A DNA stretch of 63,206 nucleotides, counting the filler, from Stramenopiles sp. TOSAG23-6 (Eukaryota): assembly GCA_900128565.1 (NCBI GenBank). It is 9 parts of 9 records of this genome, joined end to end, with 100 filler letters (N's around TTAATTAATTAA, not from the genome) between each part and the next. Parts side by side here need not be neighbours in the genome. Positions count along the whole stretch, not along the records: positions 1 to 11,413 come from LT636262.1; 8 more parts are not named here. One strand, given 5' to 3'. Position 1 is the stretch's first letter. Each line of letters begins with the position of its first letter. The translations under genes and the position numbers were made by a program. Under the pieces are notes generated by a model. The model had not been told where the DNA came from. It made no database searches and saw only the letters and a list, made by a program, of their open reading frames with translations. Shown piece by piece: positions 1-63,206 of this stretch.

Positions 1-173
1 AAAAATTTTGAAAAAAATTTTGAAAAAAATTCTGAAAAAAATTTTGAAAAAAATTTTGAAAAAAATAGGAAAATGCAAAATGTAAAAATTTCAAAACATT
101 TTGACATGAATTTAAATATATCTGCAATGTGCATAGCAACATTATTAGGTCATACGTCTGCTATACTTGACAT

Positions 174-314
174 GTACGTTTTCATCTTGTTTTGTCTTTC
201 AAAATTCTAACAAAAAACATTTTTTTTTTTTCCAATTTTCAAGTTTTTTTTTTCATACGAAATTTTGTACCTAACATTTTTTTTTTTTTTTTGAAATATT
301 TTTCCAAGATACAT
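174..314 (+). mobile_element. Introner-like intron copy GT..AT (probably chimeric between two loci)
   Basis: GTACGTTTT start, TTTCATACGAAATTTTGTACCTAAC core, GATACAT end. The flanking exons do not join in frame. Confidence 0.7.
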
Positions 315-3300
315 CTACACTACATAATTCTCAAGAAAAATTAGCAAAACGACAAACAAAAAGTACAAAGCAAATGAACAAAAAAAAATGGGAAAATGTT
401 GATGCTATTGTACCAGTAGTGCATACGGAAGGGAGCAACTTTGGTGACAGTAAAAAACCAAATAATCATTTATTATTGTGCCGAACTTTGGCTGGTTTTA
501 TTATACATCCAAATGTCGGAGCTTGTATTGTCGTTGATTATGATGATGGTACAGAATCTGTTACTGGAACAGATCTGAAGCAATTTATGGAAAACAATGC
601 AGATCAAGAAGGAAAATCTATAGTAGAAGAAAAGTTTTCTTTATCACAAGCATTTCAAAATACAAATGTCAAATTTATGAGTATATGTAAAGACAATAGA
701 AACTTTGAAGATGATGTACATCGTACGGTCGATATAATTTATGATCTTTTACCAGTTGTCAATTCAATGAAAAGGAGCAAACAACCTCTATCTGCATTAC
801 GTGTTGCATTACAATGTGGTGTATGTTTTATTTTTTTTCAAATTCGAGTTTTTTTTTCGTACGAAATTTTGTACCGATGCTTTTTCTGGTGTATCAGGGA
901 ATCCATTAGCTGGTCATGTAGCTCAAATGCTGATTGAACATGGTGGTGCTGCAGTACAAGCAGAAACTGATGAATTGATGGGTGCAGAAAGCTATTTTTT
1001 AAAACGTTGCAAAAACATTGGCACAGCAAAAAAAATGTTGCATTTTATCGAACGTTTTAAACAGCGATTACGAAATCATGGACAAAGTCATGAATCCAAT
1101 CCTTCAGCTGGTAATAATTACCGTGGTCTTTATAATATTGCATTAAAGTCTTTAGGAGCTGGGATGAAAAAAGCACCAGCTGTTAGACTTGATTATGTTG
1201 CAGACTATGGTGAACGACTTACAAATAATGTATTTTTTTTTCAATTTCGAATTTATTTTTTTATAAAAATTTTGTACCTAACAAATCTTAGTTTTTTTTT
1301 TGAAATATTTTTCCAAAATACATGGACGCGGTTTTTTCTTTATGGATTCTCCTGGAAATGATTTGGAGTCTATCGCAGGTCAAGTGGCCACTGGTTGCAA
1401 TTTGATTTTCTTCACTACTGGTAATGGAGCTATTACAAATTTTCCATTTGTTCCCACTGTAAAAATTGTTACAACTACAAATCGTTTCAATGCATTAAAA
1501 AATGATATGGACGTAAATGCTGGGGAGTTTCAAGATGGAACTCCACTTGAAACTTTAGCAGAGAGACTTTTTGATCTTAGTGTGAACGTTTTATTTTTTT
1601 TCAAATTCGAGTTTTTTTTCGTACGAAATTTTGTACCTAACGAAATTTTTTTCAAATGTTTTTCCAAACTACATGAACGTAGCAAGTGGAAAAGTGTTGA
1701 CTAAAGGAGAATTAGCTGGCCATTCACAAGTATCAATTTGGCGAGATTGGTTTGTTTCTGATGACGAAACTATAAATCCTATAAATCCTATAAATCCTAT
1801 AAATCCTATAAATCCTATAAACACTTTTACAAATCCAAGTACATTTCCTGACACCGGTCGTGGTACAAATGCTACTACAACTATAAGTTCTTCCAAAGTG
1901 ATTAATAATAATAGTGATTTATTCAAAAATTACGAATCAAAGTCAATGAAACCTCTTGAAGCTCTTCTTATTAATAAATTTGATACTTTGTGTATAAAAA
2001 ATGATAAAAATAAGGAAATGACGAATGCCACAGATTCTATTGGACTCATCTTACCTACCAGTCTTTGTTCAAGTGAAATTGCTCGGCAAACGGTTTCTCT
2101 TTTAAATGAAAAATTGGAAATTGAAAGAAATGAAAAATTGGGCATTGAGAGAAATGAAAACCATAATTTAAAAAATAATCAAAATATGAAAGAAAACATT
2201 ATTTTATCAGATTATATATCTAGATTTGTAGCTTTACCTCATTCAGAAGGGTGTGGTTCCGCCGGTATTGATATTGATCAAATATATAGTGATATTTTAC
2301 TTGGTTATTTAATAAATCCAATAGTCGCCTATGCAGTTTGTCTTGAACATGGATGTGAGAAACATCACAATAATGAAATGAAATTGTTATTAGAGAAATC
2401 GCAATTATCCCCACATCGATATGGTTGGGCATCAGTACAAGGTGACGGCGGGATAGAAAAAGTTCAATATAAAGTAACGGAGTGGTTCAAATCTGCTGTT
2501 ACAAATACAAATAATTTCAAAAAAAAATCGTTAAGTACAAAATTTCGTACGAAAAATAATACAGTTTCAAAAACGAATCAGAAAAACAAAATGTCAAAGC
2601 TACTTATTGAGAAAAGAACAATAAGTGGTCTTGGTATTGGAATAGTTTCATCTATCAACCGTTTATCCAGTCTGAATATTGCTGTTGCAAATGCACTATG
2701 CGCTGTGATTCACCATTTAATATCTTCCGGGTCATTTGTAGTTATACCTTCAAATTGTTCTCTTTGTCGATCAGCGCCATGTATGTTTTATTTATTTTTT
2801 CAATTTCGAATTTATTTTTCGTACGAAAATTTGTACCTAACAAAAACAAAATTTTTTTTTGAAATATTTTTCCAAAATACATTCTTGGATAAGTTTTCTA
2901 GTTCCGGATTCTTATCCACGGAGTCATCTCTTCGATTTGGACAATCTTTGTATCTACAGTATAACCACAACCCTGCACACAATCAAATTAAACCGGGGAT
3001 TTATATTATGAATTGTGAAACAAATAACTGGAGTGAAATGTATTTTTTTATTTTTTTTCAAATTCGAATTTGTTTTTTCGTACGAAATTTTGTACCTAAC
3101 AAATTTAGGTTTTTTTTTGAAATATTTTTCCAAAATACATGATGACTGCTTTGGGTTCTAGTGGCGTCCAACAAATTATTGCCTATTCAAATATTCATAT
3201 TCCTGCAAATACGTTAATTCCTACAGTTTCAATATCAGGGCCAAACTCAATTTCGTCAAACTCAAATGCTGATATTATTCTCCGCCATTTGCCAAAAGTC

Positions 3301-3450
3301 AATACCATAACATCCGTTGCTATCGTTTGGGTTGAGCAAATTCTTGCCATGATTGTTAAAGTTGCTTCAAGAATTGTAGTACCAAGAGGAAATGCAAGTG
3401 AAAATACCCATTTCCAAATATATAGGGGTCGTTTAGGCGTGAGTGTTTAA
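315..3450 (+). CDS. UxaA/GarD-family (altronate/galactarate) dehydratase with a tandem second, degenerate domain; 5'-truncated; 5 repeat-family introns
   Basis: Motifs [23 protein letters not shown][12 protein letters not shown], [44 protein letters not shown]. The second copy has [15 protein letters not shown] and LEHGCE. ORFs 374, 801, 1300, 1631 and 3139 join when the insertions at 821-~870, 1230-1323, 1584-1674, 2781-2882 and 3040-3140 are removed. Confidence 0.85.
821..875 (+). mobile_element. Introner-like intron copy lacking its 3' third
   Basis: GTATGTTTT start and TTTCGTACGAAATTTTGTACC core run straight into exon sequence GATGCT; the CTAAC..ATACAT part is missing. Confidence 0.65.
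1230..1323 (+). mobile_element. Introner-like intron GT..AT (94 nt)
   Basis: Removal gives [21 protein letters not shown] is present on both sides. Confidence 0.85.
1584..1674 (+). mobile_element. Introner-like intron GA..AT (91 nt)
   Basis: Starts GAACGTTTT, full core present. Removal gives [11 protein letters not shown]. Confidence 0.8.
1771..1821 (+). repeat. 9-nt coding tandem repeat (TATAAATCC)n encoding (INP)n linker
   Basis: Directly visible; lies between the two dehydratase domains. Confidence 0.9.
2781..2882 (+). mobile_element. Introner-like intron GT..AT (102 nt, in-frame, stop-free)
   Basis: Full consensus. Removal gives CRSAPFLDK. Confidence 0.85.
3040..3140 (+). mobile_element. 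Introner-like intron GT..AT (101 nt)
   Basis: Full consensus. Removal gives NWSEMMTALG. Confidence 0.85.
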
Positions 3451-3534
3451 AAAACATGTCAATATATTTCTATAAATATGCTACCTACTACGGTACTACG
3501 ATTATTCAATAATTTGTTTTATTCTTAATGTATT

Positions 3535-3659
3535 CATTTATTTTGTAATTTAAACGGGTTTAAACATTTTCATTATTCAATTATTTTGTAATTTAAACGG
3601 GTTTAAACATTTTCATTATTCATTTATTTTGTAATTTAAACGGGTTTAAACATTTTCAT
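3535..3659. repeat. ~43-nt tandem repeat x3 overlapping the transporter stop codon
   Basis: TTATTTTGTAATTTAAACGGGTTTAAACATTTTCAT occurs three times. Confidence 0.85.
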
Positions 3660-4656
3660 CATCGCCATCATCGAAATCAGTTTGACGATCAATTTTGATA
3701 TAATCATCAGAATCTACTTTATTAACCTTGCGTAGTGGTGCTTGGCGATAAAATGTTCCTCCGATGATACAAAGCATTAAAGACAAAATCCCATTTCTCG
3801 AAGCATGATTATTCCAGATCATTAAATTCACTGTAATTGTTGCCATTTTATTCATAACACCAACTAAAGTAAATGTTGTTGCTGATGTTAAGGTACGACA
3901 CCACCACCCAGCGTAACTTATACCTGTACCTACAACAGCTGATATAAATAAAGCAAAACACGAAGGGATAGTCAAATAATTGAATATACCAAATCCCGTA
4001 GCTTCGGGAGTGGATGATCCTAATAGTCCAAGAATGACTGTCGGTATAATACTAAATGTATTCGTATATAAAACCGTACCAGAAAGAGAAAGATCTACTT
4101 CTTGAATAATATGTTTTCCATATACCATATTAAAACAAGTAATTATTAGATAAGCCATTGGCCAATAGTACACAGCAGAACCATTTTGCTGGAAACTATC
4201 ATCAAACCAAATATACCCGTAAGCACCAACTACAATAGCAAGGAGTGCGACTAATGATTTTTTTGAGGGCATTTCTCGTCCAAGAAAAATAAAGTCTAAT
4301 ACAGAAACAAAAAGAGGAGTCAGGCAGCGAAATACAATAACAGTTTCCACATTAGCTGCTTCAAGTGATCTCATTGAAGAATAAATTCCAAGAGCGAAAC
4401 CAATACAATAAATCATATAGGGTCTTATTTTTTCTGGATCGAAATCATCAACTGGGAATTCTATTCTGTTCGCTTTCTTAATTGCTAATACAAACATACA
4501 GCAAAATACTAATTGAAACGTAGTGACAAAAGGCGCGTTTGGAATCAAACCAACAGTGATTTTGTTTATGAGTAACATCGAAGACGAACATATTGAATAA
4601 AAAATAATTGATACAAGAATCTTAGATGTAGCAAGTGATCTTACAGTAAACCCCAT
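3646..4656 (-). CDS. Nucleotide-sugar (GDP-mannose/GDP-fucose type, GONST-like) transporter
   Basis: Multi-TM ORF with SSSMLLINK, ANVETVIVFR and SATTFTLVGVMNK motifs. Confidence 0.85.
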   Translation of the reverse strand: MGFTVRSLATSKILVSIIFYSICSSSMLLINKITVGLIPNAPFVTTFQLVFCCMFVLAIKKANRIEFPVDDFDPEKIRPYMIYCIGFALGIYSSMRSLEAANVETVIVFRCLTPLFVSVLDFIFLGREMPSKKSLVALLAIVVGAYGYIWFDDSFQQNGSAVYYWPMAYLIITCFNMVYGKHIIQEVDLSLSGTVLYTNTFSIIPTVILGLLGSSTPEATGFGIFNYLTIPSCFALFISAVVGTGISYAGWWCRTLTSATTFTLVGVMNKMATITVNLMIWNNHASRNGILSLMLCIIGGTFYRQAPLRKVNKVDSDDYIKIDRQTDFDDGDDENV

Positions 4657-4991
4657 TTGAAAGAAATGTATGAGCTAACAATAAAAGTAGAGTCAAATTG
4701 AGTTACTTGAAAAGGTTGAAACTTAAACACAGTCTTACAGTAGTCACTCAGGCTTGAGTGTTCTCGAACTTCTCGTGGTGGTCATCACGACGTCGACATC
4801 GACTGACTTGCCCTGTTACCGGGTATCATTGGATCGTAGGAGAGAGAGAGAACTGAGAACTTAAAAAAAAAAGATTTTTGTAGTACGACTACAATTTTTT
4901 TTTAGTTTATTTGCCTGTTAGGCAGCGTTGGTTTTCTTTTGCCATTGCATGTGGCATACCGCATTTTCAATAATAATTTAAAGTAGCATCT

Positions 4992-6041
4992 ATGCCAGAA
5001 CTAAAGTTTACAGTTCCTTCGGATTCAATTCCACCAGTTGAGTTTTATGGTGAAGAGTATCGCATACATACTAGCATGTTGCACAAAAAAAAAAAAGGGT
5101 ACTTAACTCAGCGGTCCATATGTTTTTTAAGCATCTTTGTAACATGTTTGTACTATCTCCCTATAGTGATGTTTATCAAAATCATAGGTATTATATCTGC
5201 TGCTATATTTTGCGGTATTCCTTTAATCCATTTTATCTTTGGTAAGAAGATATCTGCAATCACTGCCAGCATCTTGATACCAAAAGTTATGGGTTCGTTT
5301 GATAGAAAATTCCGTAGTGTAAGAAGCGAACTTCTTAAAGGATTGAGTGGTGAAGTCCTAGACGTTGGTTCGGGCTCTGGAGAATACTTAAAGTATATAT
5401 TTGCATCTGAAAAAGTGGAAAGTGTCATAGCTTTGGAGCCAAATAAGAATCTTCACAAAATTTTAAAAACAAAAATCAAAAATCTTCAAAAAGGTCGTAA
5501 ACTTTCTGCATCTGTTGTGGATGAATTTCTTGATGCTCACTTAAAAAAAGTTGGACCTGAAAAATATGATTGGATTATTTTAGGAAATGTCTTATGTGAA
5601 ATTCCAGATGTTGCCAATGCATTACAAGATTTAGATACTTTATTAAAAAAAAATGGCAGAGTATACTTCTCAGAACATGTCAGAGATCCAGATGGGACTT
5701 TGATGGCTTCAATCCAGGATCTCATTAATCCTTGGTGGAACCTCATATCGGATGGGTGTATATTATATTATCTTTCAAGTTAAAAATTGAATTTTTGAAT
5801 AACGTTTGAATAACTTTTGGCTTTTTTTTTTCTATGAAAAAGCAGACAAAAGTTTTGTTAGTAGGGTTAGTCTTAACATTTTTTTTTTTTTGAAATATGT
5901 TTTCACAATACAAGTAACTGTAATAGAAGAACTTTGGAGCTAATTGAAAAAAACACTTTGTGGAAGATCAAAAATTTTACATTTGCAGAAGGACATTTTT
6001 GGACAAAACGTATGGAAATAGGCATTTGTTACAAACCTTGA
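4992..6041 (+). CDS. METTL7-like SAM-dependent methyltransferase, 2 exons
   Basis: VLDVGSGSG, LEPN, VLCEI, FSEHV and W..ISDGCNCNR after removing 5758-5913; stop TGA at 6039-6041. Confidence 0.8.
5758..5913 (+). mobile_element. Diverged introner-like intron GT..AA (156 nt)
   Basis: Ends TGAAATATGTTTTCACAATACAA. The GT..AA register restores DGC-x-x-NR. Confidence 0.7.
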
Positions 6042-6246
6042 ATCTGTTAGGGTTAGGGTTATTTCAATGTTTGAAATCTAAATCTAATGGGGAAATAAAG
6101 TAAAGTAAAGTAAATACACTTTTATCATATCATACTAAATAATTAGCTCAAGAGCAAAGTTAAGCCCTAACCCTAATCATATCATACTAAATAATTAGCT
6201 CAAGAGCAAAGTTAAATACAATCTATTTTGACAATAACTACAAATT

Positions 6247-7914
6247 TTACAGCATTTCCCATTCACTACTACCTGAAGATGAGCGTTGTTTTGTCTTTTG
6301 TAAGTGTGGAGGTAGTTTCTTTTTGATACCCGAGCTTGCTGTTCTTGCAGTTGCTTCTGCAAGGCCGACTGCCCAAGTACCAGAACCATCCCATGATCTA
6401 TCTCCTTTACAACTTGCCTCTTTCAGTTCAATTGTATCCTCGAGGAAACTCTTCGCCATCTTTGGAGTTGAATGCTCAGAATACATTTCTCTTCTTTTTT
6501 TTGCTGTAGTTACAACAGGCATTGGAAAGTTTTCTGCTACATCATTGAGAGATTTCGTTAATTCATCTAAATCCGATTTATTTCGACAATAAAACCCTAC
6601 AGCCATTGAAGGATCAAGTGCTCGCATATTCATAACTTTTGGTGTACGACAATGAAACGTTGAGAAATGTTGTCGCACTTTTTTTACAGTACGCGACTTT
6701 GTCAAATCCAAAACGTTTTGTGTTGTATGTATTTTGGAAAAATATTTCAAAAAAAAAATCGTTAGGTTGAAAATTTTTATAAAAAAAAAAAATCGAATTT
6801 GAAAAAAAATAAAACATACATGCGGATCGAGAAAAAATAAATTACTATTTTGAGAGCCAAGGAAATATAAGGAATGTCCCGGGCGTCCTCCGATAAATCC
6901 TAGACTTTGTTTTATTTGAAGTAGTCGTAATAAAGAAGTATTGTGAAAAATATTTGTTTTAGTAAAAAAAATCGTTAGGTACAAAATTTCGTATGAAAAA
7001 AATGTTTGTAAAAAATTCATGATAAAAAACGTACAAGGACAATAACCTTCATTTAATCTATTTAGGCCTAAACGGAGGGGAACTAATATTAACGCAGATG
7101 TACCCCATGCAATATCTTTATTTTCATCATATTCGCATTCTTGTGTATTAGCATCCTTCTCCTGAGATTTGGAAGCATTCTTTGATAAAGAAAGTTTTTC
7201 CAAATGATTTTTTATTAGATGAGCAGCACTGCCTCTTTTTCGACATATTTCAACTACTTCATCAGTGTATATCACAGAATCATCAGCAACATACACCCCA
7301 AGAGGACCCTGTCCACCTACACGATGTGTTAACGCACATCGTTGTATAATATGAGAGACTATTGTTGGACCATACCACTGACCAGCCCTTTTACCAAGAT
7401 GATTTCCTTCCTGTACCATTTTATGTATGGAATAAAAACAACGCTGATTAGGGGTATCATTAAACCACGTCAGTATATCATAATATTTTTGGTATTGTCT
7501 AGGATTTCCACGAATGTTACCAACACGCCAATTAGTTCCAAAAAAATGCCGTTGAAAAGCTAGGGCAAGTAGCATTTGCCCCGTACGTAACATGCAACCC
7601 CAACCAGAGTCACTAGTATAGTCTGTGGGTACTATACGAGGAAAATCACGGCGATAGGTGAGCCAAATCAGAGAAGAAAACATATCCTTAAAGTCATTAA
7701 ATTCTTCTTCACTTGTCACAGAAATAGACTTCCCAAGAAAATAAACTTCGCCGATAAACTTATCTCCTGGACCACTCTTGGTCATTCCACCACCTTTTTT
7801 CTTTCTCCAGTGCCAAACATATTCAGGTGTTAGTAATGATCTTGCTGCATTTATTTTCTCTCCTAGCGACATTTGTCCCCTATCTTCTATCCAAAAACGA
7901 ATAAATCTTAGCAT
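6247..7914 (-). CDS. ATG4: Autophagy cysteine protease ATG4 (peptidase C54), 3 exons
   Basis: IWLTYRRDF, SDSGWGCMLRTGQM, GQWYGP, LVPLRLG, GGRPGHSLYF, LDPH|TTQ, LDPSMAVGFYC. The start codon is uncertain. Confidence 0.92.
   Translation of the reverse strand: MLRFIRFWIEDRGQMSLGEKINAARSLLTPEYVWHWRKKKGGGMTKSGPGDKFIGEVYFLGKSISVTSEEEFNDFKDMFSSLIWLTYRRDFPRIVPTDYTSDSGWGCMLRTGQMLLALAFQRHFFGTNWRVGNIRGNPRQYQKYYDILTWFNDTPNQRCFYSIHKMVQEGNHLGKRAGQWYGPTIVSHIIQRCALTHRVGGQGPLGVYVADDSVIYTDEVVEICRKRGSAAHLIKNHLEKLSLSKNASKSQEKDANTQECEYDENKDIAWGTSALILVPLRLGLNRLNEGYCPCTFFIMNFLQTFFSYEILYLTIFFTKTNIFHNTSLLRLLQIKQSLGFIGGRPGHSLYFLGSQNSNLFFLDPHVCFIFFQIRFFFFIKIFNLTIFFLKYFSKIHTTQNVLDLTKSRTVKKVRQHFSTFHCRTPKVMNMRALDPSMAVGFYCRNKSDLDELTKSLNDVAENFPMPVVTTAKKRREMYSEHSTPKMAKSFLEDTIELKEASCKGDRSWDGSGTWAVGLAEATARTASSGIKKKLPPHLQKTKQRSSSGSSEWEML
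6727..6819 (-). mobile_element. Introner-like intron GT..AT (93 nt, in-frame)
   Basis: Splits the ATG4 catalytic LDPH|TTQ motif. Confidence 0.88.
6936..7034 (-). mobile_element. Introner-like intron GT..TT (99 nt, in-frame)
   Basis: GTACGTTTT..CACAATACTT with TT on both sides. Removal gives YCPSLLRLL. Confidence 0.85.
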
Positions 7915-8288
7915 GAATTCGTGAACATTGTCATTATCTAGCTTGAATATCAACTCTAATCACACCAGAAACACTGTCATAAAAACGTTTGCAAAAATTG
8001 TTGGATGGATCTCCTGAATTTTCTCGATATTATTGGCGGATTATTGGCGTTTGATGATACGATCGATGATACCCGGTTTTTCCCGTTCCCGGTAATACCA
8101 TTGTGCTTAAATTGGTAAATTAATAACCTTTGATCAGAGGGAGAATTCTTGAGTGATCGATATTCGAAGTGCAACAATGAATACATTTATTTATAGTATA
8201 AACTAGAAGAATATTAAAGTTATTTTTCATCAAGATGTGACTGACCCAAACAATGGTAAAAAAAGCAGAAGTGGGGGAACCCCTAACC

Positions 8289-8588
8289 CTATTCAGCTTC
8301 GACTGGATCGAGAAATAGATGGAGACTTTCCAACCCAACTAAGCTATTTACATCAGAATTCAACTTTCTTATTTTTTTCAGTCTCTTCTCACCACCCAGA
8401 AGACGATGCGGTGGTGCACTACCTTTCTTAAGGATGTGTTTTAATATAAAATTATTTTCGATATGTCTTACTCTTGCAGCTATTCCATTATCACCCGTTG
8501 TAGAGAGAGGTAGTACATGAACTGTTAAAAGACCGTATAAATTACCAAATACAATATCAGTCAAGAGACGATCGCCCATCATACACAA
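8289..8588 (-). CDS. C-terminal fragment of HAD IIIA phosphatidylglycerophosphatase (Gep4/PGPP1/YqeG-like)
   Basis: MMGDRLLTDIVFGNLYG motif. The N-terminal part is absent. Confidence 0.7.
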   Translation of the reverse strand: MCMMGDRLLTDIVFGNLYGLLTVHVLPLSTTGDNGIAARVRHIENNFILKHILKKGSAPPHRLLGGEKRLKKIRKLNSDVNSLVGLESLHLFLDPVEAE

Positions 8589-8591
8589 TTC

Positions 8592-9137
8592 ATGAGCCTG
8601 AAAGTCTACAAAGACAATAGTAAGGGAATAAAGGAAATAAAAACATGTGATGAATTCACATCAGAGTGGGTTTTTGGAATGAGTGAAATTATTGTAGGAT
8701 ATATCAAAAGACCAGAATACAAAGTATTAAACACTCAAAACTGGACACGAAAAAAAAATCGAAAACTAGTTGCTTGCGCCTTTAAAGAATCCTCAAAATA
8801 TCATAAGAACGTTCGAATCGTTATTGAACCGACTCATTGGATATCTAATTGGGTTTCTATACAAAATTTGTTACCTGTTGATGATATCCAATCGATTCAA
8901 TCTAAATCACGTTTTCGAAAACGAAAAATTCCAAAAATTCCTATTGATATTGTTCATTGGAGGATATCCGCCTATGAATTGGCTGGAATTATTCGAATTG
9001 CCATGAATACTCGTGGAAGGCAAATTCGATTCGAAGTAATTCAAAAACAAAATCCTGTAGTCATTCACATAATACCGCCAAAGGTTCCCTGGAAAGCTGA
9101 AAAGGGAAATCCGCCAATTCCGCCACAAAATATTTGA
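8592..9137 (+). CDS. Hypothetical protein (possibly a fragment)
   Basis: 181-aa ORF, no recognised motif. Confidence 0.35.
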   Translation: MSLKVYKDNSKGIKEIKTCDEFTSEWVFGMSEIIVGYIKRPEYKVLNTQNWTRKKNRKLVACAFKESSKYHKNVRIVIEPTHWISNWVSIQNLLPVDDIQSIQSKSRFRKRKIPKIPIDIVHWRISAYELAGIIRIAMNTRGRQIRFEVIQKQNPVVIHIIPPKVPWKAEKGNPPIPPQNI

Positions 9138-9332
9138 AAAATAAAGAAAAAAATAATTTGAAATTGATTTTAATATTTTTGTCATTTCGTAGTAGACTGT
9201 TTCCCAAACAATTGGAAAAAACTACTTGAACGTACGAATTGTAAATTATAAAAATGTGTTATCTCTTCAGTTTTGTTTCTTTGATGATACTGGATAATAC
9301 CCATTTAACATATCAATCTTATATGGCTTTTA

Positions 9333-10871
9333 CTAGCAAAACCTTGGGTAATCTTTACAGAAGCCTGGGGTTGTTTTAATAAAACTCTTATAGACTGGGT
9401 GATCTTTAGAAGCTGGAGCTAATTTTGCACCGTTCTCTTCCAAGTATTCGATGATCTCTTCATACTTTCTTATTTTAAAAGCCATACTAAAATCAGACTT
9501 ATACTCAATCATCAAATGCGTTAAAGCCGCATCCAATGCACTCACATCATTTCCCTCAAATTTTCCAATTTCATTCACATTGACTTTGAATTTCTCAACA
9601 AGTAATTTAATAATGTCAAATCGCCTCCACATAGCGGCTACCGTTAACAGCGGTAATTCCCATCCCAGTCCCATATCATCAAAACGAGTTTTTTCAAGTG
9701 CACTTTGTCGTTTTTCAAGTGCACTTTGTTGAAGTTCTTCATAGAATTCGTGAACAGGTCGATGACGAATGTTGTAAGCCAATTGAGAGTTTACCAACAT
9801 TCGAGCTTCTTGGATTATACTCATTGCTTCATTAGAAGTCTTTGGCAGCAGTACATTAGTAATTGCTTTGTTACCTATTCTGAGAGCTGCACGTAGTATT
9901 TTCAGATGGGGTTCAGTGTATTGGTCAAGATACTCTATACCTTGTTGAGTAGCTCTGCTAGTTAGTACTTTGAAGTCGTCCGTGTGTGGTACTCTTGGAT
10001 GTGTAAATTCAAGGTCTCTGTCACCCCAGTCCATATTTACCCCAGTATCAGCTATTTCGTAGTGAAGATCCTGAAACTTTGATAAAAAGTCAATAATTGA
10101 AAGCTGTGAGTTTTCTGTATTTAGCGCTAATTTTGAGGTTAGACCCAATATATACAATGCATTAATACCTCCCATTGATGAAATTAAACCAATATTTGTA
10201 CCATATCCCTTATTCTGAAATTCCTGTAGATAATGTTTCATCCATTGACCATGACAAGATTCTGAGATTAACAGTACTGGTGTATTATGGTAAAGCTGTA
10301 TGAGTTTCTGCAGAAAAAGATGGTGATATAATGTTTTCATTACAGGTGGACTTGTTGGTGTCCACAAAGTCACACCTGAAATAATTTCTCCAGTTTCCTT
10401 GTCTTCTGCTTCTGCGCCATGTGCGTGTAAATATACAACAACAATGCTATGTACTTCATGATCTTCACTACCAAACCACGTTAATAGGTCTTTAGATTCA
10501 ATTGTAGAACCTTCTGGAAGCAATGATCTTAGGATAAATTCATTACCGCTTACTTCTGTAAACTCGTGGTTGTCGTGTAGATAAAGGCCGAGAGGAACCG
10601 GTAGAGCAGAATGTGTCGGCTCAGCTTCAGGTTCAGTGGCTTGGTGTCGAAGGGAATGTCTTGGTGAAGCAGAATGTGGCAGCTCAGGTTTAGGTTCAAG
10701 TTCAGGTTCAGTAGGAGCTGACTCGCTTGGTTGAGCAGAATGTGGCAGCTCAGGTTTAGGTTTAGGATCAGTAGAGGCTTGGTGTCGAAGGGAATCGCTT
10801 GGTGTGCTGTTCATAGCAGACACCACACACAAAGCAATTGTTAAGCATGTTAATAATAATTTTTGCATCAT
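9333..10871 (-). CDS. Secreted protein with caspase/legumain-like (clan CD) His-Cys domain and C-terminal ankyrin repeats
   Basis: Signal peptide, Pro/Glu-rich repeats, VVVYLHAHG and LLISESCHG, then ankyrin-like PLLTVAA..IIKLLVEK and SALDAA..IIEYLEENGA. Confidence 0.6.
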   Translation of the reverse strand: MMQKLLLTCLTIALCVVSAMNSTPSDSLRHQASTDPKPKPELPHSAQPSESAPTEPELEPKPELPHSASPRHSLRHQATEPEAEPTHSALPVPLGLYLHDNHEFTEVSGNEFILRSLLPEGSTIESKDLLTWFGSEDHEVHSIVVVYLHAHGAEAEDKETGEIISGVTLWTPTSPPVMKTLYHHLFLQKLIQLYHNTPVLLISESCHGQWMKHYLQEFQNKGYGTNIGLISSMGGINALYILGLTSKLALNTENSQLSIIDFLSKFQDLHYEIADTGVNMDWGDRDLEFTHPRVPHTDDFKVLTSRATQQGIEYLDQYTEPHLKILRAALRIGNKAITNVLLPKTSNEAMSIIQEARMLVNSQLAYNIRHRPVHEFYEELQQSALEKRQSALEKTRFDDMGLGWELPLLTVAAMWRRFDIIKLLVEKFKVNVNEIGKFEGNDVSALDAALTHLMIEYKSDFSMAFKIRKYEEIIEYLEENGAKLAPASKDHPVYKSFIKTTPGFCKDYPRFC

Positions 10872-11034
10872 TACGAAAGACCTTCTTTTTGTTACTCTTT
10901 GGTTTTGTTCTTCTAATGTTCTTTTTAGGTAGGACTACGCGTAGTACGTTAACTTTGATACCGTCCGGGGGAATAACGGAAAAAAAAATTAGGTACAAAA
11001 TTTTCTACGAAACAATAATTATAAAAAATACTTT

Positions 11035-11350
11035 TTAATTCTCAATTATTTGATGATATGATCCAAATCTAACAATATCAATTTCTCTTCGGAGCATAAT
11101 TTCTTGAAAGGGGATAAGTATCGCTATTGCTGGAGGTAACGTTAATAACGTGATCCAATTCATCCAATTTGTTCCTAAATTTCCAATAGGTATCGTCAAA
11201 AATAATGTTTGAACTACATTTTGAACCAATACCAAAAATAATGATGTTGTACCTCCTCCAGCAGTACCATATGTAGTCTCTATACACAACTCGTAAAATA
11301 AAGGAATAGTTCCATTCATGAAAAAGCCAATCAGAAATGATATGAAGTAC
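11035..11350 (-). CDS. MFS transporter C-terminal exon (FLVCR/SLC49-like)
   Basis: TM helices with PLFYELCIETTY; preceded by a truncated intron copy at the contig end. Confidence 0.6.
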
Positions 11351-11413
11351 ATATATTTTGAAAAAATATTTTTTTTGTAAAATTTGTTAGGTACAAAATT
11401 TCGTATGAAAAAA
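11351..11413 (-). mobile_element. 3' half of introner-like intron at contig end
   Basis: TTTCATACGAAATTTTGTACCTAAC..CAAAATATAT. Confidence 0.75.
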
Positions 11414-11513
11414 NNNNNNNNNNNNNNNNNNNNNNNNNNNNNNNNNNNNNNNNNNNNTTAATTAATTAANNNNNNNNNNNNNNNNNNNNNNNNNNNNNNN
11501 NNNNNNNNNNNNN
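11414..11513. other. Artificial contig spacer (N44-TTAATTAATTAA-N44)
   Basis: Six-frame-stop linker. The same spacer occurs at 22887-22986, 34359-34458, 45805-45904, 57248-57347, 58741-58840, 60231-60330 and 61719-61818. Confidence 0.97.
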
Positions 11514-11641
11514 AAATATTTTCAAACATTTGAAAATGGTTAGGTATGATTTTTTTTTTTTTTTTATTTTTTTTTTTTTAGTAAAAAAAATTGAAAAAAA
11601 AAAAAGTTTTAGGGTTAGGGTTAGTAAAAAATAGAACGTAC
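11514..11641 (-). mobile_element. Introner-like intron truncated by contig end
   Basis: GTACGTTCTATTTT start, TACCTAAC, GAAAATATTT. Confidence 0.7.
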
Positions 11642-12139
11642 AAGTTGAAAAGACATACGCCAATGGTGAAGAGATTCTTGTCTTCTTCCAAGACTTTGTA
11701 ATAACAATGCAAAGTTATTTCGTGGTGTTGCACTTTTTGCAGATAATGATGGAGATGATGTAATGGCAAGTTCAAAATAATGAATTGCTTCATGTAATAC
11801 CCATTCATTAGTAGACTTTGCACTTGTTTCAATTTTCTTAGATAATCCCACTGCAAGATTACCAAGTGTTTGTCTATGATTAGGTTGTATCTGTAGAGCT
11901 TGTTTCCAAACAGATATGGCTTTTTTATACAATTCTTGTTTCCAAAGTGAGTTTGCTTTTGATAATAAAGTAGTAATGTTTGAATCTTCATTAGATGTCA
12001 AACCAAGTTTTATTGTTTTCGTAGGAGTCTGTTCTTGCTGGACTAATACCAACGGTTCCGATACAAAAGCACATGTGACAGATAATAGTATGCATATAAA
12101 GAATCCATGTAACGATACATGTTTTAGTAGCATCCTCAT
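11642..12139 (-). CDS. TPR-repeat protein with N-terminal hydrophobic segment, first exon (3'-truncated)
   Basis: AISVWKQALQIQPNH..LGNLA and AIHYFELAI..NNFALLLQSLG TPR patterns. Confidence 0.65.
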
Positions 12140-12626
12140 ACTTTGTGTGTGTGATAGATTTACGATTGAAAATGATATTGATGCTGAGAAAGAACTTTGA
12201 GATCGATCACGATTTAGAATCAAAAAAAAGACGGGATTTTCGGGACTTTTAAAATTTAATAAATACAAAAAGCAGATAATTTTTTATTCTATTATTAATA
12301 TTATGTCATTATTTATAACAAACAATTCACTTCAATTATAATTTGCAATAAACACTATTAAAATTGTATTGAATTTCAAATATAAAATTTTTCTATTTCT
12401 CTTGACAACACAATTCTTCATCAATAACATCAATAAAATGAGTATTATATAACCCCTAACCCTCCACCATCTGGAAACATTTTCGAAACGTTTCAAAACA
12501 GGAATAATAAGGGCTAACCCTAACCCTTACAACTAACTAATTGAATACTATATTCAATATTGTAGTGAATTCATATTTTTTTTTCAATTGTACTGATTTA
12601 TTCTAGATATTTCAAATTTCACTATA

Positions 12627-13776
12627 TTAACATTTCCTACCTAAATTTGCCATTCTTGTGTGAAATTTAGCTAATTGGCCAAGACCTGTATATTTTGATT
12701 GAATGTTGTTATTTCCTGAAGTCATCATTAAACGGTCCGCATCTGAACCAAATACTTGACGTACATGTAATTTTTAGAAAATATTGAAAAAAAAAAAACT
12801 TAAATTTGTTAGGTACAAAATTTACTATAAAAAAAAAAAAAAAAAACTCAAAATTGGTAAAAAAATATTCATAACGACGTACAGCTTTATCTACCCCTTT
12901 GAAATATTTTATAGTTTTCATTGATAAATTATCTGTAGAACTCTCAACAGCGACAAATATGCAATTAGAATGTAATTGAAAAACGGAACCCGGGAACATG
13001 TATGAGTGAAAAATATGTTTACATTTTGAAAGATGAGTTGATTTGGTATGAAAAAAAAATTAAATTTGAAATTTAAATTTAAAATTCATGATGAAAAAAT
13101 ACATATGATTAATGTTACCTTCAAGACATCGAACGAGAGCGGCAGATTTCACAGATGAGGAGAATACAACGAGTAATTCACGCGCTGCCATGATTGTTGC
13201 GATTCCCATCGTTAGAGTTCGTTTGGAAACATTTTCTATTTTTATATTGTATCTTTGTGACAATGCGAGTGCAGTATCGCGATTGATTCTTTTTTGACGT
13301 GTAAAAGACGCAAGAGATGAGCCTGGTTCGTTGCGAGCAACATGCCCATCATTCCCTACACCACAAAATAAAAGGTCAATTCCTCCCTTAGATTTAATTG
13401 CTTCTTCAAACCTTTTACACTCGGTATCAAGGTCTGGTGCCTGTCCATCGAGAATAAATACATTTCTGGGATCCATATTTACGTGACGCAAAAACACATT
13501 CCACAAGCTACAATGCGTAGACATACAGAAATCTTTCTCAACACCAACGGCTTCATCTAAATTAAAAGATACACAATTTTCAAATGATAAAGTACCTTCC
13601 TTGTGGAACTTGACCAGATATTTGAATATACCTGCGCAAGAACCATCACCTTTCGGAAAGCCTAATACAAAGTGTTTTTTCGTTTCGGTCGGTTCAAACT
13701 CAATAATTCTTTTTTTTATATACTCCGCTGTCCATAATGACAGTTGATCAGATTCAGCCTTAATTACAACTCTCAT
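12627..13776 (-). CDS. Glucosamine-6-phosphate deaminase-like protein (divergent), 3 exons
   Basis: FNLDE, GGIDL..GVGNDGHVARNEPGSSL, LTMGIATIM, EGNINHM|FPGS. Introns at 12998-13102 and 12765-12870. Confidence 0.85.
12765..12870 (-). mobile_element. Introner-like intron GA..AT (106 nt)
   Basis: Starts GAATATTTT, core TTGTACCTAAC, ends AATTACAT. Removal gives an open 46-codon last exon. Confidence 0.75.
12998..13102 (-). mobile_element. Diverged introner-like intron GT..AT (105 nt)
   Basis: Removal restores INHMFPGS. Confidence 0.8.
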
Positions 13777-14169
13777 TTTCGGCCTTTTATATTACAATAT
13801 ATTATATGAATTGTTTTTGGGTGTGCAGCACTGCGTTGCGAGAAAACTTCGTGAAGTTCTTGAGAGATCAAGATCATTAAATTTTAATTCTGATGGCCAA
13901 GACCATCATGATTTTTTTTTTAAATAGCTAATTTAATTCAACTTTTGGAGAACCCAGTGGATACCTTATTCCGTGAGATCGGCCTACCTGGCGCGGAGTA
14001 TTGATCAAAATTAAACACGCTTTATCGCTTTAGAGGGAAAAAAATAGCCTCTATAGAAAGAAATCTGTCCTAAGTCATTGGATGAATGCAAAGGGACGAT
14101 ATCTTGATACATTTGAGAAAACATATAAGTAAAACAGCAAAAAAAAATTTAAAAGTAGCGAGAAAGTAA

Positions 14170-15087
14170 ATGAAATTACATGCACAAAAGATTTTTCAAA
14201 AATCTTATGAAAAGGATTCTCTTCGAAAGTCTTTTTATTCTAATAAAGCGGGAAAACAAAGCACAGATGTCTTNTNCATACCAAACACGAAAGATATATN
14301 TNTNAAAAAACGAAATCTCAAAGTNANTAANGACGATTCACTGATAGAAAACAACAGAAATAAAATCTTTCATGATAAAATCTTTCATGAAAAAGATTCT
14401 CCTGAAGATACTGCTGTAACTGTCATTCAGAAAGAGCAAAAGTGTTGCCAAGAGTGTTGTACAGACAAGTCATTATGTGATACGTTAATTTTAGAGTTTA
14501 CAGAAAAAGAGTTGGAAGATCTTAACTGCCTTCTCGGTGTAAATCCAAAAACGACGACTCATGAGAAACATACTCCTAGCATTTCTAGTATTTCTATTCC
14601 TCTTGGTGTTCCTAGAAATAATAATAACCCACCGAAGAAGTCGACAAAGAAGAATAGATCTACAAAAAACATGACAGATGAAAACTCTTTAAATGTATCA
14701 AATAAAAAACGGAAATATAGAGGTAGATCGATATGTCATTGGTGTAAACGAAAAGATTGCAAATGCTGCCAATGTTTCAATTGTGAAGCATGTGGCCATT
14801 ATCCTAAACCTTGCAAAATTCCAAGATATTCAAAACGGCGATTGTGTAACAAATGTAATAGAAACAAGTTTCGATCTGGTTTGTGCAAAGCAAATATTAT
14901 TACACGGGAGAAACGAAAAAAAGACAATTTGAGAAAAAGAATGAGTAGAAAAAGTCCCTTATATTTTTTGACTTGTTCAGATAGATTTCACTGCGTTAAT
15001 AGAACGTCTAAAGTTGGTACAATTTTAAATTACTTGTCTTTACATCGAAAGAAGAGTTTTGATAGTCATCTAAACAAGAAAGAATAA
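14170..15087 (+). CDS. Hypothetical basic, Cys-rich (putative Zn-binding) protein
   Basis: 305-aa ORF with clustered CxxC motifs. Confidence 0.5.
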   Translation: MKLHAQKIFQKSYEKDSLRKSFYSNKAGKQSTDVXXIPNTKDIXXKKRNLKXXXDDSLIENNRNKIFHDKIFHEKDSPEDTAVTVIQKEQKCCQECCTDKSLCDTLILEFTEKELEDLNCLLGVNPKTTTHEKHTPSISSISIPLGVPRNNNNPPKKSTKKNRSTKNMTDENSLNVSNKKRKYRGRSICHWCKRKDCKCCQCFNCEACGHYPKPCKIPRYSKRRLCNKCNRNKFRSGLCKANIITREKRKKDNLRKRMSRKSPLYFLTCSDRFHCVNRTSKVGTILNYLSLHRKKSFDSHLNKKE

Positions 15088-15336
15088 AGCATGGCTTTGT
15101 ATGTACATTGAAATGATAAAAATTTAATATTTTGCTTTTTTTGTGTTTGTTTTTCATTTTATCAGAACAAACCTGCTATTGATGCATGAATACTATTACG
15201 ACGTAGACTCTACATGAAATATAAATATCAGTTTCAGTTATATGACAATACTATCAAATTTGTTCATTTTTTTCACAATACATTTGAAATTAAATTAATT
15301 TTTTTTTGACTATTTTATTATATATCCAAAAAAGTG

Positions 15337-16718
15337 TTACACAATTTTCTGTCGTTTAGGCAAAGACGAAATATTATGTTGATTATTATTATGATCATCG
15401 CGGCGTTTTAATTTTGAACCATCTTTTTGATTTTCTATGGTCTTCATAGTAGATTTCGTTTGTTCATCTTTGTGTCTGTTAGTACCAATAGTCATATCAC
15501 CGTTGACATCTCCATTTAAATCAATACTGGCGAGTGTATCATCATCAAATTGAGAAAATCCCGAATTTTCGAAATTTTCAAATTCATCTAACTCATTCTC
15601 TTCAATATTATTGACTTGATCATTACTTTTTTGGTTTGGTATACTTTTCAACAGTGTTTCACCTACAACAACTCTAGAGGTAGATTGATTCTGTGTTACT
15701 TTATTATTGATATTATTATCATAATTGTACAAATTTTCTTTGACATTATTATGATTATTCTTATTTCTATTTTCTGTAAATGGTTTTTTGAAAGCAGTAT
15801 TATTCGTTTTTACTATATTTTGTGATTTCGTGTCGTTTCTATTATCATTCATATTGTTGTAGTTGTTACAATTTGTATGATTAACATTTGTATTGTTGTA
15901 GTTTGTATGATTATTATTTGTATTATTGAAATTTGTATTGTTATTGCCTTGACTCTTCTGTCTTGATTGTACATGTATTTTGGAAAAATATTTCAAAAAA
16001 TATTCGTTAGGTACAAAATTTAGTACGAAAAAAAAATAAATTCGAAATTAAAAAAAATAAAACATACCATTTGTCTTTCCTTTTGAATTTCTCTCAATCT
16101 TTGTTTTTTCCGTTCCATTTCGGCATTTTGTTGCTGCTGTTGCAGATTTGAATCACATGAATCTGATGATATTTGAGTAACTTTATATTGACCACGTCTG
16201 AATCCTCTTATGTGTTGCTTATCATATAAGCAATTGCCTAAAATATCACCGAAGAAACGTAGTGCTCTTTTATTAGCATCTGTGACTGCACTCTTTTTAG
16301 CGTTCTGTATCGAATCACCTTTACTTTTCATCCCCTCAGATGTACCATAACCGATGTCCTCATGAAATGTACCGTCTCGTAATTCTACTCTAACAACAGC
16401 TGTGACTCCGACAGAATATCTGCCCCTTTCATCTGGACCGTCTATAAAATCTGGCGTGAGTTCATTTATACTAGAGCTCCAACCATTGTAACCAAAAATT
16501 CTATTCGCAATGGCTATAGAACGCCAGCCTTCTAAATAATGAACTTTGCTCCCCCCAGCGCCCTGTCTTTGGACAGTAAAGTCTGACCCTAGCTTTTGAG
16601 CGAGCTGACGCTGAATTTTATTCTGTTCAATTTTAGTAAACGCTGAGTTTCCAAAAACTGCAGGACGAATATCTGAAGGCTCTTCTGTAGAGCTTGCCGG
16701 TTGTGAAGCAGATGACAT
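15337..16718 (-). CDS. RAD52: DNA repair protein RAD52, 2 exons, Asn-rich tail
   Basis: RQGAGG..YLEG..ANRIFGYNGWS, DGTFHEDIGYG, AKKSAVTDA.KRALRFFG..LGNCLYDK. Confidence 0.93.
15973..16067 (-). mobile_element. Introner-like intron GT..AT (95 nt)
   Basis: Full consensus; joins ORFs 16020-16736 and 15337-15996 in frame. Confidence 0.85.
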
Positions 16719-17081
16719 TATTTGAATATTATGCACAATGATTCATCCAGAGGAATGCTCTTTTTCTGGTTTCGAACGCAGCGATATTAAAATGAAGAAA
16801 GAAATTTGTTCAAATCAAAGTACTTTTTTTTTGATAATGATGGGGAGTTTTTGATGATGGGACATCAAAATTAAGAATGAGAATGACAAACCTGCTAATT
16901 CCTGAAAAGTGGGAAAAGTTCGATTTTTTTTTTTGCGAAAAAAAATAAATTTTTTGAGAATGGAGTGGACGTCGACGACAAGTTTACACACACACACACA
17001 GTGTAAGTGTAATATAAACACTGCGTTTAGAGCTTGTTTCCTCCCCTGTTGTCTTCGTCAACAGAATTAAATTCATCAAAG

Positions 17082-18111
17082 ATGCCTCGCCCTTACCGTG
17101 ATTTAACCCAGAAATTTATGGACAGAAGGAGCCGCAATGGAAACAATAGAAGATTGTCTTTTGATCGTGTAGGTTTAGTTTTGCATTTTGTTTCTTTGAT
17201 TTTACTATTTATCTCTTTTTACTGCCACACACACACACCCTCTGTTCCACTCTATATGTTCCCATAGAAGTATTTTTGAGTTAATGTCTTACATTGTATT
17301 CTTTTTATCTATTTTTTTCCCAACTCAGTCGCACGAAATTGAAATGGGTGCAGTAGTTTTGAACGTAGATGGCTTTGAAAGTTCACGCAAGCCACCAGAC
17401 TGGATGAGTTACCAAAGTATCCGTGCTGAAGATCTAGCAAATATAGACTTTACTATTAACGAATTGAAGAAACTTCATGCCAAAAAACTGTTACCGACAT
17501 TTGATAAAAAAGCAGAGAAAAAAGTAAACAAAGCCATTGCAGCGAAAACCCAGGAGTATAAAAAAATGGCCAAGGCTATGACCCGAGAGATCAAGCGCCT
17601 CGATAACACAGAATATCGGACGTTAGAGGAACAAAACCTTGGTTCTAATATGGTAAACTCATTATCAAAGCAACTATCAGATCGGTCTGTCCAATTTGCT
17701 AATGTAAATAAATCTTTTGTCGATAAAATGAATGAACTCGCGGGAGGGAATAATGCTTTTTCTAGTGGCAGGGGAAATCAAGAACAAAAGTATGATGACA
17801 TATTTGCTACTGGTGTACAACTCTCGGGAATATTGGAGCGCGATACTGATATCAAGCTGATTTTTAAATCGATTCAAGAAATTGGAGAAATGTTTACAGA
17901 TCTTCACGTTCTTGTCGTTGAACAAGGCACAATTTTAGACCGGGTAGACTATAACTTGGAAGTGGCCATGACTCAAACATTTAAAGGTAAGGATCATTTA
18001 AAGAAAGCTGTTGAGCGTAATAAAAAGGCGTCAAGTCGAACCCTATGGTGCACAGGCGTTTTAACCCTCGCCAACTCTATTTTATGGTGCGTCTGGTTGT
18101 ATCGTTTGTAG
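17082..18111 (+). CDS. Syntaxin-16/Tlg2-like Qa-SNARE with canonical GT-AG intron 17169-17328
   Basis: N-peptide YRDLTQKF, PPDW, SNARE motif ERDTDI..LVVEQGTILDRVDYNLE, C-terminal TM. Confidence 0.85.
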
Positions 18112-18223
18112 TTCCTGTGGCATTTTGTCACCCTGCGTTAATTCAAAACTAGACTTACATATTCAAAAATAAACATTAGATCACTCTTATTTATAATACA
18201 ATGTAAAACTCTGTCTATAATCA

Positions 18224-19030
18224 TTATACAATGGTCTTTGTATAATCATTATACAATGGCAAGGTCCAGGAATATAAACTAGCAACTGAACGCCAAAATA
18301 GTTGTAAAAAGGATTTGATAAGTTTTCGAACAAAAACAAAACAAATTTGACCAATACTGGGAAACCAGTGAATCCCAATGCTTATACAAGCGAATGACAT
18401 TATTGCACTTTCTTGAGCACCTAAAGCACATGCAGCGGGATGTAATAGACGCCCACGAAGAGTGCTGCAAATTCCATGAAAGTTGCTCTCAGTCATTTCC
18501 CAAAGAAAAAACTCTTTTTTGATTTTATTTACCAGTTGATCTATAACTGAGAGTAATAAAGGGACAATCACCACCGTAAACACATATGCAAGTATTGAAT
18601 AAAATCCAAATACAACAAATACACATATTAACATATAAAAGTTCATGGTTTCATATATTTCACTTCCTCCTGTAGAACATTTTTTCTTTTGAATTTGAAA
18701 ACACATTTTGTCATTTGTATAGAAAACCTTTTCGTACTTTTGACATTCACAAACCGTTAAATAATCAGGATATGGTAGTGTATAACGTGACTTTACAATA
18801 TTCCAATCGTTATCATTGACAAATTCCCCTCCTTCAATGAATGACACCTCCTCCTCATGCTTGATATTTTTTCCAACTTTTGTGGGTTTTGACACATGGC
18901 TAAGTGAAGTATAGGACTCAAGGGCTTGAAGTGACGAAATGAGTAACACAGTTTTCTGATTTGCTTTTATTCCGTGCTTTTTACAGAGACGTTGGAGGTC
19001 TCTTCGACTCAAATTCTTTAGATTTTTCAT
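18224..19030 (-). CDS. Hypothetical membrane protein with N-terminal SAP/HeH-like motif
   Basis: LSRRDLQRLCKKHGIKANQK plus TM segments. Confidence 0.5.
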   Translation of the reverse strand: MKNLKNLSRRDLQRLCKKHGIKANQKTVLLISSLQALESYTSLSHVSKPTKVGKNIKHEEEVSFIEGGEFVNDNDWNIVKSRYTLPYPDYLTVCECQKYEKVFYTNDKMCFQIQKKKCSTGGSEIYETMNFYMLICVFVVFGFYSILAYVFTVVIVPLLLSVIDQLVNKIKKEFFLWEMTESNFHGICSTLRGRLLHPAACALGAQESAIMSFACISIGIHWFPSIGQICFVFVRKLIKSFLQLFWRSVASLYSWTLPLYNDYTKTIV

Positions 19031-19305
19031 TATAGTCTTTTGTTCTTCGGAGCAAAAGATTTCTAATTTACTTTGGGTTCGGAGTTATTACGAATTAATT
19101 CAATTTCTGCCAACACAATAATATACGACACTGATTGACTCGAAAGTCCGGGGGACCCGGGTAACGAAGATGCTGTCATTTTTTGTCTCTTTTTCTTTTT
19201 TCTCTCTTCAACTTCAAGTTCAAGGATTCAGAAACATCAATTGAACACACTAAACACATTTTGGTCATTTTTTTGGCGTGAATCGGATAACTTTAACGGA
19301 ATAAT

Positions 19306-19722
19306 ATGACTACAATCAATGTATCAGAGGCAATGAGGAGTGCTTCACTAATATTGGGTATTTGTATCATTGTCCTTGGAGTGATGCTTGTAGCTAGCGA
19401 TCTTAACAACGACTTTGGGGATATTTTCATTTCGCACCTTGTTTTTTCGGTTGCCCTTAGTTTTATGGGCTTTTTAATTGCCTCTACATTTCAAAGACTC
19501 AAATTTACATCCCAATATTTTGGTTTCATACATACGTTACTTGGTCGGGGATGTTTTATGATATATGTAGGACTATCTTGTATTCCTTATACATGGTCGT
19601 GGAAATTTCAAAGTATAGTAGGCCTTGCTTCAATTATTTTAGGAGGTATTAACCTCATCTTTTCCTGTATTGGTTCAACAGGAAATCCAAAGGACCATGA
19701 GGAGGTAATGCTTGGTGTGTAA
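19306..19722 (+). CDS. COPI-associated/Tvp15-like small membrane protein
   Basis: Four hydrophobic helices with YFGFIHTLLGRGCFMIYVG. Confidence 0.7.
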   Translation: MTTINVSEAMRSASLILGICIIVLGVMLVASDLNNDFGDIFISHLVFSVALSFMGFLIASTFQRLKFTSQYFGFIHTLLGRGCFMIYVGLSCIPYTWSWKFQSIVGLASIILGGINLIFSCIGSTGNPKDHEEVMLGV

Positions 19723-19906
19723 ATATTGCTAAAACTATTAAATGGCATTGTAGTCGCGATTCACATGGAAGAGAGCAGTAGAAGAAGATGAAGAAGATGT
19801 CAGAGGCAAATGGATACATGTTTGACGTGTGTCAGGGTAATTTTGAGTAAAAAAGAAAAAGCTCCTACAAAAGAATATTGTCATATAGTGACACATTTAA
19901 TTACTA

Positions 19907-20872
19907 TTAAAAAGAAAAGTAATCTCGAATAAAATCAAGTCCTTTTTCAAACTGTTTTTTGCTTTCAACATCTACATCATTAGAATCGCCATACAATAAA
20001 GAGTTCACTTGCGAGAGCTCCATACCAAAACCAAGAATAACCCAGACAAATATCAACATCCAAAGAATTTTTTGAATATCATTAGGACCTAAACAGCAAA
20101 GCATCAAGTTCAAAAGACCCACGAAAATACCTGATCCAGTGCCAAAAAGGAAGGAAGGCCACGTGCACTCAAAATTTATTTCTTTAGGGTTGGGGTTCAG
20201 ACTTTTTTGTTGTTTCTGTGACGGATTTGAGATAGTTTTAATAGACCCTTCGTCAATTCTACGGTGATTGGTTTTGTCTTTCACCGTTCCTGAGTTAGTT
20301 ATAGATGGGGAAGTAATTGAGTCGTAGATACCTACCAACTCGGGCGAGTCAACTTCTATAGTTTTCAAAGACTTTAATTTTGATTCAGCTTTTTTAGCTT
20401 GGGATAAAGTTTGCTTATATTTTTTGTCTATACTTTCGATAGACAGCTTTGACTGCTCTAATGAATTCTCCAATTCGATTAAACGAGATTTCTGGGTATC
20501 AACAAGAGTAAGTAGTTCTTGATGTTCCTCTTGAAATTGTTTTGTTNTCAACTCTGCGATTTTACGAAGTCTTCTTTCATTGTTTACTAAAGTAAGAGCT
20601 TCGTCTCGTTCAATCTCCGCCAACACACGCAACTTTACTTCTGAGGGACCTGCATTGTCGGTAACATCAGGATACTGACACGTACAAGCATTATCATCAA
20701 CATTGGATGCTGGCTCCTGTGCTTCCTGTTTCTCAGAAGCTCTACTTATTGTCTTTGTATTCGATTTTGGTGGTGGATTAGTTTGAGCAACCGTAGCTTT
20801 ACGCGGCGACTCTTTATCTATAGCTGCTGCGATATACCCAAAGATAATAAACAAGAATACACTGCGTTGCAT
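19907..20872 (-). CDS. Hypothetical signal-peptide coiled-coil protein with two C-terminal TM helices
   Basis: Inferred from ORF composition. Confidence 0.6.
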   Translation of the reverse strand: MQRSVFLFIIFGYIAAAIDKESPRKATVAQTNPPPKSNTKTISRASEKQEAQEPASNVDDNACTCQYPDVTDNAGPSEVKLRVLAEIERDEALTLVNNERRLRKIAELXTKQFQEEHQELLTLVDTQKSRLIELENSLEQSKLSIESIDKKYKQTLSQAKKAESKLKSLKTIEVDSPELVGIYDSITSPSITNSGTVKDKTNHRRIDEGSIKTISNPSQKQQKSLNPNPKEINFECTWPSFLFGTGSGIFVGLLNLMLCCLGPNDIQKILWMLIFVWVILGFGMELSQVNSLLYGDSNDVDVESKKQFEKGLDFIRDYFSF

Positions 20873-21292
20873 ATTTCTAAAAAAATTATGAATATAACGT
20901 CAATGGACTAAGTACAATGTATTTATTTGTAGGTAGGACCATAAAGAAAGAAAAGAACTAATCAATTTGTTTCAATTTCAATTTGAAATTTTTGAAAATT
21001 CATCGCGTCATAATTTTTGATAATTTTTTTTTTAAATCGGAAATTAAACAAACGCACGTGATACAAAGGTATGGATAGAATATATATATTTGCGTGATAC
21101 TACTACTTTCGATACAAGAAAAATAATGTTCGAATTCAATTTGAAAATTTAAACCTCCAGAATTTGATTCTTTTTATTGTATTATAGACATTGTTTAATC
21201 GTCTTGTGTCCAAAATTTCGTGTAAAAACACATTTAATAACATCCAAAACTATGACAGAGCATGATAATATTATGTAAATCTTTTCTGCTAT

Positions 21293-22318
21293 TTACTCAT
21301 CTTCTTCATCTTTACTATCTTCTTTAAAAAAAAAGTTTTTAGCTGTTTTGTAAACCTTTGATAAAAATCCTTCAGAATTTTTTTCTTTGGATTTATCAAT
21401 TGTAAGTTCGAGATCATGCTTTTTTCTTGTTCGACAAAACTTTTTTGTTCTCATCTTAATAAAAAACAAAGGTCTGGTGTCACCGCCGATTATTCTTCTG
21501 AAACCCTCCTTAAAAATATTATCAGATTTACGAGAACTTAATCCTAAATTAAAATCCATTTCAAATTTGCGGAGCTTTTCAGGATCTTCTACATCTTCAT
21601 CTGGAGAATCTGTATCTTCATCTTCAGCTTCATCTGAAGAAAATGAATTCTCAGCTGTTGACGTTCCATCATTTGAATTATCTTCTGAATAGTTATCCCC
21701 AGAATAGCCATTTGAAGAGTAAACTTCTGAATCTGAAGTTTCTCCATCATTTCTACCTGTACCTACTTTTGAGTACATTTCGAGGAATCCGGGAGGAACT
21801 CCAGCCCCTCGTCTTCCAGTTGTTCGTTTCACGTTTGAAACACCCATTTTCCCCCTTCGTGTTATTCTACCGACTGCTTCTCTCGCTTCTCGTTTCATTT
21901 CTTTTACCGCTTCAAGACTCGCTTCTTCAGTTGTCTTTTTAACTCCTTCAATATGCGTAGCAAATTCGAGTTCTTTCCTATTCATTTCTTTTACAAGACT
22001 CGCTTCTTCAGTTGTCTTTTCAACTGCTTCTTTATACGTAGAAAATTTGTGTTGACGACTTACTGTTGTGTTCATTTCAAGAAAACGTGGGTCCTTGCTA
22101 TCTCGTTTCGTGCTATCTCGTTTATCTCGTTTGCTTCCAGCTCGTTTGCGTCCTTTCTCTGGTTCCTCTATCGCTTTTCCAATCTCTTTTCTAACGCCTC
22201 TTCTAGTTGTCTGTTTAAGTTCGTTTAGAAACACATCAAAATCGCTTACATTTGCGTCTACTTCTGCTTCCTTTTGGTTTAAATATTTATTAAATGTGTC
22301 TTCTACTTCTGCACGCAT
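21293..22318 (-). CDS. Hypothetical charged low-complexity protein
   Basis: Long ORF with internal repeat KTTEEASL and an acidic tract. The start is uncertain. Confidence 0.5.
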   Translation of the reverse strand: MRAEVEDTFNKYLNQKEAEVDANVSDFDVFLNELKQTTRRGVRKEIGKAIEEPEKGRKRAGSKRDKRDSTKRDSKDPRFLEMNTTVSRQHKFSTYKEAVEKTTEEASLVKEMNRKELEFATHIEGVKKTTEEASLEAVKEMKREAREAVGRITRRGKMGVSNVKRTTGRRGAGVPPGFLEMYSKVGTGRNDGETSDSEVYSSNGYSGDNYSEDNSNDGTSTAENSFSSDEAEDEDTDSPDEDVEDPEKLRKFEMDFNLGLSSRKSDNIFKEGFRRIIGGDTRPLFFIKMRTKKFCRTRKKHDLELTIDKSKEKNSEGFLSKVYKTAKNFFFKEDSKDEEDE

Positions 22319-22319
22319 T

Positions 22320-22886
22320 CGTGAGGTTGTCGAGGGTGATGGTATTGGTGGATATGTAAAAGGCCGTAGGGTAGATTTCTCTGTCAAAGTCAGAGATAGT
22401 GACAAAAACTCTAAATCTGCTTATACCAAAGTAGAGTGGAGATACAATGGCAATGACTTTGGTTGCAAGGGTCTTACTGGAGAGTCGACGCTCTCGGATA
22501 ACCCATCTGTAGTAACCAAGGTCCCTCTGTGCTATAATTTTCTTGATTTAACAATTCTTCACGCAAAAAATTGGGGAATGAAAAAACTGGACGATATTGT
22601 TTTGATTACTTCAACACAGAGTGATGCGACAGCAATTCAATTTGGTCATGGAAAACACGAAGATGGTATGAGTGTACGTCCAGTTTTAGGCAAGCGATAT
22701 AGAGTAAAGCAAAAAGTTACAATTCAGCGTACAGCATATACTGGTAGCTTTAACGTCGGAACAGAACTAGTGACTACAGGAATGGATTATCTTGGTCCTG
22801 CAAGCTCAGATGATGTATTTGAATGCATCGTTTCACTTGAAAGTATTGCTGTGGTTGAAATCTTTCGTTTTTCTTTCTTTACTATA
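22320..22886 (+). CDS. Hypothetical protein fragment
   Basis: Open, protein-like part of ORF 22068-22934; boundaries unclear. Confidence 0.35.
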
Positions 22887-23014
22887 NNNNNNNNNNNNNN
22901 NNNNNNNNNNNNNNNNNNNNNNNNNNNNNNTTAATTAATTAANNNNNNNNNNNNNNNNNNNNNNNNNNNNNNNNNNNNNNNNNNNNCATTTATGGTTTCC
23001 TCCCTATAGTAATT

Positions 23015-25375
23015 ATGTCGGATAAAGGTGATTCTAGAGTCTGTAACATTGGGGATAAGGTGCTTGGTACATACGTCAACAAAAAATTTTATGACGCCAC
23101 AATTACGGGAATAAATAAGGAAGATAATTCTTTTATACTCACCTGGGATGATGGAGATCCATCACATCGCGTTGTTCGTGCGTCTAAAGTATTCAAAAAT
23201 GGTATCGAATGTCATTTGCCTGGTACAAAAAAAGGAACTGAAAAAAAAAAAGGAACTGAAAAAATTATCGAATCAGCGGTTGTAGGGACAGGGCCCAGTG
23301 CAATACCGCAGTCAGAAATTAGTCTTGGTGCTCTACGTGCTTCAGTTACAAAGTGTAGTCTCATTGGTATTTGTGGGATGAAAGCATTTAGGCTGCAGGA
23401 TGATTGTATTTATGCTGGTTACAAGTGGTATGGCGAAAACGGTGGGGTATGTACGTTTTCATCACGAATTTCAAATTTATTTATGTTTCCTACGAAATTT
23501 TGTACCTAACGATATTTTTTTGAATTTTTCTTTCACAATACATGCTGGCACAGGCGAAAGTTCAAAAATAGAAAACTTAAAAATAAGCCTTTGTCTAAAA
23601 CAAATCCAATATCAAATAAAACGTGCTCTTCTTTGGCTGGTCCAGATTGCTATGCTATCAATGGAGTACCAAGCCCAGGTGAAAAACATTATGAGATGCA
23701 AATGGACAATGAGATAGACAGCAGTTACGAAAGCGATTTGAAGACATTTCACTGGATAAAAGCCAAGTCAACTCAACCAGATGTAGGTGATGTTTTCCTA
23801 CAATTACTCAAACAGCTTCAAAAGAAATTGGATATAGGTGACACGCTCAGTGAGGGAATGGCTGATTTTCTAGATGAATCCTTGTTAGACACTTCAGTCC
23901 AAGGTGCTTTTACGATGATTGGTCAGTTTAATTCTGCGACAAAATCATTTGAATTGAAACCTAAAATGTGGGTGAGTTACCCAAATGATTCATCATATAC
24001 TTATGTTGGAATTGTGGGTCAGCTAACCGATTCCCATATGGAAATAGATGCACGTTTTCAATCTGAAATTGTTTTTGTAGCAAATCTCGAAATCCTAATG
24101 TAACATACCTAACAAATTTCAAATTTATTTTATTTTTCACCATACTTGGTCACATTACCAAAAATGGAGTTCCACTTAAAGGCTGTGATACTTTTGAACT
24201 CGATAAGGTGGAAGAAAACAGAGAAAAAAGAGAAAATCATAAAGAAAAGGAAACAGATCTCCTTTCTGGTTTATGGAATGGATGTACGTTTCCAAATTGA
24301 TTTTTTTACCAATTTCGAATTTATTTGTTTTTCTTAAAAAAATTCTGTACTAACGTTTTTTTACTCAAAGAAATACTTTCCCACCATCCATACTACACGT
24401 GTCAAGGCGTTGACTTGAATTTACTTTTATCAATTAGTGTTGAAAGCAATAATACGGATACAAATGATAAAAATGAAAATATTAGTTTTGTTCGCGCATT
24501 GTTTTCATTTGATGATGACGTACGTTTTCATCGTGAATGTATCACGAATTTCAATTTTTTTATCGTAAAAAAAAATTGCACCTAACATTTTTTTGGACCA
24601 TGTTTGAATTTCTACATTTTTCACTATACAGAAATTAGAAGATGAATACGGTGAACATTATGGTGTTATAGCTGCTAATGATAATGAGAATGATAAAACC
24701 TTTGAGTGGGAAGACTTGAATGACGAGGATTTGAAGGATATTGACGAGGAGGAATTGGGTCAGTATATCAAAACAAAATTGGATTTAAGCGATGAAGAAT
24801 GGGATCAATACGTCAAAGGAAAAAACTTGTTCTACAATTTTGATTTAGATGATCCTTATGAAGAGCTTGATGATGATGATGATGACGGTTTCGATGAATT
24901 TCGTGATTATCTCATTAAAAAATGGGATTTAAAAGATGATGATGAATTGGATGAATATCTCACTAAAAAAATTGTAGGTACAGAAACGAAAGAACAATTC
25001 AAGAAAAGCGTTCATCTTCATTATTTGATTAGTAGTGAGAAAAAAGACCGACATCCTGCAAATATAGATGATGAAGATATAGTACTCTTAGATGGTGAAG
25101 ACATTCTTGATCTTGATACTGATATTCTTGATCTTGATAGTCTAATGGGTTCGATAGAAAACGAAAGCGACAAATACAATGTATTTTATGTTTATTTTGA
25201 TTTAATTTTTTTAAATTTTGTTTTTTTGTACCTAACAAATTTCAAATTTTTGAAATATTTTTTCACAGTACGTGGTATCACAAATGAACGTATCAAAGAA
25301 CTTGTTGCTAGTGCAATAGGAAATGACATTGAAGACTATGAAATCCTTGTGATCGACCTTGATAAGGAAAAGTAA
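23015..25375 (+). CDS. Hypothetical Tudor-like domain protein with acidic C-terminus, 6 exons
   Basis: GDKVLG..FYDATITGI..LTWDDGD. One continuous ORF after removing 23451-23543, 24050-24147, 24284-24391, 24520-24631 and 25181-25273. Confidence 0.7.
23451..23543 (+). mobile_element. Introner-like intron GT..AT (93 nt)
   Basis: Consensus match; contains an in-frame stop. Confidence 0.82.
24050..24147 (+). mobile_element. Introner-like intron GC..TT (98 nt)
   Basis: GCACGTTTT..TACCTAAC..CACCATACTT; removal restores frame. Confidence 0.72.
24284..24391 (+). mobile_element. Introner-like intron GT..AT (108 nt)
   Basis: GTACGTTT..GTACTAAC..CCATCCAT; removal gives WNGYYTCQG. Confidence 0.75.
24520..24631 (+). 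mobile_element. Introner-family intron with canonical GT..AG ends (112 nt)
   Basis: GTACGTTTT..CACCTAAC..CACTATACAG. Confidence 0.8.
25181..25273 (+). mobile_element. Introner-like intron GT..GT (93 nt, in-frame)
   Basis: Ends CACAGTACGT; the internal AG at 25267-25268 would shift the frame. Confidence 0.72.
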
Positions 25376-25722
25376 ACATCGTACCAAAACATTTCAAAAA
25401 ATATTATTAGGTACATAATCTTGTACCAAAAAAAAAAAGATGCTGGTAAATTGATTTATGTCCAAACATTTCTTTTCTATCAAAATGATGGATGACCAAT
25501 AAAATTAAATTGTATTTTTGGTGAGTGTTTGTGAATATGAAAGTATTTTTAAAATNTCAAAAATTAAAAAGATTTTAAACCATACTTTACTATACTATTC
25601 ATACATTTCTTTCAATGATCAATTATATATAATATAAGCTCTCTTCATATTTTACCTATTTGCGCGTGATTTTTTTGTACCGAACGTTTTTTTTCAAAAC
25701 TTTTAAAAATATTTTTTTACAT

Positions 25723-26463
25723 CTATTGGCCTTGAAGAAAATTAATTAATTCAGAGACGTTGTTACCTGGTGGTTTTCTACGAAATGAACTGCCATTACT
25801 AAAGCGATTTGCTTTGTATATCTCCGTTTGTTTCTCAGTGGTAGATTCAGAGTTTGAGCATGACTCTTCACTAAAATCAGAATCGCCTAAATCGTCTAAG
25901 TTCTCTGTGAAGCTTCCATCGTCAGACGTTTTGTTTGAAGTTTCATTTTTGGATTTCAACTTTCCGATAAGTGTTTCACACAATAAATGTGCGGCGTGTG
26001 GATTACTTTTCAATGGTGAATTAAAGTGATGAAATAGATTCATAAGATATAAACGAAGACTTCTAATGTTCGCATCGTTGGCATCAACTCTTTCGAATTT
26101 AAAATTCGTTTCAATATATTGTAACGCTAATGACAATACATCGTTTAATTGCTCAACTGCATCAGTTTCACTGACGTTCTTGCTGGTGTTCTCGAATGAA
26201 TCTGAATTTTCTACGACTGGGACAGTGGAATCTTTCGAATTATTTATTTTTACCTCTTCACATTTAACAAGCGAGTTTATTTTTTCAAAATTTTTCGCTT
26301 CTTCGTATCCAAGTTTTACAAGGTTCATACGCATTTGACACGTAAGATCATCATCCGTTCCTTGGATTTTTAATCTCTCTTCTAGAGACGATTCTAACAA
26401 AATGCGGCGATTTCTTAAGGAATCTGCAATTTGCTGATATTTTGTGATTGTTGAAAAGCACAT
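25723..26463 (-). CDS. Hypothetical coiled-coil protein (possibly 5'-incomplete)
   Basis: 246-aa ORF. Confidence 0.5.
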   Translation of the reverse strand: MCFSTITKYQQIADSLRNRRILLESSLEERLKIQGTDDDLTCQMRMNLVKLGYEEAKNFEKINSLVKCEEVKINNSKDSTVPVVENSDSFENTSKNVSETDAVEQLNDVLSLALQYIETNFKFERVDANDANIRSLRLYLMNLFHHFNSPLKSNPHAAHLLCETLIGKLKSKNETSNKTSDDGSFTENLDDLGDSDFSEESCSNSESTTEKQTEIYKANRFSNGSSFRRKPPGNNVSELINFLQGQ

Positions 26464-26478
26464 AATATCACTGATCTT

Positions 26479-26734
26479 AGTTTGCAGTTAAAAATAAATT
26501 CGTTCGTCAAAGGATGGCTTGACATGACCAAATTCAGATAGCTCCAATAGAATGTTATTGATGTCATCATCGATCAGGATAGAAATAAAAACAGATAAAG
26601 GTTTTGTGAAATTCTTACACAAATTGCATTGACAGTCTACGTTTGCAGTTAAAAAAAAATTCGTTCGTCAAAGGATGGCTTGACATGACCAATTTCAGAT
26701 AGCTCCAATAGAATGTTATTGATTTCGTCATCGA
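26479..26734. repeat. Diverged direct repeat (~93 nt x2)
   Basis: TTTGCAGTTAAAA..CGTTCGTCAAAGGATGGCTTGACATGACC..CATCGA at ~26480-26573 and ~26641-26734. Confidence 0.85.
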
Positions 26735-26800
26735 CTTTCAATACAATTATATAGGAAGGGGAAAACACGAAATACATTTTTGTGAGAATGAAACACTTAC

Positions 26801-28377
26801 CTAATCAGATCTTTGCCCATACGTGCAACATATTTATCATCTTGTGACCATTTAAATGCTGGCCATTGGTCGCGTTCTGGGACATTCTCATACGCAAACG
26901 TGCGAAGTTTTGTACCGGTTTTGACATCCCACACAATAATGGATTATGAAAAAATATTTCAATAAAAAATTCGTTAGGTACAAAATTTCGTACGAAAAAA
27001 AAACTTCGATTTTTTTGTAAAAAAAAAATAAAACAAACATAGCATCTTTCTTATTAGGACCAGTCTGTCCATTCCAAGTGACTAAATACTGTTCACAAGG
27101 TGAAAAATCTATAAATTGAACTCCAGTGTGTGCCAAACTGTATTTATGAGTAAATATGCAAAAGTGATCATAGAATGAGTTTTTTGTTATTTCATATATT
27201 TTGTTGATTGCTTCAATGATGAGAATATGAAAAGAAATTTTTCTTGGATTCTTTTGCTACACAGTTCAAAAAGAAAAAGTATACAAAAATAATATAAAAT
27301 CCAAAAAAATCCAAAAAAATCCAAAAATATAAGATATTGGTGAGACGCTCAGACATCCAAGGAAATAGTGGGGCATTAGCTTACAATCTGGCAGATTGTC
27401 ACTCTTCCCTTCACTGCGAACATGGGTCAGGTTTTGTCTATCACTGCGTTACCATTTATTATCTTTCTTATATGCCTGTCTTTTGTAATAGAATACAACA
27501 AAAAAATGAATCATCGAAACAAATGAATACGAAACATACCGTAAAATCTTTTTAAATTTTGCACCACCCCACAGAGCAACTCCTTGGTGGTGAAAAGTGG
27601 CAAAATATGTTCCATTTGGTGACCAAGCGACATGTATTTTGGAAAAATATTTCAAAAAAAAATCAAAAATTTGTTAGGTACAAAATTTCGTACGAAAAAT
27701 AAATTCGAAATTGAATAAAAAATAAAACGTACATACATTTCGCACCAGTTCTTCCCAAGAGCTTTCTCGCGTTCACCTCCATATGTCAGAGTTGGGGCAC
27801 CAGCAGGTTCGCACCAGCTGATTTCAGTTTCGGCTGCATAGCGAATGACAAATTGATCACGAAAGAACTCATCTGTGAGCCAAGAGCGAAGGTCGACAGA
27901 TTTACGGTCTTTATGCTTTTGCAGCGGAGCATAATCATCTTCAACTGGATCGGCAAAATTCTCGTCCATGTTAAGGAATTTTGTTACCTCCGAAAAGTGG
28001 TTCACCTTGAAGATGTGCTTCTTATCGAGCTTCCAGCCATTTGTATTGGCAACAGCTTTTTTTGCCTGTGACTCAGAAGAAAATTCAACAAGGGCGAATC
28101 CAAACGTCTTTCTTTCTGCTTCAGGTAGAGATTTATCATAAGGAAGGTTAATCATTTCAATCTTGCCAAATTGAGAGTAGATTTTCGTCAAAACTGCTGT
28201 TAACTTTGGCAACTTTTTCATAGGGACTTTTGGGATGTTATCGACAACAATCATAGTTGACTGATTCTCATCAACTTCTTCGAGTTCACCCTCCTCATAT
28301 TCACCATCGGAGAGATATGGAGACATATCCACCATTTCCTCTTCAAGAGCAGCAAATTCAGCACGGAGGTGTTCCAT
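26801..28377 (-). CDS. EIF3B: Translation initiation factor eIF3 subunit b, N-terminal half (3'-truncated)
   Basis: RRM ([25 protein letters not shown]), [47 protein letters not shown]. Ends at a GTAAGT donor at 26800. Confidence 0.92.
26939..27038 (-). mobile_element. Introner-like intron GT..AT (100 nt)
   Basis: Removal gives DAIIVWDV. Confidence 0.87.
27138..27539 (-). other. Long GT-AG intron (402 nt) with family-like termini
   Basis: GTATGTTT..AAATACAG; removal gives ILRLAH. Confidence 0.75.
27632..27732 (-). mobile_element. Introner-like intron GT..AT (101 nt)
   Basis: Removal gives WCEMYVAWSP. Confidence 0.9.
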
Positions 28378-28875
28378 ACTGACAGTATTTGTGCGCTCTG
28401 TTTTGCTGTAAAAGAGAGATCACACAACCTTTATCCGGCCACGGCGACAGACGCTGCACTCTGCACACGAGTTCACGAGTCCAAGTTTGACCAAACTGAC
28501 TCGAGATAAAAACACGAAAAATCTGAAAAAATATTTCATTTTTGTACGTAAATTCTGTACTTAAATCAATTTATTAATTTAATTTCCTTGAATTTCAGAG
28601 TTGATTTTAAGTGAAAGCTTCCGCATTACGTACAGTATATTCCGGCAAGGCATCATAGCACTAGCTAGAGTAATGAGAGGCAATGGACTAGTTTTGTTAA
28701 GTGTCAGCAGTACCTTAACTGATGTATCTCAAACGCAATAAAAAAGAAATAAAGTAAACTTTCAAATCAATTTTCTTGATGGAGTTATTTACCTGTTCAT
28801 AATATCCAGAGGACGAATATATTTACACAAAAGCATCATAAAAAAGAGTGAAAGTTAAAAAATATATATAACTTT

Positions 28876-29238
28876 TTATTCTTCGGGAGATGTATGCATC
28901 AAAAGGAGATCGCCAGTCTTGGTGTTGAATTGGAGCCAATTGGAAAACATGCCAATAAATATCCAATTTCGAGCTTCCGTACCGTTTAGTTCAGCGGTAG
29001 GTTGTACTAACAGTGCAACAATTAAATTAGAAACTTTGTATCCACCTTGATCAAGAGCCAATTGGAAAGCAGCCGCTGCAACCTTTCCTGCTGCCCAACC
29101 CACAACACCTCCACCGGCTCCATCTCTTGCTGCCCTACTGGCGTTTCGTCTTAATGAAGCTTTAGTGGGTCTCGTCAAAGCTGCAATTCCCGCAAGAGCG
29201 AGCGAGAATAATATAAATTGAGAACTAGACGAAGGCAT
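28876..29238 (-). CDS. Small hypothetical protein with N-terminal anchor
   Basis: 120-aa GC-enriched ORF. Confidence 0.55.
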   Translation of the reverse strand: MPSSSSQFILFSLALAGIAALTRPTKASLRRNASRAARDGAGGGVVGWAAGKVAAAAFQLALDQGGYKVSNLIVALLVQPTAELNGTEARNWIFIGMFSNWLQFNTKTGDLLLMHTSPEE

Positions 29239-29530
29239 TTTTATGGTGTGCTCAATATAATTTTGTGAATTCTACAGAAGAACGCCAAACTGTTTTGTTG
29301 AATGAACTGCTGAAAAATATCTACTTTGTTGTACCTACCTTTTCCACGTTTTCCTAAGACAAAGTGATAATATCTTTGACCGAGTCGCGACCGAGTCCGC
29401 AAAAAGTCCAGAAAATTAATATCGGAACAAACATGTTCATGTCCAGAAAAAGAAAATTTTTCAAAAAAAATATTCAAAGGTTTCAAAGAAAAGAAAGACT
29501 TCGTTCGTAAAAGCACAATACCACCACAAC

Positions 29531-30505
29531 GTGATTTACACACAACAAGACTCTCTTGACTTTATTGAACGTGTGTGTCGCATTATGATTTCATCTGATG
29601 AAGTTATGTCACCAGATGCTGAACATGTGCTGTCAAGTACACCACCTTCAACACGCACACTGAAACATCTAAAATATGGCGTATCTATGAGTAGCAAAAA
29701 CAGTAAACGACCAATCTTACCTCCAGTGCCACTTTTTCTACGTCCCCCAAAAACTCCACAGACAGAATGCACCAGGCCACAAAGTAAGTTAGCAAGACTT
29801 AGCGGTGATATTTCGCCATTTGTTTATGCAACTGCAGAAGCAGAGCTTTTCAGTGATGGCACGCTTTTTCGAACACTAGATAGTACACTTATGAAAGAAA
29901 CTATAAAGACAAAACAAACCTTGGAGTCTAATGATCAATCATCGATAGAGGAAATGTCAATAAGACCTTGCACTGACTCAAAAAATGATAAATTGAAAAC
30001 AATCATGACAAAGTGGCAAAATTTTGTCGATAGCTATGATGATTTGCAAAACAATGATCAATTTGTCATTGCATATGATAATACTCAAAAAACTGCAACA
30101 AAACGACGTTGCCTCCAAGCATACTTCTGGTTACTCTTATTCTTCATCGCTTCAATTTTTATCGTTGTATCTATATTTTGTTTTTTATACTTTAGCCAGA
30201 ATCATGAGTGGTATAAACCATCCTCTTTCTCGGTGAATGACGAAGACAATAGTTCTAGTATTAAAATACTACGAGCAAAAGAAAAGCCTAGTTCTAGTAT
30301 TAAAATACTACGAGCAAAAGAAAAGCCTTTTACATTTTCTTCGAATAGATTTAAAGAAATAAATACCACATTAGAACAAATAAAAGATGATTTACTAAAG
30401 ATAGAGCACAAAGATTGGAAAAGTGATCCGAAAGGTGTATTTAAGAATAGAAAAAGTATGTATAATGGTGTACTTCAGATTCATCAATCCGTACTTAATA
30501 CCTAG
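29531..30505 (+). CDS. Hypothetical single-TM protein with 39-nt internal duplication
   Basis: ORF; SSSIKILRAKEKP occurs twice. The start codon is uncertain. Confidence 0.55.
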   Translation: MIYTQQDSLDFIERVCRIMISSDEVMSPDAEHVLSSTPPSTRTLKHLKYGVSMSSKNSKRPILPPVPLFLRPPKTPQTECTRPQSKLARLSGDISPFVYATAEAELFSDGTLFRTLDSTLMKETIKTKQTLESNDQSSIEEMSIRPCTDSKNDKLKTIMTKWQNFVDSYDDLQNNDQFVIAYDNTQKTATKRRCLQAYFWLLLFFIASIFIVVSIFCFLYFSQNHEWYKPSSFSVNDEDNSSSIKILRAKEKPSSSIKILRAKEKPFTFSSNRFKEINTTLEQIKDDLLKIEHKDWKSDPKGVFKNRKSMYNGVLQIHQSVLNT

Positions 30506-30673
30506 TTTTTGACCAGCCAAAAAAAGAACACATAAATAAAAATGTACTATACTTGAATTCTTTATAGTTAACTCTAAATTTTCAGTAAATTCTCAAAATT
30601 TCATCTTCAGACACAAACTAGCACAAACAAAACGAACCATTGTAGTAGCTATTTTTTGAACAAACAGATTATT

Positions 30674-33600
30674 TCACAAAGGATCAAAATATTTTGCTAA
30701 AGATTCCACCGACTCCATATTACCATTAGAAGTGCTATTAGTACTAGGAGCAATATTAAAACTAATAGGACTAGAAGAGCTATTAGTACTAGAAGCAATA
30801 TTAGTATTAATAGTACTAGAAGTGCTATTAGTACTAGAAGCAATATTAGTATTAATAGTACTAGAAGCGACATTATTACTNATCTTATTAGTAGATGTTC
30901 CATTATTCATCCATGCAGGCAGCGTTGCTGCTACACCACGACCAGCACCATGTGATACTGAAACGTTTTTCCTACTAGAAGCAGATCCACCAACACCACT
31001 ACCATCAGCATAAACATTTGATGTCACCGAATTAAAATTGTCTCTTTCTCGAGTAGGACTACGGCGATGATAATCTTTTGATATATTGTTGCTGTACTTT
31101 CTATCTTTAGATCTACTACGAGAAGCACCTCTACTTTTATATCTACCTCGATTATCTTCATTATATCTACCTCGATTATCTTCATTATATCTAACTCGAT
31201 TATCTTCATTATATCTACCTCGATTATCTTCATTATAATGGCTTCGGTGCGAATTTTTACAATCTCGACTTGGACTTCTTTCTCTTCGCTCATCTCGAAT
31301 TCTACTTCGACTTCTGCTTCTACTTGTTTCTCTTCGTTGATATTTACGATCTCGACTTCTTTTTCTTCGTTGATATTTACGATCTCGATTTCTTTCTATG
31401 CTACTTCTTTCTCCACTACGACTAGGACTATGATACTGGTTATAGGCATCACGATGTTGAATATGTGTATTACTATTATGCGAGACATTGTCATTACTTT
31501 CAGTACTATTACGCGAGACACTGCGTTTATTACTATTATGCGAAACATTGTCATTACTTTCAGTACTATTATCATCAATAGGACTAAGCGTCGATGAGTC
31601 CAATTCTATCTTTGCATTTTCTTTTAAGAATGCAATTCTGGCGTTTTTAATTGATGTTTCAACCATATGCTGACAAACCTCAAAATTATCACTATTATCG
31701 CTTGTTACAACACACACTTTGTAATCAACTTCAGAACTGAGTTCAATAGTACATGCACAGGTATTTTGAATTCCCATGAACTCAGCTTCAATTCCTGAGC
31801 CTTCAAAATATTTTAAATATTTCTTATCAATTTTGACAGTCCATGAAAAAGATACGTTAGTTGTCGTATCATTATTTGAGGCATCCGAATTTTTATTAAT
31901 ACTACTAGAACTACGACGACGAGCTAGCCTAGGATCATGACCATATGCTTTCGAAGCACACATTGGCTTTCCAATAGTTTTTTTTGTAAATGGGTTTAAT
32001 TTAAGTTCATTATTTGGGCTTTCGGAACTTTTCGGGGAACCATTCATTTCACCATTCATTTCATTATGTAAATTCATCGCTGACAATTTCGCTTTTTCAG
32101 CAGCTATTTGCGATGGCGTCCTATACATCATTTTCGCCTTTTGAATGGCTAATTCCGAGGGTGGTACACTTACTTTAATTCTTTTTTTTTTTGGTATTTT
32201 AAATTTGTTTTTCTTTTTCATCTTCCGTTTCGCCTTTTTTTCCTTTCTCCTTGCTCTCTCTTCTTTTTCAAGTAACTTAGTTTCCTCTAAGATTTTTTTA
32301 TTTTGAAGTTTGATTTTTATTCCATCAATTTCTGATTTAAGTTTCATATTACGAGCCTCTTTTTTTATACTTTCTTCCTTCAGGGGTTGTAAGGAACTTT
32401 CTAGAGATGTCGATGTTGAAATTACATTTTTGATTTTACGATTTTTAGACTTTGTTATACTAGGGTTAGAGTTTCGATTCTTTTGTTTTGGTGACTTTGG
32501 GGGACTTTTTTTTTCTAGTATTCGTATACAATGCCAAGGAACTCGTTGGTCATATGAACGATCACTATAAACAATAGAACAAGTCTCTTTTTCTATATTC
32601 ACAGAAATAACTTTTCCACTAAAATAACCTTGAAAATGTTCCTCAACTTGTTCACGCCAAAACGCTTCTATGTATTTTGGAAAAATATTTCAAAAAAAAA
32701 CCGTTAGGTACAAACTTTCGTATGAAACCAAAAAAAAAATCGAATTTGAAAAAAAATGAAACATACATTTTTTGACCCTTGAAAAATTTTACATTTTTCT
32801 GAGTCTGTTTTGTATTTGTTTTCTGAGTCTGTTTTGTATTTGTTTTCTTAGTCTGTTTTGTGTTTGTTTTCTTAGTCTGTTTTGTGTTTGTTTTCTTAGT
32901 CTGTTTTGTGTTTGGTTTGTTAGTCTGTTTTGTGTAATTCATAACCTTTTTAGCTGCATTAGGTGTATAACTAGAAGTAGAACTATTGCAAGTTGAATGA
33001 ATTTTTGACATCTCTGGTGAAGTTGGCTCACAAACCATATTTTTAATACTATCCATATCCTCTATTATATTTGTATTTTCATCGTCTTCAGTTAGTGTGT
33101 CTTCAGCAGTTAGTGTTTCATCTGTATCATGATGTGTAGATGTAACTGAATGAGTGCTATCAATAACCACATTTTTAATATTCTCCACGATTTTAGGATC
33201 CTCGGAAACTTTAGTTGTCTGCTCTATGACAAACGGTTCTAAATCTACCATCCGAACTGTTGTTTTAGGCATTGTATCCGCGTCAGATTTACACACCACC
33301 ATACTCACCATATTAGGTGAAATCGTTGTACTGTGCGAAACTGAGTTAGTCTGACGAGAGCCGACATCAGCCAAAAGAGGGACAGAGAAATGGTTTACAT
33401 TAACATCAGCATCAGCATTTTTCTCTTCGATTCCAAGATTAATGGCAAGTTCTTCACGGCCATATATAGATCTAATACGGTTTAGTTCCGAAAGCACAGG
33501 AATCGTCAACATTTTTGAATCGAGCTCACCGTGCCTAACTTTACCTTTGGGTAAAGTAGAACTTGAACGTGGAAAGTCATACACAGCATCATCACCATCT

Positions 33601-33720
33601 ATAGCTCTATTTGCAGCTGTTTTCAGAAAGTCAACATCAACTTTTCCATTTTTACGTACACCAATAACGATAGCTCCATAGTCAACTTTGATGTTTTTTT
33701 TAGTTGTTGGGTCCTTTTCA
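30674..33720 (-). CDS. Large Tudor-like/KH-like/RS-rich protein (5' end in gap), one intron
   Basis: Removing 32670-32766 joins ORFs into FKGQKIEAFW..YFSGKVISVN..CSIVYSD; RS repeats, (YNEDNRGR)n, GRGVAATLPAWM. Confidence 0.65.
32670..32766 (-). mobile_element. Introner-like intron GT..AT (97 nt)
   Basis: Full consensus; restores the Tudor-like domain. Confidence 0.85.
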
Positions 33721-34076
33721 NNNNNNNNNNNNNNNNNNNNNNNNNNNNNNNNNNNNNNNNNNNNNNNNNNNNNNNNNNNNNNNNNNNNNNNNNNNNNNNN
33801 NNNNNNNNNNNNNNNNNNNNNNNNNNNNNNNNNNNNNNNNNNNNNNNNNNNNNNNNNNNNNNNNNNNNNNNNNNNNNNNNNNNNNNNNNNNNNNNNNNNN
33901 NNNNNNNNNNNNNNNNNNNNNNTGCTGCTGATGATGTCCTTCGACAAAACAAAACAAAACGAAAAGCACACAATTGATTCGAGATTATTCGAATTGAATA
34001 ATTTTTTGCATTTAAATTCGAAATTCGAGTACAAAGAATAATATGAAGACGTTGAAATATAAAAATATTCTAACAT

Positions 34077-34358
34077 TTATAAAACACTAAAAAATAAGGT
34101 AACAATTATCACTACAACATTAGCATCATTATTATTTCCAGAACCCATTTGCTGCCACAAGAGTGAATCTTGCACTTGGCAAGCACTCTCCTCTTCAGTG
34201 CAACATTTTCCTGTTTTCCCATATTTTCCGATGCAAAATCCTCCATCAGTACAAGTATCCTGAAAAGATTTGCCTTTATCCATATCAATTCGACCACATT
34301 CACCACAATCCTCAACATTTCTCTTATTACTCATAACCAATAAATTGTTTGCGTCTTC
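34077..34358 (-). CDS. C-terminal fragment of Cys-rich protein with hydrophobic tail
   Basis: ORF open from the contig end. Confidence 0.4.
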   Translation of the reverse strand, partial: EDANNLLVMSNKRNVEDCGECGRIDMDKGKSFQDTCTDGGFCIGKYGKTGKCCTEEESACQVQDSLLWQQMGSGNNNDANVVVIIVTLFFSVL

Positions 34359-34501
34359 NNNNNNNNNNNNNNNNNNNNNNNNNNNNNNNNNNNNNNNNNN
34401 NNTTAATTAATTAANNNNNNNNNNNNNNNNNNNNNNNNNNNNNNNNNNNNNNNNNNNNCAGATCCCAGAATTTCTTTTTTGATTACCGGGTTCCGAACCT
34501 T

Positions 34502-35248
34502 TTGGTAAGTTGCCACACCAAGGGTGCGCAAGCACACTTGTCTTCAAAAAAATCTAAAAAAAAAGGAAAAACATCTTCAAAAAAATCTAGATTTTTGGAA
34601 CGTTTTGCAAATGTTAACAATGATACAAGTGTTGATGCTTCACAAGCGGATACAACCAATACTGATAATGATACAAGTGTTGATGCTTCACAAGCGGATA
34701 CAACCAATACTGATCGTCATACAAGTCAAGATGCTTCACAAGCGGATACTAATGAGATGAAAGAAGCAGAGGATGTTATCATTCAAAGTGTGGCACAAAA
34801 TTTGTTTGATTTATCAATATCAAACAATAATGATGCTAAAATGAGTAAAGCACTGACAGATACAACAAATAAAGAATGTATTGAACGAAATAAGATGTTT
34901 TATGGAGGGAAAAATCCGCCACTAGAAATTTGCCAATTACGTGACTCTATGCAACAACATCTAACTACAGATGAAAGTCCAAGATTTCATGAGACATTCA
35001 TTGAAGCACCAGAATTATTAGTTCCTCGTTGTTTTCTTGCAAAAGGTAAAAATATGAAAGAAAAACGCGATTTTATAAGACATGCTATTAATGAAGATTT
35101 GAAAAAATGTTTAGATCAAAGATCTAGTCAAAGAAGTCAACAAAAAGAAACAGTTTTGTCTTCACGCTATGGTATTTACATCGCTTTACTTGTGTTATTT
35201 ATTCTTTTATTATTTCCAATTATTTTTGTAATTCTTGAAATTGTATAA
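34502..35248 (+). CDS. Hypothetical tail-anchored protein (mirror 45015-45761, -)
   Basis: ORF with 48-nt tandem repeats and a C-terminal TM. Confidence 0.5.
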   Translation: MVSCHTKGAQAHLSSKKSKKKGKTSSKKSRFLERFANVNNDTSVDASQADTTNTDNDTSVDASQADTTNTDRHTSQDASQADTNEMKEAEDVIIQSVAQNLFDLSISNNNDAKMSKALTDTTNKECIERNKMFYGGKNPPLEICQLRDSMQQHLTTDESPRFHETFIEAPELLVPRCFLAKGKNMKEKRDFIRHAINEDLKKCLDQRSSQRSQQKETVLSSRYGIYIALLVLFILLLFPIIFVILEIV

Positions 35249-35402
35249 AAATTGAATCAAAAAGGAAAAATAGTATTATTCTTGCAACTATGTAGTATAC
35301 AGTATAATCAAAAGCGTATTTATTCTTTAAAATATAAAAAGAAAATTTTGATATTGCATGTTCTATTATTTTATTATTCGTCTACTTAAGCTATAAATTC
35401 GT

Positions 35403-37615
35403 CTAAGATTCATCTTCAGGAGTAATATTTGTTGTTTCGATTTGATCATCTTCTTCAATTTGATCATCTTCTTCGATTTGATCATCTTCTTCGATTTGAT
35501 TCAATGTTTTTTTTTTCTTTTTTCTTCGTTTTCCTTTCTTGGATGCCTTATATTTTGCTAAATCCTCAGCTTCCCGTTGAATCTTTGCAATCTTTGCTGC
35601 TCTTGCAGCATCACTTTCATACTGTATTGTTAAAAACAATGTAATATTTTAAATTCAATAAGTACGAAATTTTCTCCAATAATGTTCACGGGAATAAAAT
35701 GAAAAAAAAAACAGAATGAAATGTTCAAAAAAAAAACCTAAATTTTGTTTAGGTACAAAATGTCGTATAAAAAAAACATACATCTTCTTCAGTTGGAACG
35801 TCTACCTGAATTTGGCCAGAAAAAACACATTCATAAAAAGGAAGTTGTGTATCTGGATCCCACATCATCTTGAATAATTTACTACCACATTCTTTACAAA
35901 ACTTTGCTGCTTTTTTCTTACTTTGAAATTTACAATTTGGACAATATGGTTTTCCACCATATTTTTCCACCTCATCAAGTATATTATCCGTATGATAATC
36001 ACCAACGGATGTACCTAACAAATTGTAATTTGCATATTCTTCTAACAAACTTTCATCTTCAGCAACAACATCCTTCACAGGCTTTATTTCATGATCAAAG
36101 ACCAAATGATCTGAATCCGTGATACCTCTTAAAGCTGGAGCTCCAAGAATCATCTCATAAATGACTTTATCTTTGTCAACAATACGATCTATCATCAAGT
36201 TTGTCATTGATTTTACTAATTTTGGTATATCCTTTGTTGTTCCTTTCCAAATTTCTCTCATTTCTTCATATTTTTTCTCTGCATCAATCTCAGCAGCTGC
36301 AATAGCTTTCTTTCTATAATTACTTTCAAGTTCTTCAATAATAATGTTTCTATCGGGTTCAATCACATATTCTTGATCATACTGAGCTGCTCTGTCCCAC
36401 ATTTCTTTTTCATCCGCTTTTTTTTCTTTCCATGCTTCGCCTTCTTCAGAACGTAAATAAAGATTCACTTTTCTGTGTGTTTCATCTATTATTTCGTCTT
36501 TTATTTCTATTTTCTTAATAAGCCAATTCCTTTCACATTCTTTGAGAGCTTCTTCAACATACATTCTAAACTTTTGACGACTTAGACGAAGTTTTGAAGC
36601 TAACTTATCATCCCTCTGTGCTGATGCCTGTTTTGCTTCACGGTTTATTTGCTCCAATGCAGCCCAACAGCGTAATGCACGACTAAGAGGTCGTCCTCCA
36701 ACTCGACGGCATTCTACTATTTGTCTATACGATGCTACTAAACCTGCTTTTTTTTNTTTTTTTNCTATTTTTTTTNGCTCTGANTNCTNCGTCTCTTTTC
36801 AAAAATTCTTCCAATTTTTTTTCACGTTGAGTCGCAAAATTTACTATATTTTCAATTTCAGCAAATTCACCAAATTGTCGTACGCGCCATTCTGCAACTT
36901 GTTGCCAATAACGAGCACCACAGACCTCATTGATTAAGTGTGTTCGCACAATTATAAGAGGCCGAGTTATAACAGGATTTTTACGTGCATAATTAGAAAA
37001 TTCTGGAAAGTCAATTTCACCATCTCCATCTATGTCCATGGCGTCAATTATTTTAATGAGATCTGATGAAAGTGCTTCTTCACCATAAATCATTCTTAGG
37101 AGAGAATCACATTCAGACATATCGAGTGTTCCTGAGCCATCCTCATCGTACATATCAAAAGCATATTTGAGCAAATCTTTATTACTAGAACTACAGTAGT
37201 TCCAGACAGCTGTGACATACTCACCATAATCTAATTCGCCAGTATTGTCTCTATCAAAATCTTGGAATATTCGTTCCATATATTTTGTTTTTTTGAAGCC
37301 ATAATATTTTAGAAACTCATCAATGTCAATACGACCACTTCCATCCTTATCTATTTGTTTAAAACTATGGAAGAAATCCCATCCCCAAGGCTCAACAATA
37401 CGAAGAGTATAAAAAAGCTTTTTATCATTCTCTTTAAACCTTTCATATTCAAGTGCATAACTGTTGACTTTCTGTCGAGTACTCCACTTTTCCAATAAAG
37501 TGATCCAAAATGGCGTTTTTTTTTCTTCTTGAACATACACGAAACCTTTGTCTTGCTTTATTTCACCAGCGTTTTCCTCTTCGTCTATTCCTAACGGATG
37601 GACTTTTGATGCCAT
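35403..37615 (-). CDS. EF-hand protein (mirror copy of 42648-44860)
   Basis: Identical reverse complement. Confidence 0.75.
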
Positions 37616-37910
37616 TATAGTTAATTATATACTATGATATGCAAAATATTGTTTCATTTCATGCATAGGTAATCATTATGTATCAACGTCTGGTACGGTT
37701 TGCTTACTTACGGTATTACTTTTGCTCTTTTTTGTCTCCTTTTTGACCGTTGCTGGCAGTTACTCAAATAATGGAACAAACCTGTTTTCAATCGACGACA
37801 CGCGCCGAGTCAGTCCAATAGTTTTCTTTTTCGATTTTCGACGTGTTTCTTTGTGTGTGTGCGGTCTCTTTTTTTTTTCAGTGTACTCAATAGGACTCAA
37901 AGAACTCAAA

Positions 37911-38678
37911 ATGGGAAAATCTAAGAAAGCAGCAAAGCCTATCACCTATGGTGAAGTTAAAGTTGGAGATGAAATGATTCTCAAACGTTCCATCGATTGC
38001 AAAGTTACATCTGTCGAGGTTGTACCTTGCAAAAAGCGCGGTAACAAGGTCATTGTCGTCGGCAAAGATCTCGCCACTGGCGCTGAAGTCCGTGACGTAA
38101 AACCTGAAGGACGCGAAATCTACAAAGTCGGATCCAAGAAAGCTGACAAGAAGAAGCGTGTTCAGGTTGTCAAGAAGGCTTCCACTGAAGATTATGACAT
38201 GTCCGTTGGTTCTGCTGGAGCTGCAAAGACTGTGCCAATTCGCGCTGGTGAAGTCAAAAAAGGTTCTTATCTCGTAATGAAGGGACACCCTTGCAAGGTC
38301 ATTGAGATTTCTATTTCAAAGACAGGTAAGCACGGTCACGCTAAAGCAAATATCAATGGTCTTGATGTCTTTACTGGAAAGAAGTACAATGAAATCTCTC
38401 CAACTTCTCACAACATGACTGCTCCAACAATGTACCGTTCTGAGTGGCAGCTCACTGATGTCAGCCATGAAGGAAACATGACTCTTATGTCTGAAAATGG
38501 TACTACCCGTGAAGATCTTGATCTTCCTCGTGATACCAGTGGAAACTTGTCTGATCTTGCAAACCAAATTACTGAAAAATTTGCGAATTGCCCAGATGGT
38601 AAAGGTGTCTACTGCGTTGTTCTTAAAGCTATGGACAATGAACAAGTTGTTGACATCATTGTTAAGGATGCAAACTAA
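37911..38678 (+). CDS. EIF5A: eIF5A with an additional N-terminal eIF5A-like domain
   Basis: Hypusine motif SKTGKHGHAK, KGHPCKV, GLDVFTGKK. Confidence 0.9.
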   Translation: MGKSKKAAKPITYGEVKVGDEMILKRSIDCKVTSVEVVPCKKRGNKVIVVGKDLATGAEVRDVKPEGREIYKVGSKKADKKKRVQVVKKASTEDYDMSVGSAGAAKTVPIRAGEVKKGSYLVMKGHPCKVIEISISKTGKHGHAKANINGLDVFTGKKYNEISPTSHNMTAPTMYRSEWQLTDVSHEGNMTLMSENGTTREDLDLPRDTSGNLSDLANQITEKFANCPDGKGVYCVVLKAMDNEQVVDIIVKDAN

Positions 38679-40106
38679 AATTTATGAAAATGAATTTTGT
38701 TACTATTCTGATTCTGAATATTTTTGACTATGGTAAATACATATTTATATTTTGACATTTTTGTCAATATATTTGCTTAAGTTATTTGTAGTTGGAAATG
38801 TTTTGATTCTATTTTGAGTATTTGATGGATTTACTCCAACCTCAACAATATTTTGTATATAATATGTTGTACACAAAAATTGTAAGGCGAAAGTATACAA
38901 TTGCGTTAGGGACGTAGGATTCTCCCGTTGTTCTTTCATTTGGTTTCAACAATATAAAAGTAGATCGTACACGAAATATATATATATATATATATTATTT
39001 TTTTATTTTTTTTTATACAAAGTGTTTTTATACAATATATTTTCCCTTACTGTTTAATTACCTAAAGTGAATCTGCAGAAACTCCATCAAAAGGATCAAG
39101 ACTAAATTTAGCAAAACTAACATTAACATTAGCAATACCAACAACATCAGCAGCCTTATGTTCCACTTTTTGAATAGTATTATAACCAACATCAGCAATA
39201 TCAACAACATCAGCACTATCAACAACATCAGCACTATCAACAACATCAGCAGTCTTATGTTCTTCTTTTTGAATAGTATTATCAAAACCAATACCATTAT
39301 AATCATCAGATATAAGAATATGATCAAATTTACTTCCATTTCTGTTTTTATGTTTCAATGAAGCAGCAGTTTGAGTAGGACTCCATTCGGCGATAATGTT
39401 TTTATAAAATGTGCTTGCATGCTCAACTGCAGGATTATTGCTCAGAATATGAAATGGAATTTTTTTACTTGCTATTTCTCGAAACATGTTTTGAAGTCGA
39501 TGATAGCGAACATGTATTGTGAAAAAATATTTTTTTTTTTTTTGATTTTTTTTGTTAGGTACGAAATTTCGTATAAAAAAAAAAAAANTAANTNCGAAAT
39601 TGAAAAAAAAACATACATGACCACCGGAAAGTACCAACGCAAATGCTTTTGTTGCAGCTTTGACATGTTCTTTGATTAATAATGTTCGAGCTTCCTGATC
39701 AAGTATTGGCAATGATGCTAGAAATTGTTCTTTGAAATCGTTCTCTTTATAGTAGTTATGATAATATACTTTTTGTTTTGAATATACATGTATTTTGGAA
39801 AAATATTTCAAAAAAAAAAAAAAAAATTTTTAGGGAAAAAATTTTTTTACCAAAAAAAAAAAAAATTCGTTTTTTTTTTTTTTTTTTTTTCGGTAAATAA
39901 TAAAAAAAAATAAAACATACATTATTCCATGTAGATACGCAATTATATGGTGTCATCATTAAATCTAAAGATTCAGCCAACCATAAGTTATCCATAAGTT
40001 GAAACATTTGGAGAACAACACAATCTTGACGTAAATCATTTATTGTGAAAAATATATTTTTTTTTTGAAAATTTTTTTTTTGTTAGGTACAAAATTTACT
40101 ATGAAA

Positions 40107-40156
<50 letters not shown>

Positions 40157-40225
40157 TTTCATAGTAAATTTTGTACCTAACAAAAAAAAAATTTTCAAAA
40201 AAAAAATATATTTTTCACAATAAAT

Positions 40226-40342
40226 GATTTACGTCAAGATTGTGTTGTTCTCCAAATGTTTCAACTTATGGATAACTTATGGTTGGCTGAATCTTTAGAT
40301 TTAATGATGACACCATATAATTGCGTATCTACATGGAATAAT
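40226..40342 (+). CDS. Isolated phosphatidylinositol 3-kinase catalytic-domain exon (mirror 39921-40037)
   Basis: [36 protein letters not shown], flanked by two intron copies. Confidence 0.75.
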
Positions 40343-40475
40343 GTATGTTTTATTTTTTTTTATTATTTACCGAAAAAAAAAAAAAAAAAAAAACGAATTT
40401 TTTTTTTTTTTGGTAAAAAAATTTTTTCCCTAAAAATTTTTTTTTTTTTTTTTGAAATATTTTTCCAAAATACAT
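40343..40475 (+). mobile_element. Introner-like intron GT..AT (mirror 39788-39920), probably chimeric
   Basis: Consensus termini; the interior is homopolymer-rich. Confidence 0.7.
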
Positions 40476-41201
40476 GTATATTCAAAACAAAAAGTATATT
40501 ATCATAACTACTATAAAGAGAACGATTTCAAAGAACAATTTCTAGCATCATTGCCAATACTTGATCAGGAAGCTCGAACATTATTAATCAAAGAACATGT
40601 CAAAGCTGCAACAAAAGCATTTGCGTTGGTACTTTCCGGTGGTCATGTATGTTTTTTTTTCAATTTCGNANTTANTTTTTTTTTTTTTATACGAAATTTC
40701 GTACCTAACAAAAAAAATCAAAAAAAAAAAAAATATTTTTTCACAATACATGTTCGCTATCATCGACTTCAAAACATGTTTCGAGAAATAGCAAGTAAAA
40801 AAATTCCATTTCATATTCTGAGCAATAATCCTGCAGTTGAGCATGCAAGCACATTTTATAAAAACATTATCGCCGAATGGAGTCCTACTCAAACTGCTGC
40901 TTCATTGAAACATAAAAACAGAAATGGAAGTAAATTTGATCATATTCTTATATCTGATGATTATAATGGTATTGGTTTTGATAATACTATTCAAAAAGAA
41001 GAACATAAGACTGCTGATGTTGTTGATAGTGCTGATGTTGTTGATAGTGCTGATGTTGTTGATATTGCTGATGTTGGTTATAATACTATTCAAAAAGTGG
41101 AACATAAGGCTGCTGATGTTGTTGGTATTGCTAATGTTAATGTTAGTTTTGCTAAATTTAGTCTTGATCCTTTTGATGGAGTTTCTGCAGATTCACTTTA
41201 G
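40476..41201 (+). CDS. Hypothetical protein 3' exons (mirror 39062-39787)
   Basis: Open after removing 40647-40751; (ADVVDS)n repeats. Confidence 0.5.
40647..40751 (+). mobile_element. Introner-like intron GT..AT (mirror 39512-39616)
   Basis: Full consensus. Confidence 0.8.
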
Positions 41202-41584
41202 GTAATTAAACAGTAAGGGAAAATATATTGTATAAAAACACTTTGTATAAAAAAAAATAAAAAAATAATATATATATATATATATATTTCGTGTACGATC
41301 TACTTTTATATTGTTGAAACCAAATGAAAGAACAACGGGAGAATCCTACGTCCCTAACGCAATTGTATACTTTCGCCTTACAATTTTTGTGTACAACATA
41401 TTATATACAAAATATTGTTGAGGTTGGAGTAAATCCATCAAATACTCAAAATAGAATCAAAACATTTCCAACTACAAATAACTTAAGCAAATATATTGAC
41501 AAAAATGTCAAAATATAAATATGTATTTACCATAGTCAAAAATATTCAGAATCAGAATAGTAACAAAATTCATTTTCATAAATT

Positions 41585-42352
41585 TTAGTTTGCATCCTTA
41601 ACAATGATGTCAACAACTTGTTCATTGTCCATAGCTTTAAGAACAACGCAGTAGACACCTTTACCATCTGGGCAATTCGCAAATTTTTCAGTAATTTGGT
41701 TTGCAAGATCAGACAAGTTTCCACTGGTATCACGAGGAAGATCAAGATCTTCACGGGTAGTACCATTTTCAGACATAAGAGTCATGTTTCCTTCATGGCT
41801 GACATCAGTGAGCTGCCACTCAGAACGGTACATTGTTGGAGCAGTCATGTTGTGAGAAGTTGGAGAGATTTCATTGTACTTCTTTCCAGTAAAGACATCA
41901 AGACCATTGATATTTGCTTTAGCGTGACCGTGCTTACCTGTCTTTGAAATAGAAATCTCAATGACCTTGCAAGGGTGTCCCTTCATTACGAGATAAGAAC
42001 CTTTTTTGACTTCACCAGCGCGAATTGGCACAGTCTTTGCAGCTCCAGCAGAACCAACGGACATGTCATAATCTTCAGTGGAAGCCTTCTTGACAACCTG
42101 AACACGCTTCTTCTTGTCAGCTTTCTTGGATCCGACTTTGTAGATTTCGCGTCCTTCAGGTTTTACGTCACGGACTTCAGCGCCAGTGGCGAGATCTTTG
42201 CCGACGACAATGACCTTGTTACCGCGCTTTTTGCAAGGTACAACCTCGACAGATGTAACTTTGCAATCGATGGAACGTTTGAGAATCATTTCATCTCCAA
42301 CTTTAACTTCACCATAGGTGATAGGCTTTGCTGCTTTCTTAGATTTTCCCAT
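41585..42352 (-). CDS. EIF5A: eIF5A (mirror copy of 37911-38678)
   Basis: Identical reverse complement. Confidence 0.85.
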   Translation of the reverse strand: MGKSKKAAKPITYGEVKVGDEMILKRSIDCKVTSVEVVPCKKRGNKVIVVGKDLATGAEVRDVKPEGREIYKVGSKKADKKKRVQVVKKASTEDYDMSVGSAGAAKTVPIRAGEVKKGSYLVMKGHPCKVIEISISKTGKHGHAKANINGLDVFTGKKYNEISPTSHNMTAPTMYRSEWQLTDVSHEGNMTLMSENGTTREDLDLPRDTSGNLSDLANQITEKFANCPDGKGVYCVVLKAMDNEQVVDIIVKDAN

Positions 42353-42647
42353 TTTGAGTTCTTTGAGTCCTATTGAGTACACTGAAAAAAAAAAGAGACC
42401 GCACACACACAAAGAAACACGTCGAAAATCGAAAAAGAAAACTATTGGACTGACTCGGCGCGTGTCGTCGATTGAAAACAGGTTTGTTCCATTATTTGAG
42501 TAACTGCCAGCAACGGTCAAAAAGGAGACAAAAAAGAGCAAAAGTAATACCGTAAGTAAGCAAACCGTACCAGACGTTGATACATAATGATTACCTATGC
42601 ATGAAATGAAACAATATTTTGCATATCATAGTATATAATTAACTATA

Positions 42648-44860
42648 ATGGCATCAAAAGTCCATCCGTTAGGAATAGACGAAGAGGAAAACGCTGGTGA
42701 AATAAAGCAAGACAAAGGTTTCGTGTATGTTCAAGAAGAAAAAAAAACGCCATTTTGGATCACTTTATTGGAAAAGTGGAGTACTCGACAGAAAGTCAAC
42801 AGTTATGCACTTGAATATGAAAGGTTTAAAGAGAATGATAAAAAGCTTTTTTATACTCTTCGTATTGTTGAGCCTTGGGGATGGGATTTCTTCCATAGTT
42901 TTAAACAAATAGATAAGGATGGAAGTGGTCGTATTGACATTGATGAGTTTCTAAAATATTATGGCTTCAAAAAAACAAAATATATGGAACGAATATTCCA
43001 AGATTTTGATAGAGACAATACTGGCGAATTAGATTATGGTGAGTATGTCACAGCTGTCTGGAACTACTGTAGTTCTAGTAATAAAGATTTGCTCAAATAT
43101 GCTTTTGATATGTACGATGAGGATGGCTCAGGAACACTCGATATGTCTGAATGTGATTCTCTCCTAAGAATGATTTATGGTGAAGAAGCACTTTCATCAG
43201 ATCTCATTAAAATAATTGACGCCATGGACATAGATGGAGATGGTGAAATTGACTTTCCAGAATTTTCTAATTATGCACGTAAAAATCCTGTTATAACTCG
43301 GCCTCTTATAATTGTGCGAACACACTTAATCAATGAGGTCTGTGGTGCTCGTTATTGGCAACAAGTTGCAGAATGGCGCGTACGACAATTTGGTGAATTT
43401 GCTGAAATTGAAAATATAGTAAATTTTGCGACTCAACGTGAAAAAAAATTGGAAGAATTTTTGAAAAGAGACGNAGNANTCAGAGCNAAAAAAAATAGNA
43501 AAAAAANAAAAAAAAGCAGGTTTAGTAGCATCGTATAGACAAATAGTAGAATGCCGTCGAGTTGGAGGACGACCTCTTAGTCGTGCATTACGCTGTTGGG
43601 CTGCATTGGAGCAAATAAACCGTGAAGCAAAACAGGCATCAGCACAGAGGGATGATAAGTTAGCTTCAAAACTTCGTCTAAGTCGTCAAAAGTTTAGAAT
43701 GTATGTTGAAGAAGCTCTCAAAGAATGTGAAAGGAATTGGCTTATTAAGAAAATAGAAATAAAAGACGAAATAATAGATGAAACACACAGAAAAGTGAAT
43801 CTTTATTTACGTTCTGAAGAAGGCGAAGCATGGAAAGAAAAAAAAGCGGATGAAAAAGAAATGTGGGACAGAGCAGCTCAGTATGATCAAGAATATGTGA
43901 TTGAACCCGATAGAAACATTATTATTGAAGAACTTGAAAGTAATTATAGAAAGAAAGCTATTGCAGCTGCTGAGATTGATGCAGAGAAAAAATATGAAGA
44001 AATGAGAGAAATTTGGAAAGGAACAACAAAGGATATACCAAAATTAGTAAAATCAATGACAAACTTGATGATAGATCGTATTGTTGACAAAGATAAAGTC
44101 ATTTATGAGATGATTCTTGGAGCTCCAGCTTTAAGAGGTATCACGGATTCAGATCATTTGGTCTTTGATCATGAAATAAAGCCTGTGAAGGATGTTGTTG
44201 CTGAAGATGAAAGTTTGTTAGAAGAATATGCAAATTACAATTTGTTAGGTACATCCGTTGGTGATTATCATACGGATAATATACTTGATGAGGTGGAAAA
44301 ATATGGTGGAAAACCATATTGTCCAAATTGTAAATTTCAAAGTAAGAAAAAAGCAGCAAAGTTTTGTAAAGAATGTGGTAGTAAATTATTCAAGATGATG
44401 TGGGATCCAGATACACAACTTCCTTTTTATGAATGTGTTTTTTCTGGCCAAATTCAGGTAGACGTTCCAACTGAAGAAGATGTATGTTTTTTTTATACGA
44501 CATTTTGTACCTAAACAAAATTTAGGTTTTTTTTTTGAACATTTCATTCTGTTTTTTTTTTCATTTTATTCCCGTGAACATTATTGGAGAAAATTTCGTA
44601 CTTATTGAATTTAAAATATTACATTGTTTTTAACAATACAGTATGAAAGTGATGCTGCAAGAGCAGCAAAGATTGCAAAGATTCAACGGGAAGCTGAGGA
44701 TTTAGCAAAATATAAGGCATCCAAGAAAGGAAAACGAAGAAAAAAGAAAAAAAAAACATTGAATCAAATCGAAGAAGATGATCAAATCGAAGAAGATGAT
44801 CAAATTGAAGAAGATGATCAAATCGAAACAACAAATATTACTCCTGAAGATGAATCTTAG
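42648..44860 (+). CDS. Four-EF-hand (calcineurin B-like) protein with coiled coil and zinc ribbon
   Basis: DKDGSGRIDIDE, DRDNTGELDYGE, DEDGSGTLDMSE, DIDGDGEIDFPE and CPNC..CKECG. Frame break in the N-rich stretch ~43470-43510; intron 44482-44641. Confidence 0.75.
44482..44641 (+). mobile_element. Introner-family intron with GT..AG ends (160 nt; mirror 35622-35781)
   Basis: GTATGTTTT..TTTTGTACCTAAAC..AACAATACAG. Confidence 0.78.
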
Positions 44861-45994
44861 ACGAATTTATAGCTTAAGTAGACGAATAATAAAATAATAG
44901 AACATGCAATATCAAAATTTTCTTTTTATATTTTAAAGAATAAATACGCTTTTGATTATACTGTATACTACATAGTTGCAAGAATAATACTATTTTTCCT
45001 TTTTGATTCAATTTTTATACAATTTCAAGAATTACAAAAATAATTGGAAATAATAAAAGAATAAATAACACAAGTAAAGCGATGTAAATACCATAGCGTG
45101 AAGACAAAACTGTTTCTTTTTGTTGACTTCTTTGACTAGATCTTTGATCTAAACATTTTTTCAAATCTTCATTAATAGCATGTCTTATAAAATCGCGTTT
45201 TTCTTTCATATTTTTACCTTTTGCAAGAAAACAACGAGGAACTAATAATTCTGGTGCTTCAATGAATGTCTCATGAAATCTTGGACTTTCATCTGTAGTT
45301 AGATGTTGTTGCATAGAGTCACGTAATTGGCAAATTTCTAGTGGCGGATTTTTCCCTCCATAAAACATCTTATTTCGTTCAATACATTCTTTATTTGTTG
45401 TATCTGTCAGTGCTTTACTCATTTTAGCATCATTATTGTTTGATATTGATAAATCAAACAAATTTTGTGCCACACTTTGAATGATAACATCCTCTGCTTC
45501 TTTCATCTCATTAGTATCCGCTTGTGAAGCATCTTGACTTGTATGACGATCAGTATTGGTTGTATCCGCTTGTGAAGCATCAACACTTGTATCATTATCA
45601 GTATTGGTTGTATCCGCTTGTGAAGCATCAACACTTGTATCATTGTTAACATTTGCAAAACGTTCCAAAAATCTAGATTTTTTTGAAGATGTTTTTCCTT
45701 TTTTTTTAGATTTTTTTGAAGACAAGTGTGCTTGCGCACCCTTGGTGTGGCAACTTACCAAAAGGTTCGGAACCCGGTAATCAAAAAAGAAATTCTGGGA
45801 TCTGNNNNNNNNNNNNNNNNNNNNNNNNNNNNNNNNNNNNNNNNNNNNTTAATTAATTAANNNNNNNNNNNNNNNNNNNNNNNNNNNNNNNNNNNNNNNN
45901 NNNNGTAACACACTGATTCAACTTTGGAAAATACTGATATATTTAAGCTTGTATTTTAATATTTTAAATTCTATACAATATTTTCACACATACT

Positions 45995-46150
45995 ATGCAC
46001 CCAGCAGTAGTAAGCGTTATTCCTGGTTGTAAAAATTCAGCAGAAGTAGAGTCAAATGTGAAAATGATGAATGTCAAAATTCCTAAAGAACTTTGGAAGG
46101 ACTTGAAGGCGAGTGGTCTCTTGGCTGAAGATATCAGAGTTCCAGAATAA
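45995..46150 (+). CDS. Aldo-keto reductase C-terminal exon
   Basis: HPAVVSVIPGCKNSAEVESNVKMMNVKIPKELWKDLKASGLL. Confidence 0.7.
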   Translation: MHPAVVSVIPGCKNSAEVESNVKMMNVKIPKELWKDLKASGLLAEDIRVPE

Positions 46151-46203
46151 AAATTGAATAAAGCTTGAAAACACAGTATAATAGTACGATCCTTTCTTGT
46201 ATT

Positions 46204-46578
46204 TTATATTGTTTTTTTATAGTTTGCTCTGTGTTTTGATCTATATCGTTGAAGCATCGGTTCAACTTCAGCACGCTGCGNNNNNNNNNNNNNNNNNNNN
46301 NNNNNNNNNNNNNNNNNNNCAACTTCAGCACGCTGCTCTGGAGGACTGAGCGCAATTTTGACGATACTAAAGGCAACGCCCATCGCACAAAACATTGCAA
46401 GTTGTAGGAGGCGATCCTTCACATGCACAAGTGGAATTGTCTCACTATCCGCTGGTCCGCTGTACTTTTTCTGATCTGTTTGTAGTGACTTTATACGTGT
46501 TGAACTTGAATGTTCACCAAGCGATTCCTCAATCGACATCTTGGGTGTTCTATAAACAAAAAGTACATATAATGGCAA
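46204..46578 (-). CDS. Small hypothetical membrane protein
   Basis: ORF across a gap, one TM. Confidence 0.35.
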   Translation of the reverse strand: MPLYVLFVYRTPKMSIEESLGEHSSSTRIKSLQTDQKKYSGPADSETIPLVHVKDRLLQLAMFCAMGVAFSIVKIALSPPEQRAEVXXXXXXXXXXXXXXQRAEVEPMLQRYRSKHRANYKKTI

Positions 46579-47163
46579 TAAACTTGTTGTAGGTATATTC
46601 GTATATTTAGAAGATTCTGTTTAGGATACTAAATTCTGATCTTTGTAGAAGTCAACTCTGACGGGAAGAAAGTTGCAAGGGAATAAAAGTTATTATTGAT
46701 AACTACTATTGTTTGTTATTACTAATTGTTTTACAGTCATAGCTACGTAGGCTGAGTCATGACAGAACTTGTCGACATGACATCCACAGAAATGCGCGCT
46801 CATGAATTGAAATGTTTTTTGAAAAATTTGATTAAATTTTTATAAAGCGCTAGCTAGAAATGTCCATTGCAATATTAATAATTGCGTACTATTACTATGG
46901 AATTTCCTTATGATATTCTATGTAAATATAAAATAATATCAGGTACGCGAACATATGTCACATTGGAGAGTGTTACAAAACAAAAACAAATAGAAAAAAC
47001 ACTATTTTAAAAAAGTTTTTATCTTCATCACTTTTTTCTTGATACTTAAATACTTTTTCCCGAATAAATAAACACAGATACAAAAAAGTGTATTTCACCT
47101 CGAATTTGCTAGTTCACGTTAATTGGTGAGTTGCACGTACTTTCTAGAACTGTTTGCTGTTCT

Positions 47164-48086
47164 CTATCCTGTCACTGGTCCCGTGGAAGTGGGATAATTC
47201 TGTGAAACAGTTTCTTTTTTACAAGGAGGCGGTGAGCAACCTAAGGAACGCGGTTGTAAAGCAGCTTGGCGAGCTTCGGCATTTGCGTTAGGGGGTAAAA
47301 CCTCTGTCTCTGTCCCCGGTATTGGCTGACGCTTATGTTTTGGGTCAACAGTAGGTGTATTAACTTCTACCAGTTCTCCATGTTTTGTTTTCGCGTATTC
47401 CCCCGCTACGTTTTCCAATGTTTTATCAGGAAGATACCGATCCGCGACTGAATGAAACCCACTTTTATCTTCCATGGTTGTCTTACATATATCATGAACT
47501 TGTTGAATAAAACCGGGAATTTGAGAGTCGCACTGTGCCATTAAACCTGGTCTTATAGGATTACAACTTCCAGCTTGTTCGTTATAATGTGGCTCCTGTT
47601 ATGTATAAAAGGATATTTTTAGCATATGTCGTACGTTAATTGGCTGTATTTGAGGAAGTGAACATGTTGTTTCTAAAAATAAAATAATGAAAACCAGAAA
47701 AGTGAAAGAAAGAAAGAAAGAAGAGAAGTAAACGAGGATGAAAGGAACACAAAAAATATGAGGGGATAATGGTGAAAAAAGTGATACAAAAGTTATGAAA
47801 GAATACAAAAAATATGGGGCAAATGTGGCAATGCTCTTTTCATATTATAACTTACCTTTTTTTGTTTGAATGCTTCGAGTGTGCTCTGGCAGGAAGGTTT
47901 AGTTAGTGTAACTAAATCTTTTCCAGAAATATAATTTTTTTTCAAGTTTTCAGCTTTTTCTAACTGGGGCTTAACCATACTTGGCACATTCGAAGGAATT
48001 ATAGATGTTACAGGGAACTTCTCTCTTCTAAGTATCAATGCATTTCCGTGTAACACACAGAGTGCAATGAATAATAGTTGGATCAT
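47164..48086 (-). CDS. Hypothetical secreted protein with canonical GT-AG intron 47596-47855
   Basis: Signal peptide; AAG|GTAAGT..AACAG|GAG joins the two ORFs in frame. Confidence 0.7.
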
Positions 48087-48554
48087 CGCTCTTTGCAGAT
48101 GTGGTCACTGTCCGTCCGTTACTTCGTTGAGCTACTTACAGATCCGAATGCGAGCGAGATTATTTTGAATTTTCATTCCGGTGCAGAAGAAAATAACCGA
48201 CGTCTTCACAGGGAGAGCAGTTTTGTTCCAGTTTTTTAGAAAAATAGCTGACTCTTTTAGAGTTCTTTCTCTCTTGCCTTTTGCGCGTCCCGCTACAAGA
48301 AAGTCATATAATCAAAGTAAGTATTCCGTCTTAATGTTTCCATTAATCACAACTGAGTCCCACATTGATACATTATATGATTGGGTTTGACCTCCCAATC
48401 ATATTTCAATGTCCGACAATTATTTCTATCTCACTATCTCGTGTGGACCCAATGGGGGATGTTGGTCTTACCACATTCTCCTGCCACGCCCGATACAAAT
48501 TGGTCGACTAATTTCTCTTTTTACTTTGTATATTTTCACACAACAGAACTAATA

Positions 48555-48929
48555 ATGTCCGCTATCGCAGATTCTAAACCAAAGACTTCCACCTCAAGTG
48601 GACAACCAGTACGATTGTACTCCAAGGGTACTATTGTCGGATACCGCCGTGGTGGTGCACACTCAGGAAATCACTACAACAAGTGTTCTCTTATCAACAT
48701 TGAAGGAGTCCGTTGCCGTGAAGACACTGAATTTTACTTGGGAAAGAAAATTGCTTACATATACAAGGCTAAGGTAAAGAAGTCTGGAAGCAACTTCCGT
48801 GTTATCTGGGGTAAAGTTGCACGACCTCACGGTACCAACGGTGTTGTTCGATGCGCGTTTCGCAGAGCTCTCCCTCCTTCCTCCCTTGGTGGTCGTGTTA
48901 GAGTGATGCTTTACCCAAACCGTAAATAA
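48555..48929 (+). CDS. RPL35A: 60S ribosomal protein L35a (eL33)
   Basis: RLYSKG..YLGKKIAYIYKA..IWGKVARPHGTNGVVR..RVMLYP. Likely canonical 5'UTR intron 48317-48546. Confidence 0.95.
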   Translation: MSAIADSKPKTSTSSGQPVRLYSKGTIVGYRRGGAHSGNHYNKCSLINIEGVRCREDTEFYLGKKIAYIYKAKVKKSGSNFRVIWGKVARPHGTNGVVRCAFRRALPPSSLGGRVRVMLYPNRK

Positions 48930-49269
48930 GGACTTATTAAGAGAACTTATTTTTATTTTCTACATCGGTACGTGTGATCTATACTCTTCACAACAATTTA
49001 GTTGTATAACCAGTTCACAGAATTGTCACTAACCTGTTTGTGTGCATCTATAGGTGAACCGTGTACCCTTAGTAGTAGGATATTTATATAGTAAAATGAC
49101 TACTTGACAACATATAATTCAACTTACTATTAATATTTATATGCAATTCTTTATATTATACAACAAAAAACTGTTCTCTTTTTAAACAGAAGTAGCTTTC
49201 ACGTTTATATCAAANNNNNNNNNNNNNNNNNNNNNNNNNNNNNNNNNNNNNNNNNNNNNNNNNTATTTT

Positions 49270-50579
49270 TTACGCAGAAGATGAGTTAGGGTATTTCTTT
49301 TCTTCACTTTCTTGCATCAAAACTTTAACAACTGATTTAAACGCAAACCACTCGGGAATCTCCTCCCCGGCACGCAGACGTCTACGAAATTCAGTACCAG
49401 ACAACTTTAAACTTTTACCACCAACAGCTTCCGCTTCTTCACTTGTCATGTATTCAAAAGTTCCATCATCAAATTCAACGCAAGACAAATTTAAAGAGGG
49501 AATGACTTTAACTAACAATTCATCAGAATGTAATTTCGCTAATTCTTGGGCATCATATGCACCATAATAATCTTCACCGGTCCGTAATTTTTACGGATAA
49601 TCATGTGCTGTATTGCCTCACGAGGACCAGCCATGTGCATGGAGTAAGGAAGATAAGCCCATTCCACTCGATTCATTCCTGCATGACTCGCACGAGGATC
49701 ATCAATTTCAGCTTTGAGTACTTCGTATGTCTTGTACCGTAAAGTGCCATCAATATCATCTGACTGTGTAGGGCCAACGGTGGGATGAACCAACACTAAA
49801 GCGCCGTTTTCTTTATCCACGTTATCTGCATCAAGAGCTCTCATAAAAAGTTCATAGTGAGCACGGTGGACAGGATTGCGACATTGAAAAGCAACTACAT
49901 CTTTCCCATGCATTGATGGTAATTCGTTGCGGAGTTGTGAAGGTGTTTTGCATGGGAAAACACGCTGGGGTAGGGCCAGACCTGTCAGTACACCACCAAG
50001 ATAAAATTTACCACGTTCCATGGCAACCATTTGAACACCTGGATGCTCAAGTTCAGATGTACCGTAACATTGCTTAACTTCTTTGGGCTTATTTGGTTTG
50101 TATTTATCTTCGATATCCAGAACAGCGATGTCCTGTCCTTGGTAACGGAGTAAAGCCCTATCGCCAGCACCACACTCAGTACAGTTTGTGTCCAAAACGA
50201 CAGGAAGACCAAATAATACTCCTTGTTCTTCACCCGTTTTTGCCGGTAAACGCATGTTTTCGACAGTGTGTTCATAAAAAGTCTTGTTCATTGGTCCAGT
50301 CAAGNNNNNNNNNNNNNNNNNNNNNGTCTTGTTCATTGGTCCCGTCAAGGGAGAGAACCCACCATTTATAAGTAATTCTACATCACAAGCCTGTCTATCG
50401 TTTAGTTCGAATGTAAAGTTTGTGGAACTGCGCAGTAATTCAGCCTCCTCACTTCCAGACACCATCAAATTCTGTAAGGCCCCTCCATGCGCTGGAAAAA
50501 CAGAAGAAAAATTACGCTTCAACCCGATATTCCATATTTGAGGGAGCTTACGTCTGGTTATCATCATAGTCACATTCAT
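49270..50579 (-). CDS. ATP sulfurylase (sulfate adenylyltransferase), apparent deletion/frameshift near 49580
   Basis: PAHGG, GGFSPLTG, AFQCRNPVHRAH, MHMAGPREAIQHMIIRKNYG, then a frame change to TGEDYYGAYDAQ..LSGTEFRRRL..IPEWF. Confidence 0.9.
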
Positions 50580-50835
50580 TGTAAGAAGTAGAACAAATTT
50601 ATAAGCACCTTACTTGTAGAATGTACAAGAACACCGAAGAAGAACGAACTACGAATGCTGAATGCAACAGAATCGAATCTCTTCGGTCGACGATGGAAAT
50701 AAATTGCAAATTGCGCGGAGACATCAGACGGGTCAAAAAATCTGAAACGACGTTTCTTCTTCATTTTGGTTGGGATACCCAAGCTCTAGCTCTTCCATTT
50801 CCACAACGGTTTTCGGTTTGTAGACCTGAAATAAA

Positions 50836-51846
50836 ATGCTCCTTCTTGAATCTAGTGATGGATCAATATGTTATATGGGTATTGGATCTTTTGACAAAAA
50901 GGAAAATATAATCGGTAAGATTAAGAGAATGTCCGTTAGCGGAGGAGGTGAGAAAGACTTTGAAGTTCTTGCGATTCCACAAAACCAATTGTATATTGCC
51001 GTTTTCAAAAACCACGTTGACGAGGCTCGTCGAATTCTAGAAAGTGGGTGCGATATTTCCAAAACCGTTGATGGTGATTTACTGTGTGAAGGCTTTCTCG
51101 GCATTGCGACTATTGATGGTCATATAGAAATGGTTGAGTTGCTTTTAGACTTCGGTCTGAGTCCAGACTCTCCCTGGCCCATGGCAGATGGAACTACGTC
51201 AACTCCATTAGGTCTCGCAACTGCTTTCGGAAGTTCTGATATTGCTACTCTTTTATTAGAAAGAGGTGCAAATGCAGACATTCAGTGTGGGTTAGAGAAG
51301 AATCCTCCTCTAGACTTGGCAGTTGAAAAAGGAAATGTTGAGTTTTTGAAAATGTTACTAGAACATGGGGCTAACACAGAAATAGAAAATAAGAAATTAT
51401 ATACACCACTGAAAACTGCCATATATTTGCACAAGCCAGAATGTTTAAAAGTATTACTCGAATATGGAGCAAAAATGGATGGAGATATGAATATGTGTCC
51501 AATGTTTGTGTCAATAGCAAAAGGGTTCAAGGACTGTGTGGAAATTTTACTTGACCATGGATTCGATATTCACAAAAAATGTCGTTTTTATAAGAAAACA
51601 CCAATAATGCTCGCCGTTGAAATGGAGAAGGCGGATATCATTGAGTTTCTCATCAGCAGAGGTGCTGATATTACCGAAAAAACACCAAATGGTAAAACTC
51701 TACTAGAACTTGCAAAAAAAACAGGTAAAATGGATGTAGTTAATGCTCTCTCTACTGTCTCTGCTGACTCCACTGTCTCTGAAAAGAAAAAAAATAAGGA
51801 AAAAAATGACAGTCATAAAGATTGTGAGTGCTGTATAATCTCTTAG
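50836..51846 (+). CDS. Ankyrin-repeat protein with C-terminal CaaX motif
   Basis: Multiple TPL..A..G..L repeats; ends CCIIS. Confidence 0.85.
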   Translation: MLLLESSDGSICYMGIGSFDKKENIIGKIKRMSVSGGGEKDFEVLAIPQNQLYIAVFKNHVDEARRILESGCDISKTVDGDLLCEGFLGIATIDGHIEMVELLLDFGLSPDSPWPMADGTTSTPLGLATAFGSSDIATLLLERGANADIQCGLEKNPPLDLAVEKGNVEFLKMLLEHGANTEIENKKLYTPLKTAIYLHKPECLKVLLEYGAKMDGDMNMCPMFVSIAKGFKDCVEILLDHGFDIHKKCRFYKKTPIMLAVEMEKADIIEFLISRGADITEKTPNGKTLLELAKKTGKMDVVNALSTVSADSTVSEKKKNKEKNDSHKDCECCIIS

Positions 51847-52044
51847 TCTATCACCGAAGTGTGTATTTTACTGAATCAAATTTCCAAAATAAACTTAATT
51901 AATAATTTTTTATGTGAGACTTTTTATTTGGATAATTTGTCAACATTTCATCAAAATGTGAAACGTTCGACCTGACCGGTTCGTTACACTTGTTACTAAG
52001 GATAACAACAATCAATCAAAAGTATCTTATTGAAATAATTAAAA

Positions 52045-55000
52045 ATGCAACGGGGCAAAAGGGTACGCCATAAAAAGAAAGCTGAGACGCCTTACACCAG
52101 GGTGAAAAGAGACGTAAAAAAGGCATTATTAGCAGCAAATAGAGCGACGAAAAGTAGTGCGACGCTTTCAAGAGTGAGCGAAGCCGTATGGTCAACAAAT
52201 GATTCAAAAAACACGCGCGACTGTAGCGTACATTTAACTACACCAGCAATTAAACGACGTCGCGAACGCGCACTCAAAATGAATGGTTCATCCATTCGTG
52301 GAAATGTTGATTCTTGTACCGAAACTCTTTGTCTATCTCCAAAATTCCAGCAACACCTGCAGTCAATTGGTGTGAGTGATGACTGGCAAAGGGTTCCGTC
52401 TATTTGTGCAACATTTGGTATACACAGATCATTTAATAATAATCGTGCTATGGAAAAACCAGCAGCAAAATCGCATCATAGAGTTTATACCGCCAATCGC
52501 TACGATTTGCCTGGTACAACTAAACAAAGCAGACGCAGCTTACCATCTGGTTTAAATGGTTCATTAAATGGAACGCAAAAGACTGACGATGAAATACCTA
52601 AAACATGTAAAAAACAACAATAATCGAACAACATATACGAAATAATTCACAGCGAAATGCTGAAATACTGGGTATTGCAATCAAAATCACTGTACGCACA
52701 CAAACAAATAAAATTCTAGGTCGTTTGCTTGTCCCGCCTAAACAAACACTGAAAGAAATGAGAAATATTTTACATACATATTTATCATACTGCCCTGATA
52801 ATTTTGTGTTTTGTTACCCTAAAAGGTCTACCCTTGGTCGCATTACGGCAAAATCACGTACGTATTGCGGTCATACTGCAGTTAGCTTTGTAAGTTGTAA
52901 AAATGAAAAGTCAACCCCATTAACTGAAATTACGAATATCACAAAGGATGGACAGTATGAAATTGTGCTACAAGTTAGATCTGCAAGTGGTACAATTACA
53001 CAAGCGTTGGGAAATAGGTGCATTATGACTGATGAGGTTAATTTTATTTTACAAACCTCGACTGATCAAAGTCAAGAAAAAAAGATACAAAGTGATAGGA
53101 TTGCAAAAGATGCTAATACAGTAAAACTAAGTGATAAAGAAGATACTACAGTAAAACTCAATGATAAAGAAGATACTACAGTAAAACTCAATGATAAAGA
53201 AGATAATAGTGATACTAGAAAAGACAAAGAATATGAAGTAGATAGTATTTCCAATAATAAAGAGGTGGATCAAGTCATTCAACATGAGATTTCATCCTCC
53301 AACTTTATTGAAGAAGGTTGTTTGATATTCAACAATTTTGTCCAAATTAGTTCGGTAAATGCATATATCAAAGCATATTCATATCATAATGGAATTTTAT
53401 TAAATATTATTGATAAAGGACAACCTGGAGTTATTAAAGATTGTATTTTTTTAAGCTCGCAAGTTTTAGGTGTGATTTCACATGACAAGGAAGAATTGCT
53501 TCAAATGAATCGACGCATAGATTTATGTACGTTTTATATGAATTTCTAGTTTAATTTTGTTTTCATACGAAATTTCGTACCTAACGATTTTAATTTTTGA
53601 AATGTTTTTTCATAATACATGTCGTTTCCTCTTAAATAAAGATTTTCGCTGGTTATACATGACTCAAAATGGGAAGAAGGGAACAGAATTGTTTTCTTCA
53701 TACGTATCGACTAGATGCGTATTACACAATGCAGGATATAAAATCAAAGTGAATAATGAAATTACAAAACACACAATGAAAAATGTAAAAAGTATTTATT
53801 GTATGATTGAAATGAGACAAAATCATGGTGGTACGACTATATATGCCACTGCTATTGTTCATGATGATAATGAAAAAAATGAAACACATGATAACAATAA
53901 TTGGGTATTGTTTATCAGTGATAAAGATATACAACTTTTACTTGAATTGAGTAAAGAATTATACGGTGATCGTACGTCAAAGTTAGGTACGGAAAATCAT
54001 ACGGAAAGTGAAATTCGAGATGCAAATAGTGGAGGTATGAGTCGAATTTGCGAGTTATTACAATTTAAATATTCTCAGGATAATGTTTTATGGTTAGATG
54101 TGCCACGCGTCACTTTACGCGGCTGTCTTCAAATTTATGGAGGTATGAAAAAAGTACGCCTTCAACTTAAGAATTCTGAAAACTATAATGCGTGTTCCTC
54201 TTGCTGTTTATCTGTAAAAATTTATCGAGTAAAACAACNAAAAACTACAAAACTACTTATACTTGCAAATAATCCTGTAAATGGACAATCGTATTCATGT
54301 AAATTAGATTCTTTAGATCTTAAAAATGTTGCATCTAGTGTTGGTAAACATGTATGTTTTCATTTAAATTTTGAATTTTATATTTTTTTTTCGTACGAAA
54401 TTTTGTATCTGACGATTTTTTTTTTAAATATTTTTTCATAATCCATGTAACGTATTTTTTGTCAAGATCAACAGATATACTCTTATGTGAAGTATTATTA
54501 GATAGAATAGTTCTAAAGCCTTGTTTCTCTGGAGTATTTCCAAAACAAACAAATCATTTTGAACCAAATTTCGTGCCTGAAAGTTATGGTTTAGTTTTAT
54601 CTATACAAGAGTCTTTACTAGCTTTTCACACTGAACCAATCTCGCTACCAGGAGATAAAATTATTTTAAATGATACAATTGTTTTGTTGAATGCTATAAT
54701 TACACCAGAATTTTTCATCGTCGTTATACCAATGCTTATACCGAAAAATACATATTTTGAGGGCATGACTGTGCCAGTATTTTCTAGAACACAAAATGTT
54801 ACAACAGAAACTTCTTTAAAGATAGAATTAAAAGATGCAGAAAACATTGTAGGCCCCGATTTCGAATTTAGTGGAGCAAAGCAACGCCAAAAGTCAGCTT
54901 TAAAGCGATTGTGTGAAATGATAATTGTCAAAACTATATTATCGCCAAATACATCGGTTGTACATCTTCACTTAATGGTACCTGGTACTGATCGTATAAA

Positions 55001-57198
55001 AAGAGAAAATGCAGCTGTTGTAGTGCAATGTAAAGTTAGATCTAATATAGCAAGTATGAAAATGTCCCAACAGAAATCTGCAATTAAAATCCAGGCCCAT
55101 GCAAAGGGACACAGGACTAGAAGTTTGATACCACATAGGGCAAGAAGTTTGATACCACACCGACACAAAAAAGCACAAAAAAAAAATAATAAAACAGTAG
55201 AAACAGCAACACTTGATGAGAATCGTACTCCGCACCCACATTCTTCCTTTTCTCCAAGTTTTCGTGTCAATTTAGAAGAGTATGATGCAGGTATCATACT
55301 TGCTGTTAAAGATTCTCCGACCAATTTTCTTAGTAATGGTGGAATTGGGCGGATAGTTGATGGTATTTTTGTAAGCCATTTAGCACTGAGTTTTATGGTA
55401 ACAGGTTTTGGGCCGAAATCGTCCTTACCTAATATTGAGAATATTAGAAGTACAAAAAATACAGAAGATGAGTCAAAGTCACCAAAAATTGAGATTGTGA
55501 GAGCGCAGTCGAGTGACTCAGGGAATCGTCCACCAACATGTGTTCAGCAACATGTACAAGATTTATCTGGTATTTTATTAGGTAAAGCATCACAATTAAT
55601 TAAGTTTACTCAATTATCTACAAATGAAACTACAGTTCCACAAATTGCTATAGACAAAGCTGCTAAAGTTGCGTCAAATTTATTAAAGATGGGTGATGAT
55701 GTGAGTGTACTTCGTAAGCAAGCTCGTAAAGGTAAATGGCTAATTCAGGTAAAACGAACGTTGCATAGGTCTACACTAAATCTATTTATATATGAAAGTC
55801 ATTCACATGCAAATGGTGCAAATAATTCAATAAAGCCATTAAATTGCTATGCTGAAATTGAAATTTTCAATAGTGGTGTATTAATAAAAGTTACACCCGT
55901 GATAAAAACAGAAGATGTAAATAATATCGATGAAAATACTATTTCTGTATTTATTTCTTTAGGAGACATTACAACATATGTGATGCAAGAAAATACAAAA
56001 TATCTAGAACGAAAACTGAAAAATAATAGTAGAAAAACTACACAAAATAAACATGAAGAATATTCAATATTCAATTCGATATTGGAAATGGACAACACTG
56101 AACTTGGTGAAACCGTCCTAAAATTCTTAATCTTAAAAAAATCTGTGGCATCCAAAAAAATCTTTGCAGTGGTAACAAGACAACTCGTAGATGTACCAGG
56201 TACAAAAAAGCAAGGGCGATTTATTTACAATAACTCTGTATCAGTACCACGTAGCCGTGGTGACGTAACTATTATGAATATTTCAGTATATGAGGTTCAT
56301 CGAAATTCACACAAAAAGGGTATTCGGTATTTCGTTCATGCGACAGACTATAAAGGCAAAACTGAATTTCTAATTTCAGTAATGAAAAGTGAAGTCGATA
56401 GCTTAATGGAGTTAACAGGTGATTTAGATTTAACTTGTTTAGGTAATGAGTTTTTGTTAGGGGAACGAATTGTAAAAAGATTATATTTATTTGATGATGA
56501 TGCAAACGATAGACCGCTTCTTGAATTGCGATGGGAATTTGTTCATCACAAACAAAACATATTTTTCACACCTGTTCAAGCCGTTCGATTATCAGCAACG
56601 GTAGTAATAACTTTAGAATGGAAGATTGTTTTTACTTTAATTAAAGACGACGTAACGAAAAGATTTTGGCCTCCAATGATTTTAGATATCTCAGAAGCAC
56701 GGAGAGTATTAAATGATCCAACTGCATTTAGTTCATATTCGAGCAACTTTTTAATACATCATAGAACTGTATTAAAGAATAAGAGTCGAGAGAAAGATTC
56801 TAGTGTAACTTCTGAAAGTCTAAAATGTGAGTACACTAAATCTATTGATGCACTGACTAAGTTACTATATGCTACATATGGTGAAAGACATTTATATCTC
56901 TCTCAACAGACTACTACTGCGTCTAATAATGATACCAGTGAATCTGATTTGCAAGCAATAGAGAATAAGAGTATCATACGTTTACAATCACTTAGTCGAG
57001 GACACTCAGCTAGGTGTAAAACTAAAAAAATGCGAGAGCAACAACAACAACTACGATCTATTTCAAAGACGAGTGTTGAACGTCCATATAGAATGACTGT
57101 ACTCTCACCACAAAAAGTATCAATACCGATATGTGTTACCCATTCTAATAATATAGAGCTTGATGTATCAGATGATGCACCAATGAAAGAATTGGTAT
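52045..57198 (+). CDS. Large hypothetical IQ-motif protein (3'-truncated)
   Basis: ORFs join after removing 53527-53620 and 54352-54446. IQ motifs AIKIQAHAKGHRTR and IRLQSLSRGHSAR. Probable homopolymer frameshift near 52610. Confidence 0.65.
53527..53620 (+). mobile_element. Introner-like intron GT..AT (94 nt)
   Basis: Consensus; restores frame. Confidence 0.85.
54352..54446 (+). mobile_element. Introner-like intron GT..AT (95 nt)
   Basis: Ends AATCCAT; restores frame. Confidence 0.83.
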
Positions 57199-57247
57199 GT
57201 ATGTTTTATTTTTTTTTCAATTTCGAATTTATTTTTCATACGAAATT
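57199..57247 (+). mobile_element. 5' half of introner-like intron at contig end
   Basis: GTATGTTTTATTTT..TTCGAA..TTTCATACGAAATT. Confidence 0.75.
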
Positions 57248-57347
57248 NNNNNNNNNNNNNNNNNNNNNNNNNNNNNNNNNNNNNNNNNNNNTTAATTAAT
57301 TAANNNNNNNNNNNNNNNNNNNNNNNNNNNNNNNNNNNNNNNNNNNN

Positions 57348-57461
57348 ATTTTGGAAAAATATTTCAAAAAAAATCTAAAAAAATTTGTTAGGTACAAAAT
57401 TTACTATAAAAAAAAAATTCGATGTTTTTTTTTTCGGTAAAAAAAAAAAAATAAAACATAC
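57348..57461 (-). mobile_element. Introner-like intron truncated at contig end
   Basis: Consensus lacking the last few nt. Confidence 0.78.
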
Positions 57462-58658
57462 ATTTCTTGATGAAATGTAAAAGAGCTTTCATTCTCCGTC
57501 TGTATAGTTTCTCTGTACGACACGCGAACTTTGTTTTGGTATACATTTTGCTTAAATTCGCGCTTCAATCTATCTAATATAATGTCTAAATGTAACTCAC
57601 CCATACCAGCAACTATGATTTGTCCAGAGGATTCATCATCTGTAACAGTCATACTGGGATCATGTATTGTGAAAAAAACACGAAATCATGAAAAATATCG
57701 TTAGGTACGAAATTTCGTATGAAAAAAAAAATTAAATTAATAAATTCATGATGAAAACGTACCTCTCTTTGAAGTTGCTTAAGCGCAATACCTAATGACT
57801 GTTCTTGTAATGCTGAATCAGTCTCAAGACTAACAGAGAATACGGGTGGAGGCGGTTGCATACCTTTCATGTATTACGAAAAAATATGTCGTTTAAAAAA
57901 AATTATTAGGTACGAAATTTTTTTTTTTGAAATCAAAAAAAAAAAAATTTCGTAAAACGTTTTGTAGTGAAAAATAATAGTATTAAAAACATACATCATT
58001 ACTCGAAATGTTTCGGTCTTTGCACAAAATGTTGCTCCAGTACGCGAAGATTTCGGTCCAACAAGTGCGGCAATATTACCTGCAATGACTTGATCCACTT
58101 CTGAGGTTTCACCGCCACTAATTTGCAAAACACGAGACACTCTCTCTGTTTGCCCAGTCACTGTATTCACTACAACAGACCCGGCGTGAAGTGTCCCAGA
58201 ATACACGTATTGTGAAAAAATATTTCAAAATTTTCTATAAAAAAAAAATTTGTTAGGTACGAATTTTTTTTTTTTGAAATCAAAAAAAAAAAAAAATAAA
58301 ATTAGAAATTCATATAAAACGTACACTCGAACAAAAGTTAAAGGACCACGGCGCATATCGTGGATCACTTTAAATGCTAACGCACACAATGGATCTGAAG
58401 CATTGGCTGAGCAATACCAAGTATCACCCTCAGCGTAATCATCAATATTTTTCTTGGATTGAATCTTACTATTATTACTATTTTTATTTTTTTTATTTTT
58501 TTTCTTGGATTGAGTCTTCTTTTTATTATTTTTATTTTTTGTATTTTTTGTCTGAATCACAGAGGCCTGAGCCGGACGTGCGTCTAAAGGAGATGGTAAG
58601 TAATCTAATATAGCATCTAATAACGGTTGTACACCTCTATTTTGTAAAGCTGTGCCAC
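57462..58658 (-). CDS. Elongation factor G family, likely mitochondrial EF-G2 (internal fragment, 4 exons)
   Basis: [66 protein letters not shown]. Confidence 0.88.
57662..57762 (-). mobile_element. Introner-like intron GT..AT (101 nt)
   Basis: The GT..AT register restores LQRE|DPS. Confidence 0.9.
57869..57994 (-). mobile_element. Introner-like intron GT..AT (126 nt)
   Basis: Restores frame. Confidence 0.82.
58205..58324 (-). mobile_element. Introner-like intron GT..GT (120 nt)
   Basis: Splits FVRVYSG; GT on both sides. Confidence 0.88.
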
Positions 58659-58740
58659 ATGTTGGAGAAAACATATTTCAAAAAACAATTTATTTACTTT
58701 GTTAGGTAAAAAAAAAAAAAAAAAAAAAAAAAAGGAAAAA
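58659..58740 (-). mobile_element. 3' part of introner-like intron at contig end
   Basis: TACCTAAC..GAAATATGTTTTCTCCAACAT. Confidence 0.7.
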
Positions 58741-58840
58741 NNNNNNNNNNNNNNNNNNNNNNNNNNNNNNNNNNNNNNNNNNNNTTAATTAATTAANNNN
58801 NNNNNNNNNNNNNNNNNNNNNNNNNNNNNNNNNNNNNNNN

Positions 58841-60230
58841 TCTGCGACAAGACTGCGAACATTCAAATTTTCATTGTATATAAGCACATCAATAACCAAA
58901 ACATGTACTCCAGACACGGATGGCAACGTCTCTAATGCTGCTTCATCTTTTTTTGTTTGATTCTTATTTGAATTATCAGAAGAGTGTCCTATTACACACC
59001 TCATTGTCATGATTGCATCAATCATTACACCACAATCAAAACCAACATCATTATCATTATCACCATTAGTTACATTATTTTTTAATTCTTTCAAACTTTG
59101 GCTTCTTTTGTGTTCAATGGAAACAACACTAACTAGTTTTGAAAGAAGAGACTCACAATCAAGTCCATCTAATAAATGTGTAGATCCAGTTGAAGAATTC
59201 GAATGAGATGGAGAAATGTTTTCTACTGCAAAAGAATCTCTATATGAATTAATTGAATTACCAAAGAGACAAAACTTAATAATCTTAATAACCACACCGA
59301 CACCACCACTACTATCAGAATTTTGTAATTGCTCTTCACTAAGTTTTAAAAAGAAAGAATAAACATAACTAAAACCTCCTGATTTAATGAATGCTTGACG
59401 GAGTTCAGATGCACGCTTCACTTGTNNNNNNNNNNNNNNNNNNNNNNNNNNNNNNNNNNNNNNNNNNNNNNNNNNNNNNNNNNNNNNNNNNNNNNNNNNN
59501 NNNNNNNNNNNNNNNNNNNNNNNNNNNNNNNNNNNNNNNNNNNNNNNNNNNNNNNNNNNNNNNNNNNNNNNNNNNNNNNNNNNNNNNNNNNNNNNNNNNN
59601 NNNNNNNNNNNNNNNNNNNNNNNNNNNNNNNNNNNNNNNNNNNNNNNNNNNNCCCATGCACCATGAATAACAGAATCATTCTTACATTTATCCGCAAGAC
59701 GAAAAATTTTATCGAAATAATCATCACCACGAGTATTATTAATATCCATTTCTTTTGATACTTTTGCCTCGGAATCAGAAATTGAATCACAGCTTAGATC
59801 AACAAGATCTGACAATTTCGGAGATGTATTCGTCTGCGATATAGAGACATCAATTTTTGTTTCATTTAACAAAACAGCAACTACCTCATCGCCATTCTTT
59901 AAACCTAAAGGTCCCAACAACGCATTTTCAAGACCTAAATGTCGACCAATAACAGAATCATTCTTACATTTATCCGCAAGACGAAAAATTTTATCGAAAT
60001 AATCATCACCACGAGTATTATTAATATCCATTTCTTTTGATACTTTTGCCTCGGAATCAGAAATTGAATCACAGCTTAGATCAACAAGATCTGACAATTT
60101 CGGAGATGTATTCGTCTGCGATATAGAGACATCAATTTTTGTTTCATTTAACAAAACAGCAACTACCTCATCGCCATTCTTTAAACCTAAAGGTCCCAAC
60201 AACGCATTTTCAAGACCTAAATGTCGACCA
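58841..60230 (-). CDS. Fragment of a large helical-repeat protein (possibly USP9/24/34-like)
   Basis: Open frames across the gap. The family call is weak; exact 282-nt duplication at 59666-60229. Confidence 0.4.
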
Positions 60231-60340
60231 NNNNNNNNNNNNNNNNNNNNNNNNNNNNNNNNNNNNNNNNNNNNTTAATTAATTAANNNNNNNNNNNNNN
60301 NNNNNNNNNNNNNNNNNNNNNNNNNNNNNNAAAAAATAGT

Positions 60341-61102
60341 TTATTTGAATCTATTGCTATATTTCAAACTATAAAGTTTGCTAGTAAGTCTTTGTGTTAA
60401 GTCTGCCTCATTTTTCAGAAGATCTTCAAAAAAACCACTACTTCTACATACAGTCAGGAGTAATGGAATATAATTACTAATTTTTCTTGCACTAGTAGTA
60501 GGTGATACATGTCCAATTGTACTTATAATATTGTTCTCTTCAAAGAAATCTTCGATAATTTTTACTTGATTCTCAGTCCATCTTTCATATGGCCCTCTTT
60601 TTAGTGTTTTTGGTGTTTTATTATCTGTACCTACTGCCCTTTTCCTTTTTACCTTTTGAAATAATCCATCAGTTTGGGATGGGAGAGCTTCATTCAACAA
60701 TGTGGCAATCACTGGAGGAGGTCTAGTTGGAATTGGAGGAGTCATAAGAAAAGCAGGTGTATCATCTGGTGGAGACACAGTAGAACCATTTCCGTCTACC
60801 CTGTGAGGATTGAATACATCAAAACTCCACAATGATTTTAAATGCTCATANGGATTAAAATCATCAAAATTCAACAATGTTTTTAAAGGACCATTGATAT
60901 ATTCAGAGTCTTTCGGCGGTACAGCAGAAGGCGCAGGATTACGAATAGCATCTAGGAGTTCCTTCCGATATCGTTCTTCTCCGTCTTTTTCAAATAGTTC
61001 GATATTGAAATATATTTCGAAAGGGTCAGCGGACATATCCGGCGCGTATCCCAATTTATTACATACGCATGTAGTAATTGTGAATAAATAAAAAAACTTC
61101 AT
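60341..61102 (-). CDS. Hypothetical protein with possible helix-turn-helix C-terminal domain
   Basis: 253-aa ORF; KRGPYERWTENQVKIIEDFF. Confidence 0.5.
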   Translation of the reverse strand: MKFFYLFTITTCVCNKLGYAPDMSADPFEIYFNIELFEKDGEERYRKELLDAIRNPAPSAVPPKDSEYINGPLKTLLNFDDFNXYEHLKSLWSFDVFNPHRVDGNGSTVSPPDDTPAFLMTPPIPTRPPPVIATLLNEALPSQTDGLFQKVKRKRAVGTDNKTPKTLKRGPYERWTENQVKIIEDFFEENNIISTIGHVSPTTSARKISNYIPLLLTVCRSSGFFEDLLKNEADLTQRLTSKLYSLKYSNRFK

Positions 61103-61914
61103 CGGCAGATTGTTTTACAAGCTTGCGATGGGTAGAGGTAGTACCTGATACACCGTACCCCGCTGAATTCACCGACGTCGATCGACCGCGGCACGTGTCG
61201 CTGTTTTAAAAAGTTTATTGATTTTTCAGCATTTCGTGCATGCATATATATATATACATGCATAATTTGGATTTGATTTCGGCCAGCGTCCAACGCCAGC
61301 AAAATTTCAAAATTTAAACAAAATAAATGACAAAACAATGCACATTCATCCAAAGCCACCAAAAAACACTGTATGCACGCGCAAGCATTTAAATGATAAG
61401 AGCATATATCTTTTTATTTTGTGGAGCGTTTTCTTTTTGAAAATTCCAAATTTAGTTTTTGTGAAGAGCAGATATACATATGAATGATTTATAAAAACAT
61501 ATTTATAGACGTTTTCTTTCACATATCAATTGTATGCTCTCTTTAAGTCAACTTAAATTGAGCTCAATTTCACATTTTTTTCAATTTCAGTCGCGAAGAT
61601 CTTTTCTAGTAAGTAACTGTTACAAATAGTACGAATGACCTGAAACGGGCGATCAAAAAACACGAAAAAAAACAAAAAATATAAAATAATATTTATTTGA
61701 ATCTATTGCTAGATTTCANNNNNNNNNNNNNNNNNNNNNNNNNNNNNNNNNNNNNNNNNNNNTTAATTAATTAANNNNNNNNNNNNNNNNNNNNNNNNNN
61801 NNNNNNNNNNNNNNNNNNTTCAAAAAAAAATTTGAAAATTTGTTAGGTACAAAATTTCGTACGAAAAAAAAAATTAAATTCGATTTTTTTGTAAAAAAAA
61901 AAAATATAACATAT

Positions 61915-63024
61915 ATTTGTAACATTTGGAGTTTTTGTTCCACAAGAGAAGCCTTCAAAACATATAATATTTGAATGTGTTTGATGGACAGAATGAATTG
62001 TGAAGAAATATTTTTTGAATTTTTGAAAAAAAAATGTGTTAGGTGAAGAATTATCAACTGAAAATTTTTTTGTGAAAAAATTTTTGAAAAAAAAAATTAA
62101 AAAAAAAAAAATTTTTGAAAAAAAAATTAAAAGAAACAAACATACATAAATAATTGAACCTGAATTATCAATCAAAACACCAACAATATTTTCATCATTC
62201 TTTCCTCCAATTTGATGCACAAATTCTGGGATACCATTTGAAGTTCGTATAGTTACAATATCTGTCTGCCCACATGAATGATTAAATGCACAAATGGCCA
62301 TTGATCCTTCTGTGGTTCATATTTTGTGAAAAATATTTTTTTTGGATTAGGTACAAAATTTCCTATGAAAAAAAAAATTGAAAAAAAAAAAAAAAAAAAA
62401 AAAATTTTTGGTAAAAAAATAAAATATACCATGTATATACAAATCACCAGAGTGTTTGTTCATTGTTACACCATAACCACGATCATTTGCAGTAGATCCA
62501 AATCGTAAAATATTTATATCACCACGAACAGTTTTGTCGGGGACTTTTGTAGATGACGTCATACTTTCCGCAAGCCCTAACCCTACATCCATTGATATAA
62601 TTAAAATATCTTCATTACCACATGTAAATGAAGGAGGACAAGCACCTTGACGTATCATATCACTTGAATGTCCTGTCGGCCAATCTGTGGTAGTCAGATT
62701 TCGTGTATTTTTTTTTTGACTATTTTTTATATTTTTTATATTTTTTACATTTTTTGTATTTTTTACATTTTTTGTATTTTTTAGTTTTCGTGTTGATTTA
62801 TTTGCTGTTGTTGGTGATGTTGTGTATCCTGAAATAAACAGTTTTGTTCCATTCAGTAATATAGATTCTACACCATCATTATTTGATGCACCCAACTGAC
62901 GAATCCAATCAATCACGATTTCTGTCAAACCACCCGATTTTTCAATTAACATGACACGTGTCAAAAAAATATCAGAATCATTATATGGAATTGTACCTGA
63001 ATTTAATTTTGTTTTACCACCACA
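61915..63024 (-). CDS. Beta-propeller (SBBP-like) repeat protein fragment
   Basis: WIRQLGASNND..LFISGYTTS, FGSTANDRGYGV..LYIHGTT, QIGGKNDE..DNSGSIIY. Confidence 0.65.
61993..62145 (-). mobile_element. Introner-like intron GT..AT (153 nt)
   Basis: GTATGTTT..CACCTAAC..CACAATTCAT. Confidence 0.75.
62319..62429 (-). mobile_element. Introner-like intron GT..AT (111 nt)
   Basis: The GT..AT register gives LYIHGTTEG; the 2-nt-shifted register gives a stop. Confidence 0.82.
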
Positions 63025-63150
63025 TACACTATGAAATAATATATTTTTATTTTTAGAATGTTTAGAATGTTTAGAATTTTAGAATTTTAAAAATTTTTAG
63101 AATGTTTAAAATTTTAAAATTTTGTTTAAGATTTGATTTAAAAAAAAATG

Positions 63151-63181
<31 letters not shown>

Positions 63182-63206
63182 AACAAAATTTTTTTTTTTT
63201 TTTTTT

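Follow-up and report, generated by a model that had tools for sequence, protein, structure and literature searches.

How does a gene come to hold introns that begin with GT but end in AT or TT, and what marks such an end for removal? The ATG4 (Peptidase_C54) gene of Stramenopiles sp. TOSAG23-6 raises this question, as its coding sequence is interrupted twice by members of one repeat. A sequence-only reading had proposed that this repeat is a MITE with terminal inverted repeats and a 2-bp target-site duplication, and that splicing removes the element together with one copy of the duplication. We examined these proposals in the window, the whole stretch of 63,206 nucleotides composed of nine joined pieces of this genome.

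Two ATG4 introns belong to a dispersed family

The ATG4 gene, on the minus strand, has introns at 6727-6819 and 6936-7034, and both belong to one repeated family. Without both of them, the ATG4 product is colinear with human ATG4A (2p82_A) without gaps, and no indel occurs at either junction. Removal of the 93-nt intron (c8) leaves a 50/50 aa open frame spanning the joint and yields LDPH-TTQ, colinear with human ATG4A. At the junction of the 99-nt intron (c9), six residues lie between the aligned blocks in both the ATG4 product and human ATG4A. In addition, c9 is skipped exactly in an RNA contig (X8 record 29), in which 6935 and 7035 are joined. The single RNA contig at c8 (X7 record 21, 6583-6733) enters the intron unspliced, and removal of c8 is based on frame and colinearity.

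A search with nhmmer (E<0.01) gave 38 matches, or 34 once four mirror duplicates were dropped (Table 1). Both ends of 28 copies lie in the window. After removal of the copy, 27 of the 28 showed at least 33 aa of open frame on each side, and only c1 failed this frame test. The dispersed repeat thus sits exactly as introns in unrelated genes, in line with the earlier reading; the hosts include genes for ATG4, a methyltransferase, Rad52, an EF-G-like protein and an altronate-dehydratase-like protein, among others. The standard genetic code fits these host genes. The family consensus is GTAYGT..CTAAC..CANAATAC followed by two more bases, with a length of 91-160 nt, a T-rich body and the branch-like CTAAC motif 28-48 nt before the intron end.

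Table 1. Host gene and family copies in the window, with the last two exon bases before each intron and the last two intron bases
Feature	Positions	Strand	Exon end/intron end	Remarks
ATG4 / Peptidase_C54 gene	6247..7959	-		Pfam E 1.4e-84; open frame continues through both introns
c1	174..314	+	AT/AT	8 aa open on left; probably 5′ UTR intron
c2	819..897	+		truncated after core; frame fits 819-897 (GT..AG), 821-899 and 821-896; excluded from flank statistics
c3	1230..1323	+	AT/AT	
c4	1584..1674	+	GT/AT	intron and exon 2 both start GAACGT
c5	2512..2562	-		internal fragment, model positions 29-82, E 1.3e-8
c6	2781..2882	+	AT/AT	
c7	3040..3140	+	AT/AT	
c35	5758..5913	+	GT/AA	diverged, 156 nt; methyltransferase gene; GTATAT...CACAATAC+AA; mismatch
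c8	6727..6819	-	AT/AT	93-nt ATG4 intron; GTATGT...CCAAAATAC+AT
c9	6936..7034	-	TT/TT	99-nt ATG4 intron; GTACGT...CACAATAC+TT; non-AT direct match
c10	10989..11018	-		partial (5′ half plus core); lies between two open frames of the minus strand, in no recognisable coding sequence
c12	12765..12882	-	CT/AT	GTACGTC common to intron start and exon 2 start
c38	12998..13102	-	AT/AT	diverged core
c13	15973..16067	-	TG/AT	95.6% identical to c6
c14	23451..23543	+	AT/AT	
c15	24284..24391	+	AT/AT	3′ end TCC+AT
c16	24520..24631	+	AC/AG	ends TAC+AG; an alternative end at the earlier TACAT (24613-24617) failed the frame test
c17	25181..25273	+	AT/GT	
c18	25386..25445	-		partial; outside recognisable coding sequence
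c19	26939..27038	-	AT/AT	GTTTGT...TCC+AT
c20	27632..27732	-	AT/AT	
c21	32670..32766	-	AT/AT	
c24	40343..40475	+	AT/AT	mirror copy 39788-39920 (-) uncounted
c23	40647..40751	+	AT/AT	mirror copy on other arm of palindromic piece uncounted
c22	44482..44641	+	AT/AG	mirror copy 35622-35781 (-) uncounted
c26	53527..53620	+	AT/AT	
c27	54352..54446	+	AT/AT	TCC+AT
c30	57662..57762	-	AG/AT	
c31	57869..57994	-	AT/AT	
c32	58205..58324	-	GT/GT	EF-G-like gene; GTACGT...CACAATAC+GT; non-AT direct match
c36	61993..62145	-	AT/AT	TTC+AT
c34	62319..62429	-	TG/AT	3′ end AAT+AT

Old, non-mobile introns might look alike because strong splicing signals and T-rich stretches of low complexity recur in them, and the match of the flanks would then be a by-product of an AT|G consensus at exon junctions. 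The family is indeed AT-rich and of low complexity, with a median pairwise identity of only 0.73. However, the maximum reaches 0.956 (c13 versus c6, in unrelated genes on different pieces), and 12 copy pairs in unrelated genes are 89-96% identical over about 90 aligned columns, including the non-signal parts CAAATTCGAATTT and TTTCGTACGAAATTTTGTACC. Distinct subfamilies can also be told apart (GTATGT..CCAAAATAC and GTACGTTTTCATCATGAA..CACAATAC). Among the 9852 independent seawater metagenome contigs that match the 11.4-kb stretch, the summed depth, which is not a copy number, was 10^3-10^4 in copy-bearing bins against 5-9 in unique bins. All of this speaks against old non-mobile introns, an origin that we regard as very improbable. 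The members probably share a common origin, judging from their sequences, as an introner-like, mobile-element-derived, short and non-autonomous family.

The 20-nt core pattern found one locus in the metagenome contigs (L001), a genuine further AT/AT copy, and none in the viral contigs; its match in the genome contigs (L002) is a chance match in a coding region of a Bacteroidales MAG. A protein search with read-through translations of introns and exon flanks returned only two candidates with shared words, and neither of them scored. No Rfam family reached the gathering score on the window. An open-frame finder of GT..AG introns gave 5836 candidates in 125 clusters, which was too noisy to tell the ends of non-family introns.

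RNA contigs fix the splice register

Exact skipping was observed for two copies in the poly-A RNA contigs of one study, c9 (in X8) and c35 (a single contig in each of X6 and X8). For c35, the contigs join 5757 to 5914 with three shared letters (GTA). As the flanks of this copy are unequal (GT and AA), the joint fixes the splice register to a 5′ GT and a cut 2 nt after TAC: the exon GT is kept and AA is removed. The RNA of these two copies is therefore cut two bases past the conserved end and not at a usual AG. Together with the ATG4A colinearity, they bear out the proposal that the coding sequence is restored exactly once the element and the two bases after it are taken out. Removal of the remaining 26 two-ended copies is supported by frame continuity alone. 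The comparison with RNA and DNA contigs covers positions 1-11413, and about six of the nine copies with mismatching flanks are on pieces 2-9. At c4, c12, c13, c17 and c30 the alternative registers differ by one conservative residue and are undecisive at the protein level; at c4, seven registers yield the same product, because intron and exon 2 both start with GAACGT.

Ciliates cut internal eliminated sequences from their somatic DNA, and elimination of this kind would have the same geometry, with an element and one of the two copies of a 2-nt repeat removed precisely. The joined forms, however, are in poly-A RNA, and one RNA contig retains the start of an intron (c8). Moreover, independent metagenome DNA contigs (X3) cross from exon into intron at 6727-6751 and 11351-11374. 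The donor-like GTAYGT, the branch-like CTAAC and the fit of the standard genetic code likewise argue against elimination from DNA, to which we attach hardly any probability. We infer that the family copies are removed by the spliceosome.

Introns of the U12 AT-AC type were considered as well. When slid by two, an AT/AT copy reads AT...AC, whereas the TT/TT and GT/GT copies read TT..AC and GT..AC. The GT register at joint 5757|5914 and the donor consensus GTAYGT speak against this type.

Flanking dinucleotides suggest a 2-bp duplication

The examples on which a target-site duplication had been proposed (AT/AT at 6727-6819, TT/TT at 6936-7034 and GT/GT at 58205-58324) are all present in the sequence. 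The proposed frequency of 20 matches among 30 copies became 19 of 28 two-ended copies upon recounting (17 AT/AT, one TT/TT and one GT/GT), and nine copies mismatch. We permuted the 3′ dinucleotides among the 28 copies of this window 50,000 times. Direct matches numbered 19 against a permutation mean of 15.2 (P=0.012). Direct matches other than AT numbered 2 against 0.32 expected (P=0.031), a value given by c9 and c32 only. A Fisher test of AT upstream versus AT downstream ([[17,2],[5,4]]) gave P=0.064. The excess over shuffled expectation thus holds within the window, but it is modest and has two informative copies. Inverted matches other than AT numbered 0, so that the relation is direct and not inverted. 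Since AT is its own reverse complement, the 17 AT/AT copies are uninformative as to duplication or an element-borne AT.

The preferred reading, to which we give about an even chance, is that of an introner-like family whose copies, the two ATG4 introns among them, entered AT|G sites and duplicated 2 bp there. The element carries a strong donor (GTAYGT), the internal CTAAC, a T-rich body and the conserved end CANAATAC. It would have inserted into DNA with a preference for ..AT|G.., where 2 bp would have been duplicated, and the downstream copy would have become the last two intron bases. We propose that, owing to this origin, these bases are usually AT but can be TT or GT when the exon ends in TT or GT. 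The unit removed from RNA runs from the G of GTA through the second base after TAC, and on this reading the 3′ cut would be set by the end motif of the element plus two bases and not by AG. That the last two intron bases may be any dinucleotide, with 3′ cleavage measured from CANAATAC plus two, is a more tentative proposal.

Alternatively, the mobile unit may be the whole excised intron, GTA...TACAT with its own AT, which would have entered preferred ..AT|GTA.. sites without any duplication. It could have done so by reverse splicing into a transcript, with reverse transcription and recombination as later steps, or by some other site-specific insertion; flank identity would then come from the preferred site and from the AT that the element itself carries. 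Several observations fit such an origin. The repeat units stop precisely at the splice sites, no further transposon sequence lies outside them, and all 28 two-ended copies are in sense orientation in their host genes. The T-rich body is strand-asymmetric and there is no real terminal inverted repeat. Of the 28 copies, 22 have AT as their 3′ dinucleotide; the others have AG, GT, TT or AA, every one a single substitution from AT. The site signal is strong on both sides of the insertion: upstream A in 20/27 and T in 23/27 copies, downstream G in 17/27, then T in 11/27 and A in 14/27. On the other hand, TT/TT and GT/GT would each need two parallel substitutions or a coincidence, for which the permutations gave P 0.031 for at least two cases. 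Reverse splicing into sense transcripts would also not lead one to expect the fragment that lies antisense at 2512-2562 or the partial copies outside coding sequence. Movement of the whole intron is a serious possibility, though we think it clearly less probable than insertion with a duplication.

For the preferred duplication, the mismatching copies need an account. Among the six copies with a non-AT 3′ dinucleotide, four mismatch the exon end (c35 GT/AA, c16 AC/AG, c17 AT/GT and c22 AT/AG), and in five further copies a non-AT exon end meets an AT intron end. The mismatching copies include c13 and c4, two of the youngest-looking ones. Nine mismatches among 28 copies would be about the rate expected from roughly 10% sequence divergence per site over four positions. 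Exon 2 starts with G in 18/28, GT in 10/28 and GTA in 6/28 copies, against backgrounds of 0.18, 0.05 and 0.013 (background from 27 copies), and c4 and c12 have 6-7 nt in common between intron start and exon 2 start. This GTA-like site signal is unexplained by a 2-bp duplication. Longer duplications of 5 bp (ATGTA) or 3 bp (ATG) were rejected, as G starts only 18 and GTA only 6 of the 28 second exons. The start of exon 2 is itself under coding constraint, a caveat on this rejection. The footprint in the flanks is real and suggests a 2-bp duplication at AT|G sites, weakly supported within the window and unproven.

The ends do not form a terminal inverted repeat

Conservation at the ends is high (+1 to +3: G 27/27, T 26/27, A 26/27; −5 to −3: T 26/27, A 23/27, C 26/27). 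The proposed terminal inverted repeat nevertheless shrinks to GTA/TAC, or ATGTA/TACAT with the flanks. Beyond these bases the ends are not inverted repeats, since both are T-rich on the same strand, and position 4 of the GTAC subfamily is non-complementary. The MITE label could not be kept either: the inverted ends measure 3 nt (5 with flanks) against about 10 bp or more required, and there is no covariation.

Known transposon types did not fit. The Tc1/mariner superfamily duplicates TA. A MITE of this type was rejected, because the repeated dinucleotide in the register fixed by RNA is AT. Helitrons insert between A and T without duplication and have characteristic termini and a 3′ subterminal hairpin. 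A Helitron-like element would here start with TG and end with CA, and it would not predict the covariation of the exon and intron −2 positions in c9 and c32. We know of no transposon superfamily that makes an AT-specific 2-bp duplication.

The flank relation could also be a splicing constraint, kept by selection, if one component reads both dinucleotides or if TACAT pairs with AT|GTA. ATGTA and TACAT are reverse complements, and the minimum-energy fold of two of the five folded copies contains a 4-bp end helix (GUAU/AUAC). However, the fold z-scores of these five of the 28 copies were +0.72, −0.46, −0.55, −1.59 and −2.34, and three of the five were no better than shuffles. Flank pairing including G-U showed no excess in permutations (19 versus 18.2, P=0.34), and paired cases other than AT/AT were below expectation (3 versus 4.2). 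In the five copies whose 3′ end has TCC, TTC or AAT where TAC is usual, the 5′ end shows no compensatory change. A flank match is also unnecessary for splicing, as nine of 28 copies mismatch, including c35, whose removal is proven by RNA. We therefore consider a splicing constraint improbable; the nine mismatching copies suggest that it does not matter for splicing which two bases the exon ends in.

Mobility within the window

The sequence-only reading had called for a search for an autonomous partner of the family, and the window did not provide one: a Pfam scan of 58 of its 78 ORFs of at least 110 aa gave no domain of a transposase, integrase or reverse transcriptase. As regards transposase, this result also fits movement of the whole intron. 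No empty allele was found among the 15 joints listed of 217 (positions 1-11413). When the halves of the dehydratase-like gene were compared in a search for an empty site, only intron-encoded segments aligned. The fragment c5 is antisense to the altronate/galactarate-dehydratase-like gene, which is on the plus strand, and falls inside its open frame. This fragment and the two partial copies outside coding sequence fit spread at the DNA level, and the family would accordingly have moved by DNA-level transposition.

Discussion

The family resembles several described systems. Introners of Micromonas pusilla and Aureococcus anophagefferens have GT/GC-AG ends, a 3-nt duplication and adjoining clear TIRs (PMC11282704, PMC7789003). 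Like them, the family consists of short non-autonomous repeats that form introns in many unrelated genes. In those introners a short target duplication overlaps the junction of exon and intron, as a candidate duplication does here; one splice site is borne by the element and the other is taken from the duplication, as it would be here. Unlike them, it has a 3′ AT in 22 of 28 copies, a candidate duplication of 2 nt and inverted ends of only GTA/TAC.

The introners of Amoebophrya, according to Farhat et al. 2021 (PMC7789003), have inverted repeats of 8-20 nt, hairpins that join the exon ends, direct repeats of 3-5 nt and very variable splice motifs, and U1 is described as undetectable. Both families consist of repeated non-canonical introns with boundary-overlapping direct repeats (candidate ones here) in a marine protist host, and no transposase is associated with either, in our case within the ORFs scanned. 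Donor and branch motifs, however, look conventional here, and no stable end pairing is predicted in the five copies folded. In the tunicate Fritillaria borealis, non-canonical introns end mostly in AG-AC or AG-AT (PMC11282704, PMC13326754). These are thought to be MITE-derived, the duplicated target forms the 3′ splice site and the spliceosome is tolerant, which would be the likeness to our case; altered readers of the 3′ site are reported for Fritillaria (PMC13326754). In this animal the 5′ end is non-GT, whereas our family keeps a conserved 5′ GTAYGT and only its 3′ end is unusual. Introns of euglenids and hemistasiid diplonemids are joined at their ends by base pairing and lack GT, and a MITE origin was proposed (PMC11282704, PMC12621601); there too, TSD-like junction repeats make the boundaries ambiguous. 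An intron of the euglenid or Amoebophrya type was rejected for our family, given a helix of at most 4 bp in the five folded copies, in place of extended end pairing, and no excess of flank pairing. In the literature searched, supplements apart, we found no description of GT-AT introners of this type.

Bursts of intron gain are at present best explained by introns that transposons make. To our knowledge, the known introner families bring or borrow standard GT-AG signals or depend on hairpins. The present family has an ordinary-looking donor and branch, yet its 3′ end, which lies two bases beyond a conserved TAC, reads AT, TT, GT, AA or AG. Genes that bear it will be read through or wrongly split by gene finders that insist on AG; for ATG4, reading through both introns would add 64 false residues. 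Should these two bases stem from a target duplication, the 3′ splice site in this organism would be chosen by motif and distance and not by AG, which would touch an old question, namely how the site of the second splicing step is located. Removal of such introns would then be the RNA-level equivalent of scarless transposon excision, and the spliceosome, or an added factor, would follow a motif-plus-ruler rule at the 3′ end that co-evolved with a mobile intron.

Family copies in the window

The window was searched with a 12-nt core and with an HMM built from 15 copies (cut-off E<0.01). In total, we found 38 matches to the family of introner-like introns (GTAYGT..CTAAC..TAC plus two more bases). 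Four of them were mirror duplicates arising from piece 34459-45804, which over its 11,346 nt is a perfect reverse-complement palindrome (0 mismatches), and were dropped, leaving 34. Probably a chimera of amplification or assembly, this piece is centred on a T25/A25 run lying in a family copy (about 40131), and its three introns were entered once in the counts. All nine pieces are AT-rich eukaryote genome sequence (GC about 0.28-0.39), separated by linkers of the form N44-TTAATTAATTAA-N44. An exact 282-nt tandem duplication (59666-60229) adjoining an N run (59426-59652) may be an assembly artefact.

Both ends could be fixed for 28 copies of 91-160 nt; TCC, TTC or AAT replaces TAC in five copies. 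Upon excision from the G of GTA through the second base past TAC, 27 of the 28 have an open frame of at least 33 aa on both sides; the one that does not, 174-314, probably interrupts a 5′ UTR. Scanning the window by motif and frame gave no extra two-ended copy except one mirror duplicate. The host genes are unrelated (ATG4, methyltransferase, Rad52, EF-G-like protein, RRM protein and others), and a two-module altronate/galactarate-dehydratase-like gene holds six copies. Pairwise identity has a median of 0.73 and reaches 0.89-0.956 in twelve pairs, one of which (2781-2882 and 15973-16067) lies on different pieces; two subfamilies are discernible. The close similarity, reaching into parts that are not splicing signals, indicates common descent of the copies; the family has spread.

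The copy at 819-897 (+) has the family 5′ half and core and has lost the 3′ motif. Its frame is recovered with GT..AG (819-897) as well as with two further registers, and it is possibly a family intron switched to the standard AG. In 24520-24631 (+), TACAT lies 14 nt ahead of the real end TAC+AG (24613-24631); the frame is kept at the later site only, which means that some TAC+2 sites go unused. Telomere-like TTAGGG repeats (11600-11645) were found within a family copy truncated where piece 2 begins (gttttagggttagggttagt), and a related GTAGGGTTAG (5845-5870) stands in place of the core of copy 5758-5913. The metagenome contig L001 carries one more AT/AT copy; 70 nt downstream of it, an ordinary-looking AG|GTAAGT donor-like site (L001:380-400, −) hints at standard introns alongside those of the family.

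Excision of the introns

The ATG4 cysteine protease gene (6247-7959, −; Peptidase_C54, E 1.4e-84) has a reading frame that is uninterrupted across both of its insertions. Its unspliced translation aligns with human ATG4A (2p82_A) in three blocks. Between blocks 1 and 2 the gap is 39 residues, compared to 6 in the human protein; subtraction of the 33 intron-encoded residues leaves 6 as well. At the second intron, both proteins read LDPH and then TTQ when the 31 intron-encoded residues are excluded. Excising exactly 99 + 93 bases therefore restores the protein with no indel.

Table. Introns of the ATG4 gene and family copies with mismatching flanks (last two exon bases/last two intron bases)
Feature	Position	Strand	Length and ends	Flanks
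ATG4 intron	6727-6819	-	93 nt, GTATGT...CCAAAATAC-AT	
ATG4 intron	6936-7034	-	99 nt, GTACGT...CACAATAC-TT	
c4	1584-1674			GT/AT
c35	5758-5913			GT/AA
c12	12765-12882			CT/AT
c13	15973-16067			TG/AT
c16	24520-24631	+		AC/AG
c17	25181-25273			AT/GT
c22	44482-44641			AT/AG
c30	57662-57762			AG/AT
c34	62319-62429			TG/AT

RNA and DNA contigs were compared over positions 1-11413. In one poly-A metatranscriptome contig (X8 record 29), 6935 is directly followed by 7035, and the TT/TT copy is skipped exactly. In X6 and X8, both sampled in one study, contigs join 5757 to 5914 and skip the diverged 156-nt copy in the methyltransferase gene; GT precedes this copy, and its final two bases are AA. This joint (three shared letters, GTA) retains the exon GT and discards AA, which settles the register of this copy: the intron begins with GT, and its end falls two bases past TAC, whichever bases these are. 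An AT-AC register is excluded for this copy. Among the 15 of 217 joints listed there was no spliced contig for 6727-6819 and no empty allele. In RNA of another study, contig X7 record 21 passes without splicing from the exon into 6727-6733. Exon-to-intron crossings are also found in contigs of an independent DNA metagenome (X3; 6187-6751 and 10944-11374), so the introns are present in DNA and missing from at least some RNA. The sequence-only reading of a mobile-element-like intron family, excised together with the two bases past its end, is borne out.

Flanking dinucleotides and insertion sites

The two bases ahead of GTA were compared to the two past TAC in the 28 copies. They match in 19, namely 17 AT/AT copies, TT/TT (6936-7034) and GT/GT (58205-58324). 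When the 3′ dinucleotides were permuted among copies, a mean of 15.2 matches was obtained (P=0.012), and for non-AT matches a mean of 0.32 against the two observed (P=0.031). A Fisher test of AT versus non-AT on the two sides gave P=0.064, and control offsets gave 1 and 2 matches of 27. The flank match described earlier is thus real and slightly above the shuffled expectation in these copies.

Since AT is its own reverse complement, AT/AT copies look the same under a direct repeat, under inverted ends that extend to ATGTA/TACAT and under RNA pairing; the non-AT copies do discriminate. Non-AT inverted matches were absent (0.18 expected), and pairing including G-U showed no excess (19 versus 18.2; outside AT/AT, 3 versus 4.2). 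The flank relation is therefore direct rather than inverted, as target duplication predicts, the evidence being the TT/TT and GT/GT copies. These non-AT direct matches suggest the proposed 2-bp target duplication; nine of 28 copies mismatch, and the duplication is plausible but unproven. A longer duplication, ATG or ATGTA, disagrees with the sequences: most copies are without it, although in a coding exon selection should have retained it.

Alternatively, the whole intron, its own AT included, may insert at junction-like sites. The main support for whole-intron insertion comes from the start of exon 2, which is G in 18/28, GT in 10/28 and GTA in 6/28 copies, against a flanking-exon background of 0.18, 0.051 and 0.013 (P=3e-7, 5e-6 and 1e-6, respectively; 27 copies). 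Because of this excess, the empty site would read ..AT|G(T)(A).., resembling the element's own 5′ junction. In 1584-1674 (GAACGT) and 12765-12882 (GTACGTC), 6-7 nt at the start of the intron recur at the start of exon 2, so that several splice registers yield the same product.

Intron ends and mode of spread

GTA (+1 to +3) and TAC (−5 to −3) are almost invariant across copies. Position +4 is T in 16/27 and C in 11/27 copies, whereas the position that would have to pair with it carries A in 24/27, and no compensating 5′ change was found in the five copies with TCC, TTC or AAT. Inward of the ends, both sides are T-rich on the same strand. The five copies folded as RNA gave z-scores of +0.72, −0.46, −0.55, −1.59 and −2.34, with a 4-bp end helix in two of them. 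The ends do not form a MITE-type terminal inverted repeat, and the earlier view, which took them for an inverted repeat of transposon grade, did not hold. A conserved donor together with a conserved 3′ motif explains the GTA/TAC ends equally well.

An internal family fragment lies antisense at 2512-2562 (−; nhmmer E 1.3e-8), within the + strand ORF 1586-3139 of the dehydratase-like gene. The fragment keeps the frame and has no stop, and is therefore translated unless some unrecognised splicing intervenes. Partial copies were also found beyond recognisable coding sequence (10989-11018 and 25386-25445). Such antisense and noncoding copies are more in keeping with spread at the DNA level than with reverse splicing, though all of them are fragments. 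Of the 78 ORFs of at least 110 aa, the 58 scanned contained no transposase, integrase or reverse-transcriptase domain; the remaining 20 were antisense overlaps or mirror duplicates. The transposase-encoding partner that the sequence-only reading proposed to look for was not recovered in these ORFs, and a stretch of 63 kb is not enough to exclude one.

Comparison with known introners

The introners of Micromonas and Aureococcus are described likewise as short non-autonomous elements with a target duplication overlapping the splice site, but they have GT/GC-AG borders, a 3-nt duplication and real terminal inverted repeats (PMC11282704, PMC7789003). Non-canonical introns of Amoebophrya, euglenids and hemistasiids are described as relying on long end pairing (PMC7789003, PMC11282704, PMC12621601), which was tested in our family and not found. 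Fritillaria introns similarly take their 3′ site from the duplicated target, but are without GT (PMC11282704). In large introner surveys, families with unfamiliar splice sites were inspected by hand and the accepted 3′ ends were AG and AC (PMC12130899), so a GT-AT family could escape them. A full-text search, supplements being outside its scope, found no description of such a family, and the accessible text of the stramenopile single-cell paper (PMC5778133) makes no mention of splice sites.

Length is divisible by 3 in 14 of the 28 copies (9.3 expected), and six of these 14, both ATG4 introns included, are stop-free in the host frame. If retained, these six would add residues to the protein instead of truncating it. 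The dehydratase-like gene (275-3450, +) contains two modules (Pfam GD_AH_second twice, GD_AH_C) and carries its six copies in 3.3 kb. The altronate/galactarate-dehydratase family is probably mainly bacterial; if so, all introns of this gene would be gains after its transfer.
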